Position numbers and translations under genes: made by a program. Below are positions 1-60,553 of a stretch of 60,553 nt of DNA, in pieces (within the stretch, counting starts at the first letter, position 1; the number at the start of each line of letters is the position of its first letter). The stretch lies in contig JAQYWG010000001.1 in NCBI GenBank assembly GCA_030145085.1, positions 1 to 60,553 on the forward strand, in the 5' to 3' direction. The notes beneath the pieces are model-generated. The model saw only the letters and a program-made list of their open reading frames with translations, did not search any database and was not told where the DNA came from. The DNA comes from Thermodesulfobacteriota bacterium (lineage in GTDB: Bacteria > Desulfobacterota > BSN033 > WVXP01 > G020346125).

Positions 1-154
1 GTCCATGCTGTCACGGTGGCGCTATTGGGGGAGAGGATAAGAATCCATTCCTGGGGGCAAGTATTCCGTTAGGAAGAGCATGTATGGCCTGCGCTGGAGG
101 CCGTAATTCATTTCCCGCTTTTGTGGTTTGTAAGCCGAACCCGGGAACCTTCTT

Positions 155-1108
155 TCACGAAGCGCTCTTTAAGCGCTCAATCCTATTCCTTACATCCAAA
201 AAATCGCTATCAAGGCTGATGACATGATTGTAGGCTTTTAGAGCTTCCTGCATCATGCCGTTGCTCTCATAAGCTAACCCCAGCCGATATTGGAGCCTGA
301 TTACCTCTTCTCTGTTGAGTTTTTTGACATGAGAGGCGTCGTTAAAGTAATGGATGGCTTTCTCGTATTCCTCCTTTTCCATAAAGCACATTCCCAACAT
401 CACCAGGCAATCGAATTTTCTTTCCTTATCCCCCGATGCAGTTTCAAATTCGGCAATGGCATGATCAATTAACTCCATCTCCTTGTAGGCAATGCCCAGG
501 TGATAGTGCACCTCGAAGTCTTTATCCTCCGTTTCCTGAACGATTTCGGAAGGGCCGAGAATGGTCACTTCATCCTTCGGCTCTTCACGGGCGGGAAGGG
601 ACTGCTCTGGATGGGGTTCTTCGGCCATCGGAGGTGGCTCTATGATGGGCCCTTCCTGGGACTGGGTTTGAGCTCGAACCCTATTCTGTTCGATTTTTTC
701 CAGCGCCTCTAAGGCAACGGGATCATCGGGCTGGACTTTAAGGATATTATGATACTGAAGTCGGGCACTGCCGACCAAATTCTCCCTTACATAGAGATTT
801 GCCAACTTATGATAGACATCGACTAAGTGTTGGTCCAGGTACAGTATCTTTTTGTAGATAGCGGTAGCCCTAAAATTGAGGTCGTCATTCTCATATTGTT
901 GGGCGACCTTCATATATTCGTCGATGGCCTTGTCCTTATGTCCATTTTTAAGATAGAGGTCACCCAATTTTAGGCGCAACCGTATATTCTTGGGGTCCTT
1001 ATCAAGGATTTTCCGGTATTCCTTGATGGCCTTTTTGTGCTGCCCCTTCTTTATGTACTTTTGAGCGATATCGAAGAGATGTTCTTTCGGTAAGTTCAAC
1101 TGCATCAA
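155..1108 (-). CDS. TPR-repeat protein, no signal peptide, central Pro/Glu-rich linker
   Basis: 317-aa ORF with repeated TPR-like helices (KAIKEYRKILDKDPKN, KAIDEYMKVAQQY, EKAIHYFNDASHV, EALKAYNHVISLDSDF). Divergent from the GTPase operon. Confidence 0.8.
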   Translation of the reverse strand: MMQLNLPKEHLFDIAQKYIKKGQHKKAIKEYRKILDKDPKNIRLRLKLGDLYLKNGHKDKAIDEYMKVAQQYENDDLNFRATAIYKKILYLDQHLVDVYHKLANLYVRENLVGSARLQYHNILKVQPDDPVALEALEKIEQNRVRAQTQSQEGPIIEPPPMAEEPHPEQSLPAREEPKDEVTILGPSEIVQETEDKDFEVHYHLGIAYKEMELIDHAIAEFETASGDKERKFDCLVMLGMCFMEKEEYEKAIHYFNDASHVKKLNREEVIRLQYRLGLAYESNGMMQEALKAYNHVISLDSDFLDVRNRIERLKSAS

Positions 1109-1197
1109 CCAAAAGAGGGCTTTTTTATTACAAACAATTAATTACATAAAGGCTGGATAAAAGTCAAGGTGGAAAAAAGACAAAGGTCGCTAAAGAG

Positions 1198-1269
1198 GTG
1201 GATTATTTTCGAACTTTCCGTCCCACCCAGAATGAACAATTTTTGTCCGCATGGTCGAAAATAGTCCAC
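1198..1269. promoter_or_regulatory. Imperfect inverted repeat with 17-nt arms, candidate operator or enhancer-binding site
   Basis: GTGGATTATTTTCGAAC (1198-1214) pairs with GGTCGAAAATAGTCCAC (1253-1269), 14 of 17 positions complementary by eye. It lies about 320-380 bp upstream of the sigma-54 promoter. Confidence 0.3.
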
Positions 1270-1578
1270 ATAATAAAAATTATTCCTTAAACTGTAAACA
1301 GATGTAAGGAATATATTAATGTTGATTATTAGAACTTACATATAATTTCCTGTTATTTTAGACTAATCTGCCAATTATGTTTACCTGACTTTGGGCGTAG
1401 ACGAATGAATGGCCTGAAATAGCTCACTAAAGGGAGGAGGAAACTGTGGTTAAAAATCGACCATTTCGTTTAGTATGTGGACCTTTTTTGATAACCCCAT
1501 TATTTACTTATTTTCTCATTGTGAGAAAAAATCAATAATATTAATAAGTTAAATTACTTTTCCTGAAAAGACAATAAT

Positions 1579-1594
1579 TGGCATTCATTTTGCT
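1579..1594 (+). promoter_or_regulatory. Sigma-54 (-24/-12) promoter TGGCAT-N5-TTGCT
   Basis: aaTTGGCATtcattTTGCTTa with GG and GC 12 nt apart. It sits 30 nt upstream of ATG 1624, and a GAGG ribosome-binding site lies between them. Confidence 0.65.
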
Positions 1595-1623
1595 TACACA
1601 TTCTAATCGCGAGGTTACTATTG

Positions 1624-2088
1624 ATGAAAGAAAAGCTCATGGAGATCAATTCCCTGAAGGGAGTCTGGGGGTATTTTCTCTGTGATAATATGGGGAAGAT
1701 ATTGGCGAGGCAAATGCCTATCGTCTTTATGAAACATCTGGCAATGATGGGAAAGGAGGTAACCCAGGTCATTGGCCTACTGGAGAACTTGAGCAGCAGT
1801 ACGGGGAACCTGGAATTTCTCTTTGAAGATGGAGGAGTGATGGTCAGGAGCGTGAAAAACTTTACCTTGGTGGTGTTTTGCGATCCAAACGTGGACATCT
1901 CCATGCTGAGGTCGAAGATGAATGTGATAATCTCTGAGATACAGGGGAATTCGAAAATGCAGGAACTGGTTCAAAAGGGAGAGTGGAGGAGAAGAAGGTT
2001 ACTCCAAAAGGAATATTTAAATCAGGAATACAGGGAGATCCTCGACCAATTGGTGCCCGAAGATATAAGCTCGTCTACCCCGAGTTAG
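1624..2088 (+). CDS. Roadblock/LC7 (MglB-like) domain protein with charged C-terminal tail
   Basis: ORF track 1621-2088, with ATG at 1624. The alternating beta/alpha pattern (GVWGYFLCDNMGKILA ... LEFLFEDGGVMVRSVKNFTLVVFCD) is typical of Roadblock folds. Assigned from motif pattern and operon context only. Confidence 0.55.
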   Translation: MKEKLMEINSLKGVWGYFLCDNMGKILARQMPIVFMKHLAMMGKEVTQVIGLLENLSSSTGNLEFLFEDGGVMVRSVKNFTLVVFCDPNVDISMLRSKMNVIISEIQGNSKMQELVQKGEWRRRRLLQKEYLNQEYREILDQLVPEDISSSTPS

Positions 2089-2108
2089 AAGGATAAGGAG
2101 TCAGGATC

Positions 2109-2996
2109 ATGGCGGAAACGAGAAGGAGGGGAATCAGCCTGTTGACCAAATTGACCATCGGGATCTTGATCCCCCTCGTCATATCATTTGGTGTGATTGG
2201 ATTTATTTACATCAGGCAGACCGAGGAGATTAAATCCATAGCAACAGAGGAAGGCGCCCGGACCCTCAATGATTTGGGGGAGAAGATGATAAGACAGAAG
2301 GCCCTGGACATAGCCAAACAGATCGAGATATTCATCAAATCTCACCCAGATTTCAGCAAGGGGGAATTCTATAATTCGCCAGCTCTCAAGGCCATAGCCG
2401 TACAAAAAGTGGGAGTGGGTAAAACTGGATATACATCCGTCCACGACAACAAGGGCATTAGCCGTTTCAACAAAAACCCGAAGGTCGTCGGAAGGGATCT
2501 CCTTTTGTTAGCCGAAAAACTCCCTGAATTCCGGTCGATCATAGAGACCAGTTTGAAGGGAAGGGCCCGCGGTTACTATGACTGGAAGGACACCGACGGC
2601 GTGCGGAGGCGCAAGTTCAGGTTTTGCGCTCCCATCGAGGGAACCGATCTCGTGGTCGCGGCCACCACCTCTATCGATGAATTCTCCAAGCCGGCCAAAC
2701 AGATCGAACATCGAATAATCAACAAAGTCGAAAGGACACGGATTCACTTCCTGATTGTAATGGGCGTATCCCTTATCGTTGTCATCCTGGTTACCTCCAT
2801 CTATTCGAGAACTGTTGTTAACCCCATTACATACCTGACCGACGTAGCCGACCGAATCAGCCTGGGGGACTTGGACACCAGGATCGAGATAAATTCCAGC
2901 GATGAGGTTGGCATGCTTGCCGATTCTCTCGAGAGAATGCAGGAAAGCTTAAAGGCGGCTATAGAACGACTGAGGAAAAAGCATTCTTCCGAATGA
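2109..2996 (+). CDS. Membrane sensor: TM, Cache-like periplasmic domain, TM, HAMP; no output domain
   Basis: Two hydrophobic helices (LLTKLTIGILIPLVISFGVIGFIYI and IHFLIVMGVSLIVVILVTSIY). A periplasmic segment of about 180 aa lies between them. HAMP motif: PITYLTDVADRISLGDLDTRIEINSSDEVGMLADSLERM. The ORF stops about 20 aa after the HAMP. Confidence 0.7.
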   Translation: MAETRRRGISLLTKLTIGILIPLVISFGVIGFIYIRQTEEIKSIATEEGARTLNDLGEKMIRQKALDIAKQIEIFIKSHPDFSKGEFYNSPALKAIAVQKVGVGKTGYTSVHDNKGISRFNKNPKVVGRDLLLLAEKLPEFRSIIETSLKGRARGYYDWKDTDGVRRRKFRFCAPIEGTDLVVAATTSIDEFSKPAKQIEHRIINKVERTRIHFLIVMGVSLIVVILVTSIYSRTVVNPITYLTDVADRISLGDLDTRIEINSSDEVGMLADSLERMQESLKAAIERLRKKHSSE

Positions 2997-3027
2997 GTTT
3001 GGCCTGACGGCAAATGGGAAGGAGAAA

Positions 3028-4182
3028 ATGACAAGGGAGTTGAAGAAGGTACTCATAGTGGACGATGAGGAAACTCTCACGTGGAGTATGGCAAAAAGCC
3101 TCTCAAGGGACAGGGATAAATACGGAGTGGAGATCGCAAACAACGGGAGAGAGGCCCTCGATGTTCTGAGTAAAATGCCCATTGACCTGGTTATTTCGGA
3201 CATTCGAATGCCGGATATCAATGGTTTGGATCTGTTGGTTCGCGTTAAGAGGGATTTTCCAAAGACGAAAGTGATCATCATGACGGCCTATGGGTCTTCG
3301 GATGTACAAAGGGAGGCGAGCAAAAGGGGATCCCTCCATTACATCGAAAAACCTTTTGAAATCAATGAAATCAGAAAATTGATTTTGGATCTCATCAAGG
3401 AAAAGAGGGGATTCGAAGGGAAGCTCTTCGACCTCCAATTGACCGATATCGTTCAAATGAATTGTCTCGGCCGGGTAACGACCATGCTGGTCATTACGAA
3501 AGACACTCATAGGGGGGTGATCTACTTTAATGACGGGGAGATCGTCCATGCCGAATGCGATGATATAGCGGGTGAAAAAGCCTTTTACACCATCCTTGAA
3601 TGGCAGGAGGGGAAATTTGTATCCAATATCGGAATCGTTCCACCTCGTGAGACGATTTCCTCGACCTGGGAACACTTGCTGGTGGAGGGAATGAAGAGGA
3701 AAGACGAGGGAGGGCCGTTAAGTTCGGAAATTGAAAAGGCGGAAAAGCCAAGGAGAAAAGAGGCTCCGGCAAACCAAGTGGACAGGGCGTTTGACCATTT
3801 GGAAGGGGGAGGGGAGAAGGGAAAACGGCAGAAAGCGGACCTATTCCATCGAATGTGCAAGTTGATCATGAAGATCCCGGAATGCGAAGGGATCATAGTC
3901 GCATCCAAAACCGGGAAGGTAGAAGCCTTCGAATCCATGGCCGAGATAGAAGAGGAAGGAGTACTGGCTGCCTTCCTCGGGTTATTTGGGGACAGGGTAG
4001 GAAACCTTTTTAGAATGGGTAAGCTTAACCGAATACTCTATGGAGATGTTCCACAGGGGAAGATGATCTTCAAACACGGGTCCAACTATTACGGAGTCGC
4101 ATTGAAAAGAGAGGCTCATTTCAACCGCTTCCTCGATTCATTGAAAAAGACGCTGGATAGTATCGCACAGGGGAAAGGATAA
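3028..4182 (+). CDS. Response regulator: REC + PATAN (DUF4388) + C-terminal Roadblock-like domain
   Basis: REC with DDE and the phospho-acceptor context LVISDIRMPDINGLD. PATAN signature: LFDLQLTDIVQMNCLGRVTTMLVI...GVIYFNDGEIVHAE...GEKAFYTILEWQEGKF. The C-terminal 110 aa (GIIVASKTGKVEAFES...) look Roadblock-like. Confidence 0.75.
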   Translation: MTRELKKVLIVDDEETLTWSMAKSLSRDRDKYGVEIANNGREALDVLSKMPIDLVISDIRMPDINGLDLLVRVKRDFPKTKVIIMTAYGSSDVQREASKRGSLHYIEKPFEINEIRKLILDLIKEKRGFEGKLFDLQLTDIVQMNCLGRVTTMLVITKDTHRGVIYFNDGEIVHAECDDIAGEKAFYTILEWQEGKFVSNIGIVPPRETISSTWEHLLVEGMKRKDEGGPLSSEIEKAEKPRRKEAPANQVDRAFDHLEGGGEKGKRQKADLFHRMCKLIMKIPECEGIIVASKTGKVEAFESMAEIEEEGVLAAFLGLFGDRVGNLFRMGKLNRILYGDVPQGKMIFKHGSNYYGVALKREAHFNRFLDSLKKTLDSIAQGKG

Positions 4183-4187
4183 GGAAT

Positions 4188-5225
4188 ATGATTTTCCCAA
4201 AAGGGGAAGTAATGCACAAGAATTTGAGCACCTCTTATACGAACCTCAATGGTTTGCTCCTTTCACTGAAAGGGGAGGATTTCAGTGGATATGTTAAAAT
4301 CGGCTTCATGGATTATGAAGCCATGCTCTTTATGGATTCGGGGGATATTATCAATGCCATCGAGCAGATGGGAGACAAGAAGAGAGTCGGCCAAAGGGCC
4401 ATCACCAATATCATATCCAAAGCAAAAGAGCAGGATGGCGTGATTAGCGTATATCAACTTTCACCTGAAATGGTCACAGTTTTGGCGAGCACACTGAAAA
4501 GGGAAATCCTCTATAGGGATCTTTCCACGGATTTCACAAGCCTGCAACGATTAATAGATAGGTTAGGCGAGCAAAAACATACGGGGTATATCGAAATCGC
4601 CTTGAGAAATGGCAAGGGGAGTGGAGTGATCTTCTTTCAAGAGGGGGAGCCCATCGAAACGATCCTTACCGCGAAGGATGGAGATCTTGTTTCGGGGAGG
4701 AATCTTCTCAGTCGGATCTTGGAGGAGGCTCAGGGAGCCGGAGTGGTTTTCCATGTGTACCGAGCTGATCTCCCCACACCTTCGGATCACATGGTAGAGA
4801 TCAATGAAGGGGGGAACCTCCAAGACTTGCTCAGGGTACTTCAAGATACAATCTCCAGTATAGAGACCGTTGTGGATGGATTGATCAAGAAGGGAATCTT
4901 CGGTTCCGAGTTGAGAAGGGTACTGGTTAAGAAGTCCAATGAGTACCCTTTTTTGGATCCCTTCGCCGCAGAGTTCAGATATGAAGACGGAAAAATCGTC
5001 TTCACGGGAAATACGGTTATCCGTGACTTGACAAGGGGATTGGGGGAATGTTTGGGACTAACGATAGAAGCTCTTTCAAATAAGTTTTCGAAAAAAAAGA
5101 TATTGGATCACGTGAAAGGGGAACTGGATCAGATTAAGGTCGACTTCAGAACAGAAATAAAAAAATTCAACCTTGAAATAGCTATGCCCGAGATTTTCGG
5201 GAGACACTTTATCAAGAAAAGATGA
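4188..5225 (+). CDS. Protein with two tandem PATAN/DUF4388-like repeats plus an unassigned C-terminal domain
   Basis: Internal duplication: FSGYVKIGFMDYEAMLFMDSGDIINA... and HTGYIEIALRNGKGSGVIFFQEGEPIET.... The ATG at 4212 has the better Shine-Dalgarno (aaGGGGAag) and may be the true start. Confidence 0.5.
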   Translation: MIFPKGEVMHKNLSTSYTNLNGLLLSLKGEDFSGYVKIGFMDYEAMLFMDSGDIINAIEQMGDKKRVGQRAITNIISKAKEQDGVISVYQLSPEMVTVLASTLKREILYRDLSTDFTSLQRLIDRLGEQKHTGYIEIALRNGKGSGVIFFQEGEPIETILTAKDGDLVSGRNLLSRILEEAQGAGVVFHVYRADLPTPSDHMVEINEGGNLQDLLRVLQDTISSIETVVDGLIKKGIFGSELRRVLVKKSNEYPFLDPFAAEFRYEDGKIVFTGNTVIRDLTRGLGECLGLTIEALSNKFSKKKILDHVKGELDQIKVDFRTEIKKFNLEIAMPEIFGRHFIKKR

Positions 5226-5644
5226 ATATTATTCTCTCCGGCAAGGATATAGTCAGGATCGATGGGTGTCTGAACAAGCTGGTAACGAGTTCAGCAGCAC
5301 ATTGCGTATTCTTGATCGATAGGTCTGGGCAATTAATCGCACACAGTGGCAATCCCTCAACGGTGGATGTTGCGGCGCTTTCGGCCCTAACGGCAGCCAA
5401 CTTCGGGGCAACGGCGGAAATTGCAAAGCTCCTTGGTGAAGATGAGTTCAACCTCCTTTTTCACAAGGGAAATAAGGAAAATATCTATTTTTCGGGGGTG
5501 GGCGAACACCTCATCGTGGTAACTATCTTCGATAATAAGACCTCCCTTGGATTGGTGAGATTAAGGGTAAACAAAGTCACCGACGAACTTTTGGAAATCT
5601 TTTCCGCGATTTTCGAGAGATCCAAATACATGAACTCCGGGTGA
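5222..5644 (+). CDS. mglB: MglB-like Roadblock/LC7 protein (candidate MglA GAP)
   Basis: 140 aa, ATGA-coupled to the upstream gene and directly upstream of mglA. Roadblock pattern: HCVFLIDRSGQLIAHSGN...AALSALTAANFGATAEIAKLLGE...HLIVVTIFD. Confidence 0.75.
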   Translation: MNIILSGKDIVRIDGCLNKLVTSSAAHCVFLIDRSGQLIAHSGNPSTVDVAALSALTAANFGATAEIAKLLGEDEFNLLFHKGNKENIYFSGVGEHLIVVTIFDNKTSLGLVRLRVNKVTDELLEIFSAIFERSKYMNSG

Positions 5645-5650
5645 TCTAGT

Positions 5651-6274
5651 ATGCCGTTTATCAATTTCAGTAAAGATGAAATTCAATGCAAGATCATCTA
5701 TTATGGGGCGGGCTTTTGTGGTAAGACCACCAACTTGCAATACATTTACAGCAAGACTACTGGAAAAACCAAGGGGAAAATGGTTTCCATCGACACGAAA
5801 GGGGGAGATCGAACTATCTTCTTCGACTTTCTCTCGCTCAATCTGGGCAAGATTAGGGGCTTCGACATCAGGGTACAGCTCTATACGGTCCCGGGACAAG
5901 TTCACTACGATGCCACCAGAAAACTGGTATTAAAGGGGGTGGATGGGGTAGTATTCGTCGCTGATTCCCTCAAGGTGCAGCGAAAGAAAAATATCGAGAG
6001 CTTGATCAACTTGGCCAAGAATTTGGCCGAAAAGAGGCTGAGCATTCGAACTGTTCCTTTGGTCATGCAGTATAATAAGCGGGATTTAGGCGGAACCGAC
6101 TCCGAGCTTCTTCCCGTGGAGATCCTCGAAAAGGATTTGAATTCGATGCTTAAGGTCCCGGTAATTGAAGCCAGTGCTTTGAAGGGGTTCGGGGTTTTCG
6201 AGACATTGAGGGAAATCAGTAAATTGGTTGTGAAGGAGGTAAGTCGAAAGGTTCTCTCCATGGATCGACTTTAA
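5651..6274 (+). CDS. mglA: MglA-family Ras-like small GTPase
   Basis: N-terminus MPFINFSKDEIQCKIIYYGAGFCGKTTNLQYIY. P-loop GAGFCGKT. MglA-specific switch-2 YTVPGQV. G4 motif QYNKRDL. DRTIFFDFL and LKGVDGVVFVADS closely mirror the Myxococcus MglA sequence as I recall it. Confidence 0.92.
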   Translation: MPFINFSKDEIQCKIIYYGAGFCGKTTNLQYIYSKTTGKTKGKMVSIDTKGGDRTIFFDFLSLNLGKIRGFDIRVQLYTVPGQVHYDATRKLVLKGVDGVVFVADSLKVQRKKNIESLINLAKNLAEKRLSIRTVPLVMQYNKRDLGGTDSELLPVEILEKDLNSMLKVPVIEASALKGFGVFETLREISKLVVKEVSRKVLSMDRL

Positions 6275-6316
6275 GTGGTCCCTGAGAACACTATCTTCGG
6301 ATAGGATTGGGTTTTT

Positions 6317-7729
6317 ATGGAAAAAGACGGTATAGAAGATCTGGATGAAGAGATCGAATCGGCGGTGGATTCCCTCTTCGTGGAAGAAGATACTGATGAA
6401 GGGATTAGGCCGGCAGGAGGAAAAGGGGGCATCCCCATACAGGCAGAACCCATTCCCGACATTTCTCCCGAGGTGATGGAGGAGCCCCTTGAGAGGGAGA
6501 TGCTTCGAGAGACCGCCCCAGAGGCCGAGCCGGTAGGCGAAGAGATCGTAACAGCCCCGGAGGCCGGGCCTGTGGGAGAAGAGATCATAACAACCCCGGA
6601 GGCCGAGTCTGTGGGCGAAGAGATCGTAACAGCCCCGGAGGCCAAGTCCGTAACGGAGGAGATAGCGTCCATTCCGGCGAAAGCCAAACCCGTGGAAAAG
6701 CCTCTGGAAGGGGAAAAGCTGCCCAAGGGTGTCGAAACTTTGGAGGTAGAACTCCTTTCCCTGGAGTGGGAATTCAATAGCGAGATCCTTAAGAAAATTA
6801 TTGCGGCTCTGGGTGGATTGAAAGCCGCTTACAGGGATAATGATTCCCTTTTGGAGATTATCAATATGATGGGCAAGGTTTCTCTCTATCTGCTCAATGA
6901 TGAAAAGAGCATTACACCGGAGGCCCTGAGGTTCTTGCAGGATGGAAAGGAAGTCATAAAGTTCCTGACCACGGAGAAAGGGGAGCTGCTCATATTCAAG
7001 AACCTCGTGGTTGAAGGTATCAATTCCCACTTTCAACTTTTGGGATTAGATAGGGGGGCAAGAAAGGACGAGGCTCCAGACGAGATATTTCAGAAGCTCT
7101 GTTCGGATTTAGAAAAAGATCGGATGAGGCTATTCGAGGGGGAAAACTGTTTAGGCAGGGCTCTTCACCAATTTAAGAATATGAAGGATGAACTCCTATT
7201 CGATGACGGAATGAGTGGCTTATCGGACGAATTGGAAAGAATCCAGGGTTCCCTAAGGAGTTGCTTCGGGGGTTTGGGCGACATTTCGGAGCAGTTTCAG
7301 CGGAAAATATTCGGGCAACGGTTATACGGAGTACAGAGGTTTTTGCTCGTTGAGACACAAAATCGGATATTTGGCATTCCAAGCGACTCGGTAATGAAAT
7401 CCTATACGCTTGCGGATGACTACGCTGAGAACATTGTCTCCCAGGATTCCATTACGCTTAAGGGAAAAAGAATTCCCTTGGTTAAACTATCCAGGGTATT
7501 CAACCTCGCCATGACGAGGGTGAAGAGGTCCCAGGGGATAGTTCTGGCAGGAGAGAGGAACCAAATAATAGCCATATTGGTGGATAGGGTATTGAGGAAT
7601 AGAAGCCTGTTCGTAAAGACCGCAGAGCAGGAGAGAAAGGGGTTAAAATATATAACGGCCATTTCGCATCTGAAAAGTGGCAAAATGGTTTATATCCTGA
7701 ACATTGACCGATTAAAGGCCCGCGCTTAG
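6317..7729 (+). CDS. Acidic tandem-repeat protein with C-terminal CheW-like domain
   Basis: The C-terminal 140 aa (FLLVETQNRIFGIPSDSVMKSY...LKGKRIPLVKLSRVFNL...GIVLAGERNQIIAILVDRVL...GKMVYILNIDRL) follow the CheW fold pattern. The N-terminus is highly acidic. Confidence 0.7.
   Translation: MEKDGIEDLDEEIESAVDSLFVEEDTDEGIRPAGGKGGIPIQAEPIPDISPEVMEEPLEREMLRETAPEAEPVGEEIVTAPEAGPVGEEIITTPEAESVGEEIVTAPEAKSVTEEIASIPAKAKPVEKPLEGEKLPKGVETLEVELLSLEWEFNSEILKKIIAALGGLKAAYRDNDSLLEIINMMGKVSLYLLNDEKSITPEALRFLQDGKEVIKFLTTEKGELLIFKNLVVEGINSHFQLLGLDRGARKDEAPDEIFQKLCSDLEKDRMRLFEGENCLGRALHQFKNMKDELLFDDGMSGLSDELERIQGSLRSCFGGLGDISEQFQRKIFGQRLYGVQRFLLVETQNRIFGIPSDSVMKSYTLADDYAENIVSQDSITLKGKRIPLVKLSRVFNLAMTRVKRSQGIVLAGERNQIIAILVDRVLRNRSLFVKTAEQERKGLKYITAISHLKSGKMVYILNIDRLKARA
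6515..6670 (+). repeat. Four in-frame tandem copies of a 39-bp (13-aa) unit, APEAEPVGEEIVT-like
   Basis: APEAEPVGEEIVT / APEAGPVGEEIIT / TPEAESVGEEIVT / APEAKSVTEEIAS, read directly from the translation and the DNA. Confidence 0.9.
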
Positions 7730-7745
7730 ACCTGATTGTTAATCG

Positions 7746-8939
7746 GTGAAGTCCATGGGAAGTGATTGGATAGTTATGGCAACACGACAATCTACAGAAT
7801 CATGGAAGGGCAAGGTTAATCAGGGCGATGGATTAAAGGCCAGGGAGCGGGATGTGCAGAGGCAACACAAAGAGGTGCAGCAGCTCAGGACTTTTACCGA
7901 AAGCCTCATCCAAAGCATTAGCAGCGGTCTCATTCTCGTGAATACGAAGGAACAGATCACCTATTTCAATCGGGCGGCGGAGAAAATCCTGGGGTATTCA
8001 AGGAAAGATGTTGTTGGAAAACCCTTTACGATTTTTTCCCTGAAGGAGAAGAAGCAGACTATGTCCACTCCCTTTAAGAATCACGATGAAATGGATTCCA
8101 GAAGGGAGGGCGTTATCTTAAGAAAGGACAAGGTTGAGATTCCCATTGGGTTTAACATTACCGATCACTTGGATTCGCGCGGGGAGAGAATCGGTAAGAT
8201 CATCAGTTTCAGGGACATGACCAATGTCCTAAAACTCCAGGAGGAAATTCTCCGCATGGATCGATTGGTATCCTTAGGTGAGCTCTCCTCGGGAATCGCC
8301 CACGAAATTCGAAATCCCTTGGCGGGGATAAAAACGACGGCTCAAGCCCTGGGTGAGGAGATGGGACAAGATGACCCCAAGAGGGAATATCTCAATCGGA
8401 TCACCAAGGAAATTGATCGGCTGAACGAGCTGCTGAAGACCTTCTTCTCCTTCGCCAAGCCTCAGAAATTGAGCCTGGTGGTCTGTAATATCAGGGACAT
8501 CGTGAATGAAATCATTCCACTTCTCATTAAGAATATCGCCAATAGGGGCATCAATTTTACGGAGGAGTACGCCCGCAACCTACCAAAGGTCAGGGTGGAC
8601 TTTAATCAGATGCACCAAGTATTTTTGAACCTTTTCCTGAACGCGATCCAGGCGATGCCAAATGGTGGGGAGTTGAAAATTAAAGCAGAGGCCATCGCGG
8701 TGGCCCCATTAGTTAATCCCGGTAAGGATTACGTTCGAATATCGATTTCCGACACGGGGAAGGGAATCCCGGCCCATGGTATCAACAAGATTTTCGATCC
8801 ATTCTTCACCACCCGATCAAAGGGAATCGGTTTAGGGCTCTCCATCACGTATCAAATCGTCAAGAAGCATGGAGGGAACATACGGGTTGAAAGTAAAGTA
8901 GATAAGGGAGCAACCTTCATTATTACACTGCCGAAATAG
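7746..8939 (+). CDS. Soluble PAS sensor histidine kinase (NtrB/PilS-like, no TM segment)
   Basis: PAS (ITYFNRAAEKILGYSRKDVVGKPF). HisKA H-box SGIAHEIRNPLAGI. HATPase N, G1 and G2 boxes (NLFLNAIQAM, DTGKGI, GIGLGLSI). GTG at 7746; ATG alternatives at 7755 and 7776. Confidence 0.88.
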   Translation: MKSMGSDWIVMATRQSTESWKGKVNQGDGLKARERDVQRQHKEVQQLRTFTESLIQSISSGLILVNTKEQITYFNRAAEKILGYSRKDVVGKPFTIFSLKEKKQTMSTPFKNHDEMDSRREGVILRKDKVEIPIGFNITDHLDSRGERIGKIISFRDMTNVLKLQEEILRMDRLVSLGELSSGIAHEIRNPLAGIKTTAQALGEEMGQDDPKREYLNRITKEIDRLNELLKTFFSFAKPQKLSLVVCNIRDIVNEIIPLLIKNIANRGINFTEEYARNLPKVRVDFNQMHQVFLNLFLNAIQAMPNGGELKIKAEAIAVAPLVNPGKDYVRISISDTGKGIPAHGINKIFDPFFTTRSKGIGLGLSITYQIVKKHGGNIRVESKVDKGATFIITLPK

Positions 8940-8956
8940 CCTGATTAGGGGAGAAT

Positions 8957-10321
8957 ATGAAACCGGCCGTATTAGTCGTGGATGACGATGAGGTTATGCG
9001 ACAAACGCTCTCCGATGTCCTCAAGAAGAAGGGGTATGCGATCTCTACCGCGGAGACAGGCAGACAGACGATATCTTCTGTTAAGGAACATTTTTTTGAC
9101 TTGATTTTGTTAGATATCCGACTCCCCGATATGGATGGACTCGATGTTCTAAAGAGCATAAAAGAGATTGAAAGCGACCTTATGGTTATCGTAATGACCG
9201 CTTATTCCGATGTCCAGACAGCAGTCATGGCGATGAAGTCAGGGGCTTATGATTACATCGATAAGCCTTTTGAGCTGGAGGAGCTGAAAATCCTTATCCA
9301 AAAGGCCCTGGAGACGCAGAACCTAAAAAATGAAATCCGCCAGTTACGGCGACAGGGAAAGGAGAAACATGAGGGCATCGAAATTTTTGGTAATAGCCCT
9401 CTTATAAAGAATGTGATGGAGTTGATCGAGATGATCAGCCAAACCCCGAAGACGTCCGTTTTGATTCAAGGGGAGAGCGGCACGGGAAAGGAATTGGCCG
9501 CGAATGCCATTCATTACCGGAGTAAGAGAGTCAATAAACCGCTGATGAAGATCAATTGCAGCGCAATCCCGGAAAATTTGCTGGAGACCGAACTTTTCGG
9601 CTATGAAAAGGGGGCCTTCACCGATGCCAAGGGAACGAAGAAAGGCCTTTTTGAACTGGCCAATGGGGGAACGGTCTTCCTGGACGAAATCGCTGAGATG
9701 AAATCCTACCTCCAAACAAAGCTTCTAAGGATTCTGGAGAACCAAAGATTCATGAGGGTAGGGGGGGAAAGGGAAATCGTTGTCGATGTCCGAATTATAG
9801 CCGCCACCAACAAAGATTTATCAGCCTTGGTCAACGGGGGACAGTTTAGAAAGGACCTGTATTATCGCCTAAAGGTTATGGTTATTGAAATGCCGCCCCT
9901 GAGGGAGAGAGTGGAAGACATCCTGTCTTTGGGGAACCTCTTTATCGAGGAAAATAATAAGGAATTGGGAAAGAACGTAACGGGAATATCGGAGGCGGCA
10001 AGCGAATATTTGCTCAATTATCAGTGGCCTGGAAACGTAAGGGAATTGAAGAATATTATCGAGCGGGCTATGATCTTATCCAATGGCAAGGAAATACTAC
10101 CCGACCATTTCCCCATTGAGTTGAGGAAGGGGCAAATGGAGGGGCTCGAAGATCGGACTTCGGGTACCGAGGATCTCGCCCTGGAGACCGTGGAAAAAAA
10201 GCATATCATGGATGTTCTGATGATGATGGATGGGAATAAATCGAAGGCTGCGAGGATGCTGGGAATCTCTCGATCCACCTTAAGGGAGAAGCTGAAGAAA
10301 TATTCTATTGCTGCGGCTTAG
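8957..10321 (+). CDS. Sigma-54-dependent response regulator (NtrC/PilR family)
   Basis: REC (LILLDIRLPDMDGL). AAA+ Walker A GESGTGKE. GAFTGA-type loop GYEKGAFTDA. C-terminal Fis-type HTH (NKSKAARMLGISRSTLREKLKKY). Confidence 0.92.
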   Translation: MKPAVLVVDDDEVMRQTLSDVLKKKGYAISTAETGRQTISSVKEHFFDLILLDIRLPDMDGLDVLKSIKEIESDLMVIVMTAYSDVQTAVMAMKSGAYDYIDKPFELEELKILIQKALETQNLKNEIRQLRRQGKEKHEGIEIFGNSPLIKNVMELIEMISQTPKTSVLIQGESGTGKELAANAIHYRSKRVNKPLMKINCSAIPENLLETELFGYEKGAFTDAKGTKKGLFELANGGTVFLDEIAEMKSYLQTKLLRILENQRFMRVGGEREIVVDVRIIAATNKDLSALVNGGQFRKDLYYRLKVMVIEMPPLRERVEDILSLGNLFIEENNKELGKNVTGISEAASEYLLNYQWPGNVRELKNIIERAMILSNGKEILPDHFPIELRKGQMEGLEDRTSGTEDLALETVEKKHIMDVLMMMDGNKSKAARMLGISRSTLREKLKKYSIAAA

Positions 10322-10430
10322 TACTTCGACTCGCAAATCGAGTTATCTATTTCGCTCGTATTGAGCTCGCTGAAATAGTTGTGACATACTCCCTTCGGGG
10401 ATTGAGCACAAGCGGGAAAGGAGTAAACCC

Positions 10431-11489
10431 ATGCTATTTTCGAAGAAGGGCAACGTGGTCGGCTTAGATATCGGCTCCAGTTCCATCAAGTTGGTAGAAC
10501 TGGCAGAGATGAAGGGGGGCTATCAGTTGAGAAACTTCGGAATTGCTCCTTTACCCCCCGAGGGCATCGTCGATGGAGCTCTCATGGATTCGGTAACCAT
10601 CGTTGATTCGATCAAAGGGTTGGCCAGCGCTTTGAGGATAAAGAGCAAGGATGTGGTGATTTCAGTATCGGGTCATTCCGTAATCGTCAAGAAGATCAAC
10701 ATCCCTGAGATGACGGAGGATCAACTCGAGGAATCTATCCAATGGGAAGCTGAACGATATATTCCCTTTGACATCAATGACGTAAACATCGACTTTCAAA
10801 TTCTTGGTTCCACTGAGGGAAACGAGGAGTTGATGGACGTCATATTGGTGGCGGCAAAAAAGGACATCATCAATGATTATCTGTCCGTGATCCACGAGGC
10901 ACGCTTCAATCCCGTTATCGTTGATATTGATTCTTTTGCCCTCGAAAATATGTTCGAGGCAAATTACCCCGTAGCCCAGGACGAGGTTATTGCCCTCGCC
11001 AATATGGGGGCGAGTGTAACGAATATCAATATTTTGAAAAGAGGAATCTCTTCCTTCACCAGAGACATATTTACCGGTGGAAACGCCATTACCGAGGAGA
11101 TCCAAAGGCAACTTAATGTGGACTTTGATGAAGCCGAATCCCTGAAATTGGGCAATCGCATGGATGAAGCAAGTCAAAAGGTCGTACGAGAGGTCCTGGA
11201 CTCTGCCTTAAATTCCCTGGCTACCGAGGTTGCCAAGTCGTTGGACTTCTTCCGCTCCACGAGCGCTCAAGAAAAAGTCGATAAACTCTTTTTGAGCGGA
11301 GGCTGCGCAAAGATAAATGGTATTGAAAACGTCGTCGAACAACAGGCTGGCATCCCGGTCGAGATCGCCAATCCCTTCAAGGAGATCGATTGTTCCAAGA
11401 GGGATTTGGACGTTGACTATCTCAAGGAAATGGAGCCAATTATGGCCGTCAGTGTCGGCCTGGCTTTAAGGAGGGTAGGAGACAAATGA
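10431..11489 (+). CDS. pilM: Type IV pilus assembly protein PilM (actin-like ATPase fold)
   Basis: VGLDIGSSSIKLVEL...QLRNFGIAPLP...IQWEAERYIPFDINDVNIDFQIL; 352 aa; ATGA-coupled to pilN. Confidence 0.93.
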   Translation: MLFSKKGNVVGLDIGSSSIKLVELAEMKGGYQLRNFGIAPLPPEGIVDGALMDSVTIVDSIKGLASALRIKSKDVVISVSGHSVIVKKINIPEMTEDQLEESIQWEAERYIPFDINDVNIDFQILGSTEGNEELMDVILVAAKKDIINDYLSVIHEARFNPVIVDIDSFALENMFEANYPVAQDEVIALANMGASVTNINILKRGISSFTRDIFTGGNAITEEIQRQLNVDFDEAESLKLGNRMDEASQKVVREVLDSALNSLATEVAKSLDFFRSTSAQEKVDKLFLSGGCAKINGIENVVEQQAGIPVEIANPFKEIDCSKRDLDVDYLKEMEPIMAVSVGLALRRVGDK

Positions 11490-12031
11490 TTCGCATTAAT
11501 TTGTTGATGGCGAGGGCTGTTAGGAGGAAGGTGGGCCTCCGCAAGGAGATCTCCATTTCCGTCTTCGTTCTGCTTTTGGTCTTTTTCATCATCGGACTCT
11601 TGCAATGGATATACTGGAACCAATCGGCCGCGCTGGAGAGGCAGATCAAAGACAAAAAGGTGGAATTAGAGAAGCTGCTGGCTTTGAAACAACAGATCGG
11701 GAAGTATAAGGCGAACATAAAGCTTCTTGAGAAGAAATTAGAGATCATCAACGAATTAAAAAAGAATAAAGGGAGGCCGGTCCGGATCCTGGATGAATTG
11801 AGCACGCACATGCCTGATAAGATGTGTCTCCGGACGCTGAAGAAAAAGGGAGCCCAATTGGAACTGGAGGGGTGGGCGCTCTCCGATGAGGTGATCGCCA
11901 ATTTCATGACCAACCTTCAGCGCTCGAAATCTTTCCGCGGTGTCGAATTGATCGTTACCGAACGCTTTAAGCCTGAGGGTACAGACGTAAACATCAAGAA
12001 ATTTACCATCACCACTACCGTTATACAGTGA
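11486..12031 (+). CDS. pilN: Type IV pilus assembly protein PilN
   Basis: MIRINLL N-terminus that binds PilM, one TM segment, a coiled coil, and its position between pilM and pilO. Confidence 0.87.
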   Translation: MIRINLLMARAVRRKVGLRKEISISVFVLLLVFFIIGLLQWIYWNQSAALERQIKDKKVELEKLLALKQQIGKYKANIKLLEKKLEIINELKKNKGRPVRILDELSTHMPDKMCLRTLKKKGAQLELEGWALSDEVIANFMTNLQRSKSFRGVELIVTERFKPEGTDVNIKKFTITTTVIQ

Positions 12032-12729
12032 AGGGGGATGTCATGGCCGTTTCCATGGATTCCATTGCCAAGTTACCTGCATCGAAGAAGCTCCTTATCT
12101 TACTAGCGTCCGTAGTGTTTATCTCAGGTCTCTACACCTATCTCCTCCATCTTCCCCAGCGGGAGAAGCTGGATGGCCTGAAGCGGGAACTGGGCAAATT
12201 AAATAAGGAGTTGAAGGAGAGCCAGGCCGTCGAACGAGAGCTGGCTAAATTTCAGAAAGAGGACGAGGTCCTACAGAGGAAGCTTACCTTGGCCCTGGCC
12301 CAGCTTCCCAACAAGAAGGAGATTCCAAGTCTCCTTCGGAATATCTCAAGCCTGGGGAAGGGGTCGGGACTGGAGTTTCTCCTCTTCAAACCAAAACCCG
12401 AGGAACGCGTCGGAGCAAAACCCGGGACACCCGACAAGCAAAAACCCGGAAAATCCGGCAAACCAAAACCTGAAGAACCCCAGGAATTTTACGCCCGGGT
12501 TCCCTTGGAGTTGACCATGCTGGGGAGTTATCACAACGTGGCCATATTCTTCGATAAGATCAGCAAACTGGACAGAATCATCAACATCCTCAACTTCTCC
12601 ATGGGAGATGTAAAGCAAATGGGAGGCGAGACGGTGGTGAAAACCTCATGCCTGGCCACCACCTTTCGCTTTCTCGAGACCGAGGAGGGGGGCAGTGAAA
12701 AGAAAACGAAAACTAAGGGCGGGAAATAG
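12028..12729 (+). CDS. pilO: Type IV pilus assembly protein PilO, with Lys/Pro-rich insertion
   Basis: TM (LLILLASVVFISGLYTYLL), coiled coil, core (FYARVPLELTMLGSYHNVAIFFDKISKLDRIINI). GTGA overlap with pilN; alternative ATG at 12043. Confidence 0.85.
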   Translation: MKGDVMAVSMDSIAKLPASKKLLILLASVVFISGLYTYLLHLPQREKLDGLKRELGKLNKELKESQAVERELAKFQKEDEVLQRKLTLALAQLPNKKEIPSLLRNISSLGKGSGLEFLLFKPKPEERVGAKPGTPDKQKPGKSGKPKPEEPQEFYARVPLELTMLGSYHNVAIFFDKISKLDRIINILNFSMGDVKQMGGETVVKTSCLATTFRFLETEEGGSEKKTKTKGGK

Positions 12730-13279
12730 GGTGGTTGGAGGGTATTGCCTCAAGGCCCTCTTTGTGGTGGGCATTTCCCTTCTCCTCATCTGGGGCTGTG
12801 AAGGCGGATCGAAACCCGCTAAACCGACCGTCATAAAGAAACAGCGACGCCGTAGGCCATCTTCCCAAAAGAAGGAGGAAAAGGTGACGAATAAGGTTCC
12901 AGACAAAAAGAAGGAGCCTGTCTATACTTATAATCCCGCGGGGAAACGAGACCCCTTTAAACCCTTTATCACCCTGGGGCCCAAGAAGCCTACCGCCACA
13001 GCTCGCCTTACCCCCCTTCAACGATATGATGTGAGCGAGCTGAAGTTGGTGGGAATTTTGAAGGGACCGGCGGGATATCGGGCCTTGGTGGAAGATGCCA
13101 GCGGAAAGGGATTTATTGTCACCAAGGGAACCCTCATTGGCCATGAGAACGGGCGCGTTAAAGAGATCCGCAAGGATCGAGTAATCATCAAACAGACCCA
13201 TAAGGATATATTCGGTCAGATCAAAGAGAAAGAGATTTCCATACGTTTGAGAAAGCCTGAGGAAGGGGGAGTGAGATGA
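12695..13279 (+). CDS. pilP: Type IV pilus lipoprotein PilP
   Basis: Lipobox LLLIWGC. KRDPFKPF motif. Beta-sandwich region SELKLVGILKGPAGYRALVEDASGKGFIVTKGTLIG. GTG start at 12695, or at 12731 just after the pilO stop. Confidence 0.82.
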   Translation: MKRKRKLRAGNRVVGGYCLKALFVVGISLLLIWGCEGGSKPAKPTVIKKQRRRRPSSQKKEEKVTNKVPDKKKEPVYTYNPAGKRDPFKPFITLGPKKPTATARLTPLQRYDVSELKLVGILKGPAGYRALVEDASGKGFIVTKGTLIGHENGRVKEIRKDRVIIKQTHKDIFGQIKEKEISIRLRKPEEGGVR

Positions 13280-15969
13280 AACATTCATTTTTTAAGAAAC
13301 CAATTCGATGGATTTGCCCTTTGGGTTTCATTTTCCTCATCTATGCCCTCGGTAGCTGTGCTCGGGGGCCCACAAAACCAATGACACCGGAGACAATGGA
13401 GGGAATGTCCATCAGGATTAAGGAGATCAGTTTCCAAGAGGAACCCAATTACACCCGTGTCATCATAGAGGGATCTGAGCCCCTCAAATATACCTTCTTT
13501 AAGCTCCTGACGGACCCCCTTAGAATCGCCATCGATGTTCCCAACGGTGAATTTGAGGATATCCCCGTTCCCATCGAGGTGAACAACGGCACATTGACCC
13601 AGATCAACATCGGCCAATTTGAGGGGAAGGGGAGGGTTGAGATCGGTTTAACCCAGACGGTCAACTATAATATCACCAAGGTGGAGAAGAAGCTCTTTGT
13701 GGATGTGGAACGAGTGGGAGTGGCCGAGGAGAAGATCCCCCCGGAGGCCGTAAAAATAAAGGCGAAGGCGGAAAAGATCACCCAAATCCTCGTGGATAAA
13801 GGGGAGAAGGTGATCCATGTTACCTTGGTCGGGGATGGAAAGATAGGGAATTACAATTCCTTCAAGCTGGGAGACCCCCCGCGCCTCGTGATCGATATCT
13901 GGAATGTGGAAAAGGAATATCCGAAGAACCTCGTCCAGGTCGACCACCCTCTCCTGAAGAGGGTTCGACTGGGAAAGCACCCCAAGAAGGCCCGTTTCGT
14001 CTTCGATTCGGCTCGCCCCCAGATGCCACCGTTTCAGATCCAAAGGGCCGAGAACCGATTGATTGTCTCCCTTGGTATAGCGGAGGAGGCCCCCCCCAAG
14101 GTCGAGAGATTGGGGACGTTAACAGGAATCGATTTCAAACAGATGGATCACACATCGAGGATCATCGTCTCTACCTCTGATGCGGCTACCTACGATGTCT
14201 TCAAAATATCGAAAAAGGCAGTGGCCCTGGATCTGAAAAAAATGAGGGTACCAAAAAGATTGAGGAGGAGAGTGGATACCAAGGCCTTTTACAGCGCCGT
14301 TGATTATATCAACCTCTACAATGTGAAGTCGGAGACTTCTAGGGATGTGAGGATCATCGTTCGCCTGAGGGAAGGGGTTGATTTTGAGGCAACCCAAGAG
14401 GGCAAACGAATCTACCTGGATTTTGAGAAGCCGGCCAAGCCCATTGGCCACGGTCGAGCTATCAAAAAAACCGAACCAGATGAATCCCAGGTGGCGAAGG
14501 CGGAGGTGATCGTAAGTGAAGAGGTAAAGCCGAAATCCCAAGAGGCTAAGGCCGAGGCCCCCGAAGCTACGGGGGAATCCCCCGAGAAAAATCAGGCTCT
14601 CGAAAGAGAAGAGGTTCCTCAGGAAGGCCCAAAGGCCGCTCAAGAGGCTCCTGCTTTCGCTGAAAAAAAGGCCGAAAAAGAGGAGGCCCCTGCAGAGCTC
14701 CTGGGGGAAAAGGAAAGCATCCTAGACGTGTTGGTGGCCCAGAAGCAGTATACTGGGAGAAAGTTATCCCTGGATTTCAAGGACGCCGATATCAACAATA
14801 TCCTGAGATTGATAGCAGAGGTGAGCGATCTCAATATCATCGCCGGTGAGGATGTCAAGGGCAAGCTGACCATACGTCTCGTTGACGTCCCGTGGGATCA
14901 AGCCTTGGATATCATTTTACAATCCAACGATTTGGGCAAGGTGAGGATCGGTAACGTAATCCGGGTGGCCCCCATTGACAAATTGAAGAAGGAAGAGGAA
15001 GATGTGCTAGCCGCCAGGAGGGCCAAAGAAAAACTGGAGGACTTGAGCACCGAACTTATCAACGTGAACTACGCCACGGCCAAGGATTTGCAAGAGCAGG
15101 TTAAGGAGATACTGACCGAGCGGGGAACCGTCGGCGTAGACGAGCGTACCAACGTGCTGGTCGTCAAGGATATCCAGTCCGCCATCAATGAGGCGAAGGA
15201 ATTGGTCGCATCCCTGGATACCAAAACCCCTCAGGTATTGATCGAGGCCAGGATCGTCGAAGCCAACGCCGATTTTACCAGGGAGCTCGGGGTGGTTTGG
15301 GGGGGAACAGCTACAAAAATACACGGAAACAGAGCGAGTCCTAAGGGGACATCCACCATCTCCGGAGGGCTTCTCGGAACCGATACCCTGATCAACCTTC
15401 CCGTGGGGAACCCCGCGGGAGCCATCAGTTTCGGGTGGTTATCGGATGTTGCGGGACTCAGAAATTTAGATATTACCCTCCATGCCTTGGAGGAGTCGGG
15501 CGGAGGGAAGGTCATATCAAGCCCGAGGATCGCTACCCTGGATAACACGGAGGCCTACGTTGAACGCGGGGATAGGATCCCCTACCTGAAGGTAACCGAA
15601 GAGGGCACGGTCACGACGGAGTTCATCGAGGCCAACCTGAAATTGACCGTAACCCCCCATGTAACCAACGATGGAAACATCAAGCTGAAGATCAAGGCCT
15701 CCAATGATGAGCCGGATTTCGATCGGACAGTTCAGGGCGTTCCCACCATTAAGAAAAAGGAAGCCATAACTGAAGTCCTGGTCAGGGACAACGATATCGT
15801 TGTCATCGCGGGGGTCTACGACATCGATGAGGGGAAACAACAGACGGGAATTCCCTTCTTCTCCAGAATTCCCCTTATTGGGTGGTTCTTTAAGTATGAA
15901 AAGAAGACCGTTATAAAAGAGGATCTCCTGATCTTTATCTCCCCCAAGATCTTGAAGGATTGGGTGTAG
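13276..15969 (+). CDS. pilQ: Type IV pilus secretin PilQ with three N-terminal AMIN domains
   Basis: 897 aa. Lipoprotein-like signal (LIYALGSC). Three AMIN-like repeats of about 100 aa. E/K/A/P-rich linker. N0/N1 (LSLDFKDADINNILRLIAEVSDLNII). Secretin core (VLIEARIVEA...GIPFFSRIPLIGWFF). Confidence 0.93.
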   Translation: MKHSFFKKPIRWICPLGFIFLIYALGSCARGPTKPMTPETMEGMSIRIKEISFQEEPNYTRVIIEGSEPLKYTFFKLLTDPLRIAIDVPNGEFEDIPVPIEVNNGTLTQINIGQFEGKGRVEIGLTQTVNYNITKVEKKLFVDVERVGVAEEKIPPEAVKIKAKAEKITQILVDKGEKVIHVTLVGDGKIGNYNSFKLGDPPRLVIDIWNVEKEYPKNLVQVDHPLLKRVRLGKHPKKARFVFDSARPQMPPFQIQRAENRLIVSLGIAEEAPPKVERLGTLTGIDFKQMDHTSRIIVSTSDAATYDVFKISKKAVALDLKKMRVPKRLRRRVDTKAFYSAVDYINLYNVKSETSRDVRIIVRLREGVDFEATQEGKRIYLDFEKPAKPIGHGRAIKKTEPDESQVAKAEVIVSEEVKPKSQEAKAEAPEATGESPEKNQALEREEVPQEGPKAAQEAPAFAEKKAEKEEAPAELLGEKESILDVLVAQKQYTGRKLSLDFKDADINNILRLIAEVSDLNIIAGEDVKGKLTIRLVDVPWDQALDIILQSNDLGKVRIGNVIRVAPIDKLKKEEEDVLAARRAKEKLEDLSTELINVNYATAKDLQEQVKEILTERGTVGVDERTNVLVVKDIQSAINEAKELVASLDTKTPQVLIEARIVEANADFTRELGVVWGGTATKIHGNRASPKGTSTISGGLLGTDTLINLPVGNPAGAISFGWLSDVAGLRNLDITLHALEESGGGKVISSPRIATLDNTEAYVERGDRIPYLKVTEEGTVTTEFIEANLKLTVTPHVTNDGNIKLKIKASNDEPDFDRTVQGVPTIKKKEAITEVLVRDNDIVVIAGVYDIDEGKQQTGIPFFSRIPLIGWFFKYEKKTVIKEDLLIFISPKILKDWV

Positions 15970-15984
15970 GCACCTCATAGGGAT

Positions 15985-16002
15985 TTTCCGTTTCAACGGA
16001 AA
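15985..16002 (+). terminator. Short hairpin after pilQ (weak terminator candidate, no U-tract)
   Basis: TTTCCGTT-tc-AACGGAAA lies 16 nt after the pilQ stop. No T-run follows it. Confidence 0.3.
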
Positions 16003-16334
16003 CAATCGCGGCAAAGGGATGGAGGATCTACCCTGACAAATCCTCGTAGTCTCCCTTGTGCGTATTATCCTGGAAAACGGGATAGATCCCAAAATGCGAT
16101 AGCCTTCATCTTTCAAAAAATTTTTCCGTAATCATTCCCTACCTCTTCTGGATATGGTTGATTCCCACCCGGTCGACAATTTCCCAATGAACGCCTGCTG
16201 ACACAATTACAACTTGAGACGTTCCAGCAGGGGCAAAATCCATAAATCCCTATATAATCAATAGATTACAAAAACATTTACCATCAAGGCCGGGAAGCTC
16301 CAGCCACGGCATCATGGCAGATACGTGGGCAATT

Positions 16335-16343
16335 TGCTATAAT
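16335..16343 (+). promoter_or_regulatory. Extended -10 sigma-70-type element TGCTATAAT upstream of aor
   Basis: TGcTATAAT lies about 100 nt upstream of ATG 16441. There is no convincing -35. Confidence 0.35.
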
Positions 16344-16440
16344 TTTTAATCGTGTGAACATCGATGATCGCGATGGAGGGTTTGAAGAACTCGCCCTGCA
16401 ATGATGGCCCGATTAACATGAAGAGAGAAATGAATGGCCT

Positions 16441-18177
16441 ATGGAAGGTTTCTTTAGAAGGCTTCTCCGAATTGATCTGAGCAACCAATCCTGGGCATGG
16501 GAAACGGTCCCGGGGAATCTCATAGAGGATTACCTGGGGGGGAAAGGAATGGGAACTTTTCTCCTTACTCAGGAAACCCCTCCAGGGATTGACTCGAGCG
16601 ACCCGCAGAACCCCATCATCTTCTCCAACGGATGCTTTGCTGACCTCCCCATTTACGGCTCCAGCCGATATGGGATCTTTACCAAATCGGCCCAGACGAG
16701 AGGATACCTGGAATGTTATGGGGGTGGGCACACAGCGATTCTCCTTTCTCGAACGGGGAATGATGCTATCATCATAAAAGGGAAATCCGTAGATCCCGTC
16801 TTCCTTGAAATCTCCCATAAGGGGGTTTTTTTTCGAGATGCATCTCCCATCTGGGGGCTCCCCACGGATCAAAGTGTGGAAATGATGCTTGGGGTAGTGG
16901 TAGAACCGCAGGCTTCCGCCCTCGTTATCGGCCCTGCGGGAGAAGCGGGGGTGAAATTTGCCATGGTGATCAACGAAGGAGGACGCTCCTTCGGGCGGGG
17001 GGGTCTCGGGGCCATTTGGGGTTCAAAGAGGCTGAAAGGGGTGGTCTTCCATGGAACGGAGAACCGCAGGCCCGCGGATCTTTCGAGGTTGAAGGTCTTT
17101 TACAAGAAGATGCAAAAGGAGGGGAAGGGGAGGGCACTAACCCGCATGTTCCGCACCTACGGTTCTCCCATGATGGTGGGGATCATGAACACCATGAAGG
17201 CATTTCCCACCCGCTATTGGGAAGAGGGGGCCGTTCAGGGATGGGAGCATCTCACAGCGGAACACCTCAAGAAAACCTGCCAGGTGAGGTCTATTTCCTG
17301 CCCCCATTGCTTTCTGGCCTGCGGAAAGCGAACGAAAGTAAAGAAAGGTCCCTACAAGGGACTTACGATATCGGGCCCTAACTATCAGACTATTGCGGCT
17401 TTCGGGGGCCTTTGCCTCATTAGTTCCCTTGAGGAAATCCTCTATCTGAATGATCTGTGTAATCGACTTGGGCTGGATACGGTGAGCGCTGGAAATGTAA
17501 TAGCCTTCGCCATGAAAGCCTCACAGGACGGAAGATTGGATCTCAACCTTCCCTTCGGGGATGCGGCACGTACTGAGGAAATACTCCAGAGGATAGCCCA
17601 TCGTGATAGTCTGGGCGGAATCCTGGCAGAGGGAGTGAGAGATGCTGCCCGCACCCTTGGGCTGGAGGATCTTGCCATCCATGTAAAAGGTTTGGAGCCT
17701 CCCGGGTTTGACCCCCGTTCCTTGAAAGGAATGGGCCTGGCATATGCTACTTCGCAAAGGGGAGCTACCCATCTTCAGAGTCTCTTCTATCTCGACGAGA
17801 TCAAAAGGGAATACAAGGCGGAGGATATCCGGGAATTGGTGCGGGCCTTGGTAGAAACAGAAGACCGTATGACCCTTTTTGATATGTTGCTCCTCTGTAA
17901 ATTCTATCGGAATTATCTCGGATGGGACGATATTATCTATCTCATCGAGGCGGTGACTGGAAGACGGTTCCGTGAGGAGGAACTCCGTGAGCGGGCTTCA
18001 AAGATCCTGAGCCTATCCATGGCCTTTAACAGACAGGAAGGAATCTCCATTGAGGAGGATACGCTACCGGTGAAGTTCTTAAGAAAGGCCGGCAAAAATG
18101 GCATCTGCCTGCCGCGTGAGGAACTGGAGATCATGGTGGCGGAATATCATCGCCTGCGGGGATGGAGAGGAGAATGA
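16441..18177 (+). CDS. aor: Aldehyde:ferredoxin oxidoreductase family (tungstopterin) enzyme
   Basis: 578 aa. N-terminus RLLRIDLSNQSW...EDYLGGKGMG. Cys cluster SCPHCFLACGK. The C-terminal EDTLPxxFL motif is typical of the AOR family. Confidence 0.9.
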   Translation: MEGFFRRLLRIDLSNQSWAWETVPGNLIEDYLGGKGMGTFLLTQETPPGIDSSDPQNPIIFSNGCFADLPIYGSSRYGIFTKSAQTRGYLECYGGGHTAILLSRTGNDAIIIKGKSVDPVFLEISHKGVFFRDASPIWGLPTDQSVEMMLGVVVEPQASALVIGPAGEAGVKFAMVINEGGRSFGRGGLGAIWGSKRLKGVVFHGTENRRPADLSRLKVFYKKMQKEGKGRALTRMFRTYGSPMMVGIMNTMKAFPTRYWEEGAVQGWEHLTAEHLKKTCQVRSISCPHCFLACGKRTKVKKGPYKGLTISGPNYQTIAAFGGLCLISSLEEILYLNDLCNRLGLDTVSAGNVIAFAMKASQDGRLDLNLPFGDAARTEEILQRIAHRDSLGGILAEGVRDAARTLGLEDLAIHVKGLEPPGFDPRSLKGMGLAYATSQRGATHLQSLFYLDEIKREYKAEDIRELVRALVETEDRMTLFDMLLLCKFYRNYLGWDDIIYLIEAVTGRRFREEELRERASKILSLSMAFNRQEGISIEEDTLPVKFLRKAGKNGICLPREELEIMVAEYHRLRGWRGE

Positions 18178-18273
18178 TCCGGGCAGAGAGTAAATGTATG
18201 AGGAATCGGATGAAGTAAATCGGCAACGAAATCCCCCTTCCAGAGATCTCAAGAGTTTTCCTTGACACTGGTC

Positions 18274-19983
18274 TCAGCAGATGAGGATATCCCTCAGTTC
18301 CAGTTGAATATTTTTCACCCCCTGCCACTCGTTGATCTGAGGGACAAAGGCGATCCTGACCCGTTTCGACTCCAAGGGGTAAAGGTGCCCCATGTGGAAC
18401 CCGATGGCATCGTAAATGACATCATCCTCCTCCACCCTCAACTTCACGTTGTCCTCCCCTACTATCCTGGAATCCAGCACCCTCAATTCCCTTGAGCAAA
18501 ATACTGGCTTGGGGTTGGAGGATCCAAAAGGGGCAAGCAAGGAGAGCTCTTCTATGAACTCCTTTTCGATGACGGGCAAAACCACCTCGGAGTCGATTCG
18601 TAGTTTGGGAATGAAATCGCTGGGTTTACAGCCCTGTGACACCAGCTCTTCGAACCGGCCCTTAAATGCCTCGATCTTCTCCCTTTCGATGGTGAGGCCG
18701 ACCGCAAACCGGTGCCCCCCAAAACTCAAGAGCAGAGGGCTGCACATCTTTACCCCCTCATAGAGATCGAACCCCTCGATACCCCTTCCCGAACCCTTTC
18801 CCCGATCCCCATCGAAGGAAATCAAGATCGTTGGTCTATAGTGGTGTTCCACCAAGCGCGAGGCCACGATTCCGATAACCCCTGGATGCCAGGACTCAGA
18901 AGAGAAGACCAAAGAGTTTCTCTGCAGTAGCTGGCCATCCTCCTCTATCCAGCCCATGATCTCAGTGAGAATATCCTCTTCCAACCGCTGCCTCTTGCTA
19001 TTTTCCAGGTTCAGCTCTCGGGCTATGTCCTCCGCCTTCTTGGGCTCCTGGGTCACCAAGAGCTCGATCCCCTTTTGGGCATCCCCAAGACGGCCGGCTG
19101 CGTTGATTCGGGGGGCCAGTTTGAATCCGACATTTCCCGTTGTGATGATGGCATCCTTCAAACCGCAGACCGCTTTAAGGACCCGGATGCCAAGACGACT
19201 GGCCTTGGTCAACTCCTCCAGGCCGTACCGGACGAAGATACGATTTTCGTCCAGAAGGGGGACAATATCGGCCACCGTTCCCATCGCCACCAGGTCAAGA
19301 TATCTCCTGAGATTGGGGACTTCCGTATCCCCCCATGCCCCCCGTTCCCGCAGCTTGGACCTGAGGGCAATGACTAAGTTAAAGACCACCCCTACGCCAG
19401 CCAATGATCTGAAGGGGAAGGAACAATCCCCACGTTTCGGGTTGAGGATGGCATAAGCTGGGGGAGTCTCGTTAGGGACTTCATGGTGATCGGTGATGAT
19501 GACGTCCACACCCATTTCCTGAGCCTTCTTGACCGCATCCATATCGGAGATGCCGCAATCAGCGGTAATGATCAACTTCACCCCCTGTTGAGCGAACTTC
19601 CCTATGATATCCGGGTGGAGGCCGTATCCCCTCTCGATTCGATGGGGGATGTAAAAACGGTGGGGGAATTGGAGGGATTGAAAGAAGAGGATGAGAATGG
19701 CTATGGAGGTGACCCCATCGACGTCATAATCCCCGTAGATTAAGACCTTTTCTTGCTTTGAAAGCGCCTGGATAACACGATCCACAGCCTTGTCCATATC
19801 CTTCATGAGAAAGGGGGAATGGAGATGGGATAGACTGGGATGGAGGAATTGATATGCCTGATCGATTTGATTGATGCCGCGGTTTGCTAAGACTTGGGCG
19901 GTAAGAGGGGATATCTCCAATTCCCTCGAAAAGGTTTCTTGAAGCGATGGATTCGGAGGGTAGATCTCCCACCTTTTCTTCAT
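18274..19983 (-). CDS. recJ: Single-stranded-DNA-specific exonuclease RecJ
   Basis: DHH motifs (IYGDYDVDGVTS, ITADCGI, VIITDHH) and DHHA1 (GGHRFAVG); 569 aa. Confidence 0.93.
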   Translation of the reverse strand: MKKRWEIYPPNPSLQETFSRELEISPLTAQVLANRGINQIDQAYQFLHPSLSHLHSPFLMKDMDKAVDRVIQALSKQEKVLIYGDYDVDGVTSIAILILFFQSLQFPHRFYIPHRIERGYGLHPDIIGKFAQQGVKLIITADCGISDMDAVKKAQEMGVDVIITDHHEVPNETPPAYAILNPKRGDCSFPFRSLAGVGVVFNLVIALRSKLRERGAWGDTEVPNLRRYLDLVAMGTVADIVPLLDENRIFVRYGLEELTKASRLGIRVLKAVCGLKDAIITTGNVGFKLAPRINAAGRLGDAQKGIELLVTQEPKKAEDIARELNLENSKRQRLEEDILTEIMGWIEEDGQLLQRNSLVFSSESWHPGVIGIVASRLVEHHYRPTILISFDGDRGKGSGRGIEGFDLYEGVKMCSPLLLSFGGHRFAVGLTIEREKIEAFKGRFEELVSQGCKPSDFIPKLRIDSEVVLPVIEKEFIEELSLLAPFGSSNPKPVFCSRELRVLDSRIVGEDNVKLRVEEDDVIYDAIGFHMGHLYPLESKRVRIAFVPQINEWQGVKNIQLELRDILIC

Positions 19984-20927
19984 GGTATCCTTAGACTTCC
20001 CACCAGTTCATTGATATGCTGGAATCCATTCTTCACTAGATAGGCTTCTATGCCATCGATGATCTCGACACAGGCATTGGGGTTGACGAAGTTGGCCGTC
20101 CCCACTTGGACGGCACAGGCCCCAGCAATGATAAACTCCAAGGCATCCTCCGGAGTCATAATGCCGCCTATTCCTATCACGGGGATCTGCACCGCATTCA
20201 CAGCCTCCCACACTAACCTGAGAGCCACGGGTTTTATGGCCGGACCCGAAAGCCCACCGATGATATTGTCCAACAAGGGTCTTCGGGATTGTGGGTCGAC
20301 GGCCATGGCCATAAGGGTGTTGATGAGGGAGATGCCGTCGGCCCCGGCCTCCTCCACGGCTTTGGCTATGAGGGTGATATCCGTGACATTGGGCGAGAGT
20401 TTTACGATGATCGGCCGGTGAGCCGACCGTTTAACCGTCCGGACGACGAGGTGGGCCATTTTCGGATCTGCCCCAAAGAGGACACCTCCCTTCGCCACAT
20501 TTGGACAGGAAATATTCACCTCCAGACCCGCAATTCCGGGGACGTCGTCCAGTCTCTTGGCCAACTCCCGGAACTCTCCGGCAGTTCCCCCAAAGATGCT
20601 GGCTATGACCGGAGTTTTGAATTGTCTCAAAAAGGGTACCTTATCTCTTATGAAGGCTTGAAGGCCAACGTTTTGAAGGCCGATAGAGTTAATCATACCG
20701 CTCGCCGTTTCCACGATGCGGGGCGGGGAATTCCCTTCCATGGGCTTGATGGAGATTCCCTTGGTAATAATACCCCCCAACCGATTGAGATCCACTATAC
20801 GAACAAACTCCTCGCCATACCCGAAAGTTCCCGAGGCCGCCATAACGGGGTTTTTCAATTTGATCCCCGCTATATCAATTGACATGCGAGGACTATGACC
20901 CGGGCTTTTCGGCCCTTCGTACGTCAT
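19980..20927 (-). CDS. pyrD: Dihydroorotate dehydrogenase B, catalytic subunit
   Basis: GIKLKNPVMAASGTFGYGEE, EVNISCPN, GLSGPAIKPVALR, IGIGGI. 4-nt overlap with pyrK. Confidence 0.93.
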   Translation of the reverse strand: MTYEGPKSPGHSPRMSIDIAGIKLKNPVMAASGTFGYGEEFVRIVDLNRLGGIITKGISIKPMEGNSPPRIVETASGMINSIGLQNVGLQAFIRDKVPFLRQFKTPVIASIFGGTAGEFRELAKRLDDVPGIAGLEVNISCPNVAKGGVLFGADPKMAHLVVRTVKRSAHRPIIVKLSPNVTDITLIAKAVEEAGADGISLINTLMAMAVDPQSRRPLLDNIIGGLSGPAIKPVALRLVWEAVNAVQIPVIGIGGIMTPEDALEFIIAGACAVQVGTANFVNPNACVEIIDGIEAYLVKNGFQHINELVGSLRIP

Positions 20928-21838
20928 ATTTTCCTCCAGTCTATTTCCTCGGAATTGAAGACGGGTCCCTCCTTACAGACCCGCTTATAGGAGGCGCCCT
21001 TTTCATGGCGGGTTTCCCCCTGAGATTTGACTGGACGTTCCCCTTTCGTCCTGATCACACACCCCAGACATGCTCCCAAACCGCAGGCCATCCTGGACTC
21101 CAAGGAGACCTGGCAGGGGATGGATTGAGACTTTGCTATCTCGGCGATGGATTTCAACATTCCTACTGGCCCACAGGCGAATAATCCCGAGGGATCCGGG
21201 AGACCGTGGAGAAAGGATCTGACCATATCCGAAACCATACCCCTGAACCCCAGGCTTCCATCCTCCGTAGCCATATGGACATCGGCTCCCAATCCTCGGA
21301 ACTCGTCCACGCAGAGGATGTGCTCCTTCGTTTTTCCGCCTATGAAGACCGAACATTGAAGTCCAAGTGCTTTCATCTTCTGGCCCAAGGCGAAAAGGCC
21401 GGCCGCACCTATTCCCCCCGCTATCAGAACCTGAACACCCTTGTTGATGGACAAAGAGAAACCCTTCCCCAGGGGGCCCAGGATATCGAGCCTCTTTCCC
21501 CTTTTCCAACTTGCCATGAGATTCGTTCCCTTTCCCACAATCTTATAGAGAATCTCGATGTCGCTGCCCTCCTTGGTCCTCAATTCCCTGAGGGAATGTA
21601 TGCTGAATGGTCTCCTCAAAAGGGGAAAGGGTTCTTCCGATATCCTGACCATCACAAACTGGCCCGGATGGATATCCTCGTACGGAATGGGTGTCCGTAT
21701 TCTCATCTTATGATAAGAGGAAACAACCATGGGATTCTCCAGAAGAGTCCCACAGACCAGATAGGGCCCCCCTCCTTCCTTGGCTACTGATGGAGAAGAG
21801 TTCATCGATCTATCTTTGATGGTCTCGTAAGAATTCAT
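20924..21838 (-). CDS. pyrK: Dihydroorotate dehydrogenase B electron-transfer subunit (FAD/2Fe-2S)
   Basis: FAD/NAD-binding pattern (RRPFSI, LIAGGIGAAG). C-terminal Cys cluster CGLGACLGCV...VCKEGPVF. Confidence 0.88.
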   Translation of the reverse strand: MNSYETIKDRSMNSSPSVAKEGGGPYLVCGTLLENPMVVSSYHKMRIRTPIPYEDIHPGQFVMVRISEEPFPLLRRPFSIHSLRELRTKEGSDIEILYKIVGKGTNLMASWKRGKRLDILGPLGKGFSLSINKGVQVLIAGGIGAAGLFALGQKMKALGLQCSVFIGGKTKEHILCVDEFRGLGADVHMATEDGSLGFRGMVSDMVRSFLHGLPDPSGLFACGPVGMLKSIAEIAKSQSIPCQVSLESRMACGLGACLGCVIRTKGERPVKSQGETRHEKGASYKRVCKEGPVFNSEEIDWRKI

Positions 21839-21841
21839 AAA

Positions 21842-22084
21842 TCAAAAGGCACAGTAATAAGCTCCAGATGCAAGGCGCGTGAATCTTTAGGAATGAGGCG
21901 TACTTTCCAGTACGCCGCAGTGACTAAAGATGAAGCGCAACGCCGCCCTTCGACTTTGCTCAGGGCCGTGAGTCCTTCGACCTTGCTCAGGACCGTGAGC
22001 TTGTCGAACGGCCTGTCGAACGGCCCTTCGACTTTACTCAGGGCCATGAGCCTGTCGAATGGCAGATGGATTTTTTACGAAGCC
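21842..22084 (+). repeat. Intergenic repeat family 1, copy a (with internal tandem sub-repeats)
   Basis: Shares ccagatgcaaggcgcg...ccgtgagtccttcgaccttgctcaggaccgtgagcttgtcgaacggcctgtcgaatggcagatgga-ttttacgaagcc with 45304-45514. It abuts the rimI stop codon. Confidence 0.85.
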
Positions 22085-22085
22085 G

Positions 22086-22559
22086 TCATCTTCCGTTCAG
22101 CTTCAATCCCATGATGAGGGCATCTTCGCCGTTATCGGCATAGTAGTGGGGTCTCAATCCCAGTTTTCGGAACCCCATTTTCCGATACATTTTGATGGCA
22201 GGATTGTTTGATGAACGAACGTCCAAGGTTATGGTTTTCACCTTCATCGTGAGGCAGAAGTCGTAGAAAAATCGCATCAAATGCGTGCCCAAACCCATAC
22301 GACGGTAGTCCGGATGTACGGCGATATTCAGTATATGGGCCTCACCGTGAAACAACCAGCTACAAATGTAACCTACGAGGATGTCCCCGTTTCCACTGGA
22401 ATTCAGCTTCCCAGTGAAATTGTGGGCAAAATCCAGGTATAATTCCGACTTGAACATCTCTTCATTCCATGGAATGGGGAAGGAGAATCTTTCGATTGCT
22501 AACACACCCTTCAGATCAACTTCGCTCATTTCTGAGATCCTAAGTCGATTGGTATCCAC
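22086..22559 (-). CDS. rimI: GNAT acetyltransferase, ribosomal-protein-alanine N-acetyltransferase-like
   Basis: 157 aa. LNIAVHPDYRRMGLGTHLM (acetyl-CoA binding R/Q-x-x-G-x-G/A) and MYRKMGF. Confidence 0.8.
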   Translation of the reverse strand: MDTNRLRISEMSEVDLKGVLAIERFSFPIPWNEEMFKSELYLDFAHNFTGKLNSSGNGDILVGYICSWLFHGEAHILNIAVHPDYRRMGLGTHLMRFFYDFCLTMKVKTITLDVRSSNNPAIKMYRKMGFRKLGLRPHYYADNGEDALIMGLKLNGR

Positions 22560-24475
22560 TACTGTCTACTTTCCTCCGTTTCCAGCTCATCCAGCATCTT
22601 CTGGATAATACCCTTCAGCTCGGGGTCCTTCGAGTCCTTCAGCACCTTTTTGTAAGCCGCCTTTGCCTGCGTGATCTTTCCCAATTGTCTCTGAATATTT
22701 CCCACCTCAAATTGCGCCAGCTCATACCACGGCGTCTGGGCCTTGAAATTCCCTTCGATGGCCCTGAAGTTCTCCATGGCTTTCGAGTAATTGGCCTGCT
22801 TGAAATAGATCTCCCCACAGCGAAAATAGGACTCGGCCAACACCCGTTTGTCATCTGTGTTCAGGGCCAGGGTATACGCATCCAATGCCTTTTCCTCATT
22901 TCCCTCGTTAAAGTAAATGGTTCCCAATCGAAAGGCGGCCAAAGGGCTTAAGGGACTGTTGGGAAAATCCTCGATAAGCCGGTGAAAGACCTCCTTTACC
23001 TTTTCCAGGTCTCTCCGTAATATATAAATTTTACCCAGATTGAATAGGGCATGGGTTGTCCACTTCCCCGTCTTGTTGGCCTTTGTTATCTGTTGGTAGC
23101 TCCGAATGGCGAGATCGAAATCCTCTAATTTCGATGATGCCGCTCCCCTGATGAAGAGGAGCTCCTGCATGTTTTTGAAATCGGGGTATTCAAGGATCAA
23201 AATTTCAATGTTCGTTAAGGCATCCTTAAATTTCCCCTCATAGAAATAGCATTTCGCCATTTTGAACAGTCCATTTTCTCGATATTCGGGAATATTAATC
23301 AGGTTGAAATAATAGGGGAGGGCCTCCGAATATCTGTTTTCGTGAAAATAGACCTCACCCAGGATGAGTTGCGATAGGTATTTCTCCCTTTCATGGGCGG
23401 GAAGTTTTAGAATCTTATGGGAAATTTTGGCGGCTTCCTCGAATTCTCCCACGTTGAGATAGCACCATCCCATATGGAGAAGAGATTGACCGAATCTGGG
23501 ATTTTGGGAAAAATCCTGGACCACTCCTTTAAACTCCTCCAGGGCCTTGGTATAGTCCTCCTGTTGGAGGTAAATTTCCCCCATACGGAACCGAACTTCC
23601 GGGAGCAATTTCGAATCGGAGAATCTCTTCTTAAACTGCAAGTAAGTCTGGATAGCTCCCCCTGCATCCCCTGATTGATATTGGGACCAGCCTAATCCAA
23701 AGAGTACGTCCGCGTATAAGGTGTCCTTCGGAAACAATCGGGTAAAGGTGAGATAGGCTTGCCTTGCTTTTTCATAACGACTTAGCCTCAACCGAATTTC
23801 CGCAAGCAAAAAGAGGGCTTCTCGAAAAAAGGGCTTTTGAGATGAAGCGGGGTTACCTACGAGCTTGTCCAATTGCTTTTCCGCTTCCCTATATCTTCCC
23901 TCGTTAAAGAAAATGAGGCCGAGCCAGTATTGGGCTTGGGTTAAGGTATCTCCGCCAATGGGGTGGGACATCAGTTCTCTCAAATAGTATTCCGCCTCTA
24001 CAAAGCGTTTCCACTGCACGTAGATGTTTCCCAAGTCAAAATATGCCTCACTCAAATGTTCATTTTCGTAGTGCCGAAAGACCAATCTCCTATAATATTT
24101 CACCGCTTCCTCTTGGTTCCCCAATTCGAGCCATGTCCTTCCTAGCCAGAAGAGGGCGTTTCCCATGTGTTCAAAGGAGGGAAATTCATGGACAACCTTC
24201 TGGAAAACCTCCTTAGCCTCAAGAACCTTTCCCTGGAGATAATAGGTCCTTCCGAGCAGGTAGTAGACCTGGTCAATATTGGGGCTATGGGGATAGGATT
24301 CGATGTATTTCTCGAACTGATTCTCCGCAAAACTATAGAATTTATCGTTAAAGGCACCGATGGCAATGGTGAAAAGCCTCTCTCGGGATGGTGATGCAGC
24401 TGAGGCGACACCCCATTGAATGGGATATTGGAGGGAAAAAAGGAGAAATAGGAGTAAAATTATTTTCGATGGCAT
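22559..24475 (-). CDS. Secreted multi-TPR protein (YbgF/tol-pal-like repeats)
   Basis: Signal peptide MPSKIILLLFLLFSLQYPIQWGVASAAS. About 15 TPR-like units with the recurring pattern A...Y..F...YP.S......Y.LG. Confidence 0.8.
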   Translation of the reverse strand: MPSKIILLLFLLFSLQYPIQWGVASAASPSRERLFTIAIGAFNDKFYSFAENQFEKYIESYPHSPNIDQVYYLLGRTYYLQGKVLEAKEVFQKVVHEFPSFEHMGNALFWLGRTWLELGNQEEAVKYYRRLVFRHYENEHLSEAYFDLGNIYVQWKRFVEAEYYLRELMSHPIGGDTLTQAQYWLGLIFFNEGRYREAEKQLDKLVGNPASSQKPFFREALFLLAEIRLRLSRYEKARQAYLTFTRLFPKDTLYADVLFGLGWSQYQSGDAGGAIQTYLQFKKRFSDSKLLPEVRFRMGEIYLQQEDYTKALEEFKGVVQDFSQNPRFGQSLLHMGWCYLNVGEFEEAAKISHKILKLPAHEREKYLSQLILGEVYFHENRYSEALPYYFNLINIPEYRENGLFKMAKCYFYEGKFKDALTNIEILILEYPDFKNMQELLFIRGAASSKLEDFDLAIRSYQQITKANKTGKWTTHALFNLGKIYILRRDLEKVKEVFHRLIEDFPNSPLSPLAAFRLGTIYFNEGNEEKALDAYTLALNTDDKRVLAESYFRCGEIYFKQANYSKAMENFRAIEGNFKAQTPWYELAQFEVGNIQRQLGKITQAKAAYKKVLKDSKDPELKGIIQKMLDELETEESRQ

Positions 24476-24478
24476 GAC

Positions 24479-25072
24479 TTACTCTTTTTCGACTTCCATC
24501 AAGATTTTCCGCACCGCTTCCATTTCTTCTTCGGTATTGACGTTGATGAGCGACCTCATATGAGGATCGAACTCCCTTATCTCCATTTCCTCGATATATT
24601 TCACCCTAACGTGGTGAAAGAAATTGACAATTCTCAGGTCACCACGTTCAAGCAATTGCCTCATTGGGTTTAAGCACTTCTTGGAATAAATGGCGTGTAA
24701 TGGGTGGAGTCCGTCATGGGTTTTGGGAACGATAACATCGTATGCATCCCTCTCCTCCGTCATGTATTTGATCACCCGAGGATTCAAAAGGGGCATGTCG
24801 CATGCAGTACAAAAGGCATGGTAGTTGGACGAATAGAAGAGCCCAGTGTAGAGCCCTCCAAGGGCCCCCTTGTCCCAAATGATGTCCTTTTGGAGAATGG
24901 CCTCGTATGTTTCAAAAGGGCGGGTATCATTGGCTACGATGATGATTTCCGAAAAGATTTCCTTAAATACGCGATAGACTCTGCCGAAAAGAGGGATCCC
25001 TTCCGAATCTATGAAGGCCTTATTTTTCCCCATCCTTTGGCTTTTTCCGCCTGCTAAGATGATACCCGTCAT
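24479..25072 (-). CDS. mobA: Molybdenum cofactor guanylyltransferase
   Basis: MTGIILAGGKSQRMGKNKAF N-terminus; ACDMPLL motif; 197 aa. Confidence 0.88.
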   Translation of the reverse strand: MTGIILAGGKSQRMGKNKAFIDSEGIPLFGRVYRVFKEIFSEIIIVANDTRPFETYEAILQKDIIWDKGALGGLYTGLFYSSNYHAFCTACDMPLLNPRVIKYMTEERDAYDVIVPKTHDGLHPLHAIYSKKCLNPMRQLLERGDLRIVNFFHHVRVKYIEEMEIREFDPHMRSLINVNTEEEMEAVRKILMEVEKE

Positions 25073-25198
25073 GCAAAATCCTTCAGCCCCTAAGGCCAGT
25101 TAATAGCATTTTTTATCCTCTAAATCAAGGGAACTGAGAGGGGAGTTTCCAGCGTTTTGAGCGATTACCCTTCTCCTTGAGCGAAATTCAAACGAGGA

Positions 25199-25450
25199 TC
25201 AAATCCTAAATCGACTCGGCCGAGCGACTCGACTGTCTTTGACCCTGAGGACTTCGGCGTGAGCTCAGTCGAACGCTCAGACCCGAAGGGAGCTCGTCGA
25301 AGTCTCGTCGCGGGCCGAAGCACTAAATCCTAAACAATATCTAAATCCAAATGGCCAAAAATGCTTATTTTCTAACTCCTACTGTTTTGAGTTTTTGGCT
25401 TCGGTCATTTGAATTTGTTTAGAGTTTAGAAATTAGTGTTTGGAATTTGC
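25199..25450. repeat. Repeat-like intergenic element (family 3, single copy in window) with ctaaa-type end motifs
   Basis: aaatcctaaa occurs at 25201 and again at about 25325. An inverted gtttagagtttagaaatt lies at about 25418. The GC-rich centre is rich in short gtcga/cgac and ctcag motifs. It sits in the mobA/phosphoesterase divergent gap. Confidence 0.4.
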
Positions 25451-25596
25451 TTGTATTCTCTCGGGTCACTTCGGAGGCAATGAAGCGAAGGGACAACGGT
25501 GTTTCTCCCGACGAACTCAGAAAACTCCACCGGGATTATCCCTTGACACTTGAGAATGCTATGTGGTAGGTGAAATTCTACTCGTCGGTGATCGAG

Positions 25597-26070
25597 ATGA
25601 AGATCGGTGTGATTTCGGATACCCATCTCAGAGAGCCATCCGGGCAGCTGGAAAGGATCGTCCTGGCCCATTTCAGTGACGCGGATATGATTCTGCACGC
25701 GGGGGATTTTGTAGACCAGCGCATCGTCGATTTTTTCCAACGATGGGATTTGGTCGCCGTCTTCGGGAATATGGACGCAGGGGAAGTGAGGTCTTTGCTG
25801 CCAGAAAAGAGGGTCATCGACGTTTCAGGCTTTAAGATTGGCCTGATTCATGGGTGGGGATCCCCCCTTGGTTTGGAAAAACGCGTTAAAAGTAAATTCC
25901 CACCGTTGGATTGCCTTGTGTACGGTCATACCCACTACCCTGCCAACCACAAGAGGGCGGGGCTCATCTTTTTTAACCCTGGTTCTCCAACTCGATCCTT
26001 CACCGGCCGTAACACCATCGGCATCCTTTCCCTGGGAAAAGAGATTAAAGGGGAGATCATCAGGGTTTGA
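25597..26070 (+). CDS. YfcE/MJ0936-family metallophosphoesterase
   Basis: MKIGVISDTHL, HAGDF, GNMD, LIHGW, VYGHTH. The ORF-track start at 25570 (GTG) lies inside repeat sequence, so ATG 25597 is preferred. Confidence 0.87.
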   Translation: MKIGVISDTHLREPSGQLERIVLAHFSDADMILHAGDFVDQRIVDFFQRWDLVAVFGNMDAGEVRSLLPEKRVIDVSGFKIGLIHGWGSPLGLEKRVKSKFPPLDCLVYGHTHYPANHKRAGLIFFNPGSPTRSFTGRNTIGILSLGKEIKGEIIRV

Positions 26071-26173
26071 CCTCTTTCGGTGAGCCCCATTGTGCTGTGT
26101 CGTTTGTCGCGATTGGCGAAAGTTCCAGGGCACTTATCGGCTATTCAGCGTGGAATCGAGGAAAGGAAAATGG

Positions 26174-26220
26174 TTGACAAACGTGCGTTATTTGACAATA
26201 ATTAATTATTCCGGTAAATT
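26174..26220 (+). promoter_or_regulatory. Two overlapping sigma-70-like promoter candidates upstream of the exeA-like operon
   Basis: TTGACA(26174)-N17-AATAAT(26197) and TTGACA(26192)-N17-TAAATT(26215). Confidence 0.35.
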
Positions 26221-26232
26221 GAGAGATGATAG

Positions 26233-27057
26233 ATGAATTACTACGAGATATTAGGACTTGAAAGGGAGCCCTTCTCCAGTTCACCTGACCCCGCTTTTTT
26301 CTACCTTTCAGATGATTACCGTGAATGTCTCCAGAGATTAGAGATCTCAATTCGGTTAAAAAGAGGGCTGAATATCATCTTGGGCGAGGTTGGGACCGGC
26401 AAGACAACCCTTTCCAGGGTTTTGTACCGAATGTTTCAAAGGGAAAGCCGGGATTTTATTTTTCACTTCATCCTCGATCCCAGTTTTCCCACGGAATTCC
26501 AATTCTTCAGCAGCCTGGTTGCATTGTTCGACATCACGCCATCTGGACGTTCAACCTTTGAGTACAAGGAGGCTATCCAAAATTACCTCTTCCAAAAAGG
26601 GGTTGATGAGAAAAAGACCATAGTGTTGCTCATTGACGAAGGTCAGAAATTGTCCAAACCCCATCTGGAGATCTTGAGAAATCTCCTCAATTATGAAACC
26701 AATGAGTACAAACTGCTCCAGCTCCTCATTTTTGCCCAGATGGAGTTTTCTGATCGAGTAAAGGGGGTAGAGAATTTTCTGGACAGGGTGAATCTGAAAT
26801 ATGTATTTCTCCCGTTAAATGAGATAAATACGAGGAAAATGATAGAATTTAGGTTAAGAGTTGCAGGCCTCAACAGTGGAAGGTCGTTATTCACGGACGA
26901 CGCCTATATGGCAATTTATATGGAAACCCTAGGCTATCCGAGAAAGATTATTAACCTCTGCCATCACGCCCTCCTCACCATGTTGATAAGGGAAAAGGAG
27001 ATTATTGACGGAGAAATAATCCGGATAACGGCAAAAGCGAGAGGGGATCAAATTTGA
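26233..27057 (+). CDS. ExeA/GspA/MshM-like AAA+ ATPase
   Basis: YYEILGLEREPFSSSPDPAFFYLSDDY...GLNIILGEVGTGKTTLSRVL (Walker A), LLIDEGQ (Walker B). First gene of the second pilus operon. Confidence 0.8.
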   Translation: MNYYEILGLEREPFSSSPDPAFFYLSDDYRECLQRLEISIRLKRGLNIILGEVGTGKTTLSRVLYRMFQRESRDFIFHFILDPSFPTEFQFFSSLVALFDITPSGRSTFEYKEAIQNYLFQKGVDEKKTIVLLIDEGQKLSKPHLEILRNLLNYETNEYKLLQLLIFAQMEFSDRVKGVENFLDRVNLKYVFLPLNEINTRKMIEFRLRVAGLNSGRSLFTDDAYMAIYMETLGYPRKIINLCHHALLTMLIREKEIIDGEIIRITAKARGDQI

Positions 27058-28250
27058 GCGAAAAGGACAAGGACATCGCTGCGACCAATCGGTTGCTGGA
27101 GGTGATTCGAGGCAAGGGTGATATAGAATCATCCCCCGTGGATCGCGAACCTCCCCGACAGGAGGGAGTAAAACCCGAGGGGCCGCCAATACGTGAAAAG
27201 AAAAAGGCCCCAAGTTCCTTCTCCCTCTTTTCGAGCAAGACAGTGGGACTGGATATCGGATCTCATTCGGTAAAATGCGTCCAACTGGAAAAAAAGGGGA
27301 CGGCGGCTTATCGATTGCTTTCGGTCGGGGTTCTCGAGATTGCGCCGGAGGGAATCAATCTCGAGGAGGATCCGAGAAAGGCGATCATATCCGCCATCAG
27401 GAAATCCATCGAAGGAATAAACCTTAAAAGGACGCCGATTACCACCGCCATTGGCGGGGTATCCACCGCTATCAGGCAGATTGAACTCCCCTTTATGACT
27501 GAAAAGGAGCTGGCCTCGGCCATAAAATGGGAGGCGCGAAATTACATTCCCTTCGATATCAACGATGTAGAATTGGATTACCAAATTATCAATACATCCA
27601 AGGCCAGCAATAAATTGGATATTATCCTTGTCTCCATCATCAAGGACTTCGTACGATACCACCTCGATCTACTCAGGGAGGTCCCCATCGATCCCCAAAT
27701 CATCGATGTCAATCCATTGGCCCTGGTGAATGCTGTGCTGTTCAACGAGGAAATAGAGAAAGATGAATACGTCGTGCTGATGGACATCGGGGATAAGAAT
27801 ACCACCTTGAGCGTCTATAGTGAGGAGGGTCAGTATTTCGTACGGAATATTATGATATCCGGCAATGATTTTACCGATGACATTATGAGGGGAATGGGAC
27901 TTTCCTACGCAGATGCCGAAAAGTTCAAGAGAAACGAGGACTCCGTTGGCTTGATTGAGACCATCAAACCATCCTTGGACAACCTGGTCAGGGAAGTTCG
28001 AAGGTCCTTGACCTTTTATGAGAATCAGGTCAAAATAAAGGGGTTTAGCAAAATCTTCCTCACGGGGGGAAGTGCGCCCCTCAAGGGTTTGGATGATTAT
28101 TTGAGCACTGAACTTGGGCTGCCCGTAACGATACTCAACCCCTTTTCGGAAATCAATGTGGAAAAGGCCTCTCTGCTATCCCCATTTGGGAACGACCTGT
28201 GCACATTAGCCTTGGCCGTTGGCCTGGCGATAAGGGGGGTAAATGGGTGA
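27054..28250 (+). CDS. pilM: PilM/MshI-like pilus assembly ATPase-fold protein with N-terminal extension of about 65 aa
   Basis: VGLDIGSHSVKCVQLEKK...AIKWEARNYIPFDINDVELDYQII. TTG start overlaps the exeA-like stop, so the true start is uncertain. Confidence 0.85.
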   Translation: MSEKDKDIAATNRLLEVIRGKGDIESSPVDREPPRQEGVKPEGPPIREKKKAPSSFSLFSSKTVGLDIGSHSVKCVQLEKKGTAAYRLLSVGVLEIAPEGINLEEDPRKAIISAIRKSIEGINLKRTPITTAIGGVSTAIRQIELPFMTEKELASAIKWEARNYIPFDINDVELDYQIINTSKASNKLDIILVSIIKDFVRYHLDLLREVPIDPQIIDVNPLALVNAVLFNEEIEKDEYVVLMDIGDKNTTLSVYSEEGQYFVRNIMISGNDFTDDIMRGMGLSYADAEKFKRNEDSVGLIETIKPSLDNLVREVRRSLTFYENQVKIKGFSKIFLTGGSAPLKGLDDYLSTELGLPVTILNPFSEINVEKASLLSPFGNDLCTLALAVGLAIRGVNG

Positions 28251-28897
28251 AATTTCAGATCAATATATATAAACCGGGGAGAAAGCCGAAAAAGGTCCCC
28301 AAGCTAACGGGAGAGGAGAGACGGGTATCCGTAGCGATGCTTGTCGTCCTGATGATCATTCTACTCGGGGTAATCTACTTGGCCTATATGAATTGGATTT
28401 TCCCATCAATAAATAAAAAGATTAGGTGGAATAAAAACCAAACGCTCGTCCTAAGTAATCAGTTAAGCGAAGTGGAGAAGGATTTGGAGAAGCATTCCAA
28501 TGAGGCAGGGCTCCTTTCCAAACTCCACATTAAGAGGGTATTGTGGTCCCGCAAGTTGGTGGATCTCAGCAGGGTCACGCCCGATGATCTATGGCTAACC
28601 GATCTTTCAATCAAGACAATTGAAAAAAAGAAAAAGGCATCAAAACAGGTCGAGAAGGAGACGTATCTCACCATCAAGGGGGTTACCTTGCCCGTGCCAG
28701 GTCGGGTACCCCTCGACAGCATCGCCCAACTCATACTGGCATTGAATGGTTCGAAATCCTTTAGTCAGGACTTCGAGGCGGTCAAACTCGTCTACACCCA
28801 CCTTACCAGGGAGAAAGACCGCGATATTATGGAATTTGAGCTCTCGAGCAAGTTGAGCGGCAGCTCTCCGCTCAGGAAAGAAAAGGCGTCGAGATGA
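28247..28897 (+). CDS. PilN-like fimbrial assembly protein
   Basis: GTG at 28247 overlaps the pilM2 stop (GTGA). It has one TM segment (VSVAMLVVLMIILLGVIYLAYM), a coiled coil, and a C-terminal pattern LWLTDLSI...LTIKGVT. The ORF-track start at 28199 lies inside pilM2. Confidence 0.65.
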   Translation: MKFQINIYKPGRKPKKVPKLTGEERRVSVAMLVVLMIILLGVIYLAYMNWIFPSINKKIRWNKNQTLVLSNQLSEVEKDLEKHSNEAGLLSKLHIKRVLWSRKLVDLSRVTPDDLWLTDLSIKTIEKKKKASKQVEKETYLTIKGVTLPVPGRVPLDSIAQLILALNGSKSFSQDFEAVKLVYTHLTREKDRDIMEFELSSKLSGSSPLRKEKASR

Positions 28898-29802
28898 AAT
28901 CTTCCATTTCCACAAGAAACATGATAATAGCCCTGGTGATCTTTTTCTTCGGGGTGTCATCCCTCTTCTACTTCTTCGACTATCGCCGATATTTGAACAA
29001 GGCGAAAAAGGGGATGAAGACGATATCCCTCCTCAACGGGAGGGTTGAAAAGGCCGTTCGGGAGGTCAATGAACTCCAGGAGAGGATCGAGCGATTCAAC
29101 AAAGAGGAGGTGAACGTCGACTTCTTCAAGCGGCACCAAATCCCCCCGGAGAGGCGGACACCTACCTTTCTCGAAAAAATAAATGACTTGGTCAATCGAC
29201 TGGGGATCAAAACCATTATGGTGAAACCCATGCCCCAAGAGGAATCCCCCGATTATATTCGGTATCCCTTTTTGGTCGAAACGAGATCCAAATACGAGGA
29301 AATCGCCAAATTCATCGATAGCCTCGAGAACAGTTTTAAACTCAACTTAGACGACCTTCACATTGAGAATGATCCCAAGGCCCCCCTCTGGCATCGCCTC
29401 AAATTCACCGTTAGTACCTTCGAATTGAAAAGCGCCGAATCCTCACCTTCTGATGAAACGGGGAAGGTGGAGGCCGCCCCCATCCAAATGGTGGTAAAGG
29501 ACGATATCACGGTGAGGAGGGATCCCTTCCTGGAGAAGGAGGTGCCGAAGGGGGAGAAGAAGGTTACAACCGTGTCCCTCCCCAAGAGACGGCGAAAGAG
29601 GCGACCTCCTTTAAAACTCAAGGGCATCATCGATATCGCGGGAAAGAAGGTGGCCATCATGAACGACAAGATCGTTAGGGAAGGGGATTGGATCGCGAGA
29701 CACCGCATCGTCCGGATTGGCGAGGATGAGGTTATAGCGGTCTCCGGAGGGAAAAAACGCACCCTCAAGATAGAAGAGTTGGTCAAAACCAAATTGAGGT
29801 AA
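28894..29802 (+). CDS. PilO-like / PilP-like fusion protein
   Basis: TM segment, coiled coil and PilO-type core (YPFLVETRSKYEEIAKFIDSLENSFKLNLDDLHI). Then a linker with RRDPF and a PilP/GspC-type beta domain (LKLKGIIDIAGKKVAIMNDKIVREGDWI...RIVRIGEDEVIAV). Confidence 0.6.
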   Translation: MKSSISTRNMIIALVIFFFGVSSLFYFFDYRRYLNKAKKGMKTISLLNGRVEKAVREVNELQERIERFNKEEVNVDFFKRHQIPPERRTPTFLEKINDLVNRLGIKTIMVKPMPQEESPDYIRYPFLVETRSKYEEIAKFIDSLENSFKLNLDDLHIENDPKAPLWHRLKFTVSTFELKSAESSPSDETGKVEAAPIQMVVKDDITVRRDPFLEKEVPKGEKKVTTVSLPKRRRKRRPPLKLKGIIDIAGKKVAIMNDKIVREGDWIARHRIVRIGEDEVIAVSGGKKRTLKIEELVKTKLR

Positions 29803-29808
29803 GCAGCT

Positions 29809-31212
29809 ATGAAAAGGATTTCTTTTCCCATTACCCTATGTCTGATTTTTCTCCTCGCCCTCGCGTCCACGGGATTGGGCCAGTCTCCCCAGGTCAAAAA
29901 TCCCCTGGAAAGTGACCTGCCTTTCTCCTTGAAGGTAAGAGATGTTGATATTCGGGATGTTCTGACCATAATCGCCGAAGAGTATGGTTTGAACCTCATC
30001 CTTTCGCCGGCGGTTTCGGGAAGAATCACCTATGATATCGAGAACACCACACTGAGAGATGGGTTTAACGCCATACTCAGGAGCAGCGGCTTAACTTACA
30101 TTATTGAGGGGAATATCATCCGGGTGGACGAACAGGCGGAATTGCGTAAGAAGCTGAAAACCGAGCTGGATATCTATAAGGCGCGCCAAGAGCTGAGAGA
30201 AGCGGCGAAACTGGAGAAGCCGTTGGAGACGACCTATGTCGACCTCAACTATATCGGAACGACCCTCTCCAAGGAGAAGGGGACGGAGACCACCGATTTG
30301 CAGGATGCCATGGAGAAGTTGTTGAGCCACAACAAGGAGAAAGGGGTTGATAGAGGGGCCAACGTCAGCATCATCAAGAAAACCAATACCTTGGTCATTA
30401 CCGACGTTGAGGAAAATGTTCGCGAAATTGCGGCGATGGCCAAAAAATTGGATCTGCCAACGGAACAGGTAAGGATTGATGCGAGGATTGTGGAGACAAG
30501 TCGCGATTTCTCCCAGGAATTGGGCATTAAATGGGGCGGAACGGCACAAACCCGGGTGGGCAGTACGCGGGATAGGAAGGGTAACCTTACCTTCGATGGG
30601 TCTGCGGGTGGGGATATCGTGAATCTACCCGTGATAAATCCCGCGGGCGTCTTTAGCCTGGGCTGGCTCTCGTCGACTGCGGTTCTCCGAAACCTGGATG
30701 TTGAGCTCTCGGCCCTTGAGGCGACGGGCGACGTGAAGATCGTCTCCAAGCCCTCAATCCTCGTCGTCGAAAGTCAGGAGGCGGAGATATTTGTTGGAGA
30801 GAAAGTTCCCGTTGCGGAGGGGTATGATGCCGAGACGGCCCAAGTCAGTATTCGGCTGGAAGACGTGGGTACGAAGTTGAGGATCACCCCTCAAATCACC
30901 CGGGATGGCTCAATTTTTATGCTGGTGGGGGTGGAAACGAGTGAAATTTCAGGTGAAACCGTAATTCAGGGACAACCTTACGACACTCTCGGAACGAAGA
31001 GGGCAGCCACACAGGTCTTGGTAAAGGACGGACAAACCGTGGTCATTGGAGGTCTTTTGAGCACCCGCAAAGAGGAAAATCGAGACCGCGTCCCCTTTCT
31101 GTCCAGGGTTCCCATTGTGGGCCTTCTCTTCAAGAGCAAGGAGGATATCTCGGAGTATCGGGAGCTGATGATATTCATTACGCCCCAAATCGCCACTCAG
31201 GTGGGGGGGTGA
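29809..31212 (+). CDS. Short secretin (PilQ/MshL/GspD family) without AMIN domains
   Basis: Signal peptide. N0 (LKVRDVDIRDVLTIIAEEYGLNLIL). Secretin core (VRIDARIVETS...VPFLSRVPIVGLLFK). 467 aa. Confidence 0.9.
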   Translation: MKRISFPITLCLIFLLALASTGLGQSPQVKNPLESDLPFSLKVRDVDIRDVLTIIAEEYGLNLILSPAVSGRITYDIENTTLRDGFNAILRSSGLTYIIEGNIIRVDEQAELRKKLKTELDIYKARQELREAAKLEKPLETTYVDLNYIGTTLSKEKGTETTDLQDAMEKLLSHNKEKGVDRGANVSIIKKTNTLVITDVEENVREIAAMAKKLDLPTEQVRIDARIVETSRDFSQELGIKWGGTAQTRVGSTRDRKGNLTFDGSAGGDIVNLPVINPAGVFSLGWLSSTAVLRNLDVELSALEATGDVKIVSKPSILVVESQEAEIFVGEKVPVAEGYDAETAQVSIRLEDVGTKLRITPQITRDGSIFMLVGVETSEISGETVIQGQPYDTLGTKRAATQVLVKDGQTVVIGGLLSTRKEENRDRVPFLSRVPIVGLLFKSKEDISEYRELMIFITPQIATQVGG

Positions 31213-31246
31213 GGAGGGAAACCCCGAAATGAAGGCATACTGAACA

Positions 31247-32989
31247 ATGGCCCATCCCAAAAGCTACACGTTGAGTTACAAATCTCTCGGCGCGCTGTTG
31301 GTCGATAACAAGGTGTTCACCCAGGAACAGCTTGACAAGGCCCTCGATCGACAGAGAAAGAAGGGGGGGCTTTTAGGGGATATCATAATCGAAATGGGCC
31401 TCGCCTCTGAGGGTCAGGTCCTCGGGGCCCTTGCGCAACAGCTCAGCATCCCACACCTAACCCCCGACGAAGTTGTCTTTATCGATCCCGAGGTCATTAG
31501 GCTCGTTCCCGAGCGCATTGCGCGACAGTCCATGGCAATACCCGTTTCCATACGGGACAATACCTTGACCGTGGCCATGGTGAACCCCTTCGATATCATC
31601 GCCATCGATGACCTCCGGACTATTACCAATTATAAGATCAATACGGCCATTATATCCAAATCGGGATTGGAAGCCCTCATCAATCGATTCTATGGGGTCA
31701 GTGAGCGGGAATCTAGCCTGGAGGATGTCTTAAAGGATGTATCGGAGACCCACCTTGAGCTCAAAAAGGAATTCGACGATGATCGCGAGGTTAACCTGGA
31801 GAGGCTCCGGGAGCAGGTGGAAGAGGCCCCCATTGTCAAATTGGTGGATTACATCATATCGAACGCCATCAACGAGCGGGCGAGCGATATCCACATCGAG
31901 CCCCAGGAGACACGGTTGAGCATTCGCTACCGGATTGACGGGGTACTCCACGATATCATTTCTCCGGCAAAGGCACTCCAGATGGCCATCGGTTCTCGAA
32001 TCAAGATTATGTCCAACATGGATATCGCCGAAAGACGCCTTCCTCAGGATGGCCGTTTTACCATAAAGCAGGGGTTTCGGGAGGTTGACCTGAGGGTATC
32101 CACGTTGCCCACCATCTTCGGCGAAAAGGTGGTAATGAGGCTCCTGGAGAAGGGGTCCCTTTCCCTGGACATAGACAGCCTGGGATTCGGCGACGGCCAA
32201 TTGGAAATTTTTCGGAGCTACATATCAAAACCCCACGGGATGGTTCTCCTCACGGGACCAACGGGAAGCGGAAAGACGACCACCCTCTATTCGGCCCTGA
32301 CGGAGATTAAATCCTCTCAGACCAATATCGTTACGGTGGAGGATCCCGTGGAGTATCAGATCAAGGGGATCTACCAGGTTCAGGCCAATCCCAAAATCGG
32401 CCTCACCTTTGCCAACGGTTTACGGTACATTCTTCGCCAGGATCCGGATATCATCATGGTGGGCGAGATCCGGGACTTGGAGACGGCCGAGATGGCCATT
32501 CGGTCCGCCCTTACCGGGCATCTCGTATTCAGCACCCTGCATACCAATGACGCCGTGGGAACCATTGTCCGACTGATCAACATGGGTGTGGAGCCATATC
32601 TCGTCTGCTCTTCTCTGAGTTTGGCCGTCGCCCAGCGCCTGGTGCGAAAGATCTGCCCTCACTGCAAGGAGTCATACAAGCCAACCAAGGAGGTGCTGCG
32701 GAGCCTCGGAGTCGATGAAAAGCCTCAAAAGAACTTTCTCTTTCACCAGGGCAAGGGGTGCCATAGATGCAAGGGCACGGGCTATTACGGTAGGACGGCT
32801 ATCTGCGAAATTTTGGAGATGAAGGCTCCAGTTCGAAACGCCATCCTCAACGGGGCCGATATCGAGGGAATGAGGCAGGTGGCCCTTGAGCTGGGGATGA
32901 CCACCCTCAGGAAAGGCGGCTTGCAGAGGGTGCGAGATGGGATTACAACTCCGGAAGAGGTTTTCAGGGCGACCATCGAGGAAGATTAA
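31247..32989 (+). CDS. pilB: Type IV pilus extension ATPase (PilB/MshE/GspE family) with MshEN-like N-terminus
   Basis: T2SSE_N region. Walker A GPTGSGKTTT. Asp box VEDPVEY. Walker B IMVGEIRD. His box. Tetracysteine CPHC...CHRC. Confidence 0.94.
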   Translation: MAHPKSYTLSYKSLGALLVDNKVFTQEQLDKALDRQRKKGGLLGDIIIEMGLASEGQVLGALAQQLSIPHLTPDEVVFIDPEVIRLVPERIARQSMAIPVSIRDNTLTVAMVNPFDIIAIDDLRTITNYKINTAIISKSGLEALINRFYGVSERESSLEDVLKDVSETHLELKKEFDDDREVNLERLREQVEEAPIVKLVDYIISNAINERASDIHIEPQETRLSIRYRIDGVLHDIISPAKALQMAIGSRIKIMSNMDIAERRLPQDGRFTIKQGFREVDLRVSTLPTIFGEKVVMRLLEKGSLSLDIDSLGFGDGQLEIFRSYISKPHGMVLLTGPTGSGKTTTLYSALTEIKSSQTNIVTVEDPVEYQIKGIYQVQANPKIGLTFANGLRYILRQDPDIIMVGEIRDLETAEMAIRSALTGHLVFSTLHTNDAVGTIVRLINMGVEPYLVCSSLSLAVAQRLVRKICPHCKESYKPTKEVLRSLGVDEKPQKNFLFHQGKGCHRCKGTGYYGRTAICEILEMKAPVRNAILNGADIEGMRQVALELGMTTLRKGGLQRVRDGITTPEEVFRATIEED

Positions 32990-32998
32990 GGGACCCAG

Positions 32999-34234
32999 AT
33001 GCCACTGTATTCTTATACGGCCAAGAGGGGAGACGGAAGAAACCTAAGGGGTGACCTGGAGGCAATCAGCGAGCTGGAGGTAATAGAGACATTACACCGG
33101 CGGAACCTCACCGTCCTCGACATCGCGGAGAAGAAAAGTGCCCGGGAAAAGGACCTCGTGGGCCGGTTCTCAATGAGTGATCCCCTCTTCGGAGGGGGGG
33201 TTAAACACGATGAGATTTTCCTCTTTGCGAGTCAAATGTCGGCCATGGTTGAAGCCGGGCTGCCCTTGCTTCGATGTCTGACGAGCTTCGGCAATGAGGT
33301 TGAGAACCCGCGGTTCAAGAGGGTGATGGATTCCGTGAGCATTGATGTCGAGGAGGGAAGTACCTTTTTCGATGCCCTGTCCAAGCATCCTAAGGTATTC
33401 AGCAAACTCTTCGTCAACATGGTCAAGGCCGGCGAAGTCAGCGGACGGTTGGATCAAACCCTTGCTCAACTGGCCAGTTATCTGGAGAGTACCGCAAACC
33501 TTCGGAGGAAGGTGAAGGCAGCCGTCACATACCCCCTTTTTCTCATCGGATTTACCATCTTCGCCATCATCCTCCTGGTAGCCAAGGTGGTCCCTGTATT
33601 CCAAAAGATTTATACAGGGGCGAGGGTACGCCTTCCGGTCCCCACTCGGATATTGATAGGCAGCAGTGTCGCTATTCGTGACTACTATTGGCTTATCCTG
33701 TTGATCGCCGCAGGAATCGGGATTCTCATTTATGCCGGGCTTCAAACCGAAAGGGGTCGGCTTTTCTGGGATAAGCATAAGCTCCGGATTCCCATCTTAG
33801 GACCATTGATGCGGAAATATTCCCTGACCAAATTTACCAGGACACTGGGGGTTTTGCTCAATAGTGGAGTTCCCATCTTGGGTTCCCTTGATCTGGTTGC
33901 GGAGACCGCTGGCAATAGGATGTTGGAAAGGGCCATTCTTGGAAGCTCAGCGTCCATTGAGCAGGGCAGTGGGTTTGCCGAAGCCCTCGCTGAAAGGAGA
34001 GATGTATTTCCGGAGATGGTGGTTCAGATGTCCGCCACGGGTGAGGAATCGGGGACGTTGGACAACATGGTGAGCAAAGTGGCAAATTTCTACGAGAAAC
34101 AGATAGAGGCGAGCATCACCACCGTGACGTCTCTCATCGAGCCTATCCTCGTCATCTTCATCGGAACGGTGGTGGGAGGAATTTTGCTCTCCATCTTCCT
34201 CCCCATATTCAAGATGGGGCGGGCAATTCACTGA
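32999..34234 (+). CDS. pilC: Type IV pilus platform protein PilC/GspF
   Basis: 411 aa with two T2SSF repeats (MVEAGLPLLRCL, LLNSGVPILGSL) and three TM segments. Confidence 0.94.
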   Translation: MPLYSYTAKRGDGRNLRGDLEAISELEVIETLHRRNLTVLDIAEKKSAREKDLVGRFSMSDPLFGGGVKHDEIFLFASQMSAMVEAGLPLLRCLTSFGNEVENPRFKRVMDSVSIDVEEGSTFFDALSKHPKVFSKLFVNMVKAGEVSGRLDQTLAQLASYLESTANLRRKVKAAVTYPLFLIGFTIFAIILLVAKVVPVFQKIYTGARVRLPVPTRILIGSSVAIRDYYWLILLIAAGIGILIYAGLQTERGRLFWDKHKLRIPILGPLMRKYSLTKFTRTLGVLLNSGVPILGSLDLVAETAGNRMLERAILGSSASIEQGSGFAEALAERRDVFPEMVVQMSATGEESGTLDNMVSKVANFYEKQIEASITTVTSLIEPILVIFIGTVVGGILLSIFLPIFKMGRAIH

Positions 34235-35729
34235 TGTGGGGACTTCCCGTCCCCGTAATGGATAGTTCGATTCTGAAGATCACCCCTTTCCTTTTCCCCT
34301 CCATCTCGTTCATTACCCTAATACGGCCTCCATGAGCGGTGACGATCTGTTGGGCAATGCTCAAACCGAGTCCGATGCCTCCGGGCTTGGTGGTGAAGAA
34401 AGGATTGAATACCCGTTCGCTGTCCTCGACGGATATGGGGTCTCCCGTATTGAAGACGTCGATCATAACGCGCTGCTGCGTCGACGGACCGGACCGATGA
34501 GGACCGGTAGTATCTTGCCCCCTATCCAGGGACAGCTGCACGATATCCGTAGTAACCTGAACGGTTCCTCCTTCAGGGGTGGCCTCCAGTGCGTTGTTGA
34601 TGATATTGAGGATCGCCTGGGTCATCTTATCGCCCTCCACGGCGATCTCGGGGAGGTCCCCCCGGTAATGTTCCTTGACGATGATCTTTTTTTCGGGAAA
34701 CCCGGTTTTCGCCAGGGAGACCGTCTCCCGAACGATTTCCTCTATGTCCCGTTGTTCAAACGCGAAGGTTGAGGGTTGGGCAAAAGTCAGAAGCTCTTCC
34801 ACGACTTTATTCAACCTGTCGATCTCCTTGATGATTACCTCGACGTATTCCGCCCTTCCACCCCTCTCGATGATATCCTCTTGCAGGAGTTGGGCCAACC
34901 CCCTCAGAGACCCCAGAGGGCTCCGAATCTCATGGGCCAGCCCGGCCACAAGGCTACCCAACGAAGCGAGCCGATTGATTCTCTCGATTTCCCGTTGAAT
35001 CTCTTGAATCTCCCCCAGGTCACGGAAACTGGCCACCACCTCCACCAACTTTCCCTCGGCACCGCCCAATAAGGCCGTCCTGATTCTCATGGCCAACTTC
35101 TTTCCCTTATCGGTCATGACCGTCACATCTTCCACTGAGCTGGGCATTTCCTTCTCAATCCCAAGAAGTATCATATCCGTGAGCGCTTTGTTGGATTTAT
35201 GGATGGGGAAGAGATCCGTGAAGTGTCTTCCCACTACGTCCCGGGTATCATGATCAAATATGGTCTCAGCAGCAGGGTTGAAGGTCGCAATAATGCCATC
35301 GGAGTTGATGGTTACCACCGCACCGACAGAAGTCTCCAGGAGGTATCGATTCAATGAAGAGACCATTTGATTGTAGGCCTGAACCAGTTGGTTGATCTCC
35401 TCCTGGGGGAAGAGTTCCAAGCTTTGGCTGAGATCTCCTTGGGCGACGGATTGGACCCCTCTGGTTAGCTGTTTGATCGGTCTCTTGATGGCATAGGTGA
35501 GCACTACACCCGAGAGGCACGCCACGAATCCTCCGATCAAAACGTAAATTCGCATTTGTTGCGTTGCCGCCTTGACTTTGGCGATGGTTGGGGGGTTGTT
35601 GGGGGATCGGAGGAGCTCTCGTTCATTGATCTCAATGGCGAGGAATCCCGTAAAGAGGACCAGGAGTGTAGTGAACACCTGGATGGCGATGAAAATACGG
35701 ATTCCGACCAACCTCGACCGTATCTTCAT
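34209..35729 (-). CDS. TM-HAMP-PAS sensor histidine kinase (paralog A)
   Basis: Two TM segments with a short loop. HAMP (PIKQLTRGVQSVAQGDLSQSLE). PAS. H-box AGLAHEIRSPLGSL. HATPase (GIGLGLSIAQQIV). The 3' end overlaps the pilC 3' end by 26 nt. Confidence 0.88.
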   Translation of the reverse strand: MKIRSRLVGIRIFIAIQVFTTLLVLFTGFLAIEINERELLRSPNNPPTIAKVKAATQQMRIYVLIGGFVACLSGVVLTYAIKRPIKQLTRGVQSVAQGDLSQSLELFPQEEINQLVQAYNQMVSSLNRYLLETSVGAVVTINSDGIIATFNPAAETIFDHDTRDVVGRHFTDLFPIHKSNKALTDMILLGIEKEMPSSVEDVTVMTDKGKKLAMRIRTALLGGAEGKLVEVVASFRDLGEIQEIQREIERINRLASLGSLVAGLAHEIRSPLGSLRGLAQLLQEDIIERGGRAEYVEVIIKEIDRLNKVVEELLTFAQPSTFAFEQRDIEEIVRETVSLAKTGFPEKKIIVKEHYRGDLPEIAVEGDKMTQAILNIINNALEATPEGGTVQVTTDIVQLSLDRGQDTTGPHRSGPSTQQRVMIDVFNTGDPISVEDSERVFNPFFTTKPGGIGLGLSIAQQIVTAHGGRIRVMNEMEGKRKGVIFRIELSITGTGSPHISELPAPS

Positions 35730-35736
35730 AGGCGGA

Positions 35737-37284
35737 TTAATCCCCTTGGTCTAAAAGGTATCGGACGAAGATATCGACCAACTCGGGATCGAATTGCTTC
35801 CCCTTCTGCTCCTTGAGGACGGCAATAACGTCATCCTTGGGAAGGGGCCCCCTGTAAGGTCGCTCGGTGGTCATGGCGTCATAGGTATCCGCTATGGCAA
35901 TGATCCGAGCCCCCAACTCGATCTCTTTCCCCCTCAATCCATCTGGGTATCCAGTACCATCGAACCTCTCATGATGGTGGCGAATGATGGGCTGGGCGGG
36001 CTCCAAAAAAGGGATCACTCGGATAATATTTTCGCCCTTTGCCGGGTGTTCCTTTATCTGTGTATATTCCTCATCGGTGAGATCTCGATCCTTGTGAATG
36101 ATGGCATCGGGGATTCCGATCTTCCCGATATCGTGCAACACACATGCGTATTCAATGGTAGAGGTGATTTCACTTAGCAGTCCCAGGTGTCTGGCCATTT
36201 CAACGGCATAGGTCTTCACCCTTTCGGAGTGCCCCCTTGTATACCGGTCCTTCTCCTCAACGGCCCTGGCAAGGGCTTTCATGGTCCGAAAATAACTCCT
36301 CTCTATCTCAATGCTCTTCAGTTGATTGTTGATGGCAACGGAAGCCGTATCAGCGATGAAATCCAAATTTTCCAAATCTTCCTCAACATAGGGTTGATCC
36401 CCAAAACGATTCGTTACGTTAATGATCCCCAATGAGAGGTTGGTAGCCTTGAGGGGAGCTTGCATGAGCGGAAAGCTCATAAAGGACCTATACTGGGAAT
36501 ACCGATCCGATTCCGCCTTCATGGAGCCGATGTCATCGACTCTGATGGCCTTCCCCGTTTCCAAAATCTTTCCCGCAATTGCCTCACCCCTCCTTATCCT
36601 CGTCTTTCTCACTATCTCTTCTTCCAATCCAATGGCACCCTTAATGCTGAGGTATTCACCTTTTTCGTCGAGCAGCATAATGGATACCCTCTTACTATAC
36701 ATGAAATCGGCCACGAAATTCACCACGGAATTGACTACGTCCTCGAGGTTATCCATTGAATTGAGCTGGTTGGCGAACTTGTAAATGGCGAAGATGGTCT
36801 TCGTCTGTTCCCGCACCTTCAGCTCTAAACTCCGCTGATACTCTTTGATTTGATCATTGAGCCTCTTCTTCTCAAGGGCCCTCTTAACGGTATTGATCAG
36901 GATTTCCCGTTCAATGGGCTTGGTGATATAATCATAGGCCCCCGCCTTAATGGATTCCTGGGCCGTATCCAGGGAGGGTGCACCTGTGACCATGATAATC
37001 GGGATATCCCTGCGCTGGTCTTGTAGCCTCTGGAGGAGTTCGAGACCGTCCATCTCCTCCATGCGGATGTCCGAAATGACCGTATCGAAGGAGTTCTCCT
37101 GAAAGAGCTGGAGGGCATCCTTGGCGTTATCGGCCGAGGTTACCTCATATCCCTCCTTTTCCAAACGCTTTTGGATGGATTTCCTGATCGTCAACTCATC
37201 ATCGACCACGAGGATCCTCGACCTGTTCAACCCTTGATCCTCATTCGTCATCTTCGATATCTCCTTCATATACGGGAAGATCAA
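35737..37284 (-). CDS. Response regulator REC-GAF-HD-GYP (predicted c-di-GMP phosphodiesterase)
   Basis: REC (VISDIRMEEMDGLE). GAF segment. HD-GYP signatures HDIGKIGIPD and HHERFDGTGYPDGL. Alternative starts at 37269 and 37251 reduce the overlap with the upstream kinase. Confidence 0.9.
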   Translation of the reverse strand: MIFPYMKEISKMTNEDQGLNRSRILVVDDELTIRKSIQKRLEKEGYEVTSADNAKDALQLFQENSFDTVISDIRMEEMDGLELLQRLQDQRRDIPIIMVTGAPSLDTAQESIKAGAYDYITKPIEREILINTVKRALEKKRLNDQIKEYQRSLELKVREQTKTIFAIYKFANQLNSMDNLEDVVNSVVNFVADFMYSKRVSIMLLDEKGEYLSIKGAIGLEEEIVRKTRIRRGEAIAGKILETGKAIRVDDIGSMKAESDRYSQYRSFMSFPLMQAPLKATNLSLGIINVTNRFGDQPYVEEDLENLDFIADTASVAINNQLKSIEIERSYFRTMKALARAVEEKDRYTRGHSERVKTYAVEMARHLGLLSEITSTIEYACVLHDIGKIGIPDAIIHKDRDLTDEEYTQIKEHPAKGENIIRVIPFLEPAQPIIRHHHERFDGTGYPDGLRGKEIELGARIIAIADTYDAMTTERPYRGPLPKDDVIAVLKEQKGKQFDPELVDIFVRYLLDQGD

Positions 37285-38731
37285 TGGTCACTTTGGTGTA
37301 TTCCCCTTCTTTGCTATCGAAACGAATAGCGCCCTTGTGTTCCTGGATGATATTAAAGCTGATGCTCAAGCCCAAACCGGTCCCCTGACCCTGTTCCTTT
37401 GAGGTGAAAAAGGGGTTGAAGATCTTGTCCATATCTTCCTCGGGTATGCCGATGCCCTTGTCATGAAATTCGACACGTACATATTTCCTACCGTTCTCCT
37501 CTACCTGATCGGTTCGGATAAGGAGGGTTTTATCTTCATGGGGACTGGGATATTTCTGATTCAAGGCGTGCCGCGCATTGCTGAGCAGGTTGATGAAGAC
37601 CTGTTCGATTTGATTGAAGCTTCCCCTGACGAAGGGCAGTGTCTCCTGGATCTCCTTGACGATTTTAATACGATCGAGGTGGATCTGATGTTCGGTAAGG
37701 TTGAGAGAGGAGGCGATGACCGAGGAAATGTCGAGGGTCGTGTAAGTCTTTGAATCCCTCTGTCTGGAGAAGTTGAGCAGATCCTGGACAATGGTCTTAA
37801 TCCGCTGGCTGTTCTCGATGATTTCCCGGATTTCCTCCTGTTGTTCCTCGTTATTCTCGGGGATCTCCTCTTGGAGAAACTCGGCGTTGCTGAGGATACC
37901 CGAAAGGGGATTGTTGATCTCGTGGGCCACGCCCGCGGCCAGTTCTCCCAGGGAGGCCATTTTATCTGCCTGAATCAGCTGCATCTCCATCTGTTTCTTC
38001 TCGGTCATATCCCTGACCACGCTCAGATATCCGATGATTTCCCCGGTTTCCTCGGTCAACGTGGTCATCACGCACCATCCGTCGATGGAATGCCCCTTGC
38101 TATTGGAATAGACGATCTCACCTTGCCAGCGTCCTTTTTTCATGGCGGATTCCTGCATGTGCTGGATGAGATCCGGCTTCATCTTGGGCGAGTGGAGCGT
38201 ACTCAGGCCCTTTCCCACGATATAGTCCTTGCCGTATCCGAACATCCGCTCAGAACTTTCGCTCCAGAGGGTAATCCGGCCCTCTCGGTCCGTGGTCATG
38301 ATGGCATCATCGGCGGCATAGAAGACCTTTCGAAGGTGTTCCTCCGACTTCTTCAGGGAGGAAAGCATCTGGTTATATGCCTGCACCAACTGCGAGAACT
38401 CAAACTGACTGGGCACGTCGATGGTCTTGGTGAAATCGCCCACAGCGGCCGATTGAACGCTTTCGATCAGCTTTTTGATAGGCTTGGTTATGGCCAAGGT
38501 GAGGGCGATGCCCGACAGACACGCAATAACGCCTCCGATCAACACCTTGACTCGGATGGTCTGGAGCGACTGCTTTACCTGCCAAATTGTGGGGGGCTTC
38601 TTTCGGCGCAAGAGGGCAATCCGGTTGGTCTCGATGGCCCAAAATCCGGTGCCGAGGACGATGAGGGTGGTGAAAACCTGGGTGAGGATAAATAATCTTA
38701 AACCTAAGCCGCCAAATCTCTTTTTTTCCAT
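37241..38731 (-). CDS. TM-HAMP-PAS sensor histidine kinase (paralog B)
   Basis: The N-terminal 100 aa align with the 34209-35729 kinase (QVFTTLxVLxTGFxAIE...LIGGxxACLSGxxLTxAIxxPIKxL). H-box AGVAHEINNPLSGI. HATPase GTGLGLSISFNII. Confidence 0.88.
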   Translation of the reverse strand: MEKKRFGGLGLRLFILTQVFTTLIVLGTGFWAIETNRIALLRRKKPPTIWQVKQSLQTIRVKVLIGGVIACLSGIALTLAITKPIKKLIESVQSAAVGDFTKTIDVPSQFEFSQLVQAYNQMLSSLKKSEEHLRKVFYAADDAIMTTDREGRITLWSESSERMFGYGKDYIVGKGLSTLHSPKMKPDLIQHMQESAMKKGRWQGEIVYSNSKGHSIDGWCVMTTLTEETGEIIGYLSVVRDMTEKKQMEMQLIQADKMASLGELAAGVAHEINNPLSGILSNAEFLQEEIPENNEEQQEEIREIIENSQRIKTIVQDLLNFSRQRDSKTYTTLDISSVIASSLNLTEHQIHLDRIKIVKEIQETLPFVRGSFNQIEQVFINLLSNARHALNQKYPSPHEDKTLLIRTDQVEENGRKYVRVEFHDKGIGIPEEDMDKIFNPFFTSKEQGQGTGLGLSISFNIIQEHKGAIRFDSKEGEYTKVTIDLPVYEGDIEDDE

Positions 38732-38808
38732 GATTTTTCTTTTCTCTTTAAATCAAATTGTAGGCTCAAAATGTCACCGTGTCAAGAAACAAGGAGCTAT
38801 TGATATTG

Positions 38809-38837
38809 TTGCAAATATTTTGCCAAAATGCTAGAAT
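38809..38837 (+). promoter_or_regulatory. Sigma-70-like promoter TTGCAA-N17-TAGAAT for the divergent activator gene
   Basis: The -35 lies at 38809-38814 and the -10 at 38832-38837, about 38 nt upstream of ATG 38875. It physically overlaps the minus-strand sigma-54 element. Confidence 0.4.
38810..38825 (-). promoter_or_regulatory. Sigma-54 promoter TGGCAA-N5-TTGCA for the kinase/HD-GYP/kinase operon
   Basis: The minus strand reads ttTTGGCAAaatatTTGCAacaa with correct GG-N10-GC spacing, about 80 nt upstream of ATG 38731. Confidence 0.55.
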
Positions 38838-38874
38838 TATTTCAATTTTAACCTTTTGGTATGGGAACCAGTCC

Positions 38875-40269
38875 ATGGCTCAAGAGAGGATATTGGTCGT
38901 AGAGGACGATCCCAGTATGAGCTTCTTTCTCTCCGAGGCAATGCAAAAGGAGGGATATCGGGTGGATGCCATCGCCTCCGGGGAGGAGGCCCTGGAGAAG
39001 ATCGGGCAAGATCGGTTCAATTTGGTGATTTTGGACCTGAAACTCCCCTCAATGGATGGGATGGAGGTTCTGGCAAACATTAAGGTGACCAATCCGGAGA
39101 TGGCGGTGATCATGGTTACCGCACATGGCTCAAAGGATATCGCCATCGAGGCAATACGGAAAGGTGCCTACGATTACTTCACCAAGCCTTTGGATATCAA
39201 CGAGATGAGGGTAGTGGTTAAGCGGGCTCTGGAGAGGGAACACCTTCAGAATGAACTCAGACAACTGAGGGAGACGGTCGAAAAGAGGAGGGGGTTTTTC
39301 AATATTGTGGGAAACAGCAAGGAAATGAGGGAGGTCTTCGATATGGCGGAGACCGTCTTCGATAATGACATCACCGTCCTGATTACCGGGGAGAGCGGAG
39401 CGGGAAAGGAATTGATCGCGGAGGCCATTCATTACAATAGCCCACGGAGGGCAAAACCCTTTGTCAAACTAAACTGCGTAGCCATTCCGGAGACCCTTCT
39501 GGAAAGCGAGCTCTTCGGCTACGAGAAGGGGGCCTTCACCGGCGCAACCAGGCAGAAGCTGGGCAAATTTGAACTGGCCAACCAAGGGACCCTGTTGCTG
39601 GACGAAATCGGGGACATGAGCCTGGCAACCCAGGCCAAGCTATTGAGGGTGCTGCAGGAGAGGGAAGTGGAAAGGGTAGGGGGGGTTAAGCCCATTAAGG
39701 TCGATGTCCGGATTATCGCCTCCAGCAATCAAGATCTGGCTCAACTGGTCATGGAAAAACGCTTCCGGGAAGACCTCTATTTCCGGCTCAACGTTCTTCC
39801 CATCCACATTCCTCCCCTGAGGGAGCGTGTGGAAGATATTCCCCTTTTGGTGGATCATTTCGTGAGCTTATCCAAGACAAGGTTTCACAAGGATATCGAG
39901 GGGTTTTCTGAAGATGCCATGGATTTCTTGATCACCTATTCCTGGCCTGGAAACGTGAGGGAGCTGGAAAATATCGTGCAGAGGGCTATTATTTTGGCCA
40001 AGGAACCGGTCATCCAGGAATGGGACCTGCCCCCGGAGATACGCGGGCAGACGAAAAAATCTCACTTCGACGTGGAGAAGCTTGAAACGGATATCCCATT
40101 AAACGAAAAGGTGGAGATGATCATAGCCGAGGTCGAAAAAAAGCTCATTATTCAGGCATTGGATAAGGTTGGTTGGAAAAGGGAAGAGGCGGCCTCTCTC
40201 CTTGGGACAAGCCTCAAGACCCTCTATAACAAGATGAAGAAATACGGGCTTTTTGATCAATCCTCCTGA
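38875..40269 (+). CDS. Sigma-54-dependent response regulator, PilR-like by position upstream of the pilin gene
   Basis: MAQERILVVEDD start (the ORF-track extension from 38779 lacks homology-like content). REC (LVILDLKLPSMDGM). GESGAGKE. GAFTGA loop ELFGYEKGAFTGA. C-terminal HTH. Confidence 0.92.
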   Translation: MAQERILVVEDDPSMSFFLSEAMQKEGYRVDAIASGEEALEKIGQDRFNLVILDLKLPSMDGMEVLANIKVTNPEMAVIMVTAHGSKDIAIEAIRKGAYDYFTKPLDINEMRVVVKRALEREHLQNELRQLRETVEKRRGFFNIVGNSKEMREVFDMAETVFDNDITVLITGESGAGKELIAEAIHYNSPRRAKPFVKLNCVAIPETLLESELFGYEKGAFTGATRQKLGKFELANQGTLLLDEIGDMSLATQAKLLRVLQEREVERVGGVKPIKVDVRIIASSNQDLAQLVMEKRFREDLYFRLNVLPIHIPPLRERVEDIPLLVDHFVSLSKTRFHKDIEGFSEDAMDFLITYSWPGNVRELENIVQRAIILAKEPVIQEWDLPPEIRGQTKKSHFDVEKLETDIPLNEKVEMIIAEVEKKLIIQALDKVGWKREEAASLLGTSLKTLYNKMKKYGLFDQSS

Positions 40270-40300
40270 GCTGGACCATAGCAAGGAGGAAAGAGATTAC

Positions 40301-40325
40301 CGGTAATTGATTACCGATTTTTTTT
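40301..40325 (+). terminator. Rho-independent terminator after the activator gene
   Basis: CGGTAAT-tg-ATTACCG stem followed by ATTTTTTTT. Confidence 0.55.
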
Positions 40326-40441
40326 GATCATGGGCCTGTTTCCTGAGGGTAAAGAGGGATATCTCAATAGTTGATCAGAAATTAATTAATAATAACAAAT
40401 AGTTAGACACAATGTAATTAATTACCGGAAAGTTTGTAAAT

Positions 40442-40457
40442 TGGCATGATAGTTGCT
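40442..40457 (+). promoter_or_regulatory. Sigma-54 promoter TGGCAT-N5-TTGCT of the major pilin gene
   Basis: aaTTGGCATgatagTTGCTTa lies 57 nt upstream of ATG 40514. A strong Shine-Dalgarno (GGGAGGAAG) precedes the start. Confidence 0.72.
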
Positions 40458-40513
40458 TAATAGAGTTGTCAGAAGATAAAGGCCCATACTATGGGTCATA
40501 GAGGGAGGAAGCC

Positions 40514-40975
40514 ATGAAAAAGAGAAGGATCTTAAATCACAGAGGTTTTACCCTGGTGGAATTGATGGTGGTCATCATCATCGTCGGTATTCTGGCCGCT
40601 ATCGCTGTTCCCCTGTATACGGGATACGTCGAAAGGGCAAGGGTAACCGAGGCAACCAGTATCATGGGGGCCATCATTACCTCTCAAAAGGTGGAGATGC
40701 AGAGGACGACCAACTTTTACAATGCAGCGGATATCGCTACTTTTAGGAACAAAGGAATTGATATAAGCGATACGAAGTTTTTCACCTATGTAACATCCAT
40801 GGATGTGCCAGTAGCCGGGGGCTTTCAGGCCGTCGCCACCTCTACAGCCGATTTCGGTCAAGCAGGGGGGACCATAACTTACCAGTATAACCCAACAGTC
40901 TCTCCTCCTGGAAGCTGGGCGGCCGACGGGTCAATCATACTGGACGACATGTTGCCCACTGAGCCGAGCGGCTAA
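40514..40975 (+). CDS. pilA: Type IV pilin (type IVa-like, no cysteines)
   Basis: Leader [11 protein letters not shown], then the cleavage and methylation motif [37 protein letters not shown] with Glu at +5. Confidence 0.92.
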
Positions 40976-41003
40976 TGCAAACATTACTCCAGTAAACTTC
41001 CGT

Positions 41004-41034
41004 GAGAAGGGAGGTGGTTCTTCCCTTCTCTTTT
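41004..41034 (+). terminator. Strong hairpin plus short T-run after pilA (terminator or attenuator)
   Basis: GAGAAGGGA-(9 nt loop)-TCCCTTCTC followed by TTTT, 29 nt after the pilA stop. Confidence 0.6.
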
Positions 41035-41055
41035 CCCGATATCGGTCCCATCTGA

Positions 41056-41565
41056 ATGAGAAATTCTGCTTCAAATTCCATTGGTAAGCTCTCCTTTCTC
41101 AGAAATGGTTTGAAGGATGTAAAAGGGCTTTCCCTCCTTGAGACCCTCATAGCCATCATCATTTTGGCCATCACCCTCACCTCCATCAGCTATTTCTTCT
41201 CAACGGCCAGGGGCAATATCGAAACCTTCGGCCACATGAGATGTGGCCTTGTCTTGGCCCAGGATAAGATGGAACAGTTGAAGGACCTGGGCTACTTCCA
41301 CGACGATTTGAGCGGAGGTTTTAGTGGAGAAACACACTCGGACCGTGTAGACAGTGCTGGGGATCCAGATGCGGACGACAGGCCATTTTACCGGGAGTGG
41401 ACCGTTTATGATATAGATAACCCCGCCGATGGCACAGGCCCAGACGAGGTGGACTACAAGCGCGTCGAGTTGGCGGTCTACGACCAACGGCTGAACCCCG
41501 GAAATGTAACCTTAAATGATATAAATAAATTGGTGGCTGAACTGAGGACCTACATCTCCCCGTAG
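41056..41565 (+). CDS. Minor pilin / pseudopilin with prepilin-type N-terminus
   Basis: KG/LSLLETLIAIIILAITLTSISYFF (Glu at +5). The leader from ATG 41056 is unusually long at 24 aa, so the start is uncertain. Confidence 0.65.
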   Translation: MRNSASNSIGKLSFLRNGLKDVKGLSLLETLIAIIILAITLTSISYFFSTARGNIETFGHMRCGLVLAQDKMEQLKDLGYFHDDLSGGFSGETHSDRVDSAGDPDADDRPFYREWTVYDIDNPADGTGPDEVDYKRVELAVYDQRLNPGNVTLNDINKLVAELRTYISP

Positions 41566-41578
41566 AGAAAGCCACACC

Positions 41579-42148
41579 ATGAACAAAAATATGAGGAGTC
41601 GCCCTATGATCTTTCGGAAGAACGACCAACGGGGAAGCGTGCTCATCGAGCTGGTCGTCGCCGCCATCATCTTCGCCGTCGTCGTGGCGGCCATTGCCTT
41701 CTATTTCATCTATCACGTCGGAACCATAGATAACGGACGGGCGCAACTGAAGTTGCAGAGGGTCGGAAGCCTCCTCATGGAGGAAATGGCCGGGGCCATT
41801 CGAGAGGGGAAGACCACCGATCTAGTGGCGGGAAGCATTCCGCCTCCTACTCAGCTTATGATCACTTACCCGGATGCTAGCACGCAGTGTTTCAGCCTTG
41901 ATGATGTTAATAAAGACATCAACTGGGGGGATAATTACGATACCCTCACCCCCATGGAAGTCCTGGATGACAGCCACACCGTGGGGAGTGTAAACCGTAC
42001 CCACCGGATCCTCTGCGATGAGCTGCGGTTTACGAAGGATGGAGATCGCGTGATTATTCGGTTTGAGCTCCGACACGATCTGGATAACGGCGATGGGCCT
42101 GACGATCTGGAAATCAAATTTGGCTCAACGGTGAAATTGAGGGGATGA
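41579..42148 (+). CDS. Minor pilin / pseudopilin with prepilin-type N-terminus
   Basis: RG/SVLIELVVAAIIFAVVVAAIAFYF (Glu at +5). Several in-frame ATG starts are possible. Confidence 0.65.
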   Translation: MNKNMRSRPMIFRKNDQRGSVLIELVVAAIIFAVVVAAIAFYFIYHVGTIDNGRAQLKLQRVGSLLMEEMAGAIREGKTTDLVAGSIPPPTQLMITYPDASTQCFSLDDVNKDINWGDNYDTLTPMEVLDDSHTVGSVNRTHRILCDELRFTKDGDRVIIRFELRHDLDNGDGPDDLEIKFGSTVKLRG

Positions 42149-42173
42149 CATACCGCCTGCCGGGCCACGAGGT

Positions 42174-44597
42174 ATGAGAATGAGGGCGAAGGGAATTGGG
42201 GCAAAAGGGAAGGGCGGCGCGGCCTTGGTGACCGCCATCATATTCGTCTTCTTCCTTACGCTTTTCGGATTGGCCTTTTACAGGCTCGGGGAGACGGATA
42301 TCGATCTGTTCGGGTACGATACGAACCTGTCAAAAGCCCTCTATGCCTCGGAGGCCGGCTTTGATAAGGTACGATGGATGATCAGGGAAAGTCACCAGAT
42401 CCCCGGGATGAATCCTTTTAGCAACGACTACGATGCCGCTGCCGAGGCCAACGCCATTTCCATCGCCAACCCCACGGAAGGGGATTTCTTTCCCGGCGTG
42501 GCGGATGAACCTTACTTCAGGGTTTCCATGATACAGGATGCCTCCAAACTAGAGCCAACGGAACCTAAGAGCAAAGTGAGGGTTCGAGTCCTGGGGTCGG
42601 TGGATGTGGACGGTGATGGAGAAGCCGGACTGACGGTGACCGAAGACGTTTTTACCTTCGATCCCGGCGACGTGAATCGAAGATTTGAGGCATATGTCGG
42701 CCTTCCGGGGACCCTGGGCGAGAGGGTTGGAGGGAAGGGTATTTCGGCAGCAGCTAGTGCGTTCTTTGCCAGCGGGGTGGAGGTTCCCCTTTCCTCGCAG
42801 CCCAGACAATTTGTGACCCCGGATGGGGATTCTATGACCGGTTTTCTCTACAGAGGGGGACCGACTGACTTCGGAATCTGGGATAAATGGGATTTCATCT
42901 TCTCGGACCCGGTTGTAACGGGCGAAGTTGAACTGCCCCGCGGAATCTTCGATACGGATGGGGATTACATCGATGATGATAACGACACAATACCGGACTA
43001 CTTTCAGGATTTGAACCTGAGAACTTATGCGGGCGATCAAACCTTCACCTCTTCCAATGACCCGACGGAAGGTGATTCCGGTCGGAGCGTTATCTACGTC
43101 AATGGAGATATCACCATCACCGGGGTTGATTTCGGGCACCTGAATGACCAGGGGGACATTAGGAACTGCGACTGGGAAGGGTATCCTCCTGAGAAGTTTG
43201 ACCTTACATTCATCGCCAATGGCGATATTACTGTGGACCGAATCGACTGCGGAAATGTGGGGAGATTGGTCCTGGTGGCCCAAAACATTTTTCTAGTGGG
43301 GAATTACGATACCAAGGTCAACGGCATTGCTATTGCCTTCAATGACATTACCCTGAATGGGCAGTATTGTGACGACGGAATCCTGACCCATCAAACCGAT
43401 TTCTCGCGGCCAGTCAGGTACACGGCCTACTTCCTGGGCAGCATGGTGGCCGGAAACCACATCGTGCTCCAGGACGACGGCTGGACCGTCATCTACGACG
43501 AGAATGTCATCAACGGCTACATGTACAGCACAACCGTTTCAAAACCCACCCTTACCTACGAGAGGGCCGAGGCAGAGGATTTTGACTCCTCCAACAACTG
43601 GCAACTGAATGAGTCAACCCCGGAATTGGCCTACACTCAGGGCATATACACCCAGGATGAGATCGACACCACGCAAGGGAATTATGCCGATGGCGGGGAG
43701 GATGAGCTCCCCGAGCTCATGAGGGTTTACACGGACCGTGACAACTGGCAGCCCAAGAACTATCCGGCAATAGGGGAAAACCTCAGGCTCGATTTTACCA
43801 CCGGTGACTTTGAAGACCCGCATATCCCGGATTCTAGCCCGCAGAATTGGGACTACTATGATACCATCACCTTCTGGATGGCGCTGGACAATTTCAAGAG
43901 GACCAGTACCGACCTCACCAAGACCACTCGCCGTGAGGCCCATTATGAAATCACATTGAGAGACTCCGGTGGGAACACAATCCCCGTCCTGTTGGATACC
44001 CTCTATCCTGATTCTGAGTGGGGAACCGTCCGATACCACCATACAGGAGAGGAGTATGCCAACGAAATCCGTGATCTGACGGATGGCGAAAAGGCCGGCG
44101 GGGAGGCTTACAGTTCCTGGAAAAGGATTAAGATCACCCCACAGAATATTGACCCTGGCATACCCTTCGATTTCAGCAGTGTGGAGCAGTTCAGTATCAA
44201 ATATCTAGATCTGGAGCTTAGTTGGACAGTTACAGGGGGCACCCGTGAGGTAAAATGGTGGGGAACATACTTCAGGTATATCTATGAGGATGGGATTAAT
44301 TGGGAGAGTATCGACGGCAAGGACAATCAGGGAAATCTCAACAACGATCCTCCAGATTCTAATGATGGTTACTACTACCTTTACAGTTATGATTCTGGTA
44401 CCGGGATATACACGTGGTTTAGGTGGATTGAAGACCCCGATTCATCCACGGAAATAAGGATGAGGGAAGAAGTGCTCATGCCGACCCTCCGGATTGACCG
44501 ACTCGAGCTTCCGGGAAAACCCGCCAGTAACAGCTACCTCGAATATGGCCTCCCTCACTCCCTGCGGCTCGAGGTTACCAACTGGCGCGAGCTGTAA
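42174..44597 (+). CDS. Large (807 aa) PilX_N-type pilus-associated protein, candidate tip or adhesin component
   Basis: N-terminus GGAALVTAIIFVFFLTLFGLAFY...ALYASEAGFD matches the PilX N-terminal pattern. Asp-rich stretches (DVDGDGEAG, DTDGDYIDDDNDTIPDY). Last gene of the pilin operon. Confidence 0.65.
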   Translation: MRMRAKGIGAKGKGGAALVTAIIFVFFLTLFGLAFYRLGETDIDLFGYDTNLSKALYASEAGFDKVRWMIRESHQIPGMNPFSNDYDAAAEANAISIANPTEGDFFPGVADEPYFRVSMIQDASKLEPTEPKSKVRVRVLGSVDVDGDGEAGLTVTEDVFTFDPGDVNRRFEAYVGLPGTLGERVGGKGISAAASAFFASGVEVPLSSQPRQFVTPDGDSMTGFLYRGGPTDFGIWDKWDFIFSDPVVTGEVELPRGIFDTDGDYIDDDNDTIPDYFQDLNLRTYAGDQTFTSSNDPTEGDSGRSVIYVNGDITITGVDFGHLNDQGDIRNCDWEGYPPEKFDLTFIANGDITVDRIDCGNVGRLVLVAQNIFLVGNYDTKVNGIAIAFNDITLNGQYCDDGILTHQTDFSRPVRYTAYFLGSMVAGNHIVLQDDGWTVIYDENVINGYMYSTTVSKPTLTYERAEAEDFDSSNNWQLNESTPELAYTQGIYTQDEIDTTQGNYADGGEDELPELMRVYTDRDNWQPKNYPAIGENLRLDFTTGDFEDPHIPDSSPQNWDYYDTITFWMALDNFKRTSTDLTKTTRREAHYEITLRDSGGNTIPVLLDTLYPDSEWGTVRYHHTGEEYANEIRDLTDGEKAGGEAYSSWKRIKITPQNIDPGIPFDFSSVEQFSIKYLDLELSWTVTGGTREVKWWGTYFRYIYEDGINWESIDGKDNQGNLNNDPPDSNDGYYYLYSYDSGTGIYTWFRWIEDPDSSTEIRMREEVLMPTLRIDRLELPGKPASNSYLEYGLPHSLRLEVTNWREL

Positions 44598-44815
44598 AGA
44601 ATAATAACTTCCCTATCATTCCCCATAGTTAGCTCTATTTTCCCCATAAAAATCTTCCAGCCTCCAGTTCGTCGTTTCCCGTCAAGTTTCCCTGCATAAC
44701 CCCTCCTCATCATAAAGGTAGTTTCACAAATTATCAATACTTTCAAATAGTTTTATTTCATTTGATGTATTTTCTATGAGATATAGGGTTTTTTCGTCTA
44801 AATCTTAATTTTTCC

Positions 44816-44844
44816 TTGACAATATGGATTTGTTCGCTTATTAT
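44816..44844 (+). promoter_or_regulatory. Near-consensus sigma-70 promoter TTGACA-N17-TATTAT in a long non-coding gap
   Basis: The -35 lies at 44816-44821 and the -10 at 44839-44844. No convincing ORF follows for about 900 nt. Confidence 0.35.
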
Positions 44845-45303
44845 TCGGGAAAAAATCTCTAATCATAACAAAAGGATAATTGTATATCGGCGGAAAACGC
44901 TTGGAATTATTGGAATAAAGGGTATTTTGAGGGAAATTCATATAAGTGTTTGATATTATAATTTTATTTTTATTACGATGACACTCGGACCCTTCATGGC
45001 TAGTGGGCCACGGGACGTTAGGAAGCTGCCTCACAATGATACCGGCGCCGAAAATAATAAAAATGCTCCGGCAGCGCGTATTTTGTTGCCGAAATCTATG
45101 GCACTGAGATTCTCTAATTTGGGAGAAGTACTCATGGCAAGCCAATCGGAGCCATGCGGAGGTTATAGCGTTCTTCGAAGATGATAAACAACGCGGCGAC
45201 GCCAAAGGGAAAAGTGGAATGGTGAGTCACTGATTTAAGAAGAAACAGAGGATGGAAATATAGGCGGTGTGAAAAATATCCCAACCTTGACGCCATTGTA
45301 AAA

Positions 45304-45514
45304 AGTCAAAATAAGAGGCAAAGAAAAAAGATCCAGATGCAAGGCGCGCAAATCCTGAGGAATGAAGCGTACAGAGAAGTACGGTGCAGTGACGAAGGAT
45401 GAAGCGGAACGCAGCCTTTCGGCTTCGCTCAAGGCCGTGAGTCCTTCGACCTTGCTCAGGACCGTGAGCTTGTCGAACGGCCTGTCGAATGGCAGATGGA
45501 CTTTTTACGAAGCC
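45304..45514 (+). repeat. Intergenic repeat family 1, copy b
   Basis: Same orientation as, and long identical stretches with, 21842-22084, ending in the shared ...gtcgaatggcagatggac-tttttacgaagcc. Confidence 0.85.
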
Positions 45515-45754
45515 TTCAACCTTAATTGTTGAAAGCGAACGATACGGTATATGAAGGGATGAAGAAATTCAGGAAAACACCATGGGAAATATTGGAAAGC
45601 CACTAAAAAAGGTCTGATAAGATATATTATGTAAACTTTTATCAAAAAATCGAAATAACCACAGATCTTCACCTGTAACATACTGGATATTCCAATAAAT
45701 ACCCTCTTCTGGGCTCCAACAAATGATGATATCCCTGGTTTTAATTTTAATGAA

Positions 45755-46189
45755 ATGAAAAAGGCCTTGAATCCCCAAAAGGGTTTTACCCTGGTGGAGT
45801 TGGTGGTGGTCATCATCATCGTAGGCATTCTAGCCAGCATTGCCGTTCCCCTGTATCTCAATTACAGCGAGACGTGTAAGGTACGAGAGGCATTGGGCAT
45901 GATCAAGGCAATCAAAACCTCACAAAAGGTTGAGCAAATGAGAACGTTGAATTTCTTCACAGCCACTGGGGATACGGCTTCAACGATTTTCCTGAAAAAG
46001 GGGGTGGACGTAAGGGAGTCCCTCTATTTTACCTACGAAACGGCAGGTGATGCCGACACGTTTACTGTCACGGCCACTGCAACTGCTGAATCGGGAATCA
46101 CGGGAACCGTCTCCTATGATAGCGCCACCAATAGCTGGTCATCTGTCGGGGATATTACGGAAAGCATGTTGCCCGAGCCATCGGAATGA
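45755..46189 (+). CDS. Type IV pilin paralog (no cysteines)
   Basis: [34 protein letters not shown]. It aligns with PilA 40514-40975 over its full length, including the C-terminal MLPEPSE versus MLPTEPSG. I saw no Shine-Dalgarno or sigma-54 promoter upstream. Confidence 0.88.
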   Translation: MKKALNPQKGFTLVELVVVIIIVGILASIAVPLYLNYSETCKVREALGMIKAIKTSQKVEQMRTLNFFTATGDTASTIFLKKGVDVRESLYFTYETAGDADTFTVTATATAESGITGTVSYDSATNSWSSVGDITESMLPEPSE

Positions 46190-46351
46190 ATAAAATTTGA
46201 TATCTCCCTATGCTTCTGTCTCTCTATGCCGTTGGAGGAAAAAGTCTCGTTACGGGGCGAATATGAAAGCCTGGCGGGAAATTGAGTAGGCAAGGGATTT
46301 ACGGGCGCTATTCGATGAAATAAGCAATATGCCCCAAAATTTCGTTCAATC

Positions 46352-46534
46352 TTATGCTTTCAACTCCTCACTATTCGATGGTTGGTTGCCTTTCTCCTCG
46401 GGAATTGCATACCGTTCATCTATCCACGATCCCAAATCGATGAGCTTACACCGTTCTGAGCAAAAAGGGCGATAGGGATTTTCCCTCCACGTCGTCTTCT
46501 TTCGACATTTTGGACAGATTACGGTTTTCCTCAT
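46352..46534 (-). CDS. yacG: DNA gyrase inhibitor YacG (zinc finger)
   Basis: CPKCRKK...[27 protein letters not shown]; 60 aa; 4-nt overlap with dnaJ. Confidence 0.85.
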
Positions 46535-47625
46535 CTTCCCCTTTTCCTGAAAAACCCCTTTTTGCCCTTCCCTTCTTCGATCGCTGCAAACTCCCCCAGC
46601 AACTCCTCCTGTCTTTTGGTCAATTTAGTCGGGGTCTTCACGATAACCTGAACGATCTCATCTCCCCTCCCAAATCCCCTCATGTGATGAAAACCCTCCC
46701 CCTTTAATCGAAAGATCTGTCCACCCTGAGTACCCCTTGGGATGGTTAATTTCCTCGTCCCGTTCAAGGTCGGGACTTCGATTTCCCCTCCAATGGCAGC
46801 TTGGGAAAAGGATATGGGAATCTGGTAGGTAATATCATCTCCGTCCCTACCAAAGAATTCGTGGGGTTCTACGTGAATAATTATATAGAGGTCCCCAGGT
46901 GGACCGCCCCTCTCGCCTTCTTCTCCTTCTCCCCTCAATCTCAGCCTGGATCCCGTCTCCACCCCTGGGGGAATTTTCAGGGCGATGCTCTTCTTTTTTC
47001 TCACCTTTTTCCTGCCCCTACATTGACTACACGGCGTATGAATAACCTCTCCTTCCCCCTGACAGTGGGGACAGGTGGTGGTTATGCTGAAGAACCCTTG
47101 GGAACGAGAGACCTGACCATGCCCTCGACATGTGGGGCAAGATGAGGGAGATGTCCCGGGTTCAGCTCCGGAACCTCCGCAATGATCGCACCTCATGGAC
47201 TTGGGTATCTCAATATCTATCTCCCTCCCGAAGGCGGCGTCGAGAAAGGATACGATCACGTCGTACCTCAAGTCGGCACCGGCCCTTGCCATTGCTCTCC
47301 CCCCCCTTCGGGTGGTTCCAAATCCAAAAAAATCCTCGAAGATATCGCCGAATGTGGAGAAGATATCCTCAAATCCCCTAAAGCCGGTGAACCCTGTTCC
47401 TCTCAGTCCTTCGTGGCCGTAATGGTCGTAGATCTCCCTCTTTTGTGGATCCCTCAATACTTCGTAAGCCTCGGAGGCCTCTTTAAATTTCTCCTCCGCT
47501 TCCTTATCGCCAGGATTCCTATCCGGATGATATTCCATTGCCAATCTCCGGTAGGATCGCTTAATCTCCTCTTCACCGGCATCCCTGCCGAGGCCTAGGA
47601 TTTTGTAATAGTCTCTTTCCGCCAT
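46531..47625 (-). CDS. dnaJ: Molecular chaperone DnaJ
   Basis: J domain (DYYKILGL...[18 protein letters not shown]). G/F region. Four CxxCxGxG-type zinc motifs. Confidence 0.95.
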
Positions 47626-47686
47626 TTTTATTTCTTGATTTTATTCAAAGCAATGGAAATTCAAGTCATTATTATTATTCATTTAT

Positions 47687-48025
47687 TTATTTTTCGTAAT
47701 CCTCGAGAATCTTTCCTGTGCGAGCCCTGTCCACTACTTCATCGAATTTTGGTCCCAAATCAACGCCCAAATCTTTAGCACGCTTCTTGGCCCATAACCC
47801 TACGTTGCGGGAATCCTTATAGAAGGTATCATCTCGAGATTTTCTCGTGTCGAATTCCGCGAGACGGGACTCCTCCGACTGGTGATAGGAGAAGCGTGAT
47901 AACAAACGCGTCAGTTCGGTCGAGCCACACATTTTACATCGAATTCTCAATTCGTCTCCAGAACGGATGATCAGTGTGTTAAATTCTCCATCACATCTCT
48001 TGCAGCGATATTCGTAGATAGGCAT
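47687..48025 (-). CDS. FmdB-family zinc-ribbon protein
   Basis: MPIYEYRCKRCDGEF...CKMCGS, the characteristic N-terminal zinc ribbon. Confidence 0.8.
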   Translation of the reverse strand: MPIYEYRCKRCDGEFNTLIIRSGDELRIRCKMCGSTELTRLLSRFSYHQSEESRLAEFDTRKSRDDTFYKDSRNVGLWAKKRAKDLGVDLGPKFDEVVDRARTGKILEDYEK

Positions 48026-48039
48026 ATCCGCCTCAGCTC

Positions 48040-48318
48040 TTATTTCTTCTCCGAGGTCCTCCCTTCGCCAACGGATTCCTTGGGTTTTTCCCCCTTATCT
48101 TCGATGATCTCTTCATCTTGTTCTTTTTGTTCTTCTTGTTCTTCTTCAGACATGACGAAGTCTACCTTATCGGAAACATCGGGGAGCCCGTTGAGAAATT
48201 GCTCCCACTCCTTGGCGGAAATGGTCCCTGCCTTCAGGTCCCTCTGGATGGTTCTTTTGTCGAACTTCTTGCTCTCATCAATATGCATGATCGAACCCCC
48301 CGAACTGAAGGTATTCAT
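48040..48318 (-). CDS. Small hypothetical protein with acidic C-terminal tail
   Basis: 92-aa ORF. The likely start is the internal MHIDESKKFDKR at 48288. The second half is Glu-rich. Function unknown. Confidence 0.5.
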   Translation of the reverse strand: MNTFSSGGSIMHIDESKKFDKRTIQRDLKAGTISAKEWEQFLNGLPDVSDKVDFVMSEEEQEEQKEQDEEIIEDKGEKPKESVGEGRTSEKK

Positions 48319-48462
48319 ACAAAGGCTAATCTTATATTATTATCACAGTTTATTGCCATATTCAAGATCTCTGAAACTGCCCCCCAAGAGGTTGACACGG
48401 ACTATGGATCCTGAATATTATCTATTAAATTCAAGGGAACTGGTTTCGACCGGGGTAACAGT

Positions 48463-49317
48463 ATGGAAATGGATCTGATAAGCCCTACCCTCTTCTCCGT
48501 CTCCATGTACGTTTATCTCTGTACCTTTATAGTGTATCTCTTTTTCCTCGCCAACCGAAAAAGGTATATTGGGATAGCAGCCACATCCCTTATTTCGGGG
48601 GGGTTGTTCATCCACACCCTCGGCCTCATCTACCGATGGGTCGAAACCCATAAAACAGGATACGGGTATGTCCCCTTGTCGAACATGTATGAATCGCTGA
48701 TCTTCTTTTCATGGACCATTGTCCTCATATATCTCTTGCTCGAATTTCGTTTTAAACAGAGGATTATCGGGACCTTCGCCACCCTGTTTGCCTGCATGGC
48801 TATAGCCGCCTCATCCATTCTTCCCGGCAGCGATGCAACGATAAAACCGTTAATGCCGGCATTGCAGAGCAATTGGCTTGCCATCCACGTCATCACCTGC
48901 TTTTTCGGCTACGCCGCTTTTGCCGTCTCCTTCGGGGTCAGCCTTCTCTTTTTGATTCAGCATCGATGGGAGGGGATCTCCGGAGGCATTGGATGGCTGC
49001 CGAATACCAAAATGCTGGATGAAGTCAATTACCGGTCGATCGTTATTGGATTCCCCATGTTGACGGTGGGAATCATCACCGGGGCGGCTTGGGCACATTA
49101 TGCTTGGGGAAGTTACTGGAGTTGGGATCCAAAGGAAACCTGGTCCCTCATTACCTGGCTCATTTATGCGGCATTTCTCCATGCCAGGGTCACTCGGGAC
49201 TGGAGGGGAAGGAGAATGGCGATTCTATCCCTTCTCGGTTTTATCGCCGTTCTGTTTACCTACTTCGGCGTTTCATATATCCTCGCGGGCCTCCATAGTT
49301 ACGCGAGTCCATCGTAG
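48463..49317 (+). CDS. ccsA: Cytochrome c biogenesis protein CcsA/ResC (heme handling)
   Basis: Polytopic membrane protein with the WWD-type motif WAHYAWGSYWSWDPKETWSLITWLIYA and conserved His residues. Confidence 0.88.
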   Translation: MEMDLISPTLFSVSMYVYLCTFIVYLFFLANRKRYIGIAATSLISGGLFIHTLGLIYRWVETHKTGYGYVPLSNMYESLIFFSWTIVLIYLLLEFRFKQRIIGTFATLFACMAIAASSILPGSDATIKPLMPALQSNWLAIHVITCFFGYAAFAVSFGVSLLFLIQHRWEGISGGIGWLPNTKMLDEVNYRSIVIGFPMLTVGIITGAAWAHYAWGSYWSWDPKETWSLITWLIYAAFLHARVTRDWRGRRMAILSLLGFIAVLFTYFGVSYILAGLHSYASPS

Positions 49318-49337
49318 GAAAATTTTATGAAATCAAG

Positions 49338-49802
49338 CTATTGGAGGTAGATCGTGTATATCTCCTCATCAATCATCCGGACCCAATTTTTCCTCAGAAC
49401 TCGAATGGCCTCTTCCATGTTATCCACTCCCACGATGAGCACGGCGTTTTCAGATCTCGCTAAGCAGGTATAGAGGTAATGTATATTAATATTTGCCTCT
49501 TTGAGGGGCTTCAGGACGGCATTGAGTCCCCCGGGGTGATGCGGGGCTTCTACGGCTAATACCTCCGTTATCTTGACGGAATAACCACGGCTTTTTAACA
49601 CATTGGCCGCTTTCTCGTAATCATTGGCCACAAATCGAACGGCGCTGATATCCGCAGTATCGGCTACACTGAGGGCGATAATACTGATGCCATTTTCCCC
49701 TAGGTATTCGATCACTTTCGAAAATTTCCCCGGAACATTTTCCACGCTGATGGAAATCTGTTTTACGGACATCCCTTCCTCCTGTTCCAATTGATCCTTC
49801 AA
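49338..49802 (-). CDS. Tandem ACT-domain protein
   Basis: Two ACT-like units of about 70 aa (ISISVENVPGKFSKVIEYLGENGISI, VEAPHHPGGLNAVLKPLKEANINI). 4-nt overlap with the upstream oxidoreductase gamma gene. Confidence 0.72.
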   Translation of the reverse strand: MKDQLEQEEGMSVKQISISVENVPGKFSKVIEYLGENGISIIALSVADTADISAVRFVANDYEKAANVLKSRGYSVKITEVLAVEAPHHPGGLNAVLKPLKEANINIHYLYTCLARSENAVLIVGVDNMEEAIRVLRKNWVRMIDEEIYTIYLQ

Positions 49803-50332
49803 TCGTAGTTGTGGCCTTCCATAAAGGCCTTTTTGTTCAAGGTGACCATTGTTTTTCCCCTTGGGGAGAATGTGTCTTCCAATGTCTTTTCTACGGCCTC
49901 CCGTGAAACGAGCCCTGTCTTCTTGATGAAGAATCCCAACATAACCATGTTCATAACCCTCTCATTACCCAACTCCTTAGCTATGTCATTGGCTGGAATT
50001 TCGAAAAGTTCGATATCACCACGAATGGGTCGAGCATCGATCATGGTTGCATTTAAAAAGATGATGCCGCCGGATTGGACTACGTTCTGAAATCGCAATA
50101 GGGATGGATTATTCATGACCACTACGAATTCAGGAGATGAGGCAACGGGCGAAGCGATCTCCTCATCCGAGATGACTATCGTGCAGTTGGCAGTGCCACC
50201 CCTTACTTCGGCGCCGTATGATGGGAGATATGTCACATTTCTCCCATCCGACATCGCCGCATAGGCAAAGATATATCCCATTGACAGTACGCCCTGCCCC
50301 CCAAATCCCGAAAAGATCGTATTGATCAGCAT
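49799..50332 (-). CDS. 2-oxoacid:ferredoxin oxidoreductase, gamma subunit
   Basis: IFSGFGGQGVLSMGYIFAYAA...TYLPSYGAEVRGG motif; 177 aa. Confidence 0.87.
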   Translation of the reverse strand: MLINTIFSGFGGQGVLSMGYIFAYAAMSDGRNVTYLPSYGAEVRGGTANCTIVISDEEIASPVASSPEFVVVMNNPSLLRFQNVVQSGGIIFLNATMIDARPIRGDIELFEIPANDIAKELGNERVMNMVMLGFFIKKTGLVSREAVEKTLEDTFSPRGKTMVTLNKKAFMEGHNYD

Positions 50333-51081
50333 CCCTGGCCCCTTTTCGTTACATCCTTGATCACGCCCAAGGGGTAGTACTGGATGATCTCCTTTTCAAT
50401 CCATTGACATGCCTCATGGGAACTCATCCTCCAATTGGTGGGGCATGGAGATACTATTTCAATGAGGGAAAATCCAAGGCCATCCATTTGAACTTTGAAG
50501 CCTTTGGCAATGGCCTTCTTTGTTTTCCTGATATTGACAGGACTGTTTACCGCCGTTCTTTCGATATAAGCACTTCCATCGGTTAATGCCAGCATTTCGC
50601 TCAACCGAATGGGGTAACCATCCCGAAGTCCTTCTCTTCCTCCAGGAGAAGTCGTTGTATTTTGCCCCAACAATGTGGTTGGAGCCATCTGACCCCCTGT
50701 CATGCCGTAGCAAGCGTTATTGATGAAGAGGGCGGTGATGTTCTCACCCCTATTAGCGGTGTGGATCGTTTCGGCGGTTCCAATAGCGGCGATATCACCA
50801 TCCCCCTGGTACGTGAATACCAATCTGTCGGGAAGCGCCCTTTTAAGACCCGTTGCCAGGGCGGTTCCCCTCCCATGGGGCGATTCTCCCATATCGAAAT
50901 CGAAGTAGAAGTAGGCGAGGACCGCACATCCCGCAGGGGGGACTCCGATGGTGATCTCCCTCAACCCCATCTCATCGATGACTTCGGCCACCAAGCGGTG
51001 AATGATACTATGGCCGCATCCGGGACAGTAATGGAATGGGACCTTTCTTAAACTCCTCGGCCTGGAAAAAACCTTCTTCAT
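50326..51081 (-). CDS. 2-oxoacid:ferredoxin oxidoreductase, beta (TPP-binding) subunit
   Basis: YCPGCGH, GDGD...IG, NNACYGMTGGQ. The start was trimmed to MKKVFSRP (51081) because the ORF-track extension overlaps the alpha subunit. Confidence 0.88.
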   Translation of the reverse strand: MKKVFSRPRSLRKVPFHYCPGCGHSIIHRLVAEVIDEMGLREITIGVPPAGCAVLAYFYFDFDMGESPHGRGTALATGLKRALPDRLVFTYQGDGDIAAIGTAETIHTANRGENITALFINNACYGMTGGQMAPTTLLGQNTTTSPGGREGLRDGYPIRLSEMLALTDGSAYIERTAVNSPVNIRKTKKAIAKGFKVQMDGLGFSLIEIVSPCPTNWRMSSHEACQWIEKEIIQYYPLGVIKDVTKRGQGC

Positions 51082-51091
51082 AACCCCGCGC

Positions 51092-52159
51092 TCAAAGTCT
51101 CTTTCGCAAGTAGTGGCTAGATATGATTCGGGAAATCTCCAAAGGGGTTGGAACGACGCCGCCAGGCCTCCCGTAAAAATGAATATCTCCATCCCTTCCC
51201 AGGGCAATTCTCACGTCTTCGACCATTTGCCCCATGTTCATCTCGAAGACGAAAAAGAGCTTTACCCTCTTTCCCAATTCCACAAGGACTTTTTCCGGAA
51301 AAGGCCAAAGGCTAATAGGCCGAAGTAATCCAACCTTAAGGCCCTGCTCCCTCACCTTCTGTACCGCTCCCTTTGCGATGCGCGCTGCGGTTCCAAAGGC
51401 AACGACAGCCATCTTTGCGTCCCCAAGCAAGAAGGTCTCATATCTGACCTCCTTTTTTTGGATCCTCTCGTACTTCCTCATCAGCTTCCAGTTGTGTTCC
51501 TCTTCCAGAACTGGGTCCAAAATGAGGGATCTAATGACCCGGCCGGGCCTTCCCTTTGCCCCTGTGAGGGCCCAGTCCTTCGGGGAGAGCTTCTTCGGGT
51601 TTTTATGGTCGGGAAATTCAACGGGTTCCATCATCTGGCCCAACATTCCATCGGCCAAGATAATGACGGGGATTCTGTAAATATCCGCTAAATCGAAGGC
51701 TTCCATGGTGAGTTCCGCCAATTCTTGACATGAGCTGGGGGCCAATACGATATTCCTGTAATCCCCGTGTCCCCCTCCCCTCGTTGCCTGAAAATAATCA
51801 GACTGGGCAGGAGCAATATTGCCCAAACCAGGTCCTCCCCTGCACATATTGACGATGACCGCGGGTAGCTCAAGGGCAGCCAGATAGGAAATTCCCTCCT
51901 GTTTTAGGCTGATCCCCGGGCTGGAGGAGGAGGTCATCACCCGTACACCCGCCATGCTCCCACCGATCACCATATTGATGGCCGCCAATTCGCTTTCGGC
52001 CTGTATGAAAACGCCATCTTTCAGCTTTGATAAGGCCGCGGCCATATACTCGGGCGTCTCATTCTGAGGGGTTATGGGATAGCCGAAATAGAACCGACAC
52101 CCAGCCCTTATGGCCGCTTCAGCTACAACATGGTTTCCCCGCATTAACACCTTAGCCAC
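51092..52159 (-). CDS. 2-oxoacid:ferredoxin oxidoreductase, alpha subunit
   Basis: GNHVVAEAAIRAGCRFYFGYPITPQNE N-terminus; 355 aa. Confidence 0.9.
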   Translation of the reverse strand: MAKVLMRGNHVVAEAAIRAGCRFYFGYPITPQNETPEYMAAALSKLKDGVFIQAESELAAINMVIGGSMAGVRVMTSSSSPGISLKQEGISYLAALELPAVIVNMCRGGPGLGNIAPAQSDYFQATRGGGHGDYRNIVLAPSSCQELAELTMEAFDLADIYRIPVIILADGMLGQMMEPVEFPDHKNPKKLSPKDWALTGAKGRPGRVIRSLILDPVLEEEHNWKLMRKYERIQKKEVRYETFLLGDAKMAVVAFGTAARIAKGAVQKVREQGLKVGLLRPISLWPFPEKVLVELGKRVKLFFVFEMNMGQMVEDVRIALGRDGDIHFYGRPGGVVPTPLEISRIISSHYLRKRL

Positions 52160-52397
52160 GATAGACCTCTATTGCGACTTCAGGGCAGACAATTGCACAT
52201 ATTGAACAACCCGTGCACTGTCGCTTCTCTTTCTTGGTATTCTCCTCGGTAAAGTAAGCGGGATGATAACCCTTTTGATTGAGATTATTGGAGAGCGAAA
52301 TGATCCCCTTGGGACAAAACTCGATGCACAGCTTACATCCTTTGCAAAACTCCCGGTCGATCTCAATGTATCCCTTCAAACTCGTTCTCCCATTCAT
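52152..52397 (-). CDS. 2-oxoacid:ferredoxin oxidoreductase delta subunit (2x[4Fe-4S] ferredoxin)
   Basis: CKGCKLCIEFCP and CTGCSICAIVCP motifs. The start was trimmed to MNGRTSL (52397). Confidence 0.8.
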   Translation of the reverse strand: MNGRTSLKGYIEIDREFCKGCKLCIEFCPKGIISLSNNLNQKGYHPAYFTEENTKKEKRQCTGCSICAIVCPEVAIEVYRG

Positions 52398-52518
52398 AGT
52401 GAAAGAACAAGCACTTACAATAAAATAATACGACAAAATGTCAAGCTTTTTCTCTCTTTATCTCTGAAGTTTCCTGGGTTTTATAGGGACTATGTTTGTT
52501 ACCTGTTGACTCTATTAG

Positions 52519-52862
52519 GAACTCAGGGGCTTTCCTGCAGCGGGAATATTGGAATAGTGGAATATTGGAATGATGGGTTCATGGATAGATATTACCCTGG
52601 TAGAGGTTGGAGGAGCGTCCGCCTGCACCGGACTTGAGGCTGAAGGCCAAGAATATTTTGCCTTGTGCCTCAGTCCTTCGTTCCTCAGGATAAACTCAGT
52701 GATCCTCAAACCTGTCCCATGGAGTGGCGACAAGCCTATTTCACAGGGCGAGCGCTCCTGAACCAAAAGTAACGCTTTTCCAGCTTTTATTCCCCACCAT
52801 TCTAATTCTTCAAAAGATCGCGTTCACGGACAACGGTGTTCTCAAGAAACGCAAGAAGTTCC
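52519..52862 (+). mobile_element. MITE-like repeat family 2, copy a
   Basis: Modules: outer arm (ggaactcaggggctttcctgcag), ggaatattggaat motifs, a core shared with copy b, a degenerate inverted ggaat arm, and an inverted outer arm (gttctcaagaaacgcaagaagttcc). No ORF of its own. Confidence 0.7.
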
Positions 52863-52943
52863 AGAATTTATCGCCTTGACTTTCGAAAGTTATTGGTAAT
52901 ATATTCTATCACCAAACCCGAAAGGTATTCCAGGGGACGAATA

Positions 52944-53900
52944 ATGAACGATTCCCTCGTTGATTTGGAAAATAAGCATAAACAGTTGGTTATGATCGGT
53001 GGAAAGGGAGGAGTGGGTAAGACTACATGTGCTACGGCCATCGCCGTCCATTTTGCCCGTTTGGGAAGAAAGACCTTGGTCATCTCCAGCGATCCAACCC
53101 CATCCCTTTCCGATATCTTTGAGATGGAGATCGGAGATCAGCAGACCCCCATCGCGGGGATCGGAGGTCTTTACGGCATCGAAATCAGCTCCGACGTGGT
53201 TCTCAATATGTGGAGAGAACGTTTTGGCGCCGAAATCTATGAGGTCATCTCCTCCTTTGCCGATGTAGACTACGACTTCGTGGATTACATCGGTACTGCT
53301 CCCGGAATAGAGGAGGAGTACATGTTGAATTACATCCTGGGGCTGGTAGAGAGCAAGCAATTCGATCTGGTGGTCTGGGATACAGCCCCCGCCGGACACA
53401 CCTTAAGGTTGCTCCATCTCCCTCAGATCTTCCTGAAACACCTGGAAGCAGCTACCAAATTCTACATGAACATTTATAGTTACTTCGAAAAATTGAAGGA
53501 AACCGTGAAACTCCAAAAGGGGAAACGTACCCTGTTGGATATTATCAGCAGCTGGGAAGCCTTAGCCATTAAAATCGTTGACTTCATTCGGGATCAGGAG
53601 AAGTCCGAGTTCATCATCGTCACCATACCCGAAGCCCTGGGAGTCAGACAGACGGAGAGGATCATCAGCGATTTCGATCAATACGAACTTATGGTAAACC
53701 ACATGATTATCAATAACGTCGTCAAAGAGGCAGATTGTTCTTTTCATCAGGCCAGAAAGGCGATGCAGACGGAATATATAAAAATCCTCGAGGATCGATA
53801 TGGAGATAGAATAAAACTGATCCAGGTTCCCCTGGCCCCTCACGAAATCAAGGGAGTGGAACGCATCGAGCAGGTGTCGGAGATCCTCTTCTCAAAATAG
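52944..53900 (+). CDS. ArsA/GET3-family P-loop ATPase
   Basis: Deviant Walker A IGGKGGVGKTT and DTAPAGHTLRLL. The start was trimmed to ATG 52944 because the ORF-track start lies in the repeat. Confidence 0.85.
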   Translation: MNDSLVDLENKHKQLVMIGGKGGVGKTTCATAIAVHFARLGRKTLVISSDPTPSLSDIFEMEIGDQQTPIAGIGGLYGIEISSDVVLNMWRERFGAEIYEVISSFADVDYDFVDYIGTAPGIEEEYMLNYILGLVESKQFDLVVWDTAPAGHTLRLLHLPQIFLKHLEAATKFYMNIYSYFEKLKETVKLQKGKRTLLDIISSWEALAIKIVDFIRDQEKSEFIIVTIPEALGVRQTERIISDFDQYELMVNHMIINNVVKEADCSFHQARKAMQTEYIKILEDRYGDRIKLIQVPLAPHEIKGVERIEQVSEILFSK

Positions 53901-53929
53901 GTTTTCCCTCAATCCTTCGACGCAGAGCA

Positions 53930-54015
53930 CCACGGCTTTAGCCGTGGGTGAATGCTCTTTGCTCAGGATGTCGCTCGTCTGAGCGTAACAAGAGGTACCA
54001 CAGGCTTGCCTGTGG
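53930..54015. repeat. Two similar GC-rich stem-loops in the 150-bp spacer (REP-like)
   Basis: CCACGGC-ttta-GCCGTGG (53930-53947) and CCACAGGC-tt-GCCTGTGG (53998-54015). Confidence 0.4.
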
Positions 54016-54052
54016 GGCTCCATCTATGGGGAATAGTCCTTCGGGAGGTATT

Positions 54053-55246
54053 ATGACCATTTCAAGACGAGTCCAAGCGATCAAACCCTCACCAACCCTG
54101 ACCATCACGGCGAAGGCAAAGGCCATGAAAGCAGAGGGTATCGATGTAATCGGATTTGGCGCAGGGGAGCCGGATTTCGATACCCCGGATCATATCAAGA
54201 AGGCCGCCATCAAAGCCCTGGAGAACGGGTTCACCAAATATACGGCGGCCGGTGGGACCGATGAGCTGAAGGATGCCGTCATCGGGAAATTCAAGCGGGA
54301 CAATGGATTGGACTATGACCGAACACAAATTCTCGTCTCCTGTGGGGGAAAGCATTGCTTCTATAACTTGGCCCAGGTTCTCTTCGACACGGGAGACGAG
54401 GTGATAATTCCATCCCCCTACTGGGTCTCCTATCCCCCCATAGTCACCCTGGCCGACGCCCTTCCCGTCATCCTCGAAACGACGGAGGAAAGCGGGTTCA
54501 AGATGGACCCTGATAAGCTGAGACGGGCCATCACCAAAAGGACCAAGGCATTGGTCTTAAACAGCCCGTGTAACCCCAGCGGGATGACGTACACGGAAAG
54601 CGAGCTGAGGGAGATCGCGGATATCGTCTTGGAGAAAGGGATTTATGTCATTTCAGACGAGATTTACGAAAAGATCGTCTACGACGGGTTTCAGTCCGTC
54701 AGCATCGCCTCTCTCGATAAGGAAATCAAGGAGAGGACCATTATTGTCCATGGCGTATCCAAGACGTACTCAATGACCGGTTGGCGGATCGGCTTCACGG
54801 CCGGACCGAGTTCCATTATTGAGGCCATGAATAAAATCCAGGGCCAGAGCACCTCCAATCCTACTTCCATCTCCCAAAAGGCCTCTCAGGAGGCCTTGAG
54901 CGGTCCGCAGGATGTGGTTGAGGCCATGGTAGGTGAATTCCAAAAAAGGCGGGACTACATCATCGATAGGCTCAACTCCTTGGAGGGGGTCACGTGTGTC
55001 AAACCAGCAGGTGCTTTCTACGCCTTCCCCAATTTCTCAAGCTATTTGGGCAAATCCTTTAGGGAGAAACCCATAAGGAATTCCATGGATTTGGCGGATT
55101 ATCTTCTCAATTTCGCCCAGGTCGCCGTGGTTCCCGGTGCTGCCTTCGGTACCGAGGGGTTTGAAAGACTCTCCTTCGCCACCTCCATGGAGAATATCGA
55201 GATTGGCATAGATAGAATTGAAAAGGCGCTCAAGGAATTCGATTGA
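54053..55246 (+). CDS. Aspartate/aromatic aminotransferase (class I PLP enzyme)
   Basis: MTISRRVQAIKPSPT start with a GGGAGG Shine-Dalgarno. GAGEPDFDTP. NSPCNPSG. PLP lysine context SKTYSMTGWRIG. Confidence 0.9.
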   Translation: MTISRRVQAIKPSPTLTITAKAKAMKAEGIDVIGFGAGEPDFDTPDHIKKAAIKALENGFTKYTAAGGTDELKDAVIGKFKRDNGLDYDRTQILVSCGGKHCFYNLAQVLFDTGDEVIIPSPYWVSYPPIVTLADALPVILETTEESGFKMDPDKLRRAITKRTKALVLNSPCNPSGMTYTESELREIADIVLEKGIYVISDEIYEKIVYDGFQSVSIASLDKEIKERTIIVHGVSKTYSMTGWRIGFTAGPSSIIEAMNKIQGQSTSNPTSISQKASQEALSGPQDVVEAMVGEFQKRRDYIIDRLNSLEGVTCVKPAGAFYAFPNFSSYLGKSFREKPIRNSMDLADYLLNFAQVAVVPGAAFGTEGFERLSFATSMENIEIGIDRIEKALKEFD

Positions 55247-55265
55247 GAGAAACCGGACGAGATCT

Positions 55266-55721
55266 TCACTCCCCGCCCCCTTTCTGGTTCTTGTCCTTAA
55301 AATATTCCTCCAAGATCTTCCGGTGGTCGAAGACAATGTCAGCAGGGAGGTTATGGTGATCGAAGATTTCCGCATCCTGAGCATCATCCTCAGCCGTAGG
55401 AACTCCCTGAGCCTTTGCAAAATAAACCGTTGATATGGCGTGAAATCTGGGATCTCTCTTTGGATCCGAATAGGTGTGAAACTGGCGGATGAGACGGACG
55501 TTGAGCCCCGTCTCCTCCTTGGCTTCCCGAACCGCAGCCTCCTCCAAACTTTCCCCGTAATCGACAAATCCCCCAGGAATCGCCCAGCCGAAAGGCTCAT
55601 TTTTTCTCTTGATCAAGACGATTCCCGCCTCCACCTCAATAATGATGTCCACTGTTGGCAGGGGGTTCTTATACTGTCTCATTTTAGTCCCGCATTGAGG
55701 GCATTGCTTAAATCTTATCAT
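55266..55721 (-). CDS. NUDIX hydrolase with N-terminal zinc ribbon
   Basis: CPQCG. Nudix box [24 protein letters not shown]. Confidence 0.88.
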
Positions 55722-55755
55722 ATTTTCCCCCGTCTAAACGATTCCTTCCCATCCA

Positions 55756-57006
55756 TTACGCCTTGGTCATCTTAGACAATTCCTTTCTCAACGTGTCCAG
55801 GGCGAGTATAGCCGCCCTCTCCCGAAGCATTTTTTGCGTTCCCCCCAGGTGGTGATCGATCCACCTCTTCATACCTTCGGAGGCGATGCCGATATACAGG
55901 TGGGCCTTGCTCTCCCCCCCCTCTTTTGAGCTTTCCTTTTCCGAAAACCCCGAGACGGACAATCCCAGATGGCTTTGACAACGCTCCCTCGCTTTCTGCG
56001 CAAGGCAATGGACAAATTCTCCCCCCTCTCTCTTCAGCTTCCTGAATTCTCCCATTCCAACGCCCAAAAAAGCCCGTGTTGCCTCTTCCGTATTGAGCAC
56101 AACTCCCCCGAGGAATTGCGCGCTGTTGGTCCCTGACAGCCTCTGGGCGATCAAACCACCTGTATAGGGCTCCGCCGTTGAAAGGGTGAGGTTCATTTTT
56201 TCCAGGAGCTTTGTTACGCTCCCCTCCAGGGTATCCTCATCCACTCCATAGATGAGTATTCCCAACCGATCCCTTATCCGGGCCTCCGCCTCTTTAATGA
56301 GGGATTTCGCCTCCGTAGGACGCCTACCCCTGGCCATGATACGGATCTTTATATCTCCCGGGGATGCCAGGAGCCCGATGCACGGATTTTCTCCCTCCTG
56401 GATGAGATCCGCGATCTGGTCGTTCACGGAACTCTCACCCAGGCCGCATACCCTCAAGACCTTAGACTGAACCGTTTCCTCCTTTATGGCAAATCTTTTC
56501 TGAAGATACGGGATCACCGCCCTTTCCATCAGGAATTCCATCTCCCGGGGAACTCCGGGCAACGTGATCAGTGCCCTCCCCTCTTCCTCCAAGATAAAGC
56601 CGGGTGCTGTTCCCGCGGGATTTTCGATGGGAATGGCCCCATCGGGTATGAAGGCCTGCCGCCTATTGCTCGCCACCATCTGAAATCCCCTTCGACGGAA
56701 ATGGGCCTCAATTTGATCCATGAGGTGCTGGTGAAATATCAGGTTCCTCCCAGCAACCTGAGAGACCACTTCCCGGGTTAAATCGTCCTCGGTTGGCCCG
56801 AGGCCTCCCGTAGTAATGATGATCTGCGATCGCTTCAGGGCAAGGCTCAGGGTTTCGGCCATCTCGGCTCTGCTGTCCCCCACGGCGGTCACATAGGCTA
56901 AATCTATTCCCAATGGGGTCAGCCTCCGGCCAATATGGGCCGAATTGGTATCGACGATCTGTCCAATCAATAACTCGGTCCCGATGGTAATAATTTCCGC
57001 CCTCAT
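55756..57006 (-). CDS. cinA: CinA-family protein (MoCF-like domain + nicotinamide-nucleotide amidohydrolase)
   Basis: MRAEIITIGTELLIGQIVDTNSAHIG N-terminus (start trimmed from 57030). C-terminal PncC-like region. Confidence 0.9.
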   Translation of the reverse strand: MRAEIITIGTELLIGQIVDTNSAHIGRRLTPLGIDLAYVTAVGDSRAEMAETLSLALKRSQIIITTGGLGPTEDDLTREVVSQVAGRNLIFHQHLMDQIEAHFRRRGFQMVASNRRQAFIPDGAIPIENPAGTAPGFILEEEGRALITLPGVPREMEFLMERAVIPYLQKRFAIKEETVQSKVLRVCGLGESSVNDQIADLIQEGENPCIGLLASPGDIKIRIMARGRRPTEAKSLIKEAEARIRDRLGILIYGVDEDTLEGSVTKLLEKMNLTLSTAEPYTGGLIAQRLSGTNSAQFLGGVVLNTEEATRAFLGVGMGEFRKLKREGGEFVHCLAQKARERCQSHLGLSVSGFSEKESSKEGGESKAHLYIGIASEGMKRWIDHHLGGTQKMLRERAAILALDTLRKELSKMTKA

Positions 57007-57134
57007 CTGCTCCTCTCCCAATGGATTCATCTCCCTAAAAGGAATAAACGACCCGAAAGAGGATGAAATGAATCATCCCCGAAGGCTTTTCAATGTACCA
57101 CAATGGTATGGGAAATGGGAAGGGGGAATCAAAT

Positions 57135-57520
57135 GAAGTTCCCTGAGTTTCTTGAGAACATCGTTGTGCCTGAGCGTAATGGGGTTATGCCATCCACATG
57201 GAAGGTTGGAATACTGGAATGATGGGTTCATGGATAGGTATTACCCTCATAGAGGTCGGAGGAGCGTCCGCTTGCAGCGGACTTGAGGCTGAAGGCCAAG
57301 AATCATTTGCCTCGTTCCTCAGGATAAACTCAGCGATCCTCAAGCTTGCCCCGTGGAGTGACGGCAAGCCTATTCCACAGGGCGAGCGCTCCTGAACCAA
57401 AAGTAATGCTTTTTCGTTTTTGATAACCGATACTCCATTATTCCACGATTCCAGTATTTTCCATCATTCCATTATTCCAGTTGGGATGTTTCAGCTGCAG
57501 GAAAGTCCCTGATTTCCCAT
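57135..57520 (+). mobile_element. MITE-like repeat family 2, copy b (complete inverted arms)
   Basis: The core at 57208-57415 is highly similar by eye to 52559-52790. Left arm ggaatactggaatgatggg; right arm ccattattccacgattccagtattttccatcattccattattccag. Outer arms gaagttccctgagtttcttgagaac and ctgcaggaaagtccctgatttccc. Confidence 0.75.
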
Positions 57521-57536
57521 AGAATCAACAGATTAC

Positions 57537-57560
57537 AAAAAAACCCTCGTAAAACGAGGG
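57537..57560 (-). terminator. Rho-independent terminator of the lipoprotein gene
   Basis: The minus strand reads CCCTCG-tttta-CGAGGG followed by TTTTTTT, about 55 nt after the stop at 57616. Confidence 0.68.
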
Positions 57561-57615
57561 AAACTCGAGGGAATCGAAGGTTACCAGAGAGGGGACGTGG
57601 GGAGAACTGCCGATG

Positions 57616-58074
57616 TTATATGATGGAGGCGTTTTCGAAGCGCTCTTTTTGACCTAAGCCCTCGGCTGCTTCCACGGACTGACGGATGATCTCAAGGGCG
57701 GTGGCCTTGTCCTTTATGATGACATGTCTTGCATTGACCTTGATCTTGGTGCTCTTATGGGTTATTTCCTTCAACTTAATGGTAATATCCAGGTCTTTTG
57801 CCTTCGCTCGTATCTTCCTCTGCCCTTCGGCCTTGGATTGATCATGAATCGACATTCCCATCTTCTTCAAGGCGAGCACAGTGGCCCTGCTCATCCTATC
57901 AAGATCAAAGGAAACCGTCTTTTCGGCAACATTGGTGTAAAGGTAAGCGACCCCCATTGAAACGCCGGTCAGAGCGCCGGTAAGGGCATACTCACATCCG
58001 GTGTGAGAGCCGCCGAACAGTATCAAGACTACCCCGAAAGCAACGACCTTTAAGCTTCTTGTAATGGATCTCAT
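57616..58074 (-). CDS. Small lipoprotein (DUF3568-like)
   Basis: Signal peptide and lipobox-like region VVLILFGGSHTGC. 152 aa. The family assignment comes from memory of the pattern only. Confidence 0.55.
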   Translation of the reverse strand: MRSITRSLKVVAFGVVLILFGGSHTGCEYALTGALTGVSMGVAYLYTNVAEKTVSFDLDRMSRATVLALKKMGMSIHDQSKAEGQRKIRAKAKDLDITIKLKEITHKSTKIKVNARHVIIKDKATALEIIRQSVEAAEGLGQKERFENASII

Positions 58075-58483
58075 AGGGAATCCTCTCCGTCTCTTTCGGT
58101 AAATCTTTTAAATCATAAAAAGCAAAAAATATACCAATACTTGGGATATGTGCTTTCGGGTAAAAGGAAATAAAAGGGGAAAATGCCAATCAAATGAAAA
58201 TTATTGGATTGGCAAAAATTGTCGAGAACGTTAACTTTTTTTCATAATTCGCCCTAAGGAGACAAAAATAGCCCCAAAAGTGGCATGAGGCCCGCTAAAA
58301 ACCTGTATATATAAAGATTTCTCATGATTTCTCCAAGTACCCGATTCGCTGCGGTGTGGTACGAATTTTGCGTAATAATGGTTCTTTACCAGGGCGCCTA
58401 TTGGATTTTTGGATGAACAAAAAATGACTGTGTCTAAAATCGCTTCAAGATATTTTTTTCGACTGCGATTCATACTTTCGAGA

Positions 58484-60553
58484 ATGCTGAAAATCTCTCG
58501 GATTGGCCTTGCCCTTCCTCTTGTTGTTCTTTTGTTGCTTCTACCGGCAACCTCATTTGCGGATATCGAAAATCTCTATGCTGAAAGTTACTCAAGCAGC
58601 GTCGAGATCACCAATCCCTCCAATGCATATGGAGCCCCCGATGGAATTACGGCTGAATCCACCGACAAGGAGAAGTGGGGTGTGTTTCTGCAAAACTGGA
58701 CATTTTCAATGGCCGACAGCGGGAATACAACGGAGGTTTTCCAATCGGCTGAATTCTATTTCACCCACTATGTTGGCAATGGTTATTTTGAGGACTTCAT
58801 CGACCTCGAATATTCCCCGGATAACGGGGAAAACTGGTACCTCTTAAAAAGGTACACCGAATTGGATCCTCCTCCCGAGAGCCTCACTACCGAAGGGCCT
58901 TTCTCAGCGCCAGTCATAACCCACTGGACCCAAGTGGATAGCGCCAGGTTTCGAATTATAGGAAAAGGACAAGTCCTCGGTGAGGATGTTTTCAGGTGGT
59001 TTGTGGATGCCGTGGAGATGCGCGTTCAGTACACAATATCCGTGAAATTAACCCTCACGGGGACGGGGATCGCGCCCGCGACGGTGAATGCCGGAGATCA
59101 AAATGTGGGAATGGAGCGTATCGTCCTCGACCCGGGATCGGATACCATTGAGGTCAACAGTATTACCGTCACTCGGAGTGGAACCGCAAGGCCGTCCGAC
59201 GTGGGCACGGTAAGCCTCTACGACGACAGCGGAAGCACACCCGGTAGCTTCGATGCCGGGGATGTGGAAGTTTCCGGGGCATCGGGGATGTTCAGCGGAG
59301 CGACAGTCACCCTCACACCGACGACTCCCATAACCCTGATCGGGTCCCCGGAGACCTACTTCATCGTCTATGATGTCCCCCTCAGCGCGGTAAACGGCAG
59401 AACGCTGGGAGCGCAGATTAACGCCGGAACCGATATCGATCGTGACGCAGATATCGTCCTCCCCGGAGGAGCGGGTTTTCCGGAGCCACCGGTCGAGGAT
59501 AACGCCACCATCCAAGGAGGGGTGCCTCCCAAGACATTGACCCTGACGGGTACGGGCATCGCCCCGGCAACGGTCATGAACGGCCAGCTGGACGTCGGTA
59601 TGGTGAAATTGGATTTCGATCCGAACGGGGATACCATCCCCGTCTATGGAATGACGGTTACCCGAACGGGAACGGCCCTGGACTTCGATGTGGGGCTCGT
59701 GAGCTTGTATGACGATAGCGGGCCAACCCCGGGAATCTTCGATGCTGGCGATGCAGAGGTGCCCGGTGCGACGGGAACATTTGTCGGTGGTACGGTAACC
59801 CTCAACCCATTGACGCCCATGTCTCTGACGGGTTCTCCTCAAACCTATTACATCGTCTACGACATTGATGACAATGCCATCGATGGGAGAACGGTGGGGG
59901 GGCAGATCAATTCGGATGCCGATATCAATTCCGATGTTGATGTCAATGTCGAGGCGGGAGGAGGGGGCTTTCCGGAGCCCGTCGTAGAGGACAATGCCAT
60001 CATCAACGGTGTCGCCGGTGTCATAACGGTATACGGCGAGAGGAGGGTTACGACGCCGAGATATATTACGTGGGACGGAACTTCATGGTCAGGGGAAAAC
60101 AGCGCTCCAGACATAGGGGGAGAGATTCGCTGGGTAGTCCAGAGGTCCAGCCCTTTCAAGGATGAGAGAATCCTGGGAGTCCTGGACGAAGACGGGCATC
60201 TCAATCTGGAAGTTTGGGATGGCACGAGCTGGGCAGCCCCCCTCGAGGTCACCACATCCATCGGGGCCGCCAACAGCGCCTATCGGGGCTTCGATATTAC
60301 CTACGATCACGTTGGCGGAGACGCGATGGTGGTCTATCACAACGGCGGAAATGACCCGGAGTACAGGATTTGGGACGGGAATAACTGGAGTGGGGCGTCT
60401 GTTATTGACCTCCCCACCGGCGGCGTCCCGGTATGGATAAAGATGGTGCCGGACGCCTCAGGAAGCGATGAGATTATCCTCGTGACACTTGATACTTCCA
60501 ATACCGTAACGGCGGCGGTATGGGATGGCAGTAGCTGGGGCAATACCATCTCC
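58484..60553 (+). CDS. Secreted multi-domain repeat protein, 5' partial (runs off the window, at least 690 aa)
   Basis: Not in the ORF track because it has no stop in the window. The frame is open from ATG 58484 to the end, by my manual translation. Signal peptide MLKISRIGLALPLVVLLLLLPATSFA. Two repeats of about 163 aa (59042-59530 and 59531-60019). Four W-D-G-x-x-W units spaced about 50 aa apart (60071, 60215, 60371, 60521). Confidence 0.78.
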   Translation, partial: MLKISRIGLALPLVVLLLLLPATSFADIENLYAESYSSSVEITNPSNAYGAPDGITAESTDKEKWGVFLQNWTFSMADSGNTTEVFQSAEFYFTHYVGNGYFEDFIDLEYSPDNGENWYLLKRYTELDPPPESLTTEGPFSAPVITHWTQVDSARFRIIGKGQVLGEDVFRWFVDAVEMRVQYTISVKLTLTGTGIAPATVNAGDQNVGMERIVLDPGSDTIEVNSITVTRSGTARPSDVGTVSLYDDSGSTPGSFDAGDVEVSGASGMFSGATVTLTPTTPITLIGSPETYFIVYDVPLSAVNGRTLGAQINAGTDIDRDADIVLPGGAGFPEPPVEDNATIQGGVPPKTLTLTGTGIAPATVMNGQLDVGMVKLDFDPNGDTIPVYGMTVTRTGTALDFDVGLVSLYDDSGPTPGIFDAGDAEVPGATGTFVGGTVTLNPLTPMSLTGSPQTYYIVYDIDDNAIDGRTVGGQINSDADINSDVDVNVEAGGGGFPEPVVEDNAIINGVAGVITVYGERRVTTPRYITWDGTSWSGENSAPDIGGEIRWVVQRSSPFKDERILGVLDEDGHLNLEVWDGTSWAAPLEVTTSIGAANSAYRGFDITYDHVGGDAMVVYHNGGNDPEYRIWDGNNWSGASVIDLPTGGVPVWIKMVPDASGSDEIILVTLDTSNTVTAAVWDGSSWGNTIS

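Follow-up and report, generated by a model that had tools for sequence, protein, structure and literature searches.

The 60,553-nucleotide stretch of DNA analysed here (the window) comes from a small uncultured order of Thermodesulfobacteriota. It carries a type IV pilus cluster that contains three tightly packed genes on the minus strand, encoding a histidine kinase (HK1), a REC-GAF-HD-GYP response regulator, and a second kinase (HK2). Divergent to HK1 is the gene for an NtrC-type sigma-54 activator, followed by a pilin gene. The features of the locus are as follows.

31247-32989, plus strand: PilB/MshE-type assembly ATPase with a tandem MshEN-like N-terminal motif
32999-34234, plus strand: PilC/GspF platform protein, convergent to and overlapping HK2
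34209-35729, minus strand: HK2, paralogue of HK1, 506 aa
35737-37251, minus strand: response regulator, REC-GAF-HD-GYP, 504 aa from the ATG at 37251
37241-38731, minus strand: HK1, 496 aa, TM-loop-TM-HAMP-PAS-HisKA-HATPase_c
38757-38785, minus strand: sigma-70-type promoter TTGACA-N17-TACAAT (11/12 match), between the sigma-54 element and the HK1 ATG
38809-38837, plus strand: sigma-70-like TTGCAA-N17-TAGAAT (9/12 match), candidate activator promoter, overlapping the sigma-54 element
38810-38825, minus strand: sigma-54-type -24/-12 element TGGCAAAATATTTGCA, pointing at HK1, exact match to TGGCA-N6-TTGCA
38875-40269, plus strand: NtrC-family sigma-54 activator (REC, AAA+ with GAFTGA, HTH_8), PilR-like by position
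40297-40316, plus strand: TTACCGGTAA-N4-TTACCG, candidate site for binding of the activator; the -24 element of the pilin promoter follows about 130 nt downstream
40442-40457, plus strand: sigma-54 promoter of the major pilin gene, TGGCATGATAGTTGCT
40514-40975, plus strand: major pilin, N_methyl, G/FTLVE

The three minus-strand genes form one operon. The ATG of the regulator at 37251 is preceded by GGAG and overlaps the HK1 stop codon by 11 nt, and 7 nt separate the regulator stop from the HK2 start. The 3' end of HK2 overlaps pilC by 26 nt, and a 143-bp gap lies between the activator ATG at 38875 and HK1. The cluster begins with a gene for an MshM/ExeA-like ATPase (AAA_22) and continues with PilM, PilN, PilO, a secretin, PilB, and PilC. 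These converge on the operon, and beyond it the activator, the pilin, minor pilins, and an 807-aa PilX-like protein run in the opposite direction to the kinase genes. The original prediction placed two TM-HAMP-PAS kinases around a REC-GAF-HD-GYP gene, and the open reading frames, domains, and tight packing bear this out. It also had the operon divergent from a PilR-like activator, and the gene found there encodes REC, Sigma54_activat, and HTH_8 domains.

Comparison with related genomes shows that the operon and the divergent activator are a conserved two-kinase, two-regulator module of an accessory type IV pilus cluster. The whole layout is identical in three further genomes of the genus and in four genomes of another family. 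Among the order's 13 genomes, ten encode an orthologue of the regulator. Completeness is 75-82% for the remaining three, two of which lack an orthologous locus. In a distant clade the genes run in a single direction, in the order HK2, HK1, regulator, activator, pilin, minor pilins, PilX-like protein, and AAA_22. A relative with 47% identity lies between kinases, just before MshEN-PilB, PilC, and a pilin. HK1 is found directly before the regulator gene in all three clades, while the position of HK2 changes. Among the loci compared, the two kinases and two regulators are always within the same type of pilus cluster. The parts of the module are all of known kinds, and their combination is a lineage-specific variant.

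Both kinases have HAMP, PAS, HisKA, and HATPase_c domains by domain search. Each has, at the N terminus, two hydrophobic segments separated by about 30 aa, in agreement with the extracytoplasmic loop of about 30 aa proposed previously. In HK1, TM1 (about residues 8-31) is followed by a basic 31-aa loop, TM2 (63-81), HAMP (77-127), and PAS (131-244). The boxes of class I HisKA kinases are present in HK1 (His270, N box NLLSNA, G1 DKGIG, and G2 GTGLGL) and also in HK2 (His266, NIINNA, and GIGLGL), except that the G1 box of HK2 is NTGDP and not DxGxG. This NxGxP form is found in every HK2 orthologue. ThkA of Thermotoga, for which there is a crystal structure of the catalytic domain, has this G1 box and is active as a kinase, so the box does not imply that HK2 is inactive. 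The DHp helix of HK1 (HEINNPLSGILSNAEFL) is near-invariant among orthologues, which are 55-57% identical to HK1 in another family and about 50% identical in the distant clade. The HK2 helix, HEIR/KxPLGSLxG, departs from it at the helix-1 positions after the histidine, and the H box around His266 (HEIRSPLGSLRG) is ZraS/NtrB-like. The best solved relatives are LvrB for HK1 (1.7e-39) and ZraS for HK2 (2e-35).

The similarity between the two kinases is uneven. Overall identity is 33%, but by region, in one genome of the genus, it is 59% in TM1-loop-TM2, 53% in HAMP, 18% in PAS, 36% in DHp, and 24% in CA. This profile shows that the earlier description of an alignable N-terminal sensor and diverged PAS domains was correct. 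A tree of the C-terminal part separates HK1 from HK2 at 100/100, and a tree of the N-terminal 127 residues recovers this split in 0% of bootstraps. Within a genome the N-terminal modules of the paralogues are 59% identical in this genus and 49% in the second family, compared with 40-49% for orthologues between those groups, and loop length shifts jointly in HK1 and HK2 across lineages. Orthology of the N-terminal modules is not formally rejected by the AU test (p = 0.06), and no recent conversion tract between HK1 and HK2 is seen at the DNA level. From these comparisons the membrane/HAMP modules appear to track each other across lineages, and the PAS domains and kinase cores are cleanly orthologous. 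Such co-evolution suggests one common membrane-level cue or mutual contact of the kinases, while the unrelated PAS domains would perceive two different cytoplasmic cues.

The regulator has the residues expected of a receiver and an HD-GYP domain. The domains found are REC, GAF, and HD_5/HD (HD_5 at 8.6e-42). The real start is the ATG at 37251, and the 504-aa form is the one in databases. The receiver residues D17/D18, D61 (acceptor), T89, and K111 are invariant among orthologues. The HD-GYP residues H373-D374, H402, H425-H427, G434-Y435-P436, and D455 do not vary across 12 orthologues, the most distant of which is 47% identical. They lie in the motifs LHDIGK, EHP, HHHERFDGTGYP, and IADTYDAM in the alignment with Persephonella marina PmGH (4MCW), so the HDIGK-type and HH..GYP motifs reported previously for the middle gene are present. 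Residues 169-509 (GAF-HD-GYP) align to PmGH with E=2e-49. PmGH differs in having no receiver. In addition, its PETQNH segment, whose Glu (E185) is the third-iron ligand, aligns with RYTRGH of the regulator. The Tyr at this position makes the metal site and the product (pGpG or GMP) uncertain. Ranking second among the solved relatives is 5Z7C (1.3e-39), a phosphodiesterase that acts on 3'3'-cGAMP. When phosphorylated, the regulator would be predicted to hydrolyse c-di-GMP, or possibly 3'3'-cGAMP.

The proposed control of a receiver-HD-GYP phosphodiesterase by a two-component kinase resembles RpfC-RpfG of Xanthomonas, whose output includes pilus-dependent motility. Unlike in RpfG, where nothing lies between REC and HD-GYP, a GAF domain occupies residues 179-318, and neither kinase is a hybrid DSF sensor. 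The regulator scores 253 bits against the NCBIfam model for NosR-type regulators, below the cut-off of 400. Its architecture belongs to the REC-PAS/GAF-HD-GYP class explicitly listed by Galperin and Chou (bioRxiv 10.1101/2021.11.05.467447), the 'RpfX' class, which includes DVU2933 and in which the middle domain is expected to gate the signal from REC to HD-GYP. None of the members described there is linked to pili or lies between two paralogous kinases, and those with GAF are unstudied.

The neighbouring PilB is a candidate reader of the second-messenger level, judging from its N terminus. It has a tandem 24-residue motif with a 5-residue spacer, conserved in eight orthologues. Compared with the MshEN reference, a tandem [RK]LGxx(LVI)2xxG(LVI)2x4(LVI)x3(LVI)xxQ with a 5-aa spacer, the spacing and most positions fit. 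The tandem motif, and the MshM/ExeA-like AAA_22 gene that is first in the cluster, are reminiscent of the control of MSHA pili by MshE in Vibrio cholerae. Unlike in MshE, however, the leading Arg/Lys is absent or displaced in both motifs (the first residue is S/L and not R/K), and G10 of motif 1 is K/R; c-di-GMP binding is putative. The genome encodes four solid GGDEF domains, 16 PilZ proteins, 13 GEMM-I riboswitches, and at least five HD-GYP proteins. Hydrolysis of c-di-GMP by the regulator may alter the activity of PilB as well as that of these numerous PilZ proteins and GEMM-I riboswitches.

The activator has the characteristics of PilR/NtrC enhancer-binding proteins: a REC domain, an AAA+ domain with GAFTGA, a Fis-type HTH, and an adjacent pilin gene with a -24/-12 promoter. 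Its true start is the ATG at 38875. None of the equivalog models reaches its cut-off with this protein (AtoC, 491 against 714). The site TTAC-NN-GTAA-N4-TTACCG is kept in eight of eight pilin upstream regions from two families, a third TTACCG is at 40422, and the distant clade has the variant TTAC-N3/7-GTAA...TTACAT. The activator is expected to switch on the pilin gene at its sigma-54 promoter via these conserved sites.

The kinase operon has two conserved promoter-like elements. A -24/-12-like element had been predicted, and the exact match at 38810-38825 is one of four matches to TGGCA-N6-TTGCW in the window (0.15 expected), of which three are upstream of genes in the right orientation. TGGCA-N6-TTGCAA is found in the same orientation in all nine loci of two families. 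This conservation, the GG/GC spacing, the orientation, and the presence of rpoN in the genome are those of a sigma-54 promoter. The sigma-70-type promoter near HK1 was overlooked in the original prediction. TTGACA-N17/18-TAnnAT is conserved 25-45 nt before HK1 in nine of nine orthologous loci, and in the distant clade the kinase/regulator operon is preceded by a sigma-70-type element without the sigma-54 element. The predicted element is present, but given the sigma-70-type promoter the operon is not simply sigma-54-driven. TTGACA-N17-TACAAT is likely its basal promoter, where transcription would start. A second promoter, used conditionally, is probably provided by the sigma-54 element further upstream, which would overlap the activator's own sigma-70-like promoter.

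In the glnA-ntrBC operon of E. coli, tandem promoters glnAp1 and glnAp2 provide basal sigma-70 and conditional sigma-54 transcription. The kinase operon also has two-component genes and both types of element, but there the sigma-54 element precedes the sigma-70 promoter, with a spacing that varies among loci, and the search identified no activator binding site for this element, which in this genus is only 49 nt away from the activator ATG. The pilin-type TTAC..GTAA site, present upstream of pilin in three clades, is absent from the kinase/activator gap in the loci examined, and the proposed feed-forward loop with the pilin promoter is thus unsupported.

There is perhaps one chance in four that the TGGCA-N6-TTGCAA island does not serve the kinase operon as a promoter but is part of the activator control region, where it would supply the -35 and spacer of TTGCAA-N17-TAGnnT or act as an operator. 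Its position relative to the activator gene is kept within groups, at 48-50 nt from the ATG in the genus (49 nt here) and 91-153 nt in the other family, while repeat insertions have made its distance to HK1 range from 78 to 458 nt. The CTA 6 nt outside TGGCA, which is the TAG of the opposite -10, is conserved in both families, and the island is missing from the distant clade, where the activator is co-transcribed with the kinases. However, TGGCA would then fall in the spacer of a sigma-70 promoter, where conservation is unexpected, yet it is invariant in nine of nine loci. The island is also an exact -24/-12 consensus match in one orientation only. A conditional sigma-54 promoter of the kinase operon is the preferred reading.

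Overall it appears, with a probability of about 55%, that the module couples pilin transcription to pilus motor control, that HK1 most likely acts on the HD-GYP regulator and HK2 on the activator, and that the kinase operon works as a unit with the activator. HK1 would phosphorylate the HD-GYP regulator and HK2 the sigma-54 activator, with possible cross-talk, and this one-to-one wiring would link the two outputs. The assignment is based on gene order and class-level similarity. The shared membrane/HAMP module, the unrelated PAS domains, and the different DHp recognition helices make this pairing the likeliest. Since HK1 always abuts the regulator gene while HK2 moves and has a ZraS/NtrB-like recognition helix, separate pairs working in parallel are more probable than convergence on one phosphodiesterase. 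Within its own genome the HK2 DHp is closest to kinases that adjoin NtrC-type regulators, namely HK3 (7746-8939) and a multi-TM PilS-like kinase on contig C333, and the activator REC is closest to the regulators paired with these two. The closest paralogue of HK1 (contig C199) also adjoins an NtrC-type regulator, which counts against pairing by class. A mirror-tree comparison of six pairs had no power (r = -0.01 versus -0.26, true neighbour pairs not at the top).

A branched or antagonistic arrangement is possible but rather unlikely. Each kinase might act on the two receivers, for instance with one serving largely as a kinase and the other largely as a phosphatase, or they might form mixed complexes via TM-HAMP, with HK2 modulating HK1 as RetS does GacS. 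This would fit the co-varying N-terminal modules, the non-canonical G1 box of all HK2 orthologues, and the likeness of the two receivers, which are NtrC-like RECs with a GAYDY motif and about 37% identity. However, the G1 box shared with ThkA does not require an inactive HK2, and DHp heterodimers are made less likely by the low identity of the DHp domains (31-36%).

Still less likely is the original prediction, in which both kinases feed the HD-GYP regulator, the operon depends on sigma-54 and the activator, and a feed-forward loop is formed: the regulator gene is indeed packed between the two kinase genes, their PAS domains are unlike, and rpoN and the conserved -24/-12 element are present, but the activator is a second receiver and constant member of the module with no kinase of its own, each kinase keeps its own DHp recognition helix among its orthologues, the shared part is the sensor, and the promoter evidence given above weighs against it. 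Parallel pairs, HK1 with the HD-GYP regulator and HK2 with the activator, are the better reading.

PilS-PilR controls pilin transcription in Pseudomonas aeruginosa and others (PMC6058289). As in that system, an NtrC-type regulator adjoins a pilin gene with a sigma-54 promoter, and a membrane kinase of the NtrB/ZraS DHp class (HK2) is at the locus. PilS has six transmembrane segments that contact pilin and no HAMP, whereas HK1 and HK2 each have two hydrophobic segments, HAMP, and PAS. Also unlike PilS-PilR, there are two kinases, they are divergent from the activator, and an HD-GYP regulator is added. Elsewhere in the genome, on contig C333, a further multi-TM PilS-like kinase is encoded together with an NtrC-type regulator.

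The distribution and order of the genes indicate that the conserved unit is two kinases and two receivers attached to a pilus system. The kinases, HK1 and HK2, are paralogous TM-HAMP-PAS proteins. One receiver belongs to the REC-GAF-HD-GYP regulator encoded between them, and the other to a divergent NtrC-type sigma-54 activator, PilR-like by position, that precedes the major pilin gene. The original prediction is partly supported. Its observations (a three-gene operon, the domains, and a -24/-12 element) are confirmed by ORF coordinates, domain matches, and an exact copy of the element, while its account of wiring and promoter logic holds in part. The features are as follows.

34209-38731, minus strand: operon of three co-directional open reading frames, from ORF calling
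37241-38731, minus strand: HK1, 496 aa, with HAMP, PAS, HisKA, and HATPase_c matches
Start ATG at 37251, minus strand: HD-GYP regulator (middle gene), with Response_reg, GAF, and HD_5/HD matches
34209-35729, minus strand: HK2, 506 aa, with HAMP, PAS, HisKA, and HATPase_c matches
38810-38825, minus strand: sigma-54 -24/-12 element TGGCAAAATATTTGCA, exact match to TGGCA-N6-TTGCW
Start ATG at 38875, divergent: activator of the NtrC family, with REC, Sigma54_activat (including GAFTGA), and HTH_8
40297-40316: candidate activator site TTACCGGTAA-N4-TTACCG, conserved upstream of the pilin promoter
40422-40427: promoter-proximal TTACCG
40442: pilin sigma-54 promoter TGGCATGATAGTTGCT

The genes of the operon are tightly packed. 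Database copies of the regulator have 504 residues, and therefore its start is placed at ATG 37251, which is preceded by GGAG and overlaps the HK1 stop by 11 nt. Only 7 nt separate the regulator stop from the HK2 start. The 3' ends of HK2 and pilC, which are convergent, share 26 nt (34209-34234), leaving no room for a terminator between them; overlaps of 20-33 nt are also found in the relatives L021, L022, and L024. Comparison with relatives places the activator start at ATG 38875, so that the gap between activator and HK1 is 143 bp. An Rfam scan of the window found nothing at or above gathering score.

The operon lies within a pilus cluster. On one side are genes for AAA_22 (MshM/ExeA-like), PilM, PilN, PilO, a secretin, a T2SSE ATPase with an MshEN match, and T2SSF, and on the other are the activator, pilin, minor pilins, and an 807-aa protein. 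Three more genomes of the genus share the whole layout, as do four from another family of the order, where the regulator is 60-63% identical, HK1 55-57%, and HK2 45-49%. A regulator orthologue is present in ten of the only 13 genomes of this order in the collection. The remaining three genomes are 75-82% complete, and no orthologous locus was found in two of these. In a distant clade of metagenome relatives, with regulators 47-50% identical to that of the window, genes for an HK2-like kinase, an HK1-like kinase, the HD-GYP regulator, and the activator all run in one direction and are followed by pilin, minor pilins, an approximately 800-aa protein, and an AAA_22 gene. The sandwich of regulator between kinases is correct for the window and is one of the gene orders of the module. 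In a profile search of genome contigs with the regulator alignment, the matches listed were all at most 50% identical, and among the 80 matches listed only one locus (L044) has at least two module genes nearby, a kinase and an activator about 4 kb from the regulator.

Another relative of the regulator, also at 47% identity (L113), has a GAF-PAS kinase plus CheW on one side and a hybrid kinase on the other, and it immediately precedes MshEN-PilB, PilC, and pilin. This hydrothermal vent metagenome contig carries a chemosensory-pilus operon in the order CheA, CheB, CheR, REC, HDOD, GAF-PAS kinase, CheW, REC-GAF-HD-GYP, hybrid kinase, MshEN-PilB, PilC, pilin, and its MshEN-PilB has canonical KLG motifs. 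Regulator relatives at 40% identity or less show no pilus linkage. Two at 38-40% (L114 and L115) are among them, and the pilus link is therefore limited to the subfamily at 47% identity or more. In one relative (L024, genome G010) a further GAF-HD-GYP-like gene at 16140-17198 is directly 3' of a PilX-like gene in the same pilus cluster.

The HD-GYP regulator looks catalytically competent, judging from its putative active-site residues. Residues 169-509 align to PmGH (4MCW, GAF-HD-GYP; E=2e-49), and the HD, H, HH, GYP, and D positions of that structure are kept. Twelve orthologues, the most distant at 47% identity, all retain these residues and the receiver positions DD, D61, T89, and K111. One difference from PmGH is that the Glu of its PETQNH segment (E185, a ligand of the third iron) aligns with Tyr in the regulator. 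The next-best solved relative is the cGAMP-specific HD-GYP protein 5Z7C, so the substrate may be c-di-GMP or cGAMP, and the product may be pGpG or GMP. REC-(PAS/GAF)-HD-GYP is a recognised architecture class, and a 2021 survey includes no experimentally studied REC-GAF-HD-GYP regulator (bioRxiv 10.1101/2021.11.05.467447). The regulator of the window comes with a defined set of kinases, and the MshEN-type PilB is plausible as its target.

Gene order and distinct conserved DHp helices point to two kinase-receiver pairs, and the proposal that two inputs converge on one phosphodiesterase is disfavoured. The evidence, which is at the level of protein classes only, favours HK1 acting on the HD-GYP regulator and HK2 on the activator. 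HK1 is directly 5' of the HD-GYP gene in every clade, while the position of HK2 varies. The HK1 helix after the phosphorylated histidine is near-invariant among orthologues (HEINNPLSGILSNAEFL); that of HK2 differs from it and is itself conserved (HEIR/KxPLGSLxGLxQ). Within its own genome the HK2 DHp is closest to two kinases adjoining NtrC-type regulators, HK3 (7746-8939) and the PilS-like, multi-TM kinase of contig C333, and the activator receiver is closest to the regulators paired with these same kinases. The best solved relatives are ZraS for HK2 and LvrB for HK1. The closest paralogue of HK1, on contig C199, also adjoins an NtrC-type regulator. A mirror-tree comparison of six neighbour pairs of the genome had no power (r = -0.01 versus -0.26, with known neighbours not on top) and is given no weight. 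The C333 kinase and its adjoining NtrC-type regulator occupy 14523-17657 of that contig, and the activator of the window has its closest paralogue in this regulator (47% identity in REC).

The G1 box of HK2 (residues ~430-436, in the region 34420-34440) reads N-x-G-x-P, not D-x-G-x-G, in all orthologues. The idea that this D-to-N change makes HK2 a dead kinase was dropped, since Thermotoga ThkA, with its crystallised catalytic domain (3A0R/3A0T), has the same variant. ThkA is an active kinase, and HK2 is therefore not called inactive.

The kinase operon probably has two promoters, a proximal sigma-70 promoter and an upstream conditional sigma-54 promoter that overlaps the activator's own promoter. 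The window contains four exact TGGCA-N6-TTGCW matches (0.15 expected), and the genome has a single copy of rpoN. Between the sigma-54 element and HK1 is TTGACA-N17-TACAAT, an 11/12 match to the sigma-70 type. Both elements persist as islands in otherwise diverged DNA at nine of nine orthologous loci, where the sigma-70 element is 25-45 nt from the HK1 start and the sigma-54 element 78-458 nt. The latter distance varies because repeats have been inserted between the two elements in several genomes. Repeat-like DNA of 160-380 bp is found there in L022 (G003), L023 (G005), L028 (G001), and L027 (G008), and the window and G006 have no such insert. The sigma-54 element holds its position relative to the activator ATG, from which it is 48-50 nt away in the genus; in the other family the distance is 91-153 nt. 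Its opposite strand reads TTGCAA-N17-TAGnnT, a sigma-70-like candidate promoter for the activator. The TAG of this promoter is conserved though it is outside the sigma-54 consensus, and TGGCA is invariant despite falling in the spacer of the sigma-70-like promoter. The distant clade has only TTGACA-N18-TAnnAT upstream of its four-gene operon, and no sigma-54 element was found there. The description of the operon as sigma-54-driven is therefore weakened: a conserved exact -24/-12 element in a genome with rpoN speaks for it, but the conserved proximal sigma-70 promoter and the distant clade argue against it as the whole account.

The activator likely binds upstream of pilin, where the candidate site TTACCGGTAA-N4-TTACCG and the proximal TTACCG are kept across three clades. 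Every one of the eight loci in the two families has TTAC-NN-GTAA...TTACCG, and the distant clade has TTAC-N3/7-GTAA...TTACAT. No conserved TTACCG/CGGTAA site of this type occurs near the sigma-54 element in the gap between the kinase and activator genes, so nothing indicates that the activator serves the kinase operon. This counts against the suggested feed-forward loop.

The two kinases have similar sensor regions and are less alike elsewhere, and the original description (an alignable N-terminus, a loop of about 30 residues, and diverged PAS domains) is correct. Overall they are 33% identical, and both have two hydrophobic N-terminal segments about 30 residues apart. Identities by region, for the two kinases of one genome within the source genus, are as follows.

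TM1-loop-TM2: 59%
HAMP: 53%
PAS: 18%
DHp: 36%
CA: 24%

TM1 has an invariant Q-V/L-F in both proteins. HK1 and HK2 form separate groups in a tree of PAS-DHp-CA, with support of 100/100 and in 100% of bootstraps. In a tree of residues 1-127 this split appears in 0% of bootstraps, and the two paralogues of the second family cluster together (91/88). When HK1 monophyly is put to an AU test with the 127 N-terminal residues, the result is p = 0.06, which is suggestive only. For the sensor module, paralogues of one genome are 59% identical in the source genus and 49% in the second family, as high as or higher than the values for orthologues across the two groups (40% and 49%). The loops of the two kinases are both short in the source genus and both long in the other family, and the distant clade has a long/short pair. 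A recent gene-conversion tract was sought in the DNA of the 5' parts and none was found; identity there is only 52-70% and the longest common word is 11 nt. The similarity is therefore old or kept at the protein level. The discordant history suggests, without proving, either an exchange long ago or co-evolution with a shared partner.

One speculative reading, to which we give roughly one chance in eight, is that TM1-loop-TM2-HAMP would be a two-helix intramembrane sensor of the cluster's own pilins (an inventory sensor like PilS, built differently) or a contact surface between HK1 and HK2. In both cases a single cue at the membrane would act at once on pilin transcription (HK2 and activator) and on the second messenger driving PilB (HK1 and HD-GYP regulator). 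If true, this would account for the parallel change of the module in the two paralogues of each lineage, and it would also fit the strictly orthologous PAS domains and kinase cores. The presumed periplasmic loop of HK1 (38542-38638, residues 32-62) has eight Lys/Arg and one acidic residue, which is unusual under the positive-inside rule and makes the short-loop topology uncertain. The kinase loops of relatives are likewise basic.

The module represents known kinds of two-component, pilus, and c-di-GMP regulation in a variant specific to this lineage. All of its domains are textbook signalling parts, so no new mechanism is involved. The discordant histories of sensor and core make the kinase pair a tidy case for the study of how duplicated two-component pathways can have a joint input and separate outputs. 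It joins PilS/PilR-type control of pilin transcription to a two-component-controlled HD-GYP phosphodiesterase within a pilus assembly cluster, and as a conserved regulatory unit it is of modest interest.

The 3.1-Mb genome has many potential readers of cyclic dinucleotides. GEMM-I (c-di-GMP-I) riboswitch matches above gathering score number 13, alongside 16 PilZ matches, only about four solid GGDEF domains, and at least five HD-GYP proteins, a profile that resembles Geobacter. With so many GEMM-I and PilZ readers, a change in cyclic dinucleotide would reach many targets besides PilB. The GEMM-I-rich profile also raises the question of cGAMP-type riboswitches; the observation covers 17 places in the genome, such as C5:274-391 and C101:2160-2276. 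The N-terminus of PilB has a conserved tandem MshEN-like motif without the leading basic residue. A further exact sigma-54 element, at 1579, heads a second regulatory block (1579-10321) that lies upstream of pilMNOPQ and encodes Cache-HAMP, REC-DUF4388, DUF4388, Roadblock/MglB-like, MglA-like GTPase, and CheW-domain proteins, together with a soluble PAS kinase and a regulator of the NtrC type.
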